A DNA stretch of 64,000 nt from Podarcis tiliguerta (GCA_965153285.1 OZ229122.1), one strand, 5' to 3'; counted from the first letter of the stretch, positions 1-64,000 are shown. Made by a program: numbers and translations. Notes: generated by a model not told the origin, from the sequence alone.

Positions 1-11
1 TGGACCTTGTA

Positions 12-253
12 CAGTGGTACCTTGGGTTAAGTACTTAATTTGTTCCGGAGGTCCGTTCTTAACCTGAAACTGTTCTTAACCTGAAGCACCACTTTAGCTA
101 ATGGGGCCTCCTGCTGCCACTGCACCGCCGGAGCACAATTTCTGTTCTCATCCTGAGGCAAAGTTCTTAACCCGAGGTAATATTTCTGGGTTAGCGGAGT
201 CTGTAACCTGAAGCGTATGTAACCTGAAGTGTATGTAACCAGAGATACCACTG
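12..253. mobile_element. Tc1/mariner-type MITE
   Basis: TIRs cagtggtacct.../...gataccactg with TA on both sides; a second copy lies at 25264-25471. Confidence 0.85.
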
Positions 254-399
254 TATATTGACTCTGCCTCCAGGCAAGTACCCCCCGCTACTTGGCTGGT
301 TGGTTGGCTTCTCCCTCCACTGAGCTCTGCCATGGCTGGCACCACAGGTCTACGGCATTTCCCCTCTGATATATTCAGATAATTGCCACTATGTCTCAC

Positions 400-3300
400 C
401 TGATTAAAGTGTTGATGCCATACAATTTGGTCATCATCAATGGTTAACTCTTTGCCCAGAGGAGCATGAGGTTCCAGTCTTCCAACTTTTGCTCTAACCA
501 TTGAGCCATTGTGGAACATTATCCAATTTGTAACATCTAAAACAGTATCTAGTTCCCCATTTTCATCAAAGCACACAGTTTCTCCAACACTGTTATTGAA
601 TATGGTGTGCCTTAAAAATTGATGGATCTAGAAACAAAGAGAATTTGAAGAAAAGGCCAACTAGGTGTTAAATTTATTTCAGTGAGCTTCACAAACGATG
701 CCCATACACATTTTTTCCTTTGAAAGTATAGGTGGAGGCATCATCAATCTAGATGTCATTTCTTTCCATTATTGTATATGTGGGTTTCACTGTTTTGTAA
801 TGAGTTTCATACTGCTTATCCACAATGTATGTATAAACGCCAATAACAACAACAAAAAGCAAAACAAAGCAATTTTGGTGTAGTAGTCTTATTTCATCAG
901 CATTCATTTTATCTATGAATGAAAACCTAGCCTCATGTGGGTGGTGCTAGTGGGGATTACCTGCCATAGTTGCACATCCCGAAATACCATTCTCCTAGTA
1001 TCTACTTTTCTTCTGTGTTTGGAGATAGATTCAAACATGGCATTCAAAGCATGTGCCACAACATAGACAGCATTGTAGACACTATAGCTGTGGCCTGTCA
1101 TGTTCATTTCAAACAAAATTCCAGTAATGTTGTCCAGTTTCTCTTCTCCAGTACAGATCTCCTCCTCTTCTGGCCCCTTATACATTCTAAATGTACAGCT
1201 GAATGCCTGCTCCCAGAAGTCCTGGATAAAACCATCTCCTTTTGCCCAGGAAGGTCCAATCTTCTGCACGAAATTTTGGAAACCTGGTGGCTGATTGGAG
1301 TGAGCAGTGAAGGATATGGAACCATGGAAAGTTTGCATGTCCCATGTCTTTTGAACTGACAGTGATGTGAAATCCCAGTGGGATGTAATAATCCATACTT
1401 TCCCCAGAGGAGGCGATTCCATAATTGGTCGTAGAAACAGCAATATTCTCAAAACTTGAAAGGATGGATTTTCTCCATATACAAATAATACATTGGTGTT
1501 TTCCTCAGTAATAATTCCATAAGTTTCCCAGCGCTGTACAAGCAACTGCATCAACTCATCCACATAATTCCATTTAGGCAATCTTATGATGAAGGCATAG
1601 CAGATGCCATTCTGAGAAAGCATGGGCACTATTGTCTGTAAGAATCGTTCCCCTTTGTCATTGTCCACAACCAAGAGCCCAACCCATGTCCATCCAAAAT
1701 GCTGAAATAACCGGACAGCTCCCATGTACTGGTGGGCTTCATTTGGGACCATATGGGACAAAAAAGGAGAAATTATTCTCTCATCCCATGATGGCAAAAG
1801 TGTTCCATAAGTGAGCTGAAATAAAAATTAAAGGGATTGTTTTCAGATTAGGAAAATAGCTATATTGTCGAATCATAACACTGGCCACCTGGTCTTATTG
1901 TAATGAAACACTCCTTCCTTAGGCATATTAGTGTGCCTGGCCGACAACTGCAGCCAGGTTCCCCATAGCCATATGGGGGGGTTTTTAATAGCTGGACCAT
2001 CAACCAAAGCTGTTGAATGGCACCCTTCAGTACCTTGGCCACTGAGCCTTTAATAACAACAATGGATCAAGGACAACCACCAAACTATGGACCCATTCTT
2101 TCAGAGGGAGTGTGGTCTCCCCCTAGAATGGACTGCATATCAATCAGCCATACATAATAACCACCCAGGAGCAGAAACACTTTACTCTAAGCTGAAATAA
2201 AAATTAAAATGATTTTTCCGCTAAAGATAATGTTGTACCTTTTTAAACAAAAAAGCTATTTTTACTAAAGCTTGGGGAACAAACAATATATAGAAATCAA
2301 CATCAAACATTTTTTAAATATAAAAACTGAAAGAAAGAAGAAAGAAGACTTCCAGTTCTCTGCCTGCCAGATTTAAAAACGAATGCAAAACCTTTACTCT
2401 TTAATAACATCCAACACTTCAACTTTCCATAAACCAACCTTTATTTAGATCCGCTTTTTCAGAATGGGTATGATCTCACCTAGACCAGACAGTACACCAC
2501 ACAGCCAGACAGAATAACCACCGAGTAGCATCATCTCAGTCTTGTCTGGATTAAGCTTCAGTTTACTGGCCCTCATCTAGTCCATTACTGCGACAACCCA
2601 GTACATATACCACCTTTACATATAGATTTCAACTTTATTTCTGTCTTCTGATATGTTATTACTCTCTCTGTTTTATAACATCTGAAATCTGAATCTTCAA
2701 GTGTACTGGACCAAACACCAAGCCCTGCAACATACTATTCAACACCACCCTCCATTTGAAGGGAAATAATTGATGAGCACTCCTTGAGTACTGTTTTGTA
2801 ATGAACTGTAAATCCATCAATGGTATCATTATCAAGTTTGCATCTAACCAAAGGGTTACCAAAATCAGGAGCAACTTTGCAAAGTGCTTTCCTGCATTCC
2901 ACATGGTTTGTCACAATTGTGAAATCCCTGTACCCCCAGAAATACAGCTTACCTGTGGAGTCTTTTTGCTTGCTGAAATGACAGCTATATTAGTAGAGAT
3001 CTCAGAGAAACATGCTCCAATGACAGCTATCAGATTGTTCTGGTTGTGACACCTGAAGTTGGGGACAAACTTATGTTGTGTAGAAAAGAGGCTAAGAGTG
3101 GCTTTGTAGGTCATCCTTGCAGTGAAGTAGCTATTGAGGATGTGGAACCCCAGAGATATATTTGATAAGATGTTGGGATTCTCATTTATCTCTTTGACAG
3201 CAAATGCTAAGGCCAGAATGTGCTGGTAGTTCTTAGGCACTGAACTGTAAGCAGAGTTACAGTCTGTTTAATAAAACAAACACAGCAGCAATAACAAAAA

Positions 3301-5416
3301 TGTTTTAGTACACTTCATTGATATTCATCGGAATACTTTCAAAATCAAGGTGTAGCTTTAAAACCCTAAAAGATAATAGGCTGAAGAAAAATTAGCACCT
3401 GAATAGATAGCCCTTTCATGAAAAATGGGAGGGGGGAGTTTTCAGATTAATTCTGGAGCTTAAAAAACTGTTTTCTGGACTTAATTTTGTAAATTTCCCT
3501 ATACACTAATGAAGAACAACAACAGTCAGCCCAAACTGCAAATATTTGTTGGCTTGCAGTCAGCATTAGTCACACTCAGTGCAGAACCACTGAAATTAAT
3601 TAGCATGAGTAACTATAAATCATGAGTGCCATAAAACGTTTTGTATTTTATTAGTCTCTGAATGATATATGTGGGACTTTTTCATAATCTTTTCAGTAGG
3701 GATGGTTGAATAAGCTTCTTATTTTTCCAATCTTAAATTCCATTCTCTACTTTTAAATAGTTTGCAATTTTAATCTACAAAACGTTTCATGAAAATTGAT
3801 CCTCATTTTAGTGCAAATTTATCATATGATAAGTATGCAATTTTGCTACATGTTTGCAAATCAATGTTCCCTAATATAATACATTTTTATGGTATTTTCT
3901 CTAATATATGCATTTTTATGCACTCTTTACCCCTTTATATTAACTTTTGTACATATTATTTCACTGGAGAACTGCACTGCAAAATTCAGGTAAATAGGAA
4001 TTTTGAGGACTACCTATGTTTCAGTTCACATATTGTTTTTAATTTGGAAAGTGCAAACTAGTTAGGTTCCTCTTTAAATGTGAACTGAATTAAATTTCTC
4101 TCCCATTCTTGCCCTTCGATGACAGCCATAAGGATATGAAATGAGATATGATACAAGTGGGAAGTGCAAAGTAGAGACTTAGGATTCTCCCACAAACGTA
4201 GCACAATGCATGGTGCCTGAAGGCCAATTCCCAAAATTATTTTTAAAACCACATGATATTTAACTTCTGCACCTCTGAGTTTAAAAGCATGAAAACCAGT
4301 GCTATTTTTTCTAGAAAAAGAGGTGCCAGAACTCCTCTTATAATGGCAATGGCACCCACCAGAGAGATGCTGGAACTGAGTTCCAGTGAGCTCTGGCTGA
4401 AAAAGAGCCCTGGTGAAAACCAGTTGGGAACAATAGTGTTTGCAAATGCCCACAGCATACACACCCTCTAACTTTCACAATATGTGAAAGCTAGATTTGA
4501 TTGAGGATCCCCCTTCAGTGAGCTTTAAGTTTCAACAATAAATCAGAACTTGACTATACAAACTGCAGGCATAGGGGTGAGTGGGAAGAAGGGAAAACAG
4601 TGGAGTTTCCAAAGCATACTGAAGGCTTGATTTAAAATGCCAAAATTCTGAAAGTGCATGAGAAGGGACAGACATGGAGTCAAAAGATGAGAGCAAAGTG
4701 AGGGAAGAACAGAAGTGGCAAAAACTAACACACACACACACAATCCACCATGTGGTTAATTAGCAGACACACAATGGAAATCTATTCATTTAGTGGAGCA
4801 TGTGGAGAAACCCTTCTAGTGGTTTCATAGAATCATAGAACTGTAGAAGGGGAAGGGACCCCAGGGGTCATCTAGTCCAACTCCCTGCAATGAGGGAATC
4901 CCAGCTAAAGCATCAATGACAGATGACCACCCAACCTCTGCTTAGAAACCCCCAAGGAAGGAGAGTCCACAACCTCCTGACTAAAGGTAAGGCAAAAAAT
5001 GATTAAGGAAGGAACAGGAAAGTGGCTCAACTGCCACTTTTATCACACTACAGATTAAATCAATTCTTAACAGAACACAGTGTAGCATTACGGCATACTC
5101 TGTTATTATGAGCTGAATGTATTACGCAAGGAGAGGAAGAAATAATGGCTTACATTGCTTCATCAATCAAGATCTGTTTTGGCTCTTCCTTAAAAGATAG
5201 ATTATTGTAGTTGAAGAAGACCTGGGAAACAATGCCCCCAATGATGAGGTCACCCGGTTGGTAAAAGTTATGAGGAATGGGGAGAGGATCATCAAAAATG
5301 CTGCAGTTAACAGAATGTGTTTTGCATACAATATGAGACAGCAGCACCAGCTGCAGCAGCAGCACCACCAACATGATCTTATTGAAAAATATCAGCCATC
5401 CAGGAAAGATTCCCAT
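400..5416 (-). CDS. V2R gene A (vomeronasal type-2 receptor-like class C GPCR), partial; exons 5154-5416, 2953-3244, 961-1815, 400-627; exons 5-6 lie left of the window
   Basis: Signal peptide plus FYQPGDLIIGG (ex1), [33 protein letters not shown] (ex2), [34 protein letters not shown] (ex3), FDENGE (ex4). GT-AG boundaries with phases that keep the frame. Confidence 0.93.
1860..2170 (-). mobile_element. Old L2/CR1-like LINE fragment (further piece at ~2470-2600)
   Basis: Degenerate RT-region sequence; the nearby piece reads LKLNPDKT on the minus strand. Confidence 0.45.
3697..4110. mobile_element. Non-autonomous DNA-transposon-like AT-rich element (related sequence at ~63715-64000 in the opposite orientation)
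   Basis: Imperfect termini tagggatgg.../...cccattct and repeated internal AT-rich motifs. Confidence 0.4.
4297..4412. mobile_element. hAT-type MITE
   Basis: Termini cagtgct.../...agccctg; 8-bp TSD atgaaaac/gtgaaaac. Confidence 0.7.
4826..4980 (-). mobile_element. CR1 LINE 3' end
   Basis: catagaatcatagaa tail plus ggtcatctagtccaac, the typical CR1 3' UTR. Confidence 0.8.
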
Positions 5417-6044
5417 GTTTGAACCACAGCATTCTGTGTGGCTATTATCTGTTTTGGTACAGCGTCTGGTGACAGAATGTGATGTTACACATCTTAGGGA
5501 ATATGTGCCCCATATTTCTGAACAGTGTAGTCTATTTATTTACTTATTTTTCCCCCTAAGGATGAGACAATTAAAATTTGTTCATCTACAAGTATCAGTA
5601 ATACTTCCTTGGAGTGCAAAGAAAGCAAAAATATAACTCTGAAAATTATCTATGATTTTGTGCAAATGAATTTATTTATTCATTTAACAAAATTTACATA
5701 CTCCTTGATTATATCAAAGCCTCTAAGTTGACAAGAAACATGTAAAACTATTATTTATTTATTTTTTAAAAAGAATGTGTGGTTTGTTACAGTGAAGCAG
5801 AGTTATGGTGCAGAAGTGTGGATAGCTGTGTGTCTGTGTGTGTGTGTGTGTATGTGTGCTAATTCATATCTAGACAAAGAGGTCTGCCCAGTAACTATCT
5901 GGGAAGAGCAAATTAAATGGGTATGCACATAGGATAAAGAAAATGGGTAGTCACATTATAATTTTTGTGGTAAAATAATTGCAAAATCAACTGGTGGACG
6001 ACATATTCCAAGATGGAAAGGAGAAATGATCATACAAGAAAAAT

Positions 6045-6250
6045 GGCAGACCTCTGCCTACACCTAGATCCAATTCTGAAAAACACCAGGGTTTTATGTC
6101 CTTTTTCAAATGCTGATTTTGCTGCCATCTGCATATCCATTGTGTAAGTGGATAGAAGCCAGCAGTTTTGACAATTTAGTGTGCAATTATGATTTCCCAA
6201 GTGTATTGATGTCCTTTGGAGTTGCATCATGAATGGCAAATCAACTAGGA
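6045..6250 (-). promoter_or_regulatory. Conserved upstream non-coding element of V2R gene A
   Basis: Blocks cctagatc / ttttCANATGctga / tttccc.agtg / tttg.agtt.catcat are shared with the regions upstream of B-F. Confidence 0.55.
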
Positions 6251-6534
6251 GTGACAATATTTTCTTTAAGGGGTAATAAGTGATGCTTAGCCAGAAAGTT
6301 GTAGGCTGTTTTTGTCCTTGATCAGATTTAAGTTACACATGGATCACTCACATTTAGATTACGTAATTGGAAGGCCTGACCTTAAAAGCTGGGAAATTTG
6401 AGATTCAGTTTTATAATGATGATGGGTATATATCCTTTAACAGCTAACTTCTAACTGCTACTTGTCCCATTTATTATTGTCATTATTATTTGTAATTAAA
6501 AGTATGCATTCATGTAATATAGTCTAAATATGCA

Positions 6535-6594
6535 GCTGTCCTGTATGAGGATTGAATCTGCGACCTTGGTGTTATCAGCACCACACTCTAACAA
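6535..6594 (-). mobile_element. tRNA(Ile)-derived SINE head or tRNA pseudogene fragment
   Basis: Minus strand gttagagtgtggtgctgataacaccaaggtcgcagattcaatcc resembles tRNA-Ile but is 5'-truncated with a degenerate T-loop. Confidence 0.55.
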
Positions 6595-7901
6595 ACATAT
6601 GCAATATGGCAGTTTAACATTTTTATCTTTATTTTTAAAAAGATAATTGTTTTATGCTCACAATGTATATTAGGAATTATAATTTTTGCTGGTCACCCCC
6701 ATAATTGTTCATTTTTCCACAAACCTCACATTGCTAACTGTGTACAATGAGAGGAAGGAGGCTAACAAGCACACCTCAGCCACATCTACATTAAGGAAAG
6801 CATGACAAAAACTGACAAAAACGCTACGACTCACCTATGAGTGGGGATGGACAGACTCATTGAAGTCTGGTCCATTCCTGTATTACAGTGGGAATGGACT
6901 AAGTCCATCTCACCTGTTTCTGTGTGTATTTAAAAGGGGGAATCCTTAAAATTCAATGCAGAAGTACCATTTTTAAAACTTCATTTTTTAAAAGCAACTA
7001 GCAGGCTGTCAAAGCATGCAGCAGTGCCCCATGCCTCCCCCCCTTTTCATAACAAACAAACAAAAAGCCCAGAAAGGTTATCTAGCTGCCCACAGGTTGG
7101 AGTGGCTATCGCTTAGGAGTTCTTGCCTCTGCAGAGTTTGAATTGTAATAGAGCAAGTCTTGCAGGGAGTACTCTGTTCAGCAGTGTTGCTCTCTGTGAG
7201 AACTGTATGGCAACAAATCATGGCTTCCTTCAATATTTTCAAAAAGCACTGAAAGCTGTTTCTGAGCTTGACCATTGGTGAAGCTGAGCTCAGGTATAGC
7301 CGGGTCCATGCAGGGTGTAGTGTGCAGCTAGGTACACTTGCCCCGGGCAAGGTGAGTCCCTTTGGGGGCCTGCCGGACTTACGCTATCATGCCAAGAACA
7401 CGATTCCTACACTGGGCCTCAAAGAAGCTCTGTACAGGCCTGGGTATAACCACCATGTTTCAATTGTTTGTGTTTAATTATACAGTTCCTACAAAAAGGA
7501 AACAGCTGTAAAACAGTTTAAACTAATTTCAAGGAAAGGTAATTCTTTTCTGTGCCCAGATCTGTCTTAGGAATTATAGGCTATTTAAAGTTCTAATTCT
7601 TTGTATCATCCCACTACTTATACATTGTTCCACAAACCTCACACTGCTAGCTCCGAGGAGGAGCTGGGCTCATTGAGTGCTTCATTTGCAAATGAAAGAG
7701 GCCCAAATCATGATGCAGTCTGTATCGCCAAAGGAAAACTCTTACATTGGATATGGTAGCAAGTGGCAGCAACATATCCTTCAAAGGTAGAATAGGCTTA
7801 CATTGATTCTTCTACAGTATTTCTCTCCAAACATTTTGTAAAATTGAAGGAAATATAATGTTTAATGAAGCTGGCAGGGACTCTTAAGATTCCTGGTGGT
7901 A

Positions 7902-8751
7902 CGGATCACGGATCCATGAAGAAATAAAGAAAATATTAAGACTATCATATAGTAAAGGCCAGAGGCATTCATTTTAGGAATATTAGAAGAGTTTGGATTT
8001 GATATCCCGCCTTTCACTCCCTTTCAGGAGTCTCAAAGCGGCTAACATTCTCCTTTCCTTCCTCCCCCACAACAAACACTCTGTGAGGTGAGTGGGGCTG
8101 AGAGACTTCAAAGAAGTGTGACTGGCCCAAGGTCACCCAGCAGCTGCATGTGGAGGAGTGGAGACGCGAACCCAGTTCCCCAGATTACGAGACTACCGCT
8201 CTTAACCACTACACCACACAGGCTCTCGACAATATCCCAAAAGATTAATTTTTTCTTATATGCGATGTTTGCAGCAAGAATTCTGGTGGCTAAGTATTGG
8301 AAAGGGAATCAGTTACCCACTAGGGGAGAATGGTTATGTAAGCTTTCAGAATACTTAGCCAAACTGACAGATATAATAAGACAAAACCCAAAAAGCGTAG
8401 TGAAAAACGAATGGGAGTGCCTAAACGAATGCCTTAAAAGACAAGGTTTGAGGACAGAAATCTGGCTGAGTCTGGAATAACCTTCTGAAGTGAAAGGATA
8501 AGAAAGAGGGATATATATTTAGATGCTAGGATCAAGATGATAAGGAAAACAGGAATATACAATGAGAGGTAAAGGAGGTGCTGTGGGATTGGTGGAAGCC
8601 AACGTTTGTTTTCCTTTTTAGTGTTTATACTATTAATTTGTAAGATTTGAATTTGTTTTTCATATGTTTTTTGTGTTTTGTATTTTTTGGGTTTTTTTGG
8701 TTGTTGTTGTGTGGAAAATACTAATAAAATTTACTCCTTTTCTTTTTTCTA
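7902..8751 (+). mobile_element. L1/Tx1-clade LINE 3' fragment with a nested SINE
   Basis: ARILVAKYWK...EWLCKL ORF2 C-terminal motif, AATAAA-containing tail, 16-bp TSD aagattcctggtggta (7886-7901 / 8752-8767). Confidence 0.8.
7985..8227 (-). mobile_element. tRNA-derived SINE with (CTT)n tail (Squam3-like)
   Basis: Near-identical to 14825-15085 and 21975-22216; tRNA-like A/B boxes at the 5' end. Confidence 0.85.
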
Positions 8752-9113
8752 AAGATTCCTGGTGGTAAAAAACGCAAACCCAACCATGTTAGTAGTGTCT
8801 ACATTTTTATGAGTAAACACATAGGAAGGAACTCAGGTGAAGTGAAATTCTCTCATTAGGAATGTACTAATAGATGGAACCTCATTCTGGACCCAGAAGG
8901 ACATTTGGAGAAGCAGGCAATATGTCGGTGTTTAAGAAGATAGAAACAAGATAGACAACCCTCTTTAGATAGTATATTCCTGGTTCAAGTCCACTCATGG
9001 GAATGTGAAGAGAGATATTTTCCTAAGAAATTATGCTCAAATTTTCCTGAAATCCCTTCAACACCATAATTTCTATTAATAAAGCAACAGATTAATGAGA
9101 TGGATATATTATT

Positions 9114-10071
9114 TCATTTCCTTTTTCTGACGAGTTGCTCTCTGCTGTTAAGCTCAGGCCTGAGTACAATGACATAACATTTAGGTGAAAAGATACAACC
9201 CAATAATCCAGCACTGGATGACAAGATGGAGAAGATCTCCACAGCCACCATGTACTTTCCTTTGCTGCTCAGGTAGGTTGGAATAAAGGACAACCATACA
9301 CTGCAAAACACCAACATGCTGAAAGTGATAAATTTGGTTTCATTGAAACTGTCTGGCAACTTCCTGGCAAGAAAAGCCACAATGAAGCTGACAATGGCTA
9401 GGAAACCCATATAGCCCAGGACACAATAAAACATGGAAACAGAACCCTCATTACATTCTAGTAAGATTTCACCCTTCACTGAATGCATGTCTGTGCCTGG
9501 GAATGGAGGAGCAGAACTTAACCAAAGAGTACAAATGGCAGCCTGAATAAAAGAGCAGAAGAGAACAATAGAATTAGCCAGTCTTTTCCCCACCCATTTC
9601 CTCATCCTGGATCCTGGTTTTGTTCCCATAAATGCCACAACCACAGTGATGGTCTTTGCCAACACAGAAGAAAGGGCCACAGAGAAGACAATGCCAAAAG
9701 TGGTTTGACGTAGAAAGCAGGTTGCCTTTCCAGGTTGTCCAATGAAGAGCAAAGAGCAGAGGAAGCAAAGGAGGAGGGAGATGAGGAGGGTGTAGGTGAG
9801 GGTCCGGTTGTTGGCTTTGACTATGGGAGTGTCCTTGTACTTCATAAAAATTCCAAGTACTACAATTGTGACAAAAGAGAAAATAATAGCCAAGCTAGTT
9901 AAGGCGATTGCTAAATCTTCTCTGTAAGAGAGGTAGCTTATAATTTTGGGAATGCACTGAGTTTGGTCTTTGTTGGGATACTGATCTTCAGGACAATTCA
10001 CACAAGAATCCATGTCTGAAAAAAAGGAAGAACAGTTTAAGTATTTCTAAGGGTAGCCCAACATCTATACC

Positions 10072-10108
<37 letters not shown>

Positions 10109-11084
10109 TAAATGTTTGCATATGTTGACAATTGTTGTACACATGCGTGTTGGGAAACTTCATGTGTGCACCTGCCACCAGAATTCCCATTTACCGGCCT
10201 CCTAGACAGGAGGGGGATCTTTTGTGAGAGATGTCATGGAACAGTGTCTGATAAATGGTTGTATAACTCGAGAACGTAGCTCCCAACTAGGCTAAATTAA
10301 AACATTCATTTGTTGTAAGAAAACAGAGAGATTACAGACATAAATCACAACACAGCTATTGGGTATGTGGTAGCTTTATACTTTAGCATATTCTTACTTC
10401 TGAACTAAGAAGATACAATCCCCATTAACGAGGGGAGAATGAAAAGGAGTGAAATAACTCGTTTCTCCAAAGTAAATACTTATCCTGGGCTCAGGATTGG
10501 GCATGCAGTGGTTTGAATATTATGGGCAAGCTCTGACTAAAACAGGAATGCACAAAGAAAACCGATCTTCCTTCCAGGCTAGTGATCTGAAATCCAGCCC
10601 TAATTCCTTTGGAACCTAGATATACATTGGAGCTGATACCACCATTCTTTTTATCTTAAAACATGCAATTTCCTCCACAGAAAATGGACATATGAGGAAA
10701 AACAGGGTAATATTGACCCACGAACTTGTCCCTGAAATGCGTTTAAACAATTCTGAAGCTCTTCTACTAGGTTGTTTTGATCCGTGCTGCATATTGGGCA
10801 CATAAAATCATGTTGACTAATTGCTGCTCTTCTCCTATTGCTGAGTCTATGTTGCATTAAGAGAAGGGTGTGTAGAACAGGTTAGAAAGGGGAGCAGGGA
10901 ATATACACCTTCACAGTTTGCCAAGACTTCTACTACAAATGAATCAGGTGCTAATCTGTCATGGACATGACCTCACACTAACTTCTGTTTAAAGGATTTA
11001 TTTATAAAAAAATAGTAAAAATGGACCCTTTTGTTTCCTTGAACTTCTTTCATATATTATCCGATCAATTTCACTATCAATCTG

Positions 11085-11121
<37 letters not shown>

Positions 11122-14100
11122 AAAACGATTTTTGAAGTTCTTAATGTGAACCAAAGTCGTATATATTCAATGGATGCACATTCAATAATAATAGTAATCA
11201 TCACCAGCACCATTACCACCTTTATGGAAATTCCTTGATATCTCTGTACATATGTCTCCTACCCTTCTGGTGAGAGATCATTCCTTCTGGGCATGGAGCA
11301 CAATCATAGCAGCAAAATTTCTCCCCCTCTTTCTTTTTTCTGCTATAGCCTGGGTAACAGTTCTCATTGCAAACAGAAAGCGGCAGCACCTGTTCATATG
11401 CATGAAATACTATTAGTGGTGACATGTTTTGAGAACATCCTGAGGATGTGGACAACATGTTTGGATCAGTCAGGAAACCACTTACACTGTAACCCGTTGT
11501 TCCTCATGGCTTATAAATACTATCAGAGAAGGGAGAGCAGGCTGGGCTAGGGAGGTAATTTAAGCCTCCTTCTGAGAGGCAATTGTTCCGTGTTAAGAAG
11601 CCCTCCCTGAATTAGGGGTTTTTTGTTGTTGTTGCTGTTTTTTTGCACTGTGGCATGAGTCAGTTGGCTCTTGTAACTAAGCACTTATAAATGTTTCTTA
11701 CCTGGTTAAAGCCTTGATTCCACACAATTTGATCATCATTGATAGCTAACTGTTTGCCTTGAGGTGCCTGAGGTTCCAGCCTTCCAACTTTCGCTCGAAC
11801 CACAGAGCCATTGGGAAACATCAGCCAGTTTGTAATATCAAAACTTGTAACTAATTCGCCATTTTCATCAAAAGACACAGTATCTCCTTCACTGTTGTTG
11901 AATGCAATCCTCCTTAGAATGTGATGAACCTAAAATGAAAAGAATGTGGACAAAGAGAAAGCAAATTCTTGAAATCATTTCCAAAGACTTGTCAAACTCA
12001 TTTTTGAATAGTTTATTTGATGACATATTTCTATCTGTCTATCACCACCACCACCTTTCGCCTTTTTCCCTGACAGAGCTCCATAAACATGAGTAGCAAT
12101 GAATTAAAACAATGAATAAATCACTGTTTCAAATGGGGTTGGAAGGAATTATAAAAATAGATTGACAAAAAGAAAAGTGAGGAGAACTTACCTTTACTTC
12201 TGCATCATAATCTTAACTGTATTGTTCTTTAAGCTGCAATTACCTGCCATGGTTGCACATCCTGAAGTTTCAGACTCCCTCTGAAGCTTCGATGTTGGAA
12301 ACTGATTTTATTTAAAGCATGTGCCACAGCATAGACAGCATTGTAGACATTGTAGCTGTGACCAGTCATCTTCCCTTCAAACAAAATTCCAGAAAGGCTC
12401 TCCAGTTTCTCCTCTCCAGTGCACACTTTCTTTCTCTCTCCTAGTCCATTGTACACTTTTAATGAACAGCTGAATGCCTGTTCCCAGAAGTCCTGGACAA
12501 AACCATCTCCTTTAACCCAGAAAGGTCTAATTGTCTGAATAAACTTTTGGAATCCTTGGGGCTGTTTTGAGTGAACTGTGAATGATATGGCACCATGGAA
12601 GGTTTGTATATCCCATATCTTCTGAACAGACAGTGATGCAAAATCCCAGTGGGATGTAATAATCCATACTTTACACAGAGGTGGAAGTGACAAGAAAGGT
12701 GCTAGAAACAGTAATACTCTCAAAATCTGAAAAGATGGTGGTTCTCCATATATAAATAATGCATTCACTTTTTTGTCACTGATGATTACATAATTTTCCC
12801 GGCGCTTTATCATCAAGTCGATCAACTCATCAAAATATGCCCGTTTTGGTATTCTATCTATGAAGGCAGAACAGATGCCATTCTGAGAAAGCATTGGTAC
12901 CATGGTCTGTAAAAACTGGTCCCCTTTGTCATCAGCCACAGCCAAGAGCCCAACCCATGTCCATCTGAAATGCTGAAGTAACAGAACAACTCCCGTGTGC
13001 TGATGAGCTTCATTTGGAACCATCTGGTATAAAAATGGGAATTGCATTCTGATACTTTTTACAGGCAAAAATGATCCATAGGTGAGCTGAAATAAAATAT
13101 ATAATACCTTTTCAGGATAGATTTCAAAAGAATGGTAAATAATTGAATCAAAGTGTTTCATGTTGCTCTGCTTATAGTCTAATATCCTGTGTGGTGCAGG
13201 AAATTTAGAATTAAAGGATCCACGGCACGTGGCTGTCCTACCTTTACCTGAAGACAAGAGCTTTAATAATTGTCTCATTTTGGGGATTATAGTCTGTGAG
13301 TTTTGCAATATAATAACAATACTGACTTTAGAATACTTTAGTTTTGTCACACCTCCAAAATGTGGAACCTAGGTGGTATGAGATTTTCCATGTAACCAGG
13401 GATGTCCAAAAGTTTTTCAAAGAGGGCCAGATTTGATGAAGTATACTTGTGAGAGGGCTGACCAAATTTGTAGAGCTTTTTATAGGATTTTACCACGGCA
13501 AATAAACTGTCACAAAGGCCAGATTAAACCAAGCAGTGGGTCGGATTAGGCCCCCAGGATGGACTTTGGACATGCCTGCATGTAACAGTTGTTTTGAAAT
13601 AAACTATAGATAAATTTGAGTTCATATGGGGTACGATTATTTTTACACATTGTTTTATAGTTCCCTCCTATGATAATACTTTGTCCACATGCAACAAACA
13701 CCATATTTTCTTGTCTAACCAACACCTACCTGGAAGAAACCTCTGTTCCATCCAACACCCCTCTCCAAGCATGGCAAATTGGGGGTTTAAATTGCTCTGG
13801 CCACTATCACTCCCTGTTTTCTGTTATCTGCCTATTAGTGCTTCCCTGTTTCATCTACATTATTGGTGAGAATGTGCTAAATAATTGCTAAATAAAATAT
13901 CACAAGAAGTTTTCTCATCTGATTTACAGAAATCAATACAATGCGCACAGTTGTGGAATTTCCATACTCTCATGCATACAACTTACCTGTGGAATTTTGT
14001 GGTTTGCAGAAATAATGGCTACGTTGGCAGAGATCTCAGAGATACATCCTCCAATGAGAGCTATCAGCTTGCTCTGGTGGTGGCACTTGAAGTTGGGGAC

Positions 14101-15791
14101 AAACCTCTGTTGTGTGGAAAGCAGGTTCAGTGTGGCCTTATAAGTCATTCCTGCAGTGTAGTAGCTATTGAGGATGTGGAACCCGAGGGAAACATTTGAT
14201 AAAATGTTGAGATTCTCATTTATCTCTTTTACAGCAAATGCAAAAGCCATGACATGCTGGTAGTTCTTGGGCACTGAACTGCAATTAGAGTTACAGGCTC
14301 TTTAATCAAATAACAACAACAACAATAATAATTTGTTGAATTTATAATAATCATTTATTGGCATCATTTCAAAAGTTAAATGTAGCAAAAAAAAAAAATG
14401 CTGGGTAGGAACCAGAATTAGTCAGAATAGACCATTGACTTAATGAGCAAAACTAACATAGGATTTTTTTCATTTTAATGAGTCTGCTTTGAGTAGAACT
14501 CAGTAAATACTAACTACTCAGGAGAAGTGGTAGTCTACAGTATAATGAAATGAAGGGGGGCAAAAATTTGGGGACAATCTCATTGTTGATCAAACTGCCC
14601 CCTCCACTTATTTTTAGGAGCAGAATAGGAGTATTTTTTGCCTTCTCCATATACATTTATTTCATTTACTGCATTTATTATTGAAAATCTATTTAGCAGC
14701 AGGTTAAATCAAACATTAAATATACATAATAATAAGTAAGCAACAGATCAAGCAACTGATCTGGATCATTTATGATATCAGGGACCAGATATATTTTAAT
14801 TCAGTTGCAGTGCGTATACCCAAAGAAAGAAGAGAAGAAGAGGAGGAGTTTGGATTTGATATCCTGCCTTTCTCTCCCTTTAAGGAGTCTCAAAGCAGCT
14901 AACATTCTCCTTTCCCTTCCTCCCCCACAACAAACACTCTGTGAGGTGAGTGGGGCTGAGAGACTTCAGAGAAGTGTGACTAGCCCAAGGTCACCCAGCA
15001 GCTGCATGTGGAGGAGCGGAGACATGAACCCGGTTCCCCAGATTACGAGACTACTGCTCTTAACCACTACACCACGCTGGCTCTCAAGTGAAATGAGAAA
15101 GTGAAATGAGAAACAATCCTGCAGGTGGAAAGTACAAAGGAGAGCCTACAAGAATGAACTCACCTATATTTAAAATATCACCTATACTGACCCAGTTTGT
15201 TATGACTGAGGGCCAATTCCAAAATAATATTTTACAAACCATGTACCTGTACAATAATTTGCGTGCACACTTTTAAATTCAAAAAGTATGTGCAAGACCA
15301 TATTGTATTTCCAAACACAAATATCACAAACATACTCTCAATGGAGATTTAGATCCTTCACTAATTCTGAGTTTATCATTGTACAAGATGGGAATAGACT
15401 GGGCAGGCTACGCTCATACCAAAAACTAAATAATTTTACTTAAGCACAGTTTTACTTAATGATGCATTCTGAGTCACTATGGACTAAACATATTACAGGA
15501 AGAGAGAGAGAGAGAGAAAGGGAAAGAGAGAGAGAAGATGATGCTTTACATGGGTTCATTAATCAAGATCTTTGCAGGCTGTTCCATGAAAGAAAGGTTA
15601 TTATAGAGGAATAAGACCTGAGAAACAATCCCTCCAATGAGGAGGTCTCCTGGTTGATAAAATCCATGAGGAATCAGGAGACGATCATCAAACATGGTGC
15701 AATTAATCAGATTTGTCATGCATACACTTTGGCATAGGAGTACAAGTAGCAACATCAGCACCACCCAGATCCTGTTGAAAATGTTTTCCAT
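9114..15791 (-). CDS. V2R gene B, complete, ~877 aa; exons 15550-15791, 13987-14278, 12244-13086, 11702-11929, 11263-11389, 9114-10015
   Basis: Venus-flytrap exons 1-4, CRD ([11 protein letters not shown]) in exon 5, and a 7TM exon with TPIVKANN and [17 protein letters not shown]. Spliced length 2634 nt, in frame, no internal stops. Confidence 0.95.
10075..10107. repeat. (CA)n microsatellite (another at ~11087-11118)
   Basis: Read directly. Confidence 0.95.
13397..13578. mobile_element. hAT MITE, present in gene B intron 2 only
   Basis: TIRs cagggatgtccaaa / tttggacatgcctg; perfect 8-bp TSD catgtaac; empty site in gene C at ~26629. Confidence 0.9.
14825..15085 (-). mobile_element. tRNA-derived SINE (Squam3-like), gene B intron 1 only
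   Basis: Full-length copy; empty site in gene C at ~27615. Confidence 0.88.
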
Positions 15792-16194
15792 CCCAGCATA
15801 GATCTCTGTGTTTCCAACTACTGGATTTCTATCAACACGATTTATTGTGCAGCACAACATGTTGGTATTGTAAATTTTGTTACAGCCTCCCTTGAATGGT
15901 AATGATTCTGTTGGTACACACAGTTTTATAGCTGCAATTCTTAGATTAGCTCTGCACCAGTAACCTGGTAGCAAAGTTAATAATTGCTCCCTTTTCACAT
16001 GCCTAATTAATGAGGTCCAGTTTTTAACAGGAAGAAATGGACAAGTGGAAAATCATCAGCCAACAAAAAAGGGATGAGAAGCAGAGATACTCTAGAATAC
16101 ATTTTTTGAATTTTATTCTAAAAAAGTATAGTTGAATCAGCTGCTGGGATTATAGGTGGACATATGAAGTGGAAACAGTCACAGAAAAGATTAG

Positions 16195-16405
16195 CAAAGC
16201 TCTTCCTTTGCTAGGATTCAGTTGTGAACCATATGAAGATTATATAGCCTTTTCAGATGCTGATTGTTGATCTTGTTATTGGCCTCTGAAAATCTATTCT
16301 GTCAGAGGATGCAAAACAGTAATTTGAACAATGATGGGATGATGATCACTTCCCCAGAGTGCTATTGGCATTTGAAGTTACATAATATACCACAAAACTG
16401 CAAGG
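16195..16405 (-). promoter_or_regulatory. Conserved upstream element of gene B
   Basis: Homologous block; CAGATG at 16254-16259. Confidence 0.55.
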
Positions 16406-17203
16406 AATAGCCTCCTCCTAATCCTACAACTATTTTTCCTTATATTTTAGGAAGATTTAGAAATACATGGCACATGGCCTTATTGGTGCGGGTTGCTTCT
16501 GCCCAGAACTAAGTTCACACACTTGCCACTCAGATTTGGTATAAGTGTGTTTAATGCAGAGTTATAGCCTGGCAAATCTGAGGGTGGGTGTTTTCATGTA
16601 AAACAGTATATTATATGCTGTTTTGTTTTGTTTGTTAAATGTGTATATCACCCTTCATACATAGATCTCAAGGGGGTTCACAACATAAAATTTAAGATAA
16701 AAAACACAAAATAAATAATAAAAACAAGAAAAAGAACAGAAAAAATCAATTACCTCCTCTAGTTCGTTTAGCAGAACAATTGCAATTGTCTGTCACAGTT
16801 ATTGATATTAATATTATTTTGTCATTGAAAAAAAGAATTCATTCAAGCAGTAATAACAATGTGCAAGATACAGCAGACAAAATATCAGCTCCATGGAGCT
16901 TACAGCATATAAATTGACTGAGTATATGTATCTAGGAGCAAGGAACAGAGTAAGCAACTGGAGTTCTGGGCCCATGGAAAATTGTTTTCAAGGTCTGTGT
17001 GAAAGACAGTGGCCCTGGTGTGAAAGACAGTGGCCCTACTACGTTTTCAGGCAAAGTTCATTTCCAGCTACAATGGTAGCTAATGTGGAACACCCACCCA
17101 CCTTGCTAGTTATTAGATGCACCCCGTAATTCCTTTTAAGGAACATCGAGAGGAGAAGTGCTGGGATGAGCCACATCAGCACCATTTTCATTCTCCACAA
17201 TGC

Positions 17204-17820
17204 CATAACTTTCAAGATTCCTCAGATGAAAATAGGGACATTTCTCACTCCCCCAACTGATATTCTCCAATCTCCATTTTGTTTTCCCACTACAGAGCAG
17301 TTCCTATCAGAAGAAGGGTGAGGGCCGCCACCATTGCATCAACAGGACACAGCACACATGCCCTCCATCATACCAATAAATACTTTTCAAAAGGGGGCAA
17401 GATTAGACACACAAAGCATTTTTTAAAAGCAAGATTCCTTGTGGCCCACTCTGTTCCCTCTTTCTTCCTGCCCAGGGTGGCCCTTCCCTCTGTCTGCCCT
17501 ACAGAGCCAGTGCATCATATGGGTTTGGGCCTTGGTAGTGGCAGCCTCTCCTCCTCCTCACCCACTCTCCAGCAGCCGCTACAAACTGCCCAGGAGAGGA
17601 AGCCAGCAGCTGCGGCCATGGAGAGGCCATGGAAAGGCTACAGGGTGCTCCCTCACCTCCGCTGCCACTTGAGACAAGCACTGCCTCATTCTCTTTCCTG
17701 AGCTCAGCAGTGGCAGCACTGGTGGAGGAAATAGGGACATTCCAGGTTCAAATCAGAAGTCAGGGTGGCTTTCTTAATTCCAGGACTATGCCTGGAAAAT
17801 CTGGACACTTGGAGGGTATG
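17204..17820. mobile_element. Non-autonomous DNA-transposon-like element
   Basis: Imperfect TIRs cataactttcaag / cttggagggtatg, repeated aaatagggaca subterminal motif, caatgc on both flanks. Confidence 0.5.
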
Positions 17821-18338
17821 CAATGCCTCTTGACTCTGATTTAGCACCACAGAGGGATACTTCACAGGGACAGAACCTAAAAATAATGTAGAAAATCATA
17901 TAGTGCCTACAAGCCCTTACTTTTAAAATTAAAATAAAAAGATGCCAGCTGTGGTGGTTGAACTGGCTCTCGTCTCCTTTCCCTGCAAGGCCCATGTTTC
18001 CCATCAGAGATTATGGTGCAGAATTTCACAGCTTATCAACACTAGTGGGAACCGTCCCCCCCCCCACTAGTGCCGGTGTACTGGTAATGTCTTCACATTA
18101 CTAAGAATAGGAGAAGGCAGACAGAAGGAGTAGACCACCAAGCCCTTATCAGAATAAGGAATCTCTTATACTCTGCCTGAATCAATATAGGAAGTACCTT
18201 GAGGTGGGCTGTGGCCAGAGGTTTCTTCAGAAATTTTTGACAAAGGAAGCACTTGTACTGGAATTACAGATATACCTAACATAAGCATTTCCAAAGGACT
18301 ACATATATGAGCAGAAAGAAATGTATTTATTCTTCTTT

Positions 18339-21300
18339 TTATTTTCTTCTTCTTATTAATTGATCCCGGTTGTTCAGCTCAGGCCTGAGCAGAATGATGT
18401 AGCATTTAGGGAAGAAGATGCAGCCCAGTAACCCAGCACTCGAGGACAAGATGGAAAAGATCTCTACAGCCACCATATATTTCCCTTTGGTGCTTAGATA
18501 GGTTGGAACAAATGATAACCAAACAGTGCAAAACACCAACATGCTGAAAGTGATGAACTTGGCTTCATTGAAACTGTCGGGCAACTTCCTAGCCAGGAAA
18601 GCCACAACAAAGCTGACAATGGCCAGTGAGCCCATGTAGCCCAAGACACAGTAAAACATGAAAGCAGAACCATCATTACATTCCACTATGATTTCCCTAT
18701 CCAATGAGTACATGTCCATATCTGGGAAAGGAGGGGAGGTACTTAACCAAAGAGTACAAATGCCAACTTGAATCAAGGAAGAGGAAAGGACAATAGAATC
18801 TGCCATTCTTTTCCCCACCCATCTCCTCATTCCAGATCCTGGTTTGGTTGCCATGAAAGCCAGAACCACAGTGATGGTCTTTGCCAACACAGAAGAAAGG
18901 GCCACAGAGAATATGATACCAAAGGCTGTTTGTCGGAAAAGGCAGATGAGCTTTCCAGGATGTCCAATGAAGAGCAAGGAGCAGAGGAAGCAAAGGAGGA
19001 GGGAGATGAGGAGGATATAGGTGAGGGTTCGGTTGTTGGCTTTGACTATGGGAGTGTCCTTGTACTTCATAAAAATTCCAAGTACTAAACTTGTGATCAA
19101 ACAGAAAGAAATTGCCAATATAGTTAAGATGATCCCTAAATCTTCTTTGTAAGAGAGGTAGTTCACATCCTTTGGAATGCATTTAGTTTGTTCCTTGTTA
19201 GGACACTGTTCTTCTGGACAATTGACACAGGCATCGGCATCTTTAAAAAAAGGAAGATATATTTATCAGCTGTGAGGCACTTTCTATTTCTACATTTATA
19301 TGGCTGCTGAAAACTTGACTTATGTAGGCAAATAAAAATACATATTTCCACAATAGTTAGCTCTAGCTACTTCAACTAGCCAACTAGCCAACAGGATGAG
19401 GTAGCAGCATAGCTGGAGACAAAGGGTAGAAAACCACCTTGCTGCCAGGAGCCAGACACCAACTTTGTAGGTGGGATCAGAGGGAATCCACCTCTTGACA
19501 CACACATAATGGAGCACACATTCAGCAGAACTGACAAAAAGGGATTTCCATGAGTGAGCTTGCTCTGTCTCATCTTTAAAAGCTCTGTACAAGGGGCATT
19601 TCAACTCTTGGAGGATCTTCATAGCTTCTGTTTGGTTATGAACAACTTTCCTTGCTCATGCATCTTAAAAACTTGACCTATTTACCTTCTGCAGGCTGCT
19701 GAACCTGCACCGCTATTTGGTTGAATAAATATAGCTTTGTTAATTTCAAGTAAGAGTAGCTGTCATTGCATTTTGGGCCAGGGGTAATATAGGTTGGCAG
19801 TTGTTAACTGGGCATGTTCAAGATGGGCACATTTCCTTCTGCTTTGGATGATGGGATGGCTGGCAAACCAGCCAAAATCTTTCTATAATTTCAAGGAACA
19901 TATAATCTAAACAAGTAAATAGAAAGATGATGCATCACAGAACTTCCTTGATATTTCTGTTCATTATTTCTCCTACCCTTCTGGTGAGAGATCATCCCTT
20001 CTGGACATGGAGCACAATCATAGCAGCAAAATTTCTCTCCCTCCTTCTTTTTCCTGCTGTAGCCTGGGTAGCAGTTGTCATTGCAAATGGAAAGCGGCAG
20101 CACCTGTTCATATGCATGAAATACTATTAGTGATGTGTTTTGAGAACAGCAGGTCTGCAAAATATCTGAGGATGTGGACAAAATGTTTGGATCAGTCAGG
20201 ATAACCACTTGCACTGTAACCCGTTACTCCTCATGGCTTATAAATACTAGCAGAGAAGGGACAGCTGGCTGGGCTAGGGAAGTAATTAATGCCTCCTTCT
20301 GAGGGGCAATGGTTCCACCTTTTGAAGCCCTCCCTGAATTAGGAAAATCTAAGTAGTTGCACTGTGGGTTAAACCACTGAGCCTAGGAATGCTGATCAGA
20401 AGGTCGGTGGTTCGAATCCCCGCGACGGGGTGAGCTCCCATTGCTCGGTCCCTGCTCCTGCCAATCTAGCAGTTCGAAAGCACGTCAAAGTGCAAGTAGA
20501 TAAATAGGAACCGCTCCAGCGGGAAGGTAAACGGTGTTTCTGTGCGCTGCTCTGGTTCGCCAGAAGCGGCTTAGTCATGCTGGCCACATGACCTGGAAGC
20601 TGTCTGCGGAGAAACACCAGCTCCCTCGCCCCATAGAGCGAGATGAGCGCCGCAACCCCAGAGTTGGTCACGACTGGACCTAATGGTCAGGGGTACCTTT
20701 ACCTTTTAAGTAGTTACCGGCCAGTGGCCAATCTCCCCTTCTTGGGCAAGGTTCTTGAGTGGGTAGTTGTGGACCAGATCCAGGCAATCTGGGAGGAAAC
20801 TGATTTTCTAGATCCATTTCATTTGGGGTTTAGGCCCAGTTTTGGCACAAAAACTGCTCACTGGGGCAATATGGTTTGGGCATATTACATTGATCCTGGT
20901 CCGCCTGCACTGCCTGCCAATTTGTTTCCAGGCCCAATTCAAAGTGCTAGTTTTGACCTGCAAAACCTTAAATGACTCAAGATCTCAAGGACAACATCTT
21001 CCTATATGAACTGACCCAGACCCTGCAATCATCATTTGATGCGCTTCATTTGCTCCCTCCACAAGAGGTCCAGAGGGCAGCAACACAAGAATGGGCCTCT
21101 TTTGCTGTAGTTCCCCAGATCCCTCAAGTGTTCCAAGCTAACTGGGACAGCCATTGCTTCTGATTCCAATCCTGAATGCCCCAATTTTGCTCCCTGCACT
21201 GGCCACACCAGAGCAAGGGACCAAAAGGCGAGTACTTTTTTGGTTCTGCACTGTGACGTGAGTCAGTTGGCTCTTACTTGTAACCAAGCACTTATAGATG

Positions 21301-24300
21301 TTTCTCACCTGGTTAAAGCTTTGATGCCACACAATTTGATCATCATTGATAGCTAACTGTTTGCCTTGAGGTGCCTGAGGTTCCAGCCTGCCAACTTTCA
21401 CTCGAACCACAGAGCCATTGGGGAACATCAGCCAGTTTGTAATATCAAAACTTGTAACTAATTCGCCATTTTCATCAAAAGACACAGTATCTCCTTCATT
21501 GTTGTTGAATGCAATCCTCCTTAGAATGTGATGAACCTAAAATGAAAAGAATGTGAACAAAGAGACAGCAAAGTCTGGAAACCATTTCCAAGAAATAATA
21601 TATAATGAATTGAAAAGGATGTTTAAAATAACATTTGTAAAAAACTTAGAAGCTTTCCTTTTGGGAATTAAAGGGACAGAACTACCCAAACTGTACAGAA
21701 ATGTATTCATGGTATGCTACTACAGTGGCAAGAATGTTACTTGCTCCAAAACAGAAAGAAGTAGAAGTCCCAGCAAAGGAAGAATGAACAAAAACTTATG
21801 CATTATGCAGAAGTGGCAAAATTTACCGGAAAAATAGGAAATCAAGATAACAAACTTTTTATAAAAGGATGGAAATGGTTTATTGAATATTTACAGACAA
21901 ATTGTAAACAGAAAAGAACATTGGCAGGATTATCGTAATAACCTGCTGTTTCATAAGAATATATATTTAAAGTAGAGAGCCAGTGTGGTGTAGTGGTTAA
22001 GAGCGGTAGTCACGTAATCTGGGTAACCGGGTTCGCGTCTCCGCTCCTCCACATGCAGCTGCTGGGTGACCTTGGGCCAGTCACAGTCTCTCAGCCCCAC
22101 TCACCTCACAGAGTGTTTGTTGTGGGGGAGGAAGGGAAAGGAGAATGTTAGCCGCTTTGAGACTCCTTAAAGGGAGTGAAAGGCGGGATATCAAATCCAA
22201 ACTCTTCTTCTTCTTCTATCGTAATAACCTGCTGTTTCATAAGAATATATATTTAAAGTAGAAGAATAAATGAACTAATTAAGTTAATTTGGATATGTAG
22301 AAGTTAATAAAAATAAATTTAAGGACCCAAAGAAAGTGGGGGAAGGAAGTCAAGTCTGAAATGTTAAAATGACTGCAAAATTACTGAAATGTTTAAACCT
22401 GAAAATCATAAATAAAAATAATTTTTAAAAAACATTTCCAAGAACTACCCAAAGAGTTGTCAAACTCTTTTTGGGATAATGTATTTGATGGCATATTTCT
22501 AGCTATCATCATTATCATAATCTTTCGCCTTTTCCCCTGACAGGGCTCCATACACATGCGTAGTGATGAATTAAAATAATGAATAAATCACTATTTCACA
22601 TTGGGGTTAGAAGGAATTATCCAAATAGATTGACAGAAAGAAAAATGAGGAGAACTTACCTTTACTTATGCATCATAATCTTAACTGTATTGTTCTTTAA
22701 ACTGCAATTACCTGCCATGGTTGCACATCCTGAAATTTCAGACTCCCTCTGAAGCTTCGATGTTGGGAACTGATTTTATTTAAAGCATGTGCCACAGCAT
22801 AGACAGCATTGTAGACATTGTAGCTGTGACCAGTCATCTTCCCTTCAAACAAAATTCCAGAAAGGCTTTCCAGTTTCTCTTCTCCAGTGCATGCTTTCTT
22901 TCTCTCTCCTAGTCCATTGTACACTTTTAATGAACAGCTGAATGCCTGTTCCCAGAAGTCCTGGACAAAACCATCTCCTTTAACCCAGAAAGGTCTAATC
23001 GTCTGAATAAACTTTTGGAATCCTTGGGGCTGTTTTGAGTGAACTGTGAATGACATGGCACCATGGAAGGTTTGTATATCCCATATCTTCTGAACAGACA
23101 GTGATGCAAAATCCCAGTGGGATGTAGTAATCCATACTTTACAAAGAGGTGGAAATGACAAGAAAGGTGCTAGAAACAGTAATACTCTCAAAATCTGAAA
23201 AGATGGTGGTTCTCCATATACAAATAATGCACTCGCTTTTTTGTCACTGACGATTACATAACTTACCCAGTGCTTTATCATCAAGTCAATCAACTCATCA
23301 AAATATGCCCGTTTTGGTATTCTATCTATGAAGGCAGAACAGATGCCATTCTGAGAAAGCATTGGCACCATAGTCTGTAAAAACTGGTCCCCTTTGTCAT
23401 CAGCCACAGCCAAGAGCCCAACCCATGTCCATCTGAAATGCTGAAGTAACAGAACAACTCCCATGTGCTGATGAGCTTCATTTGGAACCATCTGGTATAA
23501 AAATGGGAATTGCATTCTGATACTTTTTACAGGCAAAAATGATCCATAAGTAAGCTGAAATGAAATATATTATCAATCTTTATTACGTTCCAGAGACCCA
23601 GCAAATCATTACAAAGCAATACATAATTCAGACAGCCTACCACCAGGTTAAACAAGCATTTTGTTCAGACTTAAAGATAGGGATGATTGGTTCTTGCAAC
23701 CACCAATAAAAACTTCACCACTGCTAATGTTCTAGTGTTTGTCCAGTCTTCCAATAGGAACCTGACATAGTGAGCCTCTGATTTTCCCAAGAAAGGTACT
23801 AGCAACGGTAATATCAGCACAGCCCTGGCTTGCTTGTATTTCACACAGTGCAGCAAAATATGTTTTATAGAACTGATGTCTTGAGCACATGAGCAAAGTC
23901 TGTCCTGGTAGGGAACTCCTCTCAGCCTGCCATCCAACACTGCAGAAGGAAAGATGTTTAGTCTGGTTTTGGTGAATAACCTTCGCTAATTTGGTACTGT
24001 CAGGTTTTTAATGTAAGGTAACTTAGAGACTGCTGGAGGAGACTCTTGAGAGTCCCATGGACTGCAAGAAGATCAAACGTATCCATTCTTAAGGAAATTA
24101 GCCCTGAGTGCTCACTGGAAGGACAGATCGTAAGCTGAGGCTCCAATACTTTGGCCACCTCATGAGAAGAGAAGACTCCCTGGAAAAGACCCTGATGTTG
24201 GGAAAGATTGAGGGCACAAGGAGAAGGGGACGACAGAGGATGAGATGGTTGGACAGTGTTCTCGAAGCTACAAACATGAGTCTGACCAAACTGCGGGAGA

Positions 24301-27300
24301 CAGTGGAAGACAGGAGTGCCTGGCGTGCTCTGGTCCATAGGGTCACGAAGAGTCGGACACGACTAAATGACTAAACAACAACAACTTAAAGACATGCCCA
24401 TATTGTATTCCTACTGTCAACGGACTACAGATTCTGTGTGATCAGGATTGCAAGTCACTATGTGTATTATCCCATAATCTTTGCTTTAACGTCTTTAGGG
24501 CGCCTTCATAAACCAGGTAATAGAGTTGGGGGGGGGGTGACAGACCAATAGAGGTTTTTTAGCCATGGTTTTCTGCCAATTGCTGACAAACTCCTCCTTG
24601 GTCAGGTGTTGATACAGACCCTCCCCTAGATCAAACACTACAATCCTGAGCCAATGTTTTAGGCTAGCCCACCATGCCTTAGTTGAAATTGGGCATTCAC
24701 CAGCTTCTAACAGAAGTGGGTAAAAGCCTCAGCACCTAGGGCTTGCCAATCGAAAGGTCGGCGGTTCGAATCCCCGCGGTGGGGTGCGCTCCCGTTGTTC
24801 GGTCCCAGCGCCTGCCAACCTAGCAGTTCGAAAGCACTCCCGGGTGCAAGTAGATAAATAGGGACCGCTTACTAGCGGGAAGGTAAATGGCGTTTCCGTG
24901 TGCGGCTCTGGCTTGCCAGAGCAGCGATGTCACGCTGGCCACGTGACCCGGAAGTGTCTCTGGACAGCGCTGGCCCCCGGCCTCTTGAGTGAGATGGGCG
25001 CACAACCCTAGAGTCTGTCAAGACTGGCCCGTACGGGCAGGGGTACCTTTACCTTTACCTTAACAGAAGTATGGAGTTGGAGACACAGTTGGGTACCTGC
25101 AGCAGAGATCGTAGAAATTTTGCCTGAAAGCCGCCTAGCTTAGGCATGTTCCTATTATGCCAGACATTTGCAGCGTACAGGAGTTGGAAAATGGATTTTG
25201 CATTGAAAACCCTTAAGGCTGCTGGGACATACTTGCTGCCCTTTGTGAAAAAGAATCTGAGTACAGTGGTACCTCTGATACAGATGCTTCAGGTTACAGA
25301 TTCCGCTAACCCAGAAATAGTACCTCAGATTAAGAACTTTGCTTCAGGGTGAGAACAGAAATCGTGCAGCGGTGGGGCAGCAGCAGCAGCAGGCCCCATT
25401 AGATAAAGTGGTGCTTCAGGTTAAGAACGGACCTCCAGAACGAATTAAGTTCTTAACCCGAGGTACCACTGTATGGGTAGCTTTGTGATCTCCACCTTTT
25501 GAAGGGAGATTTGCCAGTGGTGCTTCCAAGCTCTTGTATGATAGAAAGTGAACCCTAGATAACTGAAGTATTTAATCGGTTGAAGGTTATGGCCATCCAG
25601 CACCCATTTAAATCAGGAGAAGCTTCTTTTGAATACTAAAATTTTTGATTTTTCATAATTAATGGATATGCCATTTCCAAAACAGTAATCGGAAAACTTT
25701 CTCAGCAGATATTTCAAACCCGGTCTGGAATGTGAAATGATGGCCTCATCATCTGCATATAACAACAAAGGCGTCCTTCTCATTCCTGTTTTTAGAAGGT
25801 GTCCGTCTGAGTCCATTAGGCTCGCTTCTAGGTCATTTAAGAATAGGCAAAACAATGTGGGGACCAGAATGCATCCCTGTGTCCCCCCCCCCCAGTCATC
25901 TCGCTACTGTTCGATAACTGTCCCTGCCGACCGCATAGGACCTGCAGTTTGGTTCCATTGTACAGGGCTTTTATAAGAAAGAGGAATCGTTTGTCCTGCA
26001 ATATCAGGTTTAATTTTGACCATAGCTGGGATCTGGGCATGGACCTGAACGCTGATTTCAGATCCATGAAGCCACGAAGAGTTTACCCTGTAGAGGCCTG
26101 GTAGAGGCTAGGGAGGACAACATTAGACAGTGGTCTGATGTTGAATGGTTCTCACGAAAGGCTGCCTGGGCTTCAGATAGTATATAGTGTTCATTTAGAA
26201 AAGTTGTCAGTTTGCTACTGAGGAAACCATACAACTTCCCAACTATTGAAAGCAGGCTAATTGGCCTATAATTGGAGGATACGTTTGGGTGGCCTCTCTT
26301 AAAGTTTGGGACTACTATAGCATGATTCCAGCTATATGGTACTTTGCCTGAGTTATGTACTAGGATAGATTTCAAAAGAATGGTAACTCATAGAATGAAA
26401 GTTTTTCATGTGGCTCTGCTTATAGTCTTATATCCTGCAGGAAATTTAGAATTAAAGCATCCACAGCAGGTGGCTGTCCTACCTTTACCTGAAGACAAGA
26501 ATTTTAATAATTGTCTCATTTTGGGTATTATATTCTGTGAGTTTTGCAATATGATAACAATACTGACTTTAGAATACTTTAGTTTTGTCACACCTCCAAA
26601 ATGTAGAACCTAGCTGGTATGAGATCTTCATGTAACAGTTATATTGAAATAAACTATGGATAAATTTGAGTTCATATGGTGTCAAATAACAGACACATTG
26701 TTTTATAGCCCCCTCCTCAGTTTGTTGCATCAAGGAATTTGTCCACATGCAAACAACACCATATTTTCTTGTCTAACCAACACTAGCTGGAAGGAAACCT
26801 CTGTTCCATCCAACACCCCTCTCCAAGCATGGCAAATTGGGGATTTAAATTGCTCTGGCCACTATCACTCCCTGTTTTCTGTTATCTGCCTATTAGTGCT
26901 TCCCTGTTTCATCTACATTATTGGTGAGAATGTGCTAAATAATTGCTAAATAAAATATCACAAGAAGTTTTCTCATCTGATTTACAGAAATCAAGACAAT
27001 GCACACAGTTGTGGAATCTCCATACTCTCATGCATACAACTTACCTGTGGAATTTTGTGGATTGCAGAAATAATGGCTACGTTGGCAGAGATCTCAGAGA
27101 TACATCCTCCAATGAGAGCTATCAGCTTGCTTTGGTGGTGACACTTGAAGTTGGGGACAAACCTCTGTTGTGTGGAAAGCAGGTTCAGTGTGGCCTTATA
27201 AGTCATTCCTGCAGTGTAGTAGCTATTGAGGATGTGAAACCCCAGGGAAACATTTGATAAAATGTTGAGATTCTCATTTATCTCTTTTACAGCAAATGCG

Positions 27301-28322
27301 AAAGCCATGATATGCTGGTAGTTCTTAGGCACTGAACTGTAATTAGAGTTACAGGCTCTTTAATCAAATAACAACAACAACAATAATAATTTGTTGAATT
27401 TATAATATTCATTTATCGACATCATTTCAAAAGTTAAATGTAGTATAAAACTGCCGAGGAGGAACCAAAATTAATCATAATAGACCCATTGTATTAATAG
27501 GCACAACTCACATTAAATCTACATAATAATAAGTAAATCAGGCAATTTACTTGGATCATTTATGATATCAGGGATCAGATATATTTTAATTCAGTTGAAG
27601 TGCATATACCCAAAGGAAGTGAAATGAGAAAAGATATCGCAAGTGGAAAGTACAAAGGAGAGCCTACAAGCTTCCATGAATTCACCTATTTTTAAAATAT
27701 AATCTATACAGACCCAGCATAGGGCCAATTACAAAATAATATTTTTAAAAGCATGTACCTGTACAATAATTTGTGTGCACACTTTCAAATTCAAATAGTA
27801 TGTGCAAGACCATATTGTATTTCCAAACACAAATAACACAAACATATTCTCAACAGAGATCTAGATCATTCACTAATTCTGAGCTTATCCTTGTATAAAA
27901 TGGGAATAGCCTTGGCAAGATACACTCACACTAAAAACTAATTGATTTTACTTTAGCACAATTTTTCTTAATGTTGCATTCTGAGTCACTATGGGCTCAG
28001 GAAGAGCCTATATTACAGGCAGAGAGATAAAGAAAGGGGCAGAGGAGAGAAAGAGAGAGAGAAAAAAGATGATGCTTTACATGGGTTCATTAATCAAGAT
28101 TTTTGCAGGCTGTTCCATGAAAGAAAGGTTATTGTAGAGGAATAAGACCTGAGAAACAATCCCTCCAATGAGGAGGTCTCCTGGTTGATAAAATCCATGA
28201 GGAATCAGGAGATGATCATCAAACATGGTGCAATTAATCAAATTTGTCAAGCATGCACTATGGCATAGGAGTACAAGTAGCAACATCACCGTCACCCAGA
28301 TCCTGCTGAAAATGTTTTCCAT
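18339..28322 (-). CDS. V2R gene C, complete, ~877 aa, chimeric (B-like exons 1-4, D-like exon 5 3' part and exon 6); exons 28081-28322, 27045-27336, 22712-23554, 21309-21536, 19977-20103, 18339-19240
   Basis: Same V2R motifs; spliced length 2634 nt in frame. The exon 6 acceptor is TTAAAG (AAG). Confidence 0.93.
20359..20706 (+). mobile_element. Sauria SINE
   Basis: tRNA-like head (ggttcgaatccc), (ACCTTT)n tail, 9-bp TSD taagtagtt. Confidence 0.9.
20707..21140 (+). mobile_element. L2/CR1-group LINE RT fragment
   Basis: [15 protein letters not shown]...[10 protein letters not shown]...T.TA motif. Confidence 0.75.
21595..22432 (+). mobile_element. L1/Tx1-clade LINE 3' fragment (gene C intron 3 only) with a nested SINE
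   Basis: EAFLLGI ORF2 C-terminal remnant, A-rich tail, TSD catttccaagaa (21583-21594 / 22433-22444). Confidence 0.8.
21975..22216 (+). mobile_element. tRNA-derived SINE (Squam3-like) with a 44-bp TSD
   Basis: gagagccagtgtggtgtagtggttaagagc...(ctt)n; identical 44-bp flanks at 21931-21974 and 22217-22260. Confidence 0.9.
24031..24382 (+). mobile_element. Bov-B (RTE) LINE 3' fragment
   Basis: [37 protein letters not shown], (CAA)n tail, 11-bp TSD aactta(g/a)agac. Confidence 0.92.
24718..25060 (+). mobile_element. Sauria SINE
   Basis: (ACCTTT)n tail; 10-bp TSD taacagaagt. Confidence 0.9.
25264..25471. mobile_element. Tc1/mariner-type MITE
   Basis: TIRs cagtggtacct / aggtaccactg with TA TSD; same family as 12-253. 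Confidence 0.88.
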
Positions 28323-28724
28323 CCCAGCATAGATCTCTGTGTTTCCAACTACTGGATTTCTATCAACACGATTTATTGTGCAGCGCAACGTGTTGGTATT
28401 GTAAATTTTGTTACAGCCTCCCTTGAATAGTAGATGATTCTGTTGGTACGCACAGTTTTATAGCTGTAATTCTTAGATTATCTCTGCACGAGTAACCTAG
28501 TAGCAAAGCTAATAATTGCTCCCTTTTCACATGCCTAATTAATGAGGTCCAGTTTTTCACAGGAAGAAATGGAAAAGTGGAAAATCATGTGCTGACGAAA
28601 AAGGGATGAGAAACAGAGATACTCTAGAATACATTTTTTGAATTTTATTCTAAAAATTATAGTTGAATCAGCTCCTGGGGTTATACGTTGACATATGAAG
28701 TGGAAACAGTAACACAAAAGATTA

Positions 28725-28909
28725 GCAAAGCTCTTCCTGTGCTAGGCTTCAGTTGTGAACCATATGAAGATTATATAGCCTTTTTAGATGCTGATTGTTG
28801 ATCTTGTTATTGGCCTCCGAAAATCTATTCTGTCAGAGGATGCAAAACAGTAATTTGAACAATGATGGGATGATGATCACTTCCCCAGAGTGCTATTGGC
28901 ATTTGAAGT
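28725..28909 (-). promoter_or_regulatory. Conserved upstream element of gene C, interrupted at 28910 by an LTR-like insertion
   Basis: Near-identical to the B copy; the E-box is mutated to TAGATG at 28785-28790. Confidence 0.5.
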
Positions 28910-29716
28910 TGTGATTCAAAGACCTGCCACCTGCTTGGGGATAAGAAAGACACATGGACACAGTATATTAGGTTAATGGGCTAAAAAAGGCCACAACTTT
29001 ATTGATTACAGCATGTGAGAGGTATTGTCTTAGGCATTGGATAAAACAACAGAGTGTGACTCCACCCTCTCGGGGGGGGGGGGGTGTGTGTGAGTCTAAC
29101 AAGGGTTAACCACAAGTGGGAGCAGCCTGTTGATGCAAATACAACTGAAATCTCCTCCTGATGTCACTGGGGGTTGTGCCATGGCCCTAGCCACCAGCAA
29201 GGGCGTCGGACAGGATCCACGACCGCCGGATTCCTTTACCGGAATAACCATAAAGTGGAGGGGGAGGCAATGGCCACACCCAGCCCTCCAGTACACATAC
29301 ATATTCCATTGCCTAACCACCAATACCTAAAAGTTGTGACAATTTGCTACGAGGTAGGCAAAAAACCAAGTGGCTGGTGCCAATTTGCGAGTTGGATAAA
29401 AATTCCTACCAGGCCCCTTGGGCAACCAAGGTGACCAACCACAGGTCCGTAGCAATGTCAAGAACCAAGCAATGAACTAAAGGGAGGGTGGGTGGGTGAT
29501 CCAACAAAAACCAGCAGCAGAATGAAAAGGAAGTGCTGCTGTGGCCGCATTTGAGCAGCTAAACCCCACCCCCAAGCCTCCACCTGATTGCTTGGCTACC
29601 TGGGGGTGTGGCGCAGCAGACAGGCCAGCTGGGGAGGGGCTGGAACGCCCCCTGCCAACACGGGAAATGGCTCCTGCTCACAACTCCTCCCCTCTGTAAG
29701 GAGGAGAGGCTTTACA
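28910..29716 (-). mobile_element. Solo-LTR-like insertion upstream of gene C
   Basis: Minus-strand termini TGTAA...CACA, AATAAA at 28998-29003, absent from the B copy; no clean TSD. Confidence 0.65.
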
Positions 29717-30504
29717 TCATATACCACAAAACTGCAAGGAAGTGCCTCCTCCCAATTCTGCAACTATTTTTCTTTATCTTTTAGGGAGATTTAGAAATAC
29801 ATGGCCTTATTGGAGCAGGATGCTACTGCTTAGAATTGAGTTCACACAACATCCATTCAGATTTGGTATAAGTGTGTTTCAATAGTGAGTTATAGCCTGG
29901 CAAGTCTGAGAGTGAGTGTTTTCATGTAAAAAGTATATTATATATTGTTTTGTTTTGTTTATTAAATGTGTATTTCACCCCTCATATGTAGATCTAAAGA
30001 TGGTTCGCAACATAAAATTTAAGATCAAAAACACGAAATACATAATAAAAACAAGTAAAAGAAGAAAACAAATCAATAACTTCCTCCACTTCCTTTAGCA
30101 GAACAAATGCAATTATTGTCTGCCACAGTTATTGATATTAATATTATTTTGTCATTGTTAAAAAGAATTTATTAATGCAGTAATAACATTGTGCAAGATA
30201 CAGCAGATTAAATCGCAGCCCCATGGAGCTTACAGCATATAAATTGACTGAGTATATGTATCTAGGAGCAAGGAACAGAATAGGCAACAGGAGTTCTGGG
30301 CCCAGGAGGTCTGTGTAACTCCATGGTGTGAATGGCAGTGGTCCTACTAAGGTTTTTTGGAAGGTTCATTTCCAGCTACAATGGTAGCTGATGTGGGAGA
30401 CCCACCAACCTTGCTAGTTATTAGAGGAATTACAAATACACCTAACATAAGCATTTCCAAGGGAATACATATATGAACAAAAAGATATGTATTTCTTCTT
30501 CTTT

Positions 30505-33500
30505 TTATTTTCTTCTTATTAATTGATCCCGGTTGTTCAGCTCAGGCCTGAGCAGAATGATGTAGCATTTAGGGAAGAAGATGCAGCCCAGTAACCCAGC
30601 ACTCGAGGACAAGATGGAAAAGACCTCTACAGCCACCATATATTTCCCTTTGGTGCTTAGATAGGTTGGAACAAAGGATAACCAAACAGTGCAAAACACC
30701 AACATGCTGAAAGTGATGAACTTGGCTTCATTGAAACTGTCTGGCAACTTCCTAGCCAGGAAAGCCACAACAAAGCTGACAATGGCCAGTGAGCCCATGT
30801 AGCCCAAGACACAGTAAAACATGAAAGCAGAACCATCATTACATTCCACTATGATTTCCCTATCCAATGAGTACATGTCCATATCTGGGAAAGGAGGGGA
30901 GGTACTTAACCAAAAAGTACAAATGCCAACTTGAATCAAGGAAGAGGAAAGGACAATAGAATCTGCCATTCTTTTCCCCACCCATCTCCTCATTCCAGAT
31001 CCTGGTTTGGTTGCCATGAAAGCCAGAACCACAGTGATGGTCTTTGCCAACACAGAAGAAAGGGCCACAGAGAATATGATACCAAAGGCTGTTTGTCGGA
31101 AAAGGCAGATGAGCTTTCCAGGATGTCCAATGAAGAGCAAGGAGCAGAGGAAGCAAAGGAGGAGGGAGATGAGGAGGATGTAGGTGAGGGTTCGGTTGTT
31201 GGCTTTGACTATGGGAGTGTCCTTGTACTTCATAAAAATTCCAAGTACTAAACTTGTGATCAAGCAGAAAGAAATTGCCAATATAGTTAAGATGATCCCT
31301 AAATCTTCTTTGTAAGAGAGGTAGTTCACATCCTTTGGAATGCATTTAGTTTGTTCCTTGTTAGGACACTGTTCTTCTGGACAATTGACACAGTCATCGG
31401 CATCTTTAAAAAAGGAAGATATAGTTAACAGCTGTGAGGCACTTTCTATTTCTACATTTATATGGCTGCTGAAAACGTGACTTATGCAGGCAAATAAAAA
31501 TACATATTCCCACAATAGTTAGCTCTAGCTACTTCAACTAGCCAACTAGCCAACAGGATGAGGTGGCAGCATAGCTGGAGACAAAGGGTAGAAAACCACC
31601 TTTATGCCAGGAGCCAGACACCAGCTTTGTAGGTGGGATCAGAAGGAATCCACCGCTTGACACACACCTAATGGAGCACACATTCAGCAGAACTGACAAA
31701 AAGGGATTTCCATGAGTGAGCTTGCTCTGTCTCATCTTTAAAAGCTCTGTACAAGGGGCATTTCAACTCTTGGGGATCATCATAGCTTCTGTTTGGTTAT
31801 GAACAACTTTCCTTGCTCATGCATCTTAAAAACTTGACCTATTTACCTTCTGTGGGCTGCTGAACCTGCACCGCTATTTGGTTGAATAAATATAGCTTTG
31901 TTAATTTCAATTAAGAGTAGCTGTCATTGCATTTTGGGGCAGGGGTAATATAGGTTGGCAGTTGTTAACTGGGCATGTTCAAGATAGGCACATTTCCTTC
32001 TGCTTTTGATGATGGGATGGCTGGCAAACCAGCTAAAATCTTTTTTATAATTTCAAGGAACATATAATCTAAACAAGTAAATAAAAAGATAATGCATCTC
32101 AGAACTTCCTTGATATTTCTGTTCATTATTTCTCCTACCCTTCTGGTGAGAGATCATCCCTTCTGGACACGGAGCACAATCATAGCAGCAAAATTTCTCT
32201 CCCTCCTTCTTTTTTTTGCTGTAGCCTGGGTAGCAGTTGTCATTGCACACAGAAACAGGCAGCACCTTTAAAGAAGCATGAAGGATGATTTACACTAAGA
32301 GAGTGGGTCTTGAAAATAGCTCATCTCTTGGCATGAAAGTATGACTGAGAGAAGACAGTGAATTTTGCCTTCACCAAGCTCAGATTGGAACATTAAACAT
32401 TGTCATAAAGCTCAGGCAAAGTTTATCACCTCCATAATCGTTTTCAAAATTATTGATCATGGCTTACGTGAAAGCATTTATTCACAAAACAGGAAGTGAT
32501 GTTGTTGAGGAGGCAGGGTTCTTTACTATATATATAAAAAAATCTACTGGGAGCTCACTTGGAGTGATGTGACATTTAAGGGGTATGTGATTTATTTTAT
32601 AATAATTTTAATCAGCATTGTTCAGAGCCTGAAAACCAGATAGAAATATGAACTGGCCAAAAATAAGAAATTTCTCATTTGATTATTTAAATATTTTTTG
32701 CTATGTCTCACCTGATTAAAACTTTTATGCCAGACAATTTGCTCATCATTAAGGGTTAATTCTTTGCCTGAAGGAGCCTGAGGTTGGAGTCTTCCAACTT
32801 TCACTCTAACCAGTGAGCCATTGGGGAATGTCACCCAGTTTGTAACATCAAAACCTGTAACTAATTCACCATTGTCATCAAAGCGCACAGTGTCTCCAGC
32901 ACTGTTATTGAATGTGATCCACCTTAGAAAGTGATGCACCTAGATTGAAAGAGAATATGAACGACTAGGTATTGAGATTATTAGAATGAGACCAAGGTTA
33001 GATTAAAAAACTTTTTGAGATTCTGCACAGCCATGTTACTTTGGATGTAAGAAAGGGACTGCTAAATTGGTCCAACTGTTTGGGCGAAGTTAACCCTGCA
33101 GATTCCTATTTGTTGGAAAAATGAATCTTTGCATAATCAAAGAGGTGGTCAAATATAGGTGTTATGTTGCCACAAAAATAAATACGGTAGTTGTAGTTGA
33201 TGTCATCAATGTGTTGCAGTCTTGAAATTGGACCTGACTTGCTATCTGTAAGAAAGGTAAAAACCCAAGGTACAAACATGCCCTGTGACTCCTGAAATAT
33301 CTTATTTCTGACCACATGTAACATTTATTCCATGAGCTTCAGAAAAGTCTGTTCTAACAAAGTTCTATTTCTAACAAAGAATTATCTAACAAAGAATTCA
33401 TTCGCCTCCACTTTTGGGACTTTATACTTCCACCTATCTCTCCTGTCCATTTAGCTTCATGTCCATGGCCCATTATAAATAATAAATTACTATTTCATAA

Positions 33501-36500
33501 TCAGGGAGCTATTGCTTATGTAAATCAGTGTGGAAATTTGGTGATTTTTTTTAATGTAGAGATCCCTTTACCTCTGAATCATAAACTTTACTTCTTTTCT
33601 ATTTTAAGTGTTGACTTGAAATTACCTGCCATGGCTGTACACTCTGAAATGCCAGTCTGTCTCTTTCCTCCAATCTTTTACGTTTGACATGGGATTTGTA
33701 TATAGCATTCAAAGCATGTGCCATTGCATAGACAGCATTGTAGACATTGTAGCTGTGTCCAGTCATATTCATTTCAAACAGAACTCCAGAAAGGCTTTCC
33801 AGATTCTCTTCCCCACTGCAGGTTTTCTTCCCGTCCTTCTCTTGCTGCTTAGACATCATTAGTGAACAGCTGAATGCTTGTTCCCAGAAGTCCTGGATGA
33901 AACCATCTCCTTTGGCCCAGGAAGGTTGTATCATGTCTGTGAACGTTTGGAATCCTAATGGCTGATTTGAGTGAACTGTGAAAGATATGGTGCCATGGAA
34001 TGCCTGTATATCCCATACCTTCTGTACAGAGTGTGATGCAAAATCCCAGTGGGAAGTTACAACCCAAACTTTTCCTAGAGGTGGCAATGCCAAGAAGGGT
34101 GCTAGAAACAACAACATTCTCAAAATCTGAAAGGATGGAGGTTCTCCATATACATACATTACATTGCATTTTCTCTCCATGAGAATTTCATAGTTTTTCT
34201 GCTGCTGTATAAGCAAGTCTATCATCTCATCCACATAATTCCATTTTGGTACTCTTATTATGAAGGCATAACAGTTGCTATTTTGGGAAAGGATTGGGAC
34301 CATTGTTTGTAAAAACCTATCCCCTTTGTCATCATCTACAGCTAACAGTCCAACCCAAGTCCATTTGAAATGCTGAAATAGCCGAATAACTCCTATGTGC
34401 TGATGAGCCTCATTTGGGACCATCTGGTACAAAAATGGGAATAGCATTTTGTCATTCTGTAATGTTGAAAATGATCCATAAGTGAGCTGAAATAAAAAAG
34501 TAAACATTTCTCATTTTAAATAAAAGAGAATATTGTATCTTAGAATTATGAGCCATTGAATCATTGAATCAAACTGGGGGGGGGGGTAGCTAATGCCACG
34601 GAGGACAGAATCAGAATTCAAAATGACCTTAACAGATTGGAAAACAGGGTGCAAGCTAACAAAATGAATTTCAGTAGGAACAAATATAAGGTTCTGCACT
34701 TAGGCAGGAAGAACCAGATGGCTTATTAGCAGTACATGTGAAAAGAATCTAGGGGTCTTGGTGGATCACAACTTAAAATGAGTCAACAGTGTGATGCAGC
34801 AGCAAATAAAGCTAATGCTATTCTAGGCTGCATCAACAGAAGAATAGTGTCCAGATCAAGGGAAGTACCGGTAATAGTACCACTCCATTCTGCCTTAGTC
34901 AGATCACACTTGGAATATTGTGTCCAATTCTGGGCAACAAAATTTAAGTATAATGTTGACAAGCTCGAACATGTGCAGAGGAAGGCAACCAAGATGATCA
35001 AGGGTCTGGAAACTAAGCCTTATGAGGAGTGCTTGAAGGAGCTGGGTATGTTTAATCTGGAAAAGAGGAGACTGAGAGGAGATATGATAGGCATCTTCAA
35101 ATATCTGAAGGGCTGTCACATGGAGGGGGGAGCATGGAGGGGGAAGCATTCTCCTGCTCTGGAGGGTAAAGCTCGAACCAATGGCTTCAAGTTGCAAGAA
35201 GGGAGATTCCGACCAAACATTAGGAAAAAACTTTCTGACAGTAAGAGCTGTTCAGCAGTGGAACAGACTCCCACATAAAGTTGTGGACCATTTCTTCCTT
35301 TGAGGTTTTTAAAACAGAGATTGAATGGCCACCTGTAATGGATGCTTTAGCTGAGATCCCTGTGTTGCAGGGGGTTGAATTAGATGATCCTTGGGGTCCA
35401 TTCCAACTATAAGATTCTAGGATTCTTTGACAGCTTTCCCCAAACATCCTAAGCTCTACCAAAAGTTTCACAGAGATGCTAAATAGCATTGTGAACATAA
35501 CAGTTCCCTGTGATACATCACAATGCCGGACGCTGAAACACAAGGACTCAATGCATCAATGAATTCATATGTATTGGTGAAAATAAAACACAGGTACATT
35601 ATATTGGGGTAAATTCATTGTAAAAGTTTTGTTAGAGAAAAATTGCACTGGTTCTATTGCTCAATTGCACTTACAGTTAAGATGATTGTCCTAATTTTAA
35701 ATGGAAATATAGTTTCCCCTTCTTTTTCTCTCCCCCGCCCTTTGCTGCTGACAATTCTACAGTTTAAATGATACAGGAATTAACTTTGTATAACACAGTT
35801 GTGCTACAATAGTTAGTGTTCAGATTTTACTCTTCCACATTTGCCTCTGTAATGATAATTTGTACTATGTGTCTTTAAAAAGGGGAGGGGGACCTTTTAT
35901 TCTTGTCTTTCAGTGTGCTGTGAGTACTGTGGATTGTTTTGTCATTTAACTGTTATAGCACCTTAATATCATTTATCAAAGGATTTGCTGAAATCATGAT
36001 GGTGAGCCACAGTTGTGAATTTTCTATACCACCTTATTTACCTGTGGAGTCTTGTGAATTGCTGAGATGATGGCCACATTGGCAGAGATTTCAGAGATGC
36101 ATCCGCCAATGATTGTGATCAGCTTGTTCTGATTGTGACACTTGAAGTTGGGGACAAACCTCTGTTGTGTGGAATGCAGGCTGAGGGCAGCCTTATAGGT
36201 AATCTTTGCAGTGTAGTAACTATTGAGGATGTGAAACCCCAGCGAGGCATTTGATAAGATGTTGGGATTCTCATTGATCTCTTTGACAGCAAATGCTAAG
36301 GCCAGGATGTGCTGGTAGTTCTTGGGCACTGAACTGAAAAAAAGAGTTGCAGCTATTTAACAAATCAATAATGAAAGCAGATTTATAGTCTTCATCAACA
36401 CACTTTCAATAATGAGCTGTAACTTAATACTCAAGAAGGTGAAATATTGAAGTAAAAATTAAGATACCTGATTGGTTCTGTTCCTTCCTGCAAGGTGACT

Positions 36501-38357
36501 GCCAGCAAGCAGTACAGGCAATTCCCAATTTACATGGGGGTTACATTCAAAGGCACTGTGTATTAAAGTGAGATTGTGTATATTTGAAACACCATTGAAA
36601 AAGCCTGCAAACAACTTGGACAAGCCTTCCAATGGACATGGGTTATCAGTGAGCTACTAGACCAAATTCAATGTGTTCATATTATCATATGAAACCCTAA
36701 ATAGCCTGAAACCCAAATACCTAAAAAGAGTTCCTTCAACCATCTCAGAGTCTATGGTGGCTTTGGTGGTGATGAAACTGAGTGCAACGCATTTGGAAGT
36801 GATCCTGACGAAGGGTTTTCCATGGTGGTTGCCCATCTGTGGAATGCCTTCCTAGTGAGGTCTATCTCTCTCTCCCCCATGACTGTCTTCCATCAACAAC
36901 TGAAAAACATTCCTGTTTACCCAAGCATTTCATGACTTTAAAAAAACTGTTCCTAGAGATACTGAAGTCACTGGCTGAGAATGATTTTAATTGTTTTTAG
37001 AATGTTTTTAACAGTTTCTTTAAAGAATGTTTTAGAGCTGATTTTAGTTCTAGTTTAGAGGACAGGACCTAGAGGAGAGTGAAACTTATTTCCAGTGATA
37101 TTCTTGTTATCTTATGCAATACAGTGAAGCAAGAAATATACAATAATATGGACCTTGTTGAAGCAACTGACAACAGTGCATTTTTATTATCTGTGATGCA
37201 TAAATACAATAGAAGAACATCTGTCATAAACAGATGAAAACAGAGAAGATATTTCAAGTGAAAAGTACAAAAGGGAGCTTTACAGGCTTCAAAAAACTAA
37301 CGCATATTTGAAAGCAATTCACTATATATACTATATATCTCAGACTAACTAGTGCATGGTACTTGGCAGCCAATTCACAAATAACTTTTTTAAAAAATGT
37401 AGACCCCTATAATGTTGTGCCTGTGTGTTTTTGAATTGAAAAGTATGATAAATATTAACTATGTTTACAAATACAGGTATTACATGCATACCCTTTTTAG
37501 AGTCAGGTTGTGGTTCCCTGTCCAGCTTGCTTTACTTTTCAAATGAAAGTGTTAAAACATTTGAGATTAAGAACGAGGAAACAAAATACGGAAAAAAGAG
37601 ATATGGGGCAGTAACTAAATAATAACTATAATATACAGTGTTGTTATCCTGCACAAACAGTATAGAAATGGATTGTAGGCATTCAGCTGATTTTGCTGTT
37701 ACTGTTGCTGGCTTCTGATCTGATTTCACTTTGATGTAAGCTCTTACCCATCAATCCCTTAATATTGAAGATGAATATGATGTAAGCAACCTCTGTACTT
37801 CACACAGTCACAGTTACGGTTATGGGGTTTTTAATAGACTTTTGATTGATTTGTACATCTTATTGACTTTTTATAGCTATATTCTCAAAATCAATAAAGA
37901 TATATTAAAAGAAAGAAAAAAATACACAGTAGTCATTCCTTTCAATGGTGATGGTGGAGGAAAACATACTAGTGGTTTCTGCCCAACAATTTAATATAGA
38001 AAGCATGACCAAAAATGCAGGATTGCACAATTATGTGTTCTCTACTATTATTCTCTTAATATATTACAGAAGCAAGAGAAAATAAATGCTGCCTTACACT
38101 GGTTCATCTATCAAGATCTGTGTTGGCGGTTCTGTGAAAGAGAGGTCATTGTAGAGGAAGAAGACCTGGGAAACAATTTCACCGATAACAAGTTTACCTG
38201 GCTGGTAAAATGCATGAGGTATAGGTAAGGGATCATCATAGATGCTGCAATTAATAGAATGTGCCTGGCATACAGTAGGGCACAGCAGTACAAGTAGCAA
38301 AAGCATCACCATCATGAGCTTGTGAGCATAACATTGCTTCCAAACATAGATTCCCAT
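30505..38357 (-). CDS. V2R gene D, complete, ~888 aa; exons 38098-38357, 36042-36333, 33626-34486, 32712-32939, 32139-32265, 30505-31403
   Basis: V2R VFT, CRD and 7TM motifs; spliced length 2667 nt in frame; GT-AG introns. Confidence 0.94.
34570..35426 (+). mobile_element. CR1 LINE 3' portion
   Basis: [22 protein letters not shown]...[13 protein letters not shown]...[11 protein letters not shown] and a CR1 3' UTR with gattct tail. Confidence 0.92.
36650..37050 (+). mobile_element. Old L2-like 3' fragment
   Basis: Degenerate ggtggttgcccatctgtggaatgccttcc...ctgaaaaacattcctgttt. Confidence 0.5.
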
Positions 38358-38949
38358 GTTTCCATTTACAACATTATATGTAGCTATTATCTGTTTTGCT
38401 ACAGCTTCCCTTGAATGATGGATGATTCTGTCTCTATGCTGATTAGCAGAAGGACTTCTTTGAGAATCTGTGAAGCAGCACTCTGTTCTCAGAACTAATA
38501 ACGGTGCCTTGTCCATCAGTGTCCCTGATCAAGGTATTCTCTTTATCTACTCAGTTTATCCTCCAAGACTCACTGAGAAGTATGTTTATTTCTAAGCCCT
38601 CATCTGTTCAGGTACGTATACCAATAAGTTTGCTTTGGTCTGCAAAGGGGGAAAAAGTATGCTCTTAAGGTTTTCCAATCCACTTATCCAAAGCAGAATA
38701 AGATATTAAATAATATAAGCTATATTATGATTCAACAACATGTGTGTGGATGCCTGCATATGTATATGTTTTTGTATCTAGCCAAGGAGGTTTGATTTTT
38801 TACAGTAAGAAACTTTGAATTGGAAAGTTAATTGGACAAGGATACTCATGGAATTTATTTATTATTATTATTATTTAAAAAACTAGGGCTTAATCAGCTG
38901 CTGAAAAAATATCCTAACATGTATAGAGGAAATGAAAACCCAAAAGAAT

Positions 38950-39150
38950 GACAGAGTCCTGCCTATGTCTAATATACAACTTTGTTGATGGTTTCTTATG
39001 CCTCTCCTCATATGCAGGTTGGGCTCTGGATGTCTGCTGTGTCAGAGGATAGATACCAGTAATTCTGACAATGATAGGGATTATTATCATTTCCCTTGTG
39101 TGCTGTTGTCATTTCAAGTTGCCTTGTGCATTCTGAAACTGCTAGGAGTC
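38950..39150 (-). promoter_or_regulatory. Conserved upstream element of gene D
   Basis: Homologous block; CATATG at 39009-39014, gtcagaggat, acaatgataggga. Confidence 0.5.
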
Positions 39151-39457
39151 CCACTGCCCTGAATATTACAACTATTATTTTCTCCTTTGACATATGATAA
39201 ACAGTTATTGAAGCACAAAATAATGAAATTGTAGAACTGTAGAGTTGGAAGGGATCACAAGGGTCATCTAGTCCAACCGCCTGTAATGCAGGAATCTCTT
39301 GGTGAATTTTAGCACCAATCGTTATGTTTCCTGGATGAAGGAAGTGGGACTAATATAAAATCATATTGGTATGATATTGGTATGATTAAAAGCTTGCAGT
39401 CATGGGTAATTGGTTATCTCTGAATGAGGAAGGTCAGGTAGAACCAAATTATTGTTG

Positions 39458-40440
39458 AATCATAGAATTGTAGAAGAGATTCCAAGGGTCCAAGTCCCTT
39501 CAAGGCAGGAATCACAGTTAAATTAATCCTCACAGATGGCTATCCAATTTCTGTTTAAGAAGCTCCAATGAAGGAACGACCACCATTTTCCACAATAGTG
39601 GAATAAAGTATCAGACAGCTCTTTACTGTCAGAAGGTTCTTTCTAATGTTGGGTTGAATTCTTTCTTGTAATTCGAACCCAATGGTTCAGGTCCTGCCCT
39701 CTGGAGCAGCAGCAGGAAACAAGTTTGCTCCATCATCCACGAGACAGCCTTTCAGATATTTAAAGGTGGCTATCATATCCCCCTCTCAGTCTTCTGTTCT
39801 CTAGGCTAAGCATACCCAACCCCCCATTGTTCCTCATAAGGCTTGGTTTTCAGACACTTTATCATCTTTTTTTTTTTAAAAAATAAAGTAATATTTATTA
39901 ATATGAACAACAAAATGTAACAATACGCCAAAACAAAAGAGAAACAATTCCAAATCTTACAGATTAAAACACGAAACAAAGAATGAAAGAAAAAGAAAAA
40001 AGAAAAAAATGAAACAAAGAAAAAGGACAAAGAAAAAAGAAGACAGACATATTCCCAACACCGTATTCATCGTTACATAACCAAAGTTGATAAAACAAAG
40101 ACTTCCACCGACCTCACAACACTTCATTTCATTCTCATTATATCTTTCTGTATTTCCTTATTATCTCAATCCTAATTTATTTATGTATATATATGTCAAT
40201 ATTCCTTTCCCTTTCTATTCATGAGGTCGACACTTTATCATCTTGGTTCCTGTCCTCTGCACACCTTTCAGCTTGACAATATCCTTCTTAAAATGTGGTG
40301 CCAGAACTGGACACAGTACTGCAGATGGGGCCTGACCAAGTGATAGAGTGATGTTATTACACTGGACACTATATTTCTGCTTTTGAATTTTATAATGTTG
40401 ACTCATGTTAAGCTTATGGTCTAGTAAGGCTGCTAGATTC
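39458..40440 (-). mobile_element. CR1 LINE fragment interrupted by an L1-like tail
   Basis: gaatcatagaa tail and CR1 RT-end sequence on both sides of the insertion. Confidence 0.75.
39869..40228 (-). mobile_element. L1-like 3' UTR/poly(A) insertion
   Basis: Poly(T) on the plus strand; 16-bp TSD gacactttatcatctt (39853-39868 / 40229-40244). Confidence 0.75.
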
Positions 40441-40789
40441 TCATAAAGCAGCAGATTCATTTATGTTAATTTCAAGAAAGAAGGTAGAAAGTTGAAACAC
40501 AGCAAAATTAATTAATATTTTAGCAGTTTGACCCAGAGTAGAAGGCAAGTTGTTTCCAGATTCATCATCAATATTTCATAATGGGAAACTTCCCTCACTA
40601 TAATAAGAATTAATTTATAATAGTAATTACTTCATATTTATATACAACTTCCAGCTTCCAAAGAACTCAAATCAATATAATACTCTTTTTTTCTATTTTT
40701 TTCATTAAGTGACCATGGAGCTAGGTTTGCAATTAATGACATGCCTATTCATTGTTGTTAGAATGTGTGTAATATGCAAAACAGAATGA

Positions 40790-41035
40790 GTGTACCTAGT
40801 ATTGGAAGAATATAAATTCAAGCACAACGAAAGATCAATAAGCTGAAAAATGATCAATCTGATTGCATTGAATTTCCTAGGAAGGGAAACTGTGATGAAG
40901 CCAGGGAATTCATATAGCCCAAGACAAGACAAGACAAAAGACAACAAAAGAAAAGATGTAGCATTGGAACCCTCATTACATTATATTATATTGTAGTACT
41001 TTTCCAATTCACTGTATGCATGTGGAAATGGACAG
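40790..41035 (-). pseudogene. Degenerate V2R exon-6 relic (PFP..MHS..CNEG..LGYM..FN region)
   Basis: Minus strand reads ccatttccacatgcatacagtg...tgtaatgagggttcc...cttgggctatatg...cctaggaaattcaatg, matching exon-6 ECL2/TM5/ICL3 with frameshifts. Confidence 0.7.
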
Positions 41036-41352
41036 AAACTTCTTAAGAACATGATATCTGGTAAAAATATAAATCACTGCCAGAATGCTTACAGAAGCAT
41101 TACTTTACAAATAGCCACAGAAAAATGAGAACAGGCAAAGCATTTTTTTCACCCATACTTGGTAAATGCCACACATTGTGACTCAATTTCTCCTTAGGTA
41201 TGGGGGTAGGAAGGAGTCAGTGGAGCACTGTATACTGTGTTAGAGCAAAACCATGGTAGGAGGTACAATGGAGGTACCAAATGTCGGCATAACTCTATTC
41301 ATAGGAATTTGAGAAGGGATGCTTAGTTAAGATCCCTAGCATTGGCATTCCC

Positions 41353-41354
<2 letters not shown>

Positions 41355-41398
<44 letters not shown>
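41355..41398. repeat. (TA)n microsatellite ~20 nt after the gene E stop codon
   Basis: Read directly. Confidence 0.95.
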
Positions 41399-41401
<3 letters not shown>

Positions 41402-41417
41402 GAATAAAGACACAGGC

Positions 41418-44400
41418 TTATATTCTATCACCTTTTCTTATTATTAGTTGCTCCTTGTTGTTCAGCTGAGGCCTCAGCAGAATAATGTAGCATTTTGGGG
41501 AAAAGATGCAACCCAGTAATCCAGCACCAGAAGACAAGATGGAGAAGATCTCCACGGCCACCATGTATTTTCCTTTGGTGCTCAGGTAGGTTGGAACAAA
41601 GGATAACCACACACTGCAAAACACCAGCATGCTGAAAGTGATAAATTTGGCTTCATTGAAACTATCGGGTAACTTCCTGGCTAAGAAAGCCACAATAAAG
41701 CTGACAATGGCCAGAATGCCCATATAGCTCAAAACACAGTAAAACATAGAAGGTAAGCCCTCATTACATTCCACAATGATTTGCCCTTTCAGTGAGTCCA
41801 TGTCTTTATCAGGAAATGGGGGAGATGTACTTAACCAAAGAGTACAAATTCCTGATTGAATGAGGGAGCAGGAAAGGACAATAGAATTTGCTAGACCTTT
41901 CCCCACCCATTTCCTCATTCTAGATCCTGGTTTGGTTGCCATGAATGCCAGAACCACAGTGATAGTCTTTGCCAACACAGAGGAAAGGGCCACAGAAAAG
42001 ACAATGCCAAAAGCTGTTTGTCGGAGAAGACAAGTCACCTTTCCAGGCTGTCCAATGAAGAGCAAAGCACAGAGGAAGCAAAGGAGAAGAGAGATGAGGA
42101 GGATGTAGGTGAGCGTTCGGTTGTTGGCTTTGACTATGGGAGTGTCCTTGTACTTCATAAAAATTCCAAGTACTAAACTTGTGATCAAACAGAAAGAAAT
42201 CGCCAATATAGTTAAGATGATCCCTAAATCATCTTTGTAAGAGAGGTAGTTTACAATCTTGGGAGTGCATTGACTTTGGTCCTTGTTGGGATACTGTTCT
42301 TTTGGACATTTGACACAGGCATCCATGTCTGAGGGGGAAAAGGGAAAAGCTGCTTAGATTTTGTTAGTTCAAACCTGTAAAATGGGGGGTGGGGAGAGAG
42401 AGCTGTAACTCAATGGTAGAGTATCTACTTTGTATGCAAAGGGACCCTGGAAAAGACTCCTGCTTGATATCCTGGAGAACCACTGCCAGTGAGCTTCCTG
42501 GCTTCATAGGCTCCAATCTGAAGCAATGCCATCCTATAACGTGAAAGTGTTTCCTTTTGTTTCCTTTTATTTGCAGTTATTTGACCAACTCTAAGAGAGA
42601 CGACTGGCATAATCACATAGAACAAGCAATAATTCATTATTATTAGCTTTTGTGCTTCCAAACGTTTTTGTGGTTTGTGCTGTGCTCTTGTCTTTACTGT
42701 CACAGGTGAATGCTAGCCACTACAGGTGCAGGAAGGGCCACAAGAATGGACACTGAGGCTGGTATTGGGTTGAATCAGCCCACAACTTTTATTGATGACA
42801 GGAAAGAGTAGGTTTGGCTAAGGCTGTGCCAAAGATGGTGGAGCCCTTGGACCCACTATGGCCGTGTAATGTAGCAAAGGCTGCCCACCCAGGGCCCCAG
42901 GTGAGCAGATATTCTGTCTTAATCCTCATCTGTAATGTGGTTATAATAATAACCTATATTACACTGATATAGGAATACTATTCACATTTACCAGTATCCT
43001 CATCATCATTATGATTTGGAGCATATTTGTCCTATTGACTATCTGATACTGTTACACACATTTTAAATTTTTTTAGGTGGATTCTGTTTTGAAATGCCGT
43101 TGTGAAACCACTTCACGTATATTCAAGGAATAATCATTCTCAAATAATTATGAATATTTCTTCATATCTTTACATTATATCTCCTACCCTTCTCATGAGA
43201 GATCATCCCTTCTGGACACAGAGCACAGTCATAGCAGCAAAATTTCTCTCCTTCTTTCTTTTTCCTGCTGTAGCCAGGATTGCAATTTTCATTGCACACA
43301 GACAAGGGCAGCACCTGCAAAGAATAATAAATTGGCAATAAAACATTAGCCTCTTCAGTAATTCACCTCCATGTGATTAGAATAGCTTGGCAGGAGACTC
43401 CTACTCAATCATTCTGTAGTGTTCACTTCTTACTACTCTCCATGTGCTGAGGGCTGAATGTCTTGCATTGGGGAGCCTTCTCTACCTGTATTGGATCCCC
43501 ACATGATTCAGAATCCTGATGTGTACCTGTAGTCAACTCCCAGGATGTAGATGTAGAGGGTGATGGAGGATCAATGTGGCCATGATTAATGGGCTGGGAT
43601 GAAAGGGCTTATCTCAGACCTGAGATTCTACCGCTGCATGTAGTCATCATTTAACATACATTTAATCACACAATTTCTCCTAAAGAATCCTGGGGTGTTT
43701 GATTTGACCCTCACAGATCTACAATTCTCAGCACCCTTAGGCTGATCTCATAGATCTTTTGCCCCATATGTTAGCCTATGATATGTCTTTAATTTTGTCC
43801 TCTAATCCCTTTCCCAGCTCAGTTGCAGTCCCTCTACATTTCCCTCACCAGTTCAGTACATTTTTAAAAAATCCTTTCTTATCCTGACTGAGCCCTAACC
43901 ATCAGGCTCAACGTAAAATGAGTTAGATGTATAGTCACAGTTTGTTCTAACACACTGTTGTTTTTGCATATTTGTTTGACAGAAACTGACCTCACTCTTT
44001 CAAAAAAGAATGATTCCATATATCCCCCCCCCCCTTTAGGCAAATTTATTATGACCTTATAATAATATAATATAATTAATATAATATAATATAATTGATT
44101 TTTACAAAGAAGGGAAGGAACTACATCTAGAAAGTTGAATAGGTTGAAATTGAACTTTTAAAATGTTTGAGCATCTGCAGTCTCACCTGATTAAAGCTAT
44201 GATGCCACACAATTTGTTCATCATGAATAGATAACTTTGTGCCCTGGGGAGCCTGAGGTTCCAGTCTTCCAATTTTTACTCTAACCACTGAGCCATTAGG
44301 GAACATTAGCCAGTTTGTAATATCAAAGCCTGAAACTAGTTCTCCATTGTCATCAAAGTGCACAATGTCTCCAGCACTGCTGTTAAATGAGACCCTCTTT

Positions 44401-46982
44401 AGATGTTGATGGACCTAGATAAAAAGGGATTATAAACAAAGCTACAAAAACACACACCATTGAAATCATTTCAAGGAGCTTCACAAAGGAAGCCCTATTC
44501 ATTTTGGGGTTAATACATGTGACAACTTAATGTTTCTATTTGAATTTACAAAAAAGAAAAGATAATGTTGAACAGTTTGGGTGGAGTTGGTTTTGTGTAG
44601 ATTTAAAATCCTCTTTCATTTTGCAGGAAAAGCTGGACTTCTTTTTTCAAAGTGTTTATTTGCAATTACCTGCCATGGTTGCACATTCTGGGGGAAAAGT
44701 CTGTCTCTTTCTTCCAATCTTCTGTGTTTGGAATGGGATTTATATATAGCATGAAAAGTATGTGCCACAGCATAGACAGCATTGTAGACATTGTAGCTGT
44801 GGCCAGTCATCTTCATTTCAAACAGAATTCCAGAAAGGTTCTGTAGATTCTCCTCTCCAGTGCAGACTTTCTCCTTCCCTTCCCGTTTAGACACGTTTAA
44901 TGAACAGCTGAATGCCTGTTCCCAGAAGTCCTGAATAAAACCATCTCCTTTAAACCAGGAAGGTCTAACCATCCGAATGAACTTTTGGAATCCTTTGGGC
45001 TGATTTGAGTGAATTGTGAAGGAAATGGAACCATGAAAAGTTTGTATATCCCATATCTTTTGAACAGATAGTGATGCAAAATCCCACTGTGATGTAATAA
45101 TCCACACTTTATTAATAGGAGGCATTGGCAAGAAGGGTGCTAGAAACAGCAATATCCTCAAAACTCGAAAGGATGGATATTCTCCATATATGAGCAATAC
45201 ATTGACATTTCTTTTGATGACAGTTACATAGCTTTTCCATTGCTTTATAAGCATAGCAATATATTCATCTACATAAGAGTATTTTGGTAGTCTTACAATG
45301 AAGGCATGACAGATACCATTCTGAGAAAGCATTGGCACTATTTTCTGTAAAAACTTGTCCCCTTTGTCATCATCCACAGCCACAAGCCCAATCCATGTCC
45401 ATCTGAAATGCTGAAGTAACTTCACAACTCCTTTGTGCTGGTGAGCTTCATTTGGTACCATCTGGTACAGAAAAGGGAATAGTCTTTTGTCTTCCTGTGT
45501 TGTCAAAAATGTTCCATAAGTGAGCTGAAATAAAAAAAAAATTTCCCAAATCATACAGTCATAATGTGTGGGGTTCTTTAATGCCACCCTGTGTGATGCA
45601 AGAACTAACTGTCTGAAAGCCTCCCTCTGCTAATTGATTTCATCAATTAACTAATTTTACTATTAATAAATTTATCCCAATATTCTATTTCAGTCCTTTG
45701 TGGTACTATGAATATTTGAAGAATGCTATAATGTTCTCCATTAGTCTAATTTTCTGCAGACTTCATATAGAATTTTTTTTCTTGAAGTACTTATTTCTGA
45801 GAGCAATGCCAACCTTTCCTGCACTGCTTCCAGTTTGTTTACATCCATTTTATAGTTCAGAACCAAGACCCAGAAACAGTAAGCCACACACCCCTAGAGA
45901 AAAGACTTGTGAGATACTGTATGTAGTGAGGTAAAATCACAGCTGAAACAGCACCTGTTTTCTCCACCCTGCATTTGTCAGGGCAGATCCTTGAAATCCC
46001 ACAGAGACCCCTTGAGACAGGCACAAATTCAAGGTATATTCTATGAATTAGAAACTATGTTTCTGTTTACTGTACTTAGTGCTGCTGGAGACTTTCTGCA
46101 ACTATATTGACACTGCCGACTCAAATTTAGCTTGAAATAAATTTTAACCTGGAGATCCCTTTCACATTTACTGCTGCCAAAGCAGGTACAATAAAAGGTA
46201 AAGGACCCCTGGACATTTAAGTCAAGTCACAGGCGACTATGGGGTGCAGCGCTCATCTCGCTTTCAGGCTGAGGGAGCTGCCGTTTGTCCACAAACAGTT
46301 TTCTGGGTCATGTGGCCAGCATGACTAAACTGCTACTGGCGCACGGAGGACTGTGATGAGTGCCAGAGTGCACGGAAACACCATTTACCTTCTCGCCGCA
46401 GCAGTACCTATTTATCTACTTGCACTGGCGCGCTTTCAAACTGCTAGGTTGGCAGGAGCTGGGACAGAGCAATGGGGCCCAATATTAATTTTTGGTCTGA
46501 TCTGGGAGGACTCTTCTGAAGTTGTTCAGTTAACTGTTATCCAGAAAGCATTGAATTCACCTGATTGTACTACCTTCTAGTATGCATTCAATTAGCTTGC
46601 TAAGCAAAATATCACAGGGAATGTTTGGCTGAAATCAAGATGATGTGTAACAAATATGAAAGCTTTATGCCCCATGCACACAGCTGACCTGTGGAGTCTT
46701 GTGAATGGCTGAAATTATGGCCACATTGGTAGAAATTTCAGAGATGCATCCTCCAATAAGAGCTATCAGATTGCTCTTCTTGTGACAATTGAAGTTGGGG
46801 GCAAACCTATGTTGTGACGAAAGCAGGCTCAGAGTGGCCTTGTAGGTCATCTTTGTAGAGTAGTAGCTATTGAGGATGTGAAATCCTAGGGAAATGTTTG
46901 ATAAAATGTTGGGATTCTCATTGATTTCTTTGACAGCAAATGCTAAGGCCAGGATGTGCTGAAAGTTCTTAGGCACAGATCT

Positions 46983-47026
<44 letters not shown>

Positions 47027-48237
47027 TTATTTATACCCTGCCCTCCCCGGGCTGGGCTCAGGGCGGCTAACACCAAATAGAAAATAAGAGTTAGAGTAAA
47101 AAGAAAAACAACCATGAAACAACTATGACAATAACAAATGTATTGTACTCATCTGCATGCTTTCAAGTATCAGCTTAAAACCATAAGGTATTCTAGTTTA
47201 AAGAAATGTAACTTGGTGAAATTAAGAAAGTAAGACACTGTATCTGAAATAGCAAGAACTAAATTTTTGCAATATTTTGGAAGAGTAAAAGTGCTTTGGA
47301 AACTGCTCCCTGCTGCTATTGGAGTAATTTCCTTGGCACAGAAACAATATCATCAAGATAAAATAAAAAGTAGCACTTTAATAATGCACTTTTATATTTA
47401 AAAGTATGAATAACAAATGGGGTCATGTTTGCAAATCCATTAGGAAGTCGCTTTTGATTGCATGTTTCCCCTCCAGAGCGTTTTAAGTTGTAGAAACAAA
47501 GTCAGGTTTGTGCTTTTGTAAAATGGGAATAGGCTGGAAACAATTGGAGGAATGAAACATGGCGGCATTTATAAAATATAATATGAAATCCAATATTGAA
47601 AGAGTCAGAAGATTGGAAGTGCAGGGAAGAGGGTATATATTGTGGCAAAGGATGAGAGGAAACAAAATGTGGAAAGAGTAGGAGTAACATAATATAACAA
47701 GAGCACACTCTACTATGTTGTTATTCTGCAGAAATCCTACAGAAATGTACACGATCTATTTATTTCTGTGAAGTGTCTGGTGGAAAGGCTTTTAGTGATT
47801 AATTAACAGGAACATAACGCAGGGACATAATGCAGAAAGCAAAAATAAACAGTAGTCCAAATACTGTGGGGATACCACTTTTTCACACAAAGTAAAAATA
47901 GTTACTTAATCACAAAGCTGCATAATGGTGAATGTCACATGAACTTATTACAGAAGAAGAAAGAAATGTTTCCTTACATAGGTTCATCAATCAATACATG
48001 TATAGGCTGTTCCTCAAAAGACAGGCTATTATAGTGAAAGTAGACTTGAGAAACAATCTCACCGATGACAAGGTCTCCTGGCTGGTGAAATTTATCAGGT
48101 ATAGGGAGGGGATCGTCAAGGGTACTGCAGTTAATAGAATGTGTATTGCCTACAGTATGACACACCAGTATGAGCAGCAACACCACCACCTGTATAATCC
48201 CATTGACAAAGGATGCCCTCCAAATATAGATTTTCAT
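41418..48237 (-). CDS. V2R gene E, complete, ~890 aa; exons 47978-48237, 46689-46980, 44670-45524, 44187-44414, 43188-43314, 41418-42328
   Basis: V2R motifs; exon 5 read by hand as [36 protein letters not shown]; spliced length 2673 nt in frame. Confidence 0.94.
42396..42492 (+). mobile_element. Degenerate tRNA-derived SINE
   Basis: gctgtaactcaatggtagagtat A-box-like head followed by cctggagaaccactgccagt. Confidence 0.45.
46194..46478 (-). mobile_element. Sauria SINE (5'-truncated)
   Basis: aaaggtaaagg tail; body matches the reverse complement of the other Sauria copies. Confidence 0.85.
46984..47083 (-). mobile_element. Retroposon 3' tail with (TTA)n microsatellite abutting the gene E exon-2 acceptor
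   Basis: tgttagccgccctgagcc...gggtataaataaa(tta)n; same tail family at ~55410-55500 and ~58975-59050. Confidence 0.75.
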
Positions 48238-48727
48238 GCTTCCACCTACAGCATTATATATGGCTTTTATCTGTTTGGCTACATAGTCACTTGAATGGTG
48301 GATGATTTTGTTGTTGTTAGGGAATCTCTGCATTAGTATCTTGGTCATTGACACAATGGCTCCTTTTTTTGTCAGTTTCCCTGATCAGAACATTCACTGA
48401 TTTATACTCTAAGCATGAGTGAGAAGTATAAGCTTTTACTACTCTTTTTCTCTTTTCAATATCTTTGTTTTTATCTATTCAGCTGCAGGCATCAATAGCT
48501 TTGTGGTACTATGCAAGAGTTACCTTCAGAATTCTCAAATTCTGTAAATCAGAATTGTTGTAAAAAATAATTGATGATGGAGATACCTGATGAAGAGTGA
48601 ACAAAACAATTGTCTAATAAGAGCATCAGGAGAAGGAATGAAGAACAGAGATACCCAAGATATACATATTTTTGGTTTAAAAATAATGGAGTCAGTTGAT
48701 GGAAACACGCTGAAACAACAATACGAT

Positions 48728-48925
48728 AGAGCTCTGTCAATGCCTAGATCCAGTTCTGAACAACACAAGGCTCTAATATCTCTTTTCAGATGTTCATTGT
48801 TGATCTCTGGATATCTTTTGCATAAGACAATGCAAACCAATATTTTTTTATAATGATAGGGAAGAAAATTGTTTCCCCAGTGTCCTGCTGGCTTCTGAAG
48901 TTACATCATGCATGAACAAAATGCT
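48728..48925 (-). promoter_or_regulatory. Conserved upstream element of gene E
   Basis: Homologous block; CAGATG at 48787-48792. Confidence 0.55.
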
Positions 48926-49841
48926 ACAACTCTCTCCCTCAATAGTCTACATCCTCCCCTCCGCCCTGTTTGCATGATGGTCAATAGTTGGTGGGACTCA
49001 GTTGACAGGACCAGGTTCCCTGTGTCCAGAACTTGACTTTAGTTCACCCACAGTTCATTCACATTTCACATAACTTGAAGGATGGTTACATCTCCTTTAA
49101 GAGACTGTGCCTAATTACTGAATGTCCCTTTTATTGTTATTGCTATTATTTTTTGTTATTATTAAAATATTTATGCAGTATTATTTATATGCATTACAAA
49201 ATATTAGTATGGGGATCCTATGCCTCAGGTCAAATGTAGCTTTCAGTTCTAGATGCTCTCCTCACACTTTAATGAATTTATCCAACCCTATGTTCTTGTT
49301 CTTCATTTGTCCTTCTGTTACAACTGCACTTTAGAAATTGTTTGGACCTTCTCTGACTTTGTGTTTACAGTCCTTATCCAAACTCTGTGGAGAAGTGATG
49401 TGAGTTGTGTTCTGTTTTAGACATGTCTGCATTTACTGCAGGGGTGTGGGGCCTTCTTCAGCCAGATGGCCACACTCCCATCTGGGCAATCTTTTGGGAG
49501 CCAGAGGCAAAAGAGAGCACAGCAATTAATGTAAATATTATTTTTGTACAATAGGCTGGTTTTTATATACATTCACACACCCCTCTTGACCCTCCATCAA
49601 GGTAAACAAGAGGCATTATCAAGCTTCAGAGACACATTCAAGCCAGGCAAAAACAAAAAGGAAGGGTGTGTGAGGAGTGTGGCCTTCGAAGCAAGACTTT
49701 TTACAGCCACCTCGGCATATCCTGAGGTTGGCAATTGCTGTCCTAGATCCTCCGACCTAGAATTGGGAACAGGTTGAGGGCATGGAATTGATTTTACAGC
49801 TCCAATGACACAGCATGGGGAGTTAGTTAAAAGTAATGGCT

Positions 49842-50206
49842 GGGACGCGGGTGGCGCTGTGGGTAAAAGCCTCAGTGCCTAGGGCTCGCCGATCGAAAGG
49901 TTGGCGGTTCGAATCCCCGCGGCGGGGTGCGCTCCCATTGGTTGATCCCAGTGCTTGCCAACCTAGCAGTTCGAAAGCACACTCCGGGTGCAAGTAGATA
50001 AATAGGGACCGCTTACTGGTGGGAAGGTAAACGGCGTCTCCGTGTGCTGTGCTGGCTCTCCAGATGCAGCTTTGTCACGCTGGCCACGTGACCCGGAAGT
50101 GTCTCCGGACAGCGCTGGCCGCCGGCCTCTTAAGTGAGATGGGCGCACAACCCTAGAGTCTGTCAAGACTGGCCCGTACGGGCAGGGGTACCTTTACCTT
50201 TACCTT
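49842..50206 (+). mobile_element. Full-length Sauria SINE
   Basis: gggacgcgggtggcgctgtgggt head, (ACCTTT)n tail, TSD taatggct. Confidence 0.92.
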
Positions 50207-50814
50207 TAATGGCTGATATTAAGATAGAATACATGTGCCGGTTTCTTCTGAAACTGATAGGTTGCCCAGAGAGACTTGTTTCACTATGATAGTAACATCT
50301 TCACTTCATTAACAGTTGTAGGGGAAGGAGAATAGGTACAATGTTCCTCTCCCATTTGGGAAAGATCTCCTCCATGCTACCCCATGCTGGCCCAATGTTG
50401 TAATGAAATATGGCCACAACTTTATTGATTACAGATGTCAGAAGGTTTGATGTAGGCATTGGAGGTATATCCTGAAATCAGTGAGCCAAATTGCTGGTTG
50501 ATGGTTAGATGATGGGGTTCAGCAAGATTAATTGTTGCCCTTTGAATTGCACTGCATCTGGGTGACCTACCAAGATCACCATGAGGGGATGCTAAGGCCT
50601 GTCAGCCCTTGAGCTGAGTATCTGCACATATAGCTAAAAAATCAAGTAGCAATCAGCTGGGGAGGAGGGGGCTTGTCTAGCAGAATGTAGGTGGGCAGGC
50701 ACACTGGGTGAAATGTGTGTGTCTCAGCTCTACTTGCAAAAATTCTCTGAGACATGTTTACTTGAACATACACCTATGCAAAATTTCTCAATATATCTCT
50801 GCCAGATCAACATA

Positions 50815-50931
50815 GGAGCAGAATGAAGTGGGCATAATAAATTCAGTCTCACAGTTCTTCAGCTAGGCCCAACACAATGATGTAGCATAAAGAGGGAATG
50901 GTGCAACCCAGAAAAACAAAATATGAGGATG
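50815..50931 (-). pseudogene. Decayed duplicate of the TM7/C-tail/post-stop end of exon 6 in the 3' flank of F
   Basis: Translates FLGCTIPSLCYIIVLGLAEEL, versus [16 protein letters not shown] in intact genes; ggagcagaatgaag is also repeated from the post-stop sequence. Confidence 0.7.
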
Positions 50932-50947
50932 TAATAAAATATAGGTG

Positions 50948-51031
50948 ATAGAGATAGATGATAGATGATAGATTAGATAGATAGATAGATAGATAGATAG
51001 ATATAGATATAGATATAGATAGATAGATAGA
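50948..51031. repeat. (TAGA)n-type microsatellite after the gene F stop codon
   Basis: Read directly. Confidence 0.9.
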
Positions 51032-51064
51032 TTTGGAGCAGAATGAAGACATAGATATATGCTT

Positions 51065-54000
51065 TCATTTTATTTTCCTTATTAATTGCTCCTTGTTGTT
51101 TAGCTCAGGTCTCAAAATAATGACATAACATTTAGGAGAAAAAATGCAACACAGTAACCCAGAACTGGAAGACAAGATGGAGAAGATTTCCACAGCTACC
51201 ATGTATTTTCCTTTGGTGCTCAGGTAGGTTGGAACAAAGGAAAGCCACACACTGCAAAACACCAACATGCTGAAAGTGATAAATTTGGTTTCATTGAAAC
51301 TGTCAGGTAATTTCCTAGCCAGGAAAGCCACAATGAGGCTGACGATGGCCAGGAAACCCATATAGCCCAAGACACAATAAAACATGGTAGCTGAACCTTC
51401 ATTACATTCTAGTATGATTTCTGTCTTTGCTGAGTGCATGTCTTTGTCTGGGAAAGGAGGGGAAGTACTTAACCAAAGAGTACATATGGCAACTTGAAGA
51501 AAGGAGCAGGAAAGGATGATAGAATTTGTCAATCTTTTCCCTATCCATTTTCTCATTTTTGAACCTGGCTTGGTTGCCATAAATGCCATAACCACAGTGA
51601 TGGTTTTTGCCAAAATGCTGGAAAGAGCCACAGAGAATATGAAAGCAAACAGTGATTGTCGGAGAAGGCAGATCACATTTCCAGGCTTCCCAATAAAGAG
51701 TAAGGAGCTGAGGAAGCAAAGGAGGAGGGAGATGAGCAGGATGTAGGTGAGGTTCCGGTTGTTGGCTTTAACTATTGGGGTCTCTTTGTGCTTCATAAAA
51801 ATTCCAAGAACTAAAACGGTGATCAATGAGAAAGCAATAGTCAAGATTGCTAAGATGATCCCTAAATCTTCTTTGTAAGAGAGGAAACTTAGAACTTTAA
51901 CAATGCATTTTGTTTGGCCCTTGTTTGGATGTTGGTCTTCTGGACATTTGATACAGACATCCATATCTGAAAAAGTGAAGAGTGTTGAAGAAGTTGACCA
52001 ATTTCTTTCCAAAGCAGTCAGTTCTGAGAGGAAGTGATAGTTCTCCATTTGTGTTATTATAGTCATTTGAATCACTCTAGGAGAAAGGACTTCCATATTT
52101 CCACAGGATGACAAGGTTGTCATAGGAGATAGTGGGATAAAGCATCATTTTAAACACTCTTGCAGTACTTTGTAGTTTTAACAATATGCTTGCTAAAACT
52201 CCTATCTGTAGTTTTAACAAGCATATTTTTGTTGGTGGCAGTCTGCCCCCATAAACACTCTAGCCTCAACATTTTACAACACCTGTAGCATCTACTGAAC
52301 TTCTGTTAGCCCCACATAGAGCACATTGGAATAGATAGATATTGAGGTTGCTAGTGCATAAATAATTGTGGTCATATTATTCCTATCCAAGAAAATTGAT
52401 AATTAAAATATCAGCTGCAATTTTCAAGCTACCAGAGTTGGACCCAGGAGCACCCCTAAATGACAAACCTATTATTTCAGAGTGAGCCATCCAGAATACA
52501 GAACAGACCAATCTCCCATATATGGGAATCACCTACTTACAGTGTTTTGTTCTTCCCAGGGTTCAATCTCACTTTATAGACTGTCATCACTTTGCCAAGG
52601 AAATAGTTCAGATCATATACAGCTTATCCTGAATTAGACTTTATGGAGAAATACAGCTGTGTGTCATTAGCTTATTGATGACACTTTGCCCAAACTCCTA
52701 ATAACCAGTCCTAGCAGCTTCATGGGCCTCAACACTGGGGACAAGGACCCCATAGAACAAGGACCATGCTGTTATCGGGACATAACTCTTTAGGTAGGTT
52801 AGAGATACTCCTCCATCTGCCCCACCACACCCTCTTCACCATCTTCCCAAGATGATAATATTCATGTCCAGAAAGTAGTCATTATAGGGTCTAAGGTGGG
52901 CTTCGACAGAAATGGATGCACCACCATAAGTTTAAGGTCAATTGGAACAATTCCATCACACAGAGACATGTTCACCACACCTGAGATCCATCTAGTCAAC
53001 CCTCTGTCTAATTGTCCTTCATCAGCTAGGAAGGACACATACCAGTTGAGCAAGCTGCTCATCACATCATTGCAAGGGTTCGCAGCATCAGGCCACATAC
53101 ACTGAAATACTCATCCAATATTTGATCCTATGGGTTGCGACAACAATGTATTTTTTAATGTATTACTACATTTATATACTCCCTTTCAACCTATAAAATT
53201 TGTATTGCAAACTACATTTAAAAGTATTCAGGGCATATGCACTCTCCAAATATAACCATTATGTTGTGTTATGAAAATGTTTTGGTATCACTATATATTG
53301 TGCCTCTTACCCTTCTTGACAGAGATCATCCCTTCTGGACACTGAATACAATCATAGCAACAAAATTTCTCTCCCTCTTTCTTTTTCCTGCTATAGCCAG
53401 GGCAACAGTTGTCATTGCACACAGAAACAGGCATCACCTAAGTGGAATAATAAATGGAAGATGAGCAATAAGAGATTAGCTTTCCTCATTCATCAGTTAA
53501 CTACCATCTGATTTGAATCATGTGATAGGGGAATGAGGACAAAGCATTTGGCACAGCTTTGTATCACTCTTCCCACTGCTTGGAAAATTAATGTGTGCAG
53601 TGGGGAGCCATCTGTATGAATGTCTACCTGCATCAGCCATGACTGCTCTGTGCATGTTCCAGAATTCAACATGAATAGAGAAGGCTGTCCACTACAGCAA
53701 ATTAGTCCCCTGGTGTTTTCTAGGAACTACAGTATAAACTCAAGTATTTGCTAGTAAATTTTACCTGATTAAAACTTGGATGCCATTCAATTTGGTCATC
53801 ATGAATGGTTAATTCCTTGCCAGAAGGTGCCTGAGGTTCCAGTCTTCCAACTTTTACTCTAACAACAGATCCATTGGGGAACATCAACCAGTTTGTAACA
53901 TCAAAACCTGCAACTATTTCTCGATTACTGTCAAAGCGCACAATGTCTCCAGCACTGTTATTAAATAAGATGCTCTTAAGAAAATGGTGGATCTATGTTA

Positions 54001-57000
54001 AAAGAGGAGCAAAAGATGGAGTTAATTTTGAAATTATTTCAGGGAACTTCACAAAGGTATGTCATATTTGAACAGTAGATGCAATGATTTGCTCCCTCTG
54101 TCTGCCATGTCCATCCATTTGATTCCAGGGATGGCCATTGGTTTTAAAACACCAGAGTCTTACCTATAACCAAAAAGAAATCTGCATGCATTTTAATGTA
54201 ACTGATTTATGCAAACTTACACTTCCTTCTCCCTCTGGTTCCAAAGCTAGGCTACTTTTTAAACAAAAGTATTGATGTGTAATTACCTGCCACAGTTGCA
54301 TGTTCCGAAATGTCCATCTCTCTCCCAATCTTTTGTGTTTGGAGTTGGATTTGTATATGGCCTGCAAAGCATGTGCCACAGCATAGACAGCATTGTAGAC
54401 ATTGTAGCTGTGGCCAGTCATGTGCATTTCAAACAGAATCCCAGGAAGGCTCTCCAGTGTCTCCTCTCCAGTACAGGTTTTCTTCTTCTCTTCCTCCTGC
54501 TCCTTAGAGGCTTTGAATGAACAAGTAAATGCCTGTTCCCAGAAGTCCTTTATAAAACCATCTTTTTTGGCCCAGAAAGGTTTTAACATCTGAATGAACC
54601 TTTGGAATCCTAATATCTTATTTGCATGAACTGTAAAGGATATGGAACCATGGAAAGTCTGTATTTCCCAATTCTTCTGAACAGAGAGTGATGCAAAATC
54701 CCAGTGGGATGTAATAATCCATACTTTACCCAGAGGTGGATATTCCATTAAGGGTGCTACAAGCAGCATTAATCTCAAAACCTGAAAGGATGGAGGCTCT
54801 CCATAAATAAAAAATACTCTGGGGTTTTGCTCAAAGACAATTGCATAATTTACTGAATGCTGTAAACCATAGTCCACCATCTCATCCACATAATTCCATT
54901 TTGGTATTCTTACTATGAATGCATAACAGATGCCATTCTGGGAAAGCATGGGCACAATTGCCTGTAAAAACCTGTCCCCTTTGTCATCATCCACAGCCAC
55001 GAGCCCAATCCATGTCCATCCAAAATGCTGAAGTAACCGTGCAACTCCTATATGCTGGTAGGTTTCATCTGGGACCATCTGGTACAAAAATGGAAATAGA
55101 AGTTTTGTACCTTGTAGTGGCAAAAATGATCCATAGGTGAGCTGAAATCAAATGCATAAGCATTTTTTTAAAGGATGACATGATCATTCTTAATTATTGA
55201 ATCACAGAGGTGCAGGAGTTATTTGGGTCATATGTTCTATCATCCTCTGCAAATCAAAAGTTTAAAGATTTGCAAGAGTTGACTGCCCAGCCTCTGTTTG
55301 ACGAACTATTTTCTCTTTCACAGCAGTAATTTTTTAACTTGTCTGAATTAATTTTAAGATCTATTTTAATTAATTGATGTCTGTTTTTATGCATATTTTG
55401 TTGTTTTTATGATGTTAGCCGCTCTGAGCCCGGCCTCAGCTGGGGAGGGGGGATACAAATTCTTCTTCTTCTTCTTCTTTGTTATTATTTGTTATTATTG
55501 TTATCATTATCACTATTTTTTCATCATGAACCACACTAAATCACTTATCTCATGCAACAGATTGGGAGAGGCAATGCCACAAACTTGTCCTTTGTCAATC
55601 ATGACTTGAGTTTCTGCCACGGAGCTGTATTGTCAAAATGAGCACACCCCACCAGGTGCTGTAGCTTGAGCTCCTGCTGGGGCACTATATTGTCAGGTCA
55701 GTGCCCTGCAATGCCATGGAACACTGCTTTCATGCAACTGAATCCCCACCCTCAGTGCAGATGTTGGGTTTGATGCTTCACAGCAAAACTGGCAGCAACC
55801 TGGCAGAGCCACTGACCATCGGTTTTTCTTCTGACTGAAGTTGAAAAGGCACCATGCTTCAAACAGAAGAGGAAGAAGTGCTGGTAGCTGCCTGGCCAGA
55901 CGATCTACTGCTGCTGACAACTGACTAGGCTGGCTGCAACCATTCAAAGACTGAGGCTGGGCCACATAGGGAGACTACTTACATTCACCAAATATTGGCT
56001 GGTCGACTATCGCAAGGAATTGCTAACTTTTAATATTTAGTAAAATCTCCCAAGACAATCTTGGGAGAGTCTTGGATCAGCTTCTTGGAGGCATGTGCAG
56101 TACGTTGGGTCAGCACTGCTTATGGGGTGTAGGTAATGCTAGTCCAGTATCTTATCAAGTAGAAAAAATGCTTGTTTAATGTTCAGCCAGAATCTCGTAC
56201 TTCTCGTACCTGGCAGCAGAGACCATTTTTTGCCCTCTTTCATACAACAGTCATGGAGGTATGTGAGAAGTACCACACTCTCTCCACTTAGCCTATTCTG
56301 GTGCACACTAAATCTACAAAGTTCTTTTAAACTTCCCTTAAATGGCTTATTATTGTCCATTAAACTTTAATTAGTTTAATGTTAAGTAAACGCCCAGTGC
56401 GCTTCCAACGCCATAAATCTTATCTCAGCAGAGAATTTCGTGCAGCGGTTGAAGAAGGCAGGAGAGTCAGTACCTTTCAATGAAGAATCCTGGAGCAAGC
56501 ACTTTTGGAACTCAAAAAAACCCCCACTTTATTTACAAAAGAAAAACCCTGGCGATAAAGCACACATGCTTTATCTCCGGCATAAAGAAAACTTTACTCT
56601 AAACTTAACTCATATCAGCAAACACGCCCATGGCCACAAACTGAGTCTGCGAGTCAGGTCAAAAAGGGGGCGGGGGGAAACACACGGGTGAACTGACTAT
56701 TTATACAAACTAACTCACATTGCTGGATGCTTAATGACTTCCAGCTGCTCAGTGATTAGAGCGACTTGTTACCTCTTAACCCTTTAGTACCAACAATTAT
56801 CCATTTCAAATTCATTACCCTTCTCTGAACCCATTCCCTGAAATAAAGATTCTGTACCAGAGAGGTGAAATCTCCATATCCCCATGCACACAGCTTACCT
56901 GTGGAGTCTTTCGGGTTGATGAAATGACGGCAATATTGGCAGAGATTTCAGAGATGCATCCTCCAATGAGAGCTATCAAATTATTCTGATTGTCACAAAT

Positions 57001-57644
57001 GAAGTTGGGGACAAACCTATGTTGTGTGGAGTGAAGGTTCAGGGTAGCTTTATACGTCATTCTTGCAGTGTAGTAACTATTGAGGATGTGGAATCCTAGA
57101 GAGATATTTGATAAGATGTTGGGATTCTCATTGATCTCTTTGACAGCAAATGCTAAGGCCAATATATGCTGGTAGTTCTTTGGCACAGATCTGTAATAAG
57201 AGTAACAGCTGTTTAATAAAATTACAACGTGTGTTTGTTTGTTTTTGTATTCTTTGTCCTTGCTCATCTGCAGGCACCCAAGTCACTTTTGTGACACTAG
57301 AAAGTAAATAAAGAACAGCATTCCTTAATAATAATGGTCTGCACAAATTAAAAATTGGGTGAGAGATAAATAATATTGCCTTACATGGGCTCGTTAATCA
57401 AGATCTGTGTGGGCTGTTCCATGAAACTGAGATGGTTATAGAGGAAGACAACCTGAGAAACAATGACACCAATGATAAGGTTTCCTGGCTGGTAAAATTC
57501 ATGAGGAATAGGGACAGGATCATCCAATATGCTGCAGTTAATAGAATGTGTCTTACATACAGAATGACACAGCAGTGCAAGCAGCAACACAATCACTAGC
57601 ATGATCCTGGTGAGAAAATTTTGCCTCCAAACATAGATTCCCAT
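51065..57644 (-). CDS. V2R gene F, complete, ~887 aa; exons 57385-57644, 56899-57190, 54287-55141, 53765-53992, 53311-53437, 51065-51966
   Basis: V2R motifs; exon 5 reads [36 protein letters not shown]; spliced length 2664 nt in frame; intron 1 is only 194 nt. Confidence 0.94.
52560..53110 (-). mobile_element. Old L2-like LINE fragment
   Basis: [26 protein letters not shown] and LRINCM-like RT remnants. Confidence 0.65.
56380..56795 (-). mobile_element. Solo-LTR-like element in gene F intron 2
   Basis: TGTT...AACA termini; minus-strand TATAAATA (56698-56705) followed by AATAAA (56528-56533); TSD unclear. Confidence 0.55.
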
Positions 57645-57967
57645 GCTTTCAAATGCAGCATTGCATGTGACTGTTAGTAGTTTTGCTACATCCTTGAATG
57701 CTGAATGATATTGTTGCTAGACAGGTTTACCACATGTCTAGTTAGGGAATCAGTGCTCTGAGATCCTGGTTGCATGTTTAGAAACATCATCTTATCTGTC
57801 CGTGTCCCCAAACACTGCATTTCTTGTATATCCTCATTTCATTGTGTAAAGAGGAGTGTCTGAAATCTACATACAGATATCTTTATGCATCATGAGCAAA
57901 ACCAAAACACTAACTTTAACCCTCAATCTGTATTTCAAAGGAATGGAATGTACATGCTATTATTTCC

Positions 57968-58172
57968 AAAGCCCAGCCTATGCCTAGATCAAATTTAGAT
58001 TAACACAAGGGTTTTATATTTCTCTTCAAATGCTGACTGTTGATCTTGCTTACAGGCTCTGGAATCTCCAGTGGGCCAGAGGATAGAAAGCAGTAATTTT
58101 CTGAGTGATAAGAATGATAATTGTTTCACCAATGTGCTGTTGGCCTTTGAGGTTGCATCATTCTTGACTAGG
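57968..58172 (-). promoter_or_regulatory. Conserved upstream element of gene F
   Basis: Homologous block; CAAATG at 58027-58032. Confidence 0.55.
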
Positions 58173-58294
58173 ACGTTATTTTTTTTCTAAATTTTGCAGC
58201 TATACTTCTTTGAGAGATTATATGTAGCACATAGCTGAGTAAGTGCAGGACTACAATTCAGTTCCCCCGTGATTCCTATTTCACATAATGTGAA

Positions 58295-58437
58295 TGGACT
58301 CTCCTTCCTTGGAGGTTTTTATGCAGAGGTTGGATGGCCATCTGCCATGGATGCTTTAGCTGAGATTCCTGCATTGCAGGGGGTTGGACTGGATGACCCT
58401 TGGGTCCCTTCCAAGACTATGCTTCTATGATTGTATG
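58295..58437 (+). mobile_element. CR1 3' end
   Basis: ggaggtttttatgcagaggttggatggcca...ggggttggactggatgacc...ctatgattgtatga. Confidence 0.8.
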
Positions 58438-59394
58438 AATGCTCCAGTTTAAAATCACAGCCTGAGGAATTTTATCATGTTTATGGCTCCATGTTCTTTA
58501 ACAGATCCCTTTCCAATTTTGTTTGTCCTACTTATTGTTAATATTATGACAATTATTAATTTGCTGAAGCAAAATATATTTGGCCATACAGAACTATCAC
58601 AATTTGATTTTCTTGACTGGGCAGGATGGCCTGAAGGTGTGGAGGGTTAAATTGATCTCCTTTTCGTGATCTTAGGAGTAACAGCAACCTTTCCTCTTTG
58701 CAAGTTTGGTGGAGATGTTAAGTTTTCCCACTCCTGACATATTCTAGAGGACTTAGGAGGGAGGGAGTTCTGTCCAGCATACATTGCTCTTCTCTTGAAA
58801 CCTTAACTGATGTGCAGAATTCAGTGCTGACCCAGAAAATTGAGACAATTAATCGTGAGTGCCCTCACCCACTTAGCACAGCTTAAACATTTTGAGATCA
58901 TTCCCCAGAACTGAAAATGATGAAGTGAACCGAGAGACTGTTTATAGACCCTGACACACACCTAGAGTTTATATTATGTATGATTTTTATTTATTTATTG
59001 GATTTATATGCCACCTTTCTGTTGAGGCACCCGAAGTGGTGTACAATTTCAACATTAAAACAGACACATTATATAAGCTGAAGATTGACAGAGTCCTTTC
59101 ATGCCAACTGGGAGCTGATGATATAGGTGCTTCTTGCTTCTGCCTTGCCTCATGTTACACAGTTCTTCAGCAGTCCCAGGGAAGTTGGGGTGGGACCTGC
59201 ATCAAAAGTTATGAAAAGTAAGGTGGTATGCTAGGGGGTTTGTGGTGATAGGGCAGGGGATAAGCTAGCCACCCTTTGTTTCCAATGGTTATAAATGGTC
59301 TGCATTAATTTATTGAGGAGTTTTAACTTCAATCTAAATTTATGCTTCAATAATGGAAAAGCAGAAAATGGAACACCCTCATTTCTTTTAGATT

Positions 59395-59700
59395 CTAATC
59401 CCATCCGTCTGGAAAATTAGGAATAGTATGATGGAAGTGATTTGACAGATAATATGTTACTAAATTGGATAGGCCCCAGTCATCATCTTCAGGAAAATAC
59501 AAATTTGGCTTGTTTTTACGGGGTTTCTTTTTCTGAGCAAATCTAAAAGTTTTGTACAGCAATAGATTTTGCAATAGATTTTCTGACATCCAAAGTGGAA
59601 TTGTTTGAAATAGAAAACTTACTTTTGGAAAAATAATCATTTTGGTGACATTAATCTATCTATGATAGAAAAACTCTCTTTTTTTCTGGCACTGAATATC
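59395..59700 (-). mobile_element. L1/Tx1 ORF2 remnant
   Basis: IIFPKVSFLFQTIP...WGLSNLVTYY motif. Confidence 0.55.
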
Positions 59701-60861
59701 ATTGAGTATCATCTGCCAAACTAGGCTGTATTTATCCTTTCTAGTAATTTGGATGTCAGGCTTGGGTCTCTCCCCCCCACACAAAATGACTCCGGCAGTT
59801 AATTATTTTAGATTTATTTGTCAATTAAGAAGCCTCAGTTGGAGTTCAGCTAATTTCAGTCCTCCTCTGATGACACAGTTGCTGGAACTGAGGTCTGCCC
59901 CCTTTTCCCCCAACAGGAAAAACGCCACCTTCTCTTCCTGTTAGTTTTGTGCTTCTCAGTTAATCTCGTGAGTCCACGAGATCGGGGAGATTGCACTCCC
60001 ACTATTTCTGTCGGTATCACTATCTGACCTTTGTAGCTGCATTTCTGCATTTGTGCCTCTTTGTGTACAAAGGTCAAATTCCTGTGGCTGACTGATTCTC
60101 CCCACTCTCACCTCCAAGTAGAGTTAACCTAGTAGTATCTTTTCTGTGAGGGATCAAGGGGCTAAAACACAAGTTCTACAACCTTTGTAGGAAAAAGAAA
60201 CTTGTTCACTATGATAGCAATGTCTTCTATATGAACAATTATGGGGGATGGAACACAGGTAGTGTTCCTCTCTCATTTGGGAAAGATCTCTCAACTGCTA
60301 CCCAGGGGCAGCCCACCCATGAAGTGGGGTGAAACGGCCATCTCAGGTAGCAGAAGCCCATGAGGCAGTGCCCAAACTCCACCACTGTCACCACCACTGG
60401 CAGAGAAGCAGAGCCAGTATTGGCACCAATTTCCGATGAGATCTCATGAGATTTTACCAAAATCTTGCGAGATCACACAGGGAGTGAGATATCTCATGAC
60501 ATGTTGGTGAGTTCTTATGAGATCTTACAGGAAATAGGTGCCGATGCTGGCCAAGGAGGTGACAGAGCAGGTCAAATGGCAGAACCAGCAGCACTTCCCA
60601 TTTTACCTCAAGTAGTGAAATGGGATGCACCACCCATGATGCTAAATAACTGCACACTAGGCACCAAAGCTAGATATTTCTCCTCAGAAATCAAGTAGCA
60701 GTCACCTAGAAGGGGGGGGGGACTGGACTAGTAGAATGAAGGTGGACAGGCACTTTGGTGACATGGGTCTGTCTCAGCTCTACTTGCAAGAATTCTCTGA
60801 GGGATGCTTGCTTAAACAAGCGCCTATGCAGTACTTGCCAACTCCAATGAAAATATATACA

Positions 60862-61035
60862 GGAGTAGAAAGAAGAAGTGGACATAATAACATTCATGAC
60901 AATGTTATCCATATAGCTTGTTTTCTCTAGATCTATTATACTATTCATTCTCTCAGTTATTCAGCTGGACTCTAACACAATGATGTAGCATTTAGAGGAA
61001 AAGATGCAACCGAAAAGGCCAGAATGTGATGATAT
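60862..61035 (-). pseudogene. Decayed duplicate of the TM7/C-tail end of exon 6 in the 3' flank of G
   Basis: Translates SGLFGCIFSSKCYIIVLE; same position relative to the stop as the relic behind F. Confidence 0.72.
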
Positions 61036-61108
61036 AATGCAAATGACTTATACAGCAAAGTAAATATATGTTTATTCAGGAGCAAAATGTAGTTGTGGAC
61101 ATAAGTTT

Positions 61109-63490
61109 TCATTTTATTTTCCTTATTAATTGCTCCCTGTTATTCAGTTCAGGCTTCAGTGCAATGATGTAGCATTTAGGGAAAAAGATGCAGCCCAGTA
61201 ACCCAGCACTGGATGATAAGATGGAGAATATTTCCACAGCCACCATGTATTTTCCTTTGGTGCTCAAGTACGTTGGAACAAAAGTCAGCCAAACACTGCA
61301 AAACACCAACATGCTGAAAGTGATAAATTTAGCCTCGTTGAAACTGTCAGGTAACTTTCTGGCCAGGAAAGCCACAATGAGGCTGACGATGGCCAGGAAA
61401 CCCATATAGCCCAAGACACAATAAAACATGGTAGCTGAACCTTCATTACATTCGAGTATGATTTCTGCCTTTGCTGAGTGCATGTCTTTGTCTGGGAAAG
61501 GAGGGGAAGTACTTAACCAAAGAGTACATATGGCAACTTGAAGAAAGGAGCAGGAAAGGATGATAGAATTTGTCAATCTTTTCCCTATCCATTTTCTCAT
61601 TTTTGAACCTGGCTTGGTTGCCATAAATGCCATAACCACGGTGATGGTTTTTGCCAAAATGCTGGAAAGAGCCACAGAGAATATGAAAGCAAACACTGTT
61701 TGTCTGAGAAGGCAGATCACATTTCCGGGCATCCCAATAAAGAGTAAGGAGCTGAGGAAGCAAAGGAGGAGGGAGATGAGCAGGATGTAGGTGAGGGTCC
61801 GGTTGTTGGCTTTAACTATTGGGGTTTCTTTGTGCTTCATAAAAATTCCAAGAACTAAAACGGTGATCAAGGAAAAAGCAATAGTCAAGATTGCTAAGAT
61901 GATCCCTAAATCTTCTTTGTAAGAGAGGAAACTTAGAACTTTAACAATGCATTTAGTTTGGCCCTTGTTTGGATATTGGTCTTCTGGACATTTCACACAG
62001 GCATCCATATCTGAAAAATGAAAAAGAATGGTTCAAATATTTCTATAGATTGACATACATAATTATAGAAATTACAAATTCCAATAATCCATTTAGTGTA
62101 AAGCTTGCTGTTGATGGCTTTTTCTTCCTCTTTTTAAAAAGTGAGTCAGAAATTCTTGTTGATGTACTCCAAATAATCAAGAGATCAGCTAGTAAAGTAC
62201 AATCAATAGAGTAAACCACAGTAGTGTTTTTTTGAGGTGAACCAGCCAGAACTCTACACAGTATTTCAAATACAGTCACACCAAATAGTTGTATGATAAC
62301 ACTTTGGTATCTGCAGTTTATTGTGAAACCCTTTCCCCGTCTATTCTGGAAAAGTGTAACATCTGAAGCATAATAGCTGAACAAAAGCAACTGAAGTTTA
62401 AAAGTAGCTCTGCTTGTTTAGAAGCCTGTAACATCCATTAGAATTAGTATAATTATTCCTAGGGTAACTTTTTCCTAATAGAACATTGCCTCCTGATAAA
62501 TCTTTTGTTTTATCAGCTTTGTTATGTTAAATAAATCTTTCTTATTTGTTCAACTCCAAGAATCTAAGATTTTCCTCATACAAAATCCAAAAGATAACCT
62601 GTGGTGGTTAAAAATGTATTTATAGGAGTCATATGGAGTCAGGGTTTGCCACAATCGGTGGAAGTGGTGAGATTACGCTTCATTTGTTATGATTCAGGTA
62701 TATGTTACAGGTTTCTAGACTAGATGGAAAATGCTCAGCTTATTTGGAATTATTTTACTCCAGTTCCTTAAGTTAAAGTAGTTGCATGTTACAGCTTAAT
62801 AATTTGGTTCTTAGAATCATAGAATCATAGAGTTGGAAGAGACCACAAGGGCCATCGAGTCCAACCCCCTGCCAAGCAGGAAACACCACCAGAGCACTCC
62901 TGACGTATGGTTGTCAAGCCTCTGCTTAAAGACCTCCAAAGAAGGAGACTCCACCACACCACAACCTCCATACTCAACTTCCTTCACAGCTAAATACTTT
63001 GGTTCTTAAACAAGGTGGTATTTCCTGTCAGTTACCCAACCTTTTAACAATCACACTCCTGAGGTACTCCAAATAGTATCACAGATCCAGGGGATCACCA
63101 CACCACCTCTTAACTGGTTTGGGAGTCTTTTTCTAGATGATCTTTACAATCCCAACTTGGATGGCTTTAAAAGTGAATTGGAGAAATTGATGAAGATTAG
63201 GAGTATCAATGATTACTACAGTTGGAGACAGTGTGCTTCTGAATACCAGCTGCTGGAATTGACTGGAATGAGGAGTGCTCTTGTGCTTGGGTCGTACGTC
63301 TCAAATCAAATATGGTAAATTTACAAAAGATGAATGATATCACATTACATAATTGTCTCTTACCCTTCTGGCCAGATATCATTCCTTCTGGGCATGGAGC
63401 ACAGTCATAACAGCAAAATTTCTCTCCCTCCTTCTTTTTCCTACTATAGCCAGGATAGCAGTTGTCATTGCACATGGAAATGGGCAGCAC
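61109..63490 (-). CDS. V2R gene G, partial; exons 5 (63364-63490) and 6 (61109-62010); upstream exons lie right of the window
   Basis: 127-nt CRD exon and intact 902-nt 7TM exon with GT-AG boundaries. Confidence 0.92.
62811..62960 (-). mobile_element. CR1 3' end
   Basis: tagaatcatagaatcatagagttggaagagaccacaagggccatcgagtccaacccc. Confidence 0.85.
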
Positions 63491-64000
63491 CTGAACATAA
63501 TAGTATAAAACTGGGACTAGTGCTCTTCATTCATTCAGCTCTTTGATGAGACTTACGTTGGTAGAACCAGTTGGCCCAACTTCCCCTTCCATGCTTTTGC
63601 CATTAATTACTCTCCACATCAGGCTGAATGACTCACGAGAAGCCTTCCTTTCTGAATATTTACTCATGTCCACCCTGTTGGCTCAGTGTGTGGTTTAGAA
63701 CCCTACAATGTGTAAACTGAAAAACAGTCAAAACTTGCCTTTCTCCACATTTTGTGAAGTTCTCCAACCAAATAATGTGCACCAAAATGCGTAACTGTTA
63801 AAGTGCACAATAATATAGAGTACAGAAAATGTACATAAATGTGTATATTAGTGGAAATAGCATACAAATATGCATACAAAATGTTTATACTACAAGAAAT
63901 ATATAGTAAAATGTATATATGAAATATTGTTAGCTTGCATAATCTAGCAGCTAAAAAGCAAAGAACAATGACAAAGTGACCCAAACTTCACTTTCTGGTA

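What the first reader, a model, noticed from the sequence alone, without database searches (positions are those of the whole stretch)
18339..28322. Gene C is a domain-swap chimeric receptor: B's ligand-binding domain fused to D's CRD/7TM, with the crossover mapped to ~8 nt
Seen: C's exons 1-4, introns 1-4 and upstream flank match B (identical 242-nt ex1 and 843-nt ex3, shared intron sequence). Its intron 5, exon 6 and 3' flank match D ([18 protein letters not shown] acceptor, shared intron 5). Within exon 5 most diagnostic sites are D-like up to 20077 (NDN codon) and B-like from 20086 (gaaagcggcagcacctgttca), so the switch lies at ~20078-20085. The transcriptional order D, B5'/D3', B is what one unequal crossover between exon 5 of tandem D and B would produce. 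Established: in class C GPCRs the Venus-flytrap domain binds ligand and the 7TM couples to G protein. Inference: the highly conserved exon 5 acts as a recombination hinge that generates new in-frame VFT/7TM combinations, a modular route to V2R diversification.
Basis: partly seen in the sequence, partly recalled or inferred. Interest (0 to 1): 0.85.

Follow-up and report, generated by a model that had tools for sequence, protein, structure and literature searches.

The report
Hybrid vomeronasal receptor from unequal crossover
One gene in a tandem array of vomeronasal type-2 receptor genes is an intact hybrid that carries its left neighbour's ligand-binding half and its right neighbour's membrane half, as a textbook unequal crossover would make, so it is a clean but not surprising example of how such arrays grow.

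Summary
The window carries seven six-exon V2R genes on the minus strand, called A to G here. Gene C (18339-28322) has intact exons and splice sites.

- **Two parents.** Exons 1-4, introns 1-4 and 2.1 kb upstream match gene B: exons 95.5-97.4 %, (B,C) clade 100 % in each exon tree. The 3' flank, exon 6 and intron 5 match gene D: exon 6 99.2 %, (C,D) clade 100 %.
- **Switch point.** Of 495 informative sites, the best breakpoint lies between 20077 and 20086 in exon 5 (0 of 2000 permutations), inside the cysteine-rich domain.
- **Origin.** The order B, C, D, the polarity of the hybrid, and a base-exact shared junction between B-type upstream DNA and D-type 3' flank (30425|30426) show one tandem duplication of about 8.7 kb. 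Its new joint lies in exon 5. This is an unequal-crossover hybrid of the anti-Lepore type, not a conversion patch.
- **New here.** The two halves differ in age. B-C introns and the C-D 3' flank differ by 10-11 %, C-D intron 5 by only 3 %. C and D were probably homogenised later, so the 8-nt interval may mark the end of a conversion tract.
- **Not shown.** The idea of exon 5 as a recombination hinge rests on one event. A second discordant pair (F/G) has its boundary at the 5' end of exon 6. Reads could not bridge the joint.

The parts
18339..28322 (-). Gene C, the hybrid V2R: six exons, ATG at 28322, stop at 18339-18341, exon lengths summing to 2634 nt
   Evidence: Exon boundaries, internal AG/GT sites and open frames. 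Pfam by exon.
28081..28322 (-). C exon 1 (242 nt, signal peptide and start of the Venus-flytrap domain), B-like at 95.5 %
   Evidence: (B,C) clade 100 %.
27045..27336 (-). C exon 2 (292 nt, ANF_receptor), B-like at 97.3 %
22712..23554 (-). C exon 3 (843 nt, ANF_receptor), B-like at 97.0 %; the 843-nt length is shared only with B
21309..21536 (-). C exon 4 (228 nt), B-like at 97.4 %
19977..20103 (-). C exon 5 (127 nt, NCD3G cysteine-rich domain), mosaic: B-like at 20086-20103, D-like at 19977-20077
20078..20085 (-). Present boundary between B-type and D-type ancestry; corresponds to B 11364-11371 and D 32240-32247
   Evidence: Maximum chi-square breakpoint, 0 of 2000 permutations; alignment.
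18339..19240 (-). C exon 6 (902 nt, end of the cysteine-rich domain plus 7tm_3), D-like at 99.2 %
18260..20077 (-). D-like block of C (3' flank, exon 6, intron 5, most of exon 5), matching D 30426-32239
20086..30425 (-). B-like block of C (start of exon 5, introns 4-1, exons 4-1, 2.1 kb upstream), colinear with B 11372-17117 apart from insertions
11372..20085 (.). Copy 1 of the tandem repeat unit (8714 bp): B from exon 5 to its upstream region, then the D-type 3' part that now belongs to C
   Evidence: Offsets between the exon 5 copies; colinear matches.
20086..32247 (.). Copy 2 of the tandem repeat unit (12162 bp, enlarged by insertions): the B-type part of C, then the 3' part of D
30413..30438 (.). 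Intergenic junction 30425|30426, where B-type upstream DNA runs directly into D-type 3' flank. The same two sequences flank the insert in copy 1.
17118..18259 (.). 1142-bp segment present only in copy 1, either an insertion there or a deletion in copy 2. It has no homolog elsewhere in the window, including B's 3' flank.
9114..15791 (-). Gene B, parent of the ligand-binding half
30505..38339 (-). Gene D, parent of the cysteine-rich-domain and 7TM half
23581..26360 (.). 2.78-kb insertion specific to C in intron 2, carrying a reverse-transcriptase fragment. It is one of several copy-specific insertions that show the duplication is not recent.

Best explanation
Gene C is a real, intact hybrid V2R. 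It was created when an about 8.7-kb unit was duplicated in tandem by unequal (non-allelic homologous) crossover between exon 5 of two neighbouring paralogs, B and D.

The unit ran from exon 5 of B, through B's 5' exons, promoter and the intergenic DNA, to exon 6, intron 5 and exon 5 of D. Its single new joint fell in frame inside exon 5, the first part of the cysteine-rich domain. The new middle gene therefore has B's promoter and Venus-flytrap ligand-binding domain, and D's cysteine-rich domain and seven-transmembrane domain.

Shown here:
- the mosaic structure;
- the position of the ancestry boundary;
- the tandem-unit geometry, with the shared intergenic junction;
- open frames and dN/dS below 1.

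Inferred:
- The event was homologous crossover rather than some other kind of duplication.
- After the duplication (about 10-11 % non-coding divergence), C and D were homogenised by gene conversion across exon 6, intron 5 and exon 5 (about 3 % divergence). I put this step at about 0.7.
- The protein should bind B-like ligands and signal or traffic like D. This follows from the established modularity of class C GPCRs and is not tested here.
For: - Mosaic. Identities and per-exon trees put C with B in exons 1-4 and with D in exon 6, each at 100 % support. Of the informative sites, 308 of 330 are B-like 5' of the boundary and 159 of 165 are D-like 3' of it.
- Geometry. The hybrid lies between its parents in the same orientation. 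Its polarity is the right-hand gene's left part plus the left-hand gene's right part, as expected for the duplication product of a crossover.
- Shared junction. In copy 2 the sequence ...GCTAGTTATTAGA|GGAATTACA... is contiguous at 30425|30426. In copy 1 the same two flanks are separated only by the 1142-bp segment 17118-18259. B-type upstream DNA and D-type 3' flank were therefore copied together as one piece.
- C's 3' region has no homology to B's 3' flank, so C was never a whole copy of B.
- B-type homology runs for 10 kb including 2.1 kb upstream. That is far longer than a conversion tract.
- The gene is kept in shape. All six exons are open. B-C dN/dS is 0.36 (29 non-synonymous and 21 synonymous differences, against 3.7:1 expected under neutrality) and C-D dN/dS is 0.22. 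C's branch is shorter than B's in exons 2, 3 and 4.
- Domains by exon: ANF_receptor, NCD3G, 7tm_3.
- Later homogenisation. C-D intron 5 differs at 21 of 690 sites, B-C introns 1, 3 and 4 at 112 of 1055 (p = 1e-9). The C-D 3' flank differs at 8 of 76 sites. That equals the B-C introns (p = 1.0) and differs from intron 5 (p = 0.005).
Against: - The two halves of the repeat unit do not have equal divergence, as one clean event would predict. A second event has to be added.
- B-C non-coding divergence is itself patchy: 5-6 % in intron 2 and the near upstream region, 10-12 % elsewhere.
- Exon 5 offers little homology for classical crossover. It is 127 nt long and B and D are now 90.6 % identical there, and the boundary sits in an 8-nt interval between mismatches.
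- No read or contig from the window's own species was shown to bridge the joint. Exon 5 k-mers are shared by a large gene family (depth above 3000), so the contigs break there.
- No RNA evidence exists for a spliced C transcript.
Confidence: 0.8

Rival explanations
1. Conversion only. C began as a complete tandem copy of B, or of D, and its other half was later overwritten by ectopic gene conversion from the other neighbour. No crossover took place in exon 5.
For: Gene conversion is documented in the V2R/OlfC family (PMC6588630). The C-D block is clearly younger than the B-C block. Conversion is needed in my model as well.
Against: - C's 3' region (17118-18259) shows no homology to B's 3' flank.
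- The D-like block ends exactly where D's own 3' flank meets B-type upstream DNA (30425|30426). For a conversion tract that would be a coincidence.
- The 79-nt 3' flank carries the old divergence, not the young one.
- If C began as a copy of D, the converted tract would have to be 10 kb long and include the promoter and intergenic DNA.
Confidence: 0.08
2. Assembly artefact. The assembler jumped between two real paralogs at the conserved exon 5, collapsing a longer array into a false hybrid.
For: Exon 5 k-mers are extremely repetitive in this genome (depth above 3000). None of the contigs listed from the two runs of the window's species bridges 20008-20102.
Against: - C differs from both parents (B 3-11 %, D 1-3 %), so it is not a join of B's and D's own sequences.
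- A collapse across 127 nt of about 90 % identity is not how long-read assemblies fail.
- The window has no gaps.
- Both flanks of the joint are covered at single-copy depth in two independent runs of the species. A 360-nt contig of a related species covers 20039-20345.
- The tandem unit is colinear and internally consistent.
Confidence: 0.04
3. Exon 5 is a preferred recombination hinge that repeatedly re-assorts Venus-flytrap and 7TM modules across V2R clusters. On this reading C is one instance of a general modular mechanism.
For: Exon 5 is the most conserved exon among the independent paralogs, at 86.4 % mean identity. It has the same length and phase in all genes and lies at the boundary between the domains. 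A second pair in the window, F/G, also shows exon 6 related differently from exon 5.
Against: - Only one event maps to exon 5.
- The F/G boundary is at the 5' end of exon 6.
- The longest identical run between B and D is 29 nt in exon 5, against 58 nt in exon 6 and 36 nt in exon 2.
- Older discordance among B, D, E and F cannot be shown: delta lnL is at most 3.4 in exons 1-4.
- Survival of in-frame, foldable hybrids would by itself enrich for joints at domain borders, without any hotspot.
Confidence: 0.2
4. One event only. A single crossover made C, and the threefold lower C-D divergence reflects local rate variation or constraint on intron 5, with no later conversion.
For: B-C non-coding divergence also varies about twofold between segments. 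The old-looking C-D 3' flank is only 76 aligned sites.
Against: Intron 5 versus the B-C introns gives p = 1e-9. Synonymous divergence tells the same story, 0.020 against 0.065. The adjacent 3' flank differs from intron 5 at p = 0.005. No reason is known why a 736-nt intron should be constrained threefold.
Confidence: 0.15

Closest known systems
Anti-Lepore-type hybrid genes (duplication products of unequal crossover between tandem paralogs, such as haemoglobin anti-Lepore and red/green opsin hybrids; from my own knowledge, textbook)
   Same: - Two tandem paralogs in the same orientation.
- A crossover within a homologous exon.
- A three-gene product with the hybrid in the middle.
- The hybrid takes its promoter and 5' part from one parent and its 3' part from the other, in frame.
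   Different: Here the parents are only about 80 % identical overall, and the homology used is a single 127-nt exon. The event is old (about 10 % non-coding divergence) and apparently fixed. It was followed by partial homogenisation with one parent.
Gene conversion and concerted evolution in V2R/OlfC arrays (GENECONV events in catfish OlfC subfamily 9, PMC6588630; raised as untested for squamate V2Rs in PMC3590772)
   Same: Sequence exchange between neighbouring V2R paralogs makes gene trees disagree along the gene. The young C-D block and the F/G exon 6 block here look like such events.
   Different: The origin of C is a duplication with a new joint, not a patch. The B-type homology includes the promoter and intergenic DNA and continues into the D-type 3' flank.
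Engineered class C GPCR chimeras (Venus-flytrap domain of one receptor on the 7TM of another, e.g. mGluR/CaSR and T1R swaps; from my own knowledge, not checked here)
   Same: The same domain logic applies: the ligand-binding module of one receptor sits on the cysteine-rich and 7TM module of another, joined near the cysteine-rich domain.
   Different: C is a natural gene kept open by selection. Its joint lies eight codons inside the cysteine-rich-domain exon rather than at a designed border. Its ligand and coupling are unknown.
Tetrapod-type V2R genes of squamates (large lineage-specific expansions by tandem duplication; PMC3590772, PMC9018814)
   Same: Six-exon class C GPCR genes in a head-to-tail array, with ANF_receptor, NCD3G and 7tm_3 domains.
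   Different: The V2R phylogenies I read use the 7TM region only (PMC9018814, PMC3590772). A gene like C would be filed there as a sister of D, and its B-type ligand-binding half would go unnoticed.

Membership tests
V2R (vomeronasal type-2 receptor, class C GPCR) | N-terminal Venus-flytrap ligand-binding domain (Pfam ANF_receptor) | tested here: met
   Exon 3 E = 4.6e-21 and exon 2 E = 2.8e-7, both above the gathering score.
V2R (vomeronasal type-2 receptor, class C GPCR) | Nine-cysteine domain (NCD3G) between the Venus-flytrap domain and the 7TM | tested here: met
   Exon 5 E = 9.9e-15, 54.6 bits against a cut-off of 38.9.
V2R (vomeronasal type-2 receptor, class C GPCR) | Class C seven-transmembrane domain (7tm_3) | tested here: met
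   Exon 6 E = 1.4e-85, covering the full length of the profile, 1-251 of 251.
V2R (vomeronasal type-2 receptor, class C GPCR) | Intact six-exon gene with consensus splice sites, in a tandem array of paralogs | tested here: met
   Internal exon boundaries are AG/GT, there are no internal stops, and the exon lengths sum to a multiple of 3. Seven paralogs lie head to tail.
V2R (vomeronasal type-2 receptor, class C GPCR) | Expression in vomeronasal sensory neurons | not testable with these tools
   No listed run that holds the stretch is RNA. Reads were laid on DNA contigs.
Unequal-crossover (NAHR) duplication hybrid, anti-Lepore type | The hybrid lies between its two parents in the same orientation, and is made of the right-hand parent's left part plus the left-hand parent's right part | tested here: met
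   The order on the plus strand is B, C, D. C's low-coordinate part is D-like and its high-coordinate part is B-like.
Unequal-crossover (NAHR) duplication hybrid, anti-Lepore type | Two colinear copies of one unit that includes the intergenic DNA between the parents, with the intergenic junction preserved in both copies | tested here: met
   Copy 2 is contiguous at 30425|30426. Copy 1 has the same flanks around the 1142-bp segment 17118-18259. The unit lengths of 8714 and 12162 bp equal the offsets between the exon 5 copies.
Unequal-crossover (NAHR) duplication hybrid, anti-Lepore type | The joint lies within paralogous homology and preserves the reading frame | tested here: met
   The boundary at 20078-20085 lies inside exon 5, which has the same length and phase in all genes.
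Unequal-crossover (NAHR) duplication hybrid, anti-Lepore type | Equal neutral divergence between the two copies along the whole unit (single event, no later exchange) | tested here: not met
   C-D intron 5 is 3.0 % diverged, against 10-11 % for B-C introns 1, 3 and 4 and 10.5 % for the C-D 3' flank. A later C/D conversion is needed. This lowers the claim of one clean event, not the claim of a crossover origin.
Unequal-crossover (NAHR) duplication hybrid, anti-Lepore type | An ancestral two-gene (B, D) arrangement in an outgroup or as a segregating haplotype | tested here: inconclusive
   A run of one related species has no contig on C's intron 4 or 3' flank at 95 % likeness or more, and only one contig per place on intron 5. 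A run of another related species has a contig on 20039-20345. The contigs are too short to decide.
Ectopic gene conversion patch | A donor-like tract of limited length, flanked on both sides by the recipient's own sequence | tested here: not met
   For the origin of C, the B-like sequence runs 10 kb to the unit's end. The D-like sequence runs to the shared intergenic junction, and no B-type 3' flank remains. The feature may well be met for the younger C-D block at about 18340-20077.

The most novel reading that the evidence does not exclude
Re-assortment of ligand-binding and 7TM modules is a recurrent way in which squamate V2R arrays diversify, with joints enriched at the cysteine-rich-domain exons (exon 5 and the start of exon 6). 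The C hybrid and the F/G exon 6 exchange would be two instances in one 64-kb window. If so, the usual 7TM-only V2R phylogenies would systematically misassign the ligand-binding relationships of many receptors.
Probability: 0.2. Interest if true: 0.6.

Novelty: new member of a known kind. Interest (0 to 1): 0.4.

Why it matters
The mechanism, a hybrid gene made by unequal crossover in a tandem array, is textbook. Tandem duplication is already taken as the main driver of V2R expansion (PMC9018814). The finding does not open a new question.

It is still useful in three ways.

1. It is a fully resolved natural domain swap in a class C chemoreceptor, with both parents next to it. That makes a ready three-gene set for testing whether ligand specificity follows the Venus-flytrap half, and whether trafficking, coupling or co-receptor use follows the 7TM half.
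2. It warns that V2R trees built on the 7TM region alone (PMC9018814, PMC3590772) would place this receptor with D, although its ligand-binding domain is B's sister.
3. The different ages of the two halves show that duplication and later conversion act together in this array. This complicates dating V2R expansions from any single exon.

In the searches I ran I found no paper that describes a V2R hybrid with an exon 5 joint. Subscription journals are mostly outside the library searched.

Tried and rejected
- **Reads.** The one read-laying run used Logan contigs of four DNA runs. The contigs are 100-600 nt long and break at exon 5, where k-mer depth exceeds 3000. The joint could therefore be neither confirmed nor refuted in the window's own species. 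Only a 360-nt contig of a related species covers 20039-20345, 39 nt on the D-like side, and its alleles at the diagnostic sites were not listed. No RNA run holds the stretch.
- **C as a whole copy of B, later converted.** Rejected. The segment 17118-18259 has no match to B's 3' flank, even at word size 7.
- **C as the original gene, with B and D as the hybrids.** Considered because E groups weakly with B/C in exons 3 and 4 and with C/D in exon 6. Rejected on geometry: a two-copy tandem repeat has only one new joint, and it lies in C. The quartet likelihoods are also not significant.
- **Older discordance among B, D, E and F.** Unresolved. Delta lnL is at most 3.4 in exons 1-4, against 7.4 in exon 6.
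- **Target-site duplication around the 1142-bp segment.** None found, so insertion in copy 1 and deletion in copy 2 stay equally possible.
- **tRNA and Rfam scans to type the SINE-like repeats.** Nothing found.
- **Earlier notes of this scan.** No other V2R hybrid has been noted in this genome.
- All protein-level work went exon by exon, by reference, so no full-length homology search, structure prediction or look-up of an annotated protein was done. Large protein-database searches were not used: an exon-sized query cannot retrieve full-length V2Rs under the length rule, and the public contig collections on offer hold no vertebrate genomes.


Full report
**What is in the window**

A self-comparison, a six-frame scan and paralog alignments show a head-to-tail array of seven class C GPCR genes on the minus strand.

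| Gene | Extent in the window |
|---|---|
| A | exons 1-4 only, 400-5398 |
| B | 9114-15791 |
| C | 18339-28322 |
| D | 30505-38339 |
| E | 41427-48219 |
| F | 51065-57626 |
| G | exons 5-6 only, 61109-63490 |

- Each gene has the same six-exon plan. In C the exon lengths are 242, 292, 843, 228, 127 and 902 nt.
- All internal exon boundaries are AG/GT and every exon is open in its phase.
- Pfam, run exon by exon, gives ANF_receptor for exons 2 and 3, NCD3G for exon 5 and a full-length 7tm_3 for exon 6. These are V2R genes.
- Other unchecked notes of this scan call the genome a lizard's. That fits the SINE-like repeats seen here, but I did not verify it.
- The window has no N runs.
Frames were checked from exon lengths and per-exon translations only.

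**Checking the observation**

C is 95.5, 97.3, 97.0 and 97.4 % identical to B in exons 1-4, and only 71-85 % identical to D there. In exon 6 it is 99.2 % identical to D and 82.7 % to B.

Maximum-likelihood trees for each exon give (B,C) at 100 % support in exons 1, 2, 3 and 4, and (C,D) at 100 % in exon 6.

Outside the exons, C's introns 1-4 and 2.1 kb of upstream DNA align colinearly with B, broken only by copy-specific insertions. C's intron 5 and 79 nt of 3' flank align with D. Neither B's intron 5 nor D's introns 1-4 can be aligned with C.

Across the exons there are 495 sites where B and D differ and C matches one of them.
- The maximum chi-square breakpoint falls between 20086 and 20077 (0 of 2000 permutations). 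308 of 330 sites are B-like on the 5' side and 159 of 165 are D-like on the 3' side.
- With those error rates, moving the boundary by one informative site is 14- to 26-fold less likely. The interval 20078-20085 is therefore well supported as the present ancestry boundary.
- Two sites below it are B-like, at 20054 and 20008. At 20054 D alone differs from all the other paralogs, so it is most simply a later change in D.
- These two sites, together with the C-unique change at 20053, give about 3 % divergence in the D-like part of exon 5. That matches the C-D background.

**How C arose**

Four facts point to one tandem duplication whose new joint lies in exon 5.

1. The hybrid sits between its parents in the same orientation.
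2. Its polarity, D's low-coordinate part plus B's high-coordinate part, is that of the duplication product of a crossover between misaligned B and D.
3. The decisive fact is the shared intergenic junction. The end of the B-type upstream homology (17117 in copy 1, 30425 in copy 2) abuts the start of the D-type 3' flank homology (18260 in copy 1, 30426 in copy 2).
   - In copy 2 the two are contiguous to the base.
   - In copy 1 they are separated only by a 1142-bp segment found nowhere else in the window.
   - B's upstream DNA and D's 3' flank were therefore copied as one piece.
   - The unit is 8714 bp in copy 1 (11372-20085) and 12162 bp in copy 2 (20086-32247). These lengths equal the offsets between the exon 5 copies.
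4. C's 3' region has no trace of B's 3' flank.

A model in which C began as a whole copy of B and was later converted by D fails on point 4. It also needs a conversion tract that happens to end exactly at 30426. The opposite model needs a 10-kb conversion tract that includes the promoter. An unequal crossover of the anti-Lepore type explains all four facts.

**Two ages**

One clean event predicts equal neutral divergence along the unit. That is not what is seen.

| Comparison | Region | Differences | Divergence |
|---|---|---|---|
| B-C | intron 4 | 22/214 | 10.3 % |
| B-C | intron 3 | 27/265 | 10.2 % |
| B-C | intron 1 | 63/576 | 10.9 % |
| B-C | far upstream | 76/610 | 12.5 % |
| B-C | intron 2 | 37/620 | 6.0 % |
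| B-C | near upstream | 26/545 | 4.8 % |
| B-C | exons 1-4, synonymous | | dS 0.065 |
| C-D | intron 5 | 21/690 | 3.0 % |
| C-D | exon 6, synonymous | | dS 0.020 |
| C-D | 3' flank | 8/76 | 10.5 % |

- Intron 5 differs from the B-C introns at p = 1e-9.
- Intron 5 differs from its own neighbouring 3' flank at p = 0.005.
- The 3' flank is indistinguishable from the B-C introns (p = 1.0).

The simplest reading has two steps. The duplication is old, at about 10-11 % non-coding divergence. This fits the several copy-specific insertions, including a 2.78-kb retroelement with a reverse-transcriptase fragment in C's intron 2. Later, C and D were homogenised by gene conversion over nearly their whole shared block, about 18340-20077. 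B and C may have exchanged shorter patches too.

One consequence follows. The 8-nt interval is the present boundary of D-type ancestry. The data cannot tell which.

**Is C a working gene?**

All exons are open. B-C differences in exons 1-4 are 29 non-synonymous to 21 synonymous, where 3.7:1 is expected under neutrality (dN/dS 0.36). C-D dN/dS in exon 6 is 0.22. C's branch is shorter than B's in exons 2, 3 and 4. C has therefore been under purifying selection for most of its existence.

Expression could not be tested. No RNA run holds the stretch.

**Reads**

The single read-laying run used Logan contigs of two runs of the window's species and one run each of two related species.
- Both flanks of the joint are covered at single-copy depth in both runs of the species.
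- Exon 5 k-mers are shared by a very large family (summed depth above 3000), and no listed contig bridges 20008-20102 in that species.
- A 360-nt contig of one related species covers 20039-20345.
- The run of the other related species has nothing on C's intron 4 or 3' flank at 95 % likeness or more.

This neither proves nor disproves the joint. I rate an assembly artefact as unlikely for three reasons: C differs from both parents, the window has no gaps, and a 127-nt exon of about 90 % identity is a poor substrate for collapse.

In the run closest to the assembly, all four differences from C's intron 5 are the D-type allele. That could mean young, still-polymorphic substitutions in C, or continuing exchange with D.

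**The hinge idea**

Exon 5 is the most conserved exon among the independent paralogs B, D, E and F, at 86.4 % mean identity against 72.9-83.7 % for the others. But it is short, and its longest identical run between B and D is 29 nt, against 58 nt in exon 6 and 36 nt in exon 2.

Only one event maps to exon 5. The window holds a second discordant pair. F and G are 93-94 % identical in exon 6 and about 79 % in the 3' flank. They have no alignable intron 5 and only 82.7 % identity in exon 5. That boundary lies at the 5' end of exon 6.

Both events separate the 7TM exon from the Venus-flytrap exons, which is suggestive of modular exchange. Two cases with different boundaries do not establish a hotspot, though. 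Selection for foldable in-frame hybrids would by itself favour joints at the domain border. Older discordance among B, D, E and F is not resolvable.

**Comparison with what is known**

- Hybrid genes from unequal crossover in tandem arrays are textbook (my own knowledge).
- Gene conversion among OlfC/V2R paralogs has been reported (PMC6588630). It was raised as untested for squamate V2Rs (PMC3590772).
- Tandem duplication is taken as the main driver of V2R expansion (PMC9018814).
- I found no paper describing a V2R hybrid joined in exon 5.
- The V2R phylogenies I read are built on the 7TM region only (PMC9018814, PMC3590772), so they would miss this kind of gene.

**Verdict**

- The origin by unequal crossover is well supported (0.8).
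- A later C/D conversion is a new and probable addition (about 0.7).
- The general hinge claim is unproven (about 0.2).
- The finding is a new member of a known kind, of moderate interest (0.4).

Noticed in passing
window 51035-51979 versus 61079-62022; flanks 50270-50935 versus 60196-61038: Genes F and G are 93-94 % identical in exon 6 (dS 0.20) and about 79 % in the 3' flank. They have no alignable intron 5 and only 82.7 % identity in exon 5. This is a second, older exchange or duplication boundary, at the 5' end of exon 6.
   Followed up: partly
window 23221-23271 (C exon 3; B equivalent about 12753-12803): Eight of the 25 B-C differences in exon 3 fall within 51 nt, and the encoded peptide changes at seven positions in this stretch (RREN to HWVS, I to V, VN to AS). 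At several of these sites C shares its state with E or F. The cluster could be a micro-conversion or local positive selection in the Venus-flytrap domain.
   Followed up: partly
window 17118-18259: A 1142-bp GC-rich segment is present only in copy 1 of the repeat unit. It has no target-site duplication and no homolog in the window. It starts 8 nt in with GTAATTCC, the reverse complement of the GGAATTAC that follows its right end. Whether it is an insertion, or a deletion in copy 2, is unresolved.
   Followed up: partly
window 20088-20089: A dinucleotide change unique to C (TG to CA on the coding strand, V to I) lies 3 nt from the ancestry boundary. Gene G has the same CA at this position.
   Followed up: no
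window 7985-8230, 14843-15085, 21972-22208 (inverted); also 20356-20706, 24716-25056, 49851-50201: Two families of short interspersed repeats, about 245 nt (92-94 % identical) and about 350 nt (78-92 % identical), are inserted at different places in B and C. They therefore arrived after the duplication. ARAGORN and Rfam do not recognise them.
   Followed up: partly
window 28323-28908 and 23555-27044 (aligned parts): B-C divergence is only 4.8 % in the first 600 nt upstream of exon 1 and 6.0 % in intron 2, against 10-12 % in the other non-coding parts (p = 6e-6). The cause could be a conserved promoter element (compare note s1-824268) or further B/C conversion patches.
   Followed up: no
window 19325, 19403, 19506, 19778 (C intron 5): In the public run closest to the assembly, the contigs on C's intron 5 differ from the window at four sites, and all four carry the D-type allele. 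The sites that distinguish C from D are thus partly polymorphic in the species, or C and D are still exchanging.
   Followed up: no
window 41421-41430 (3' end of E exon 6): Gene E has no stop codon at the position where B, C, D, F and G end. Its reading frame runs a few codons further.
   Followed up: no
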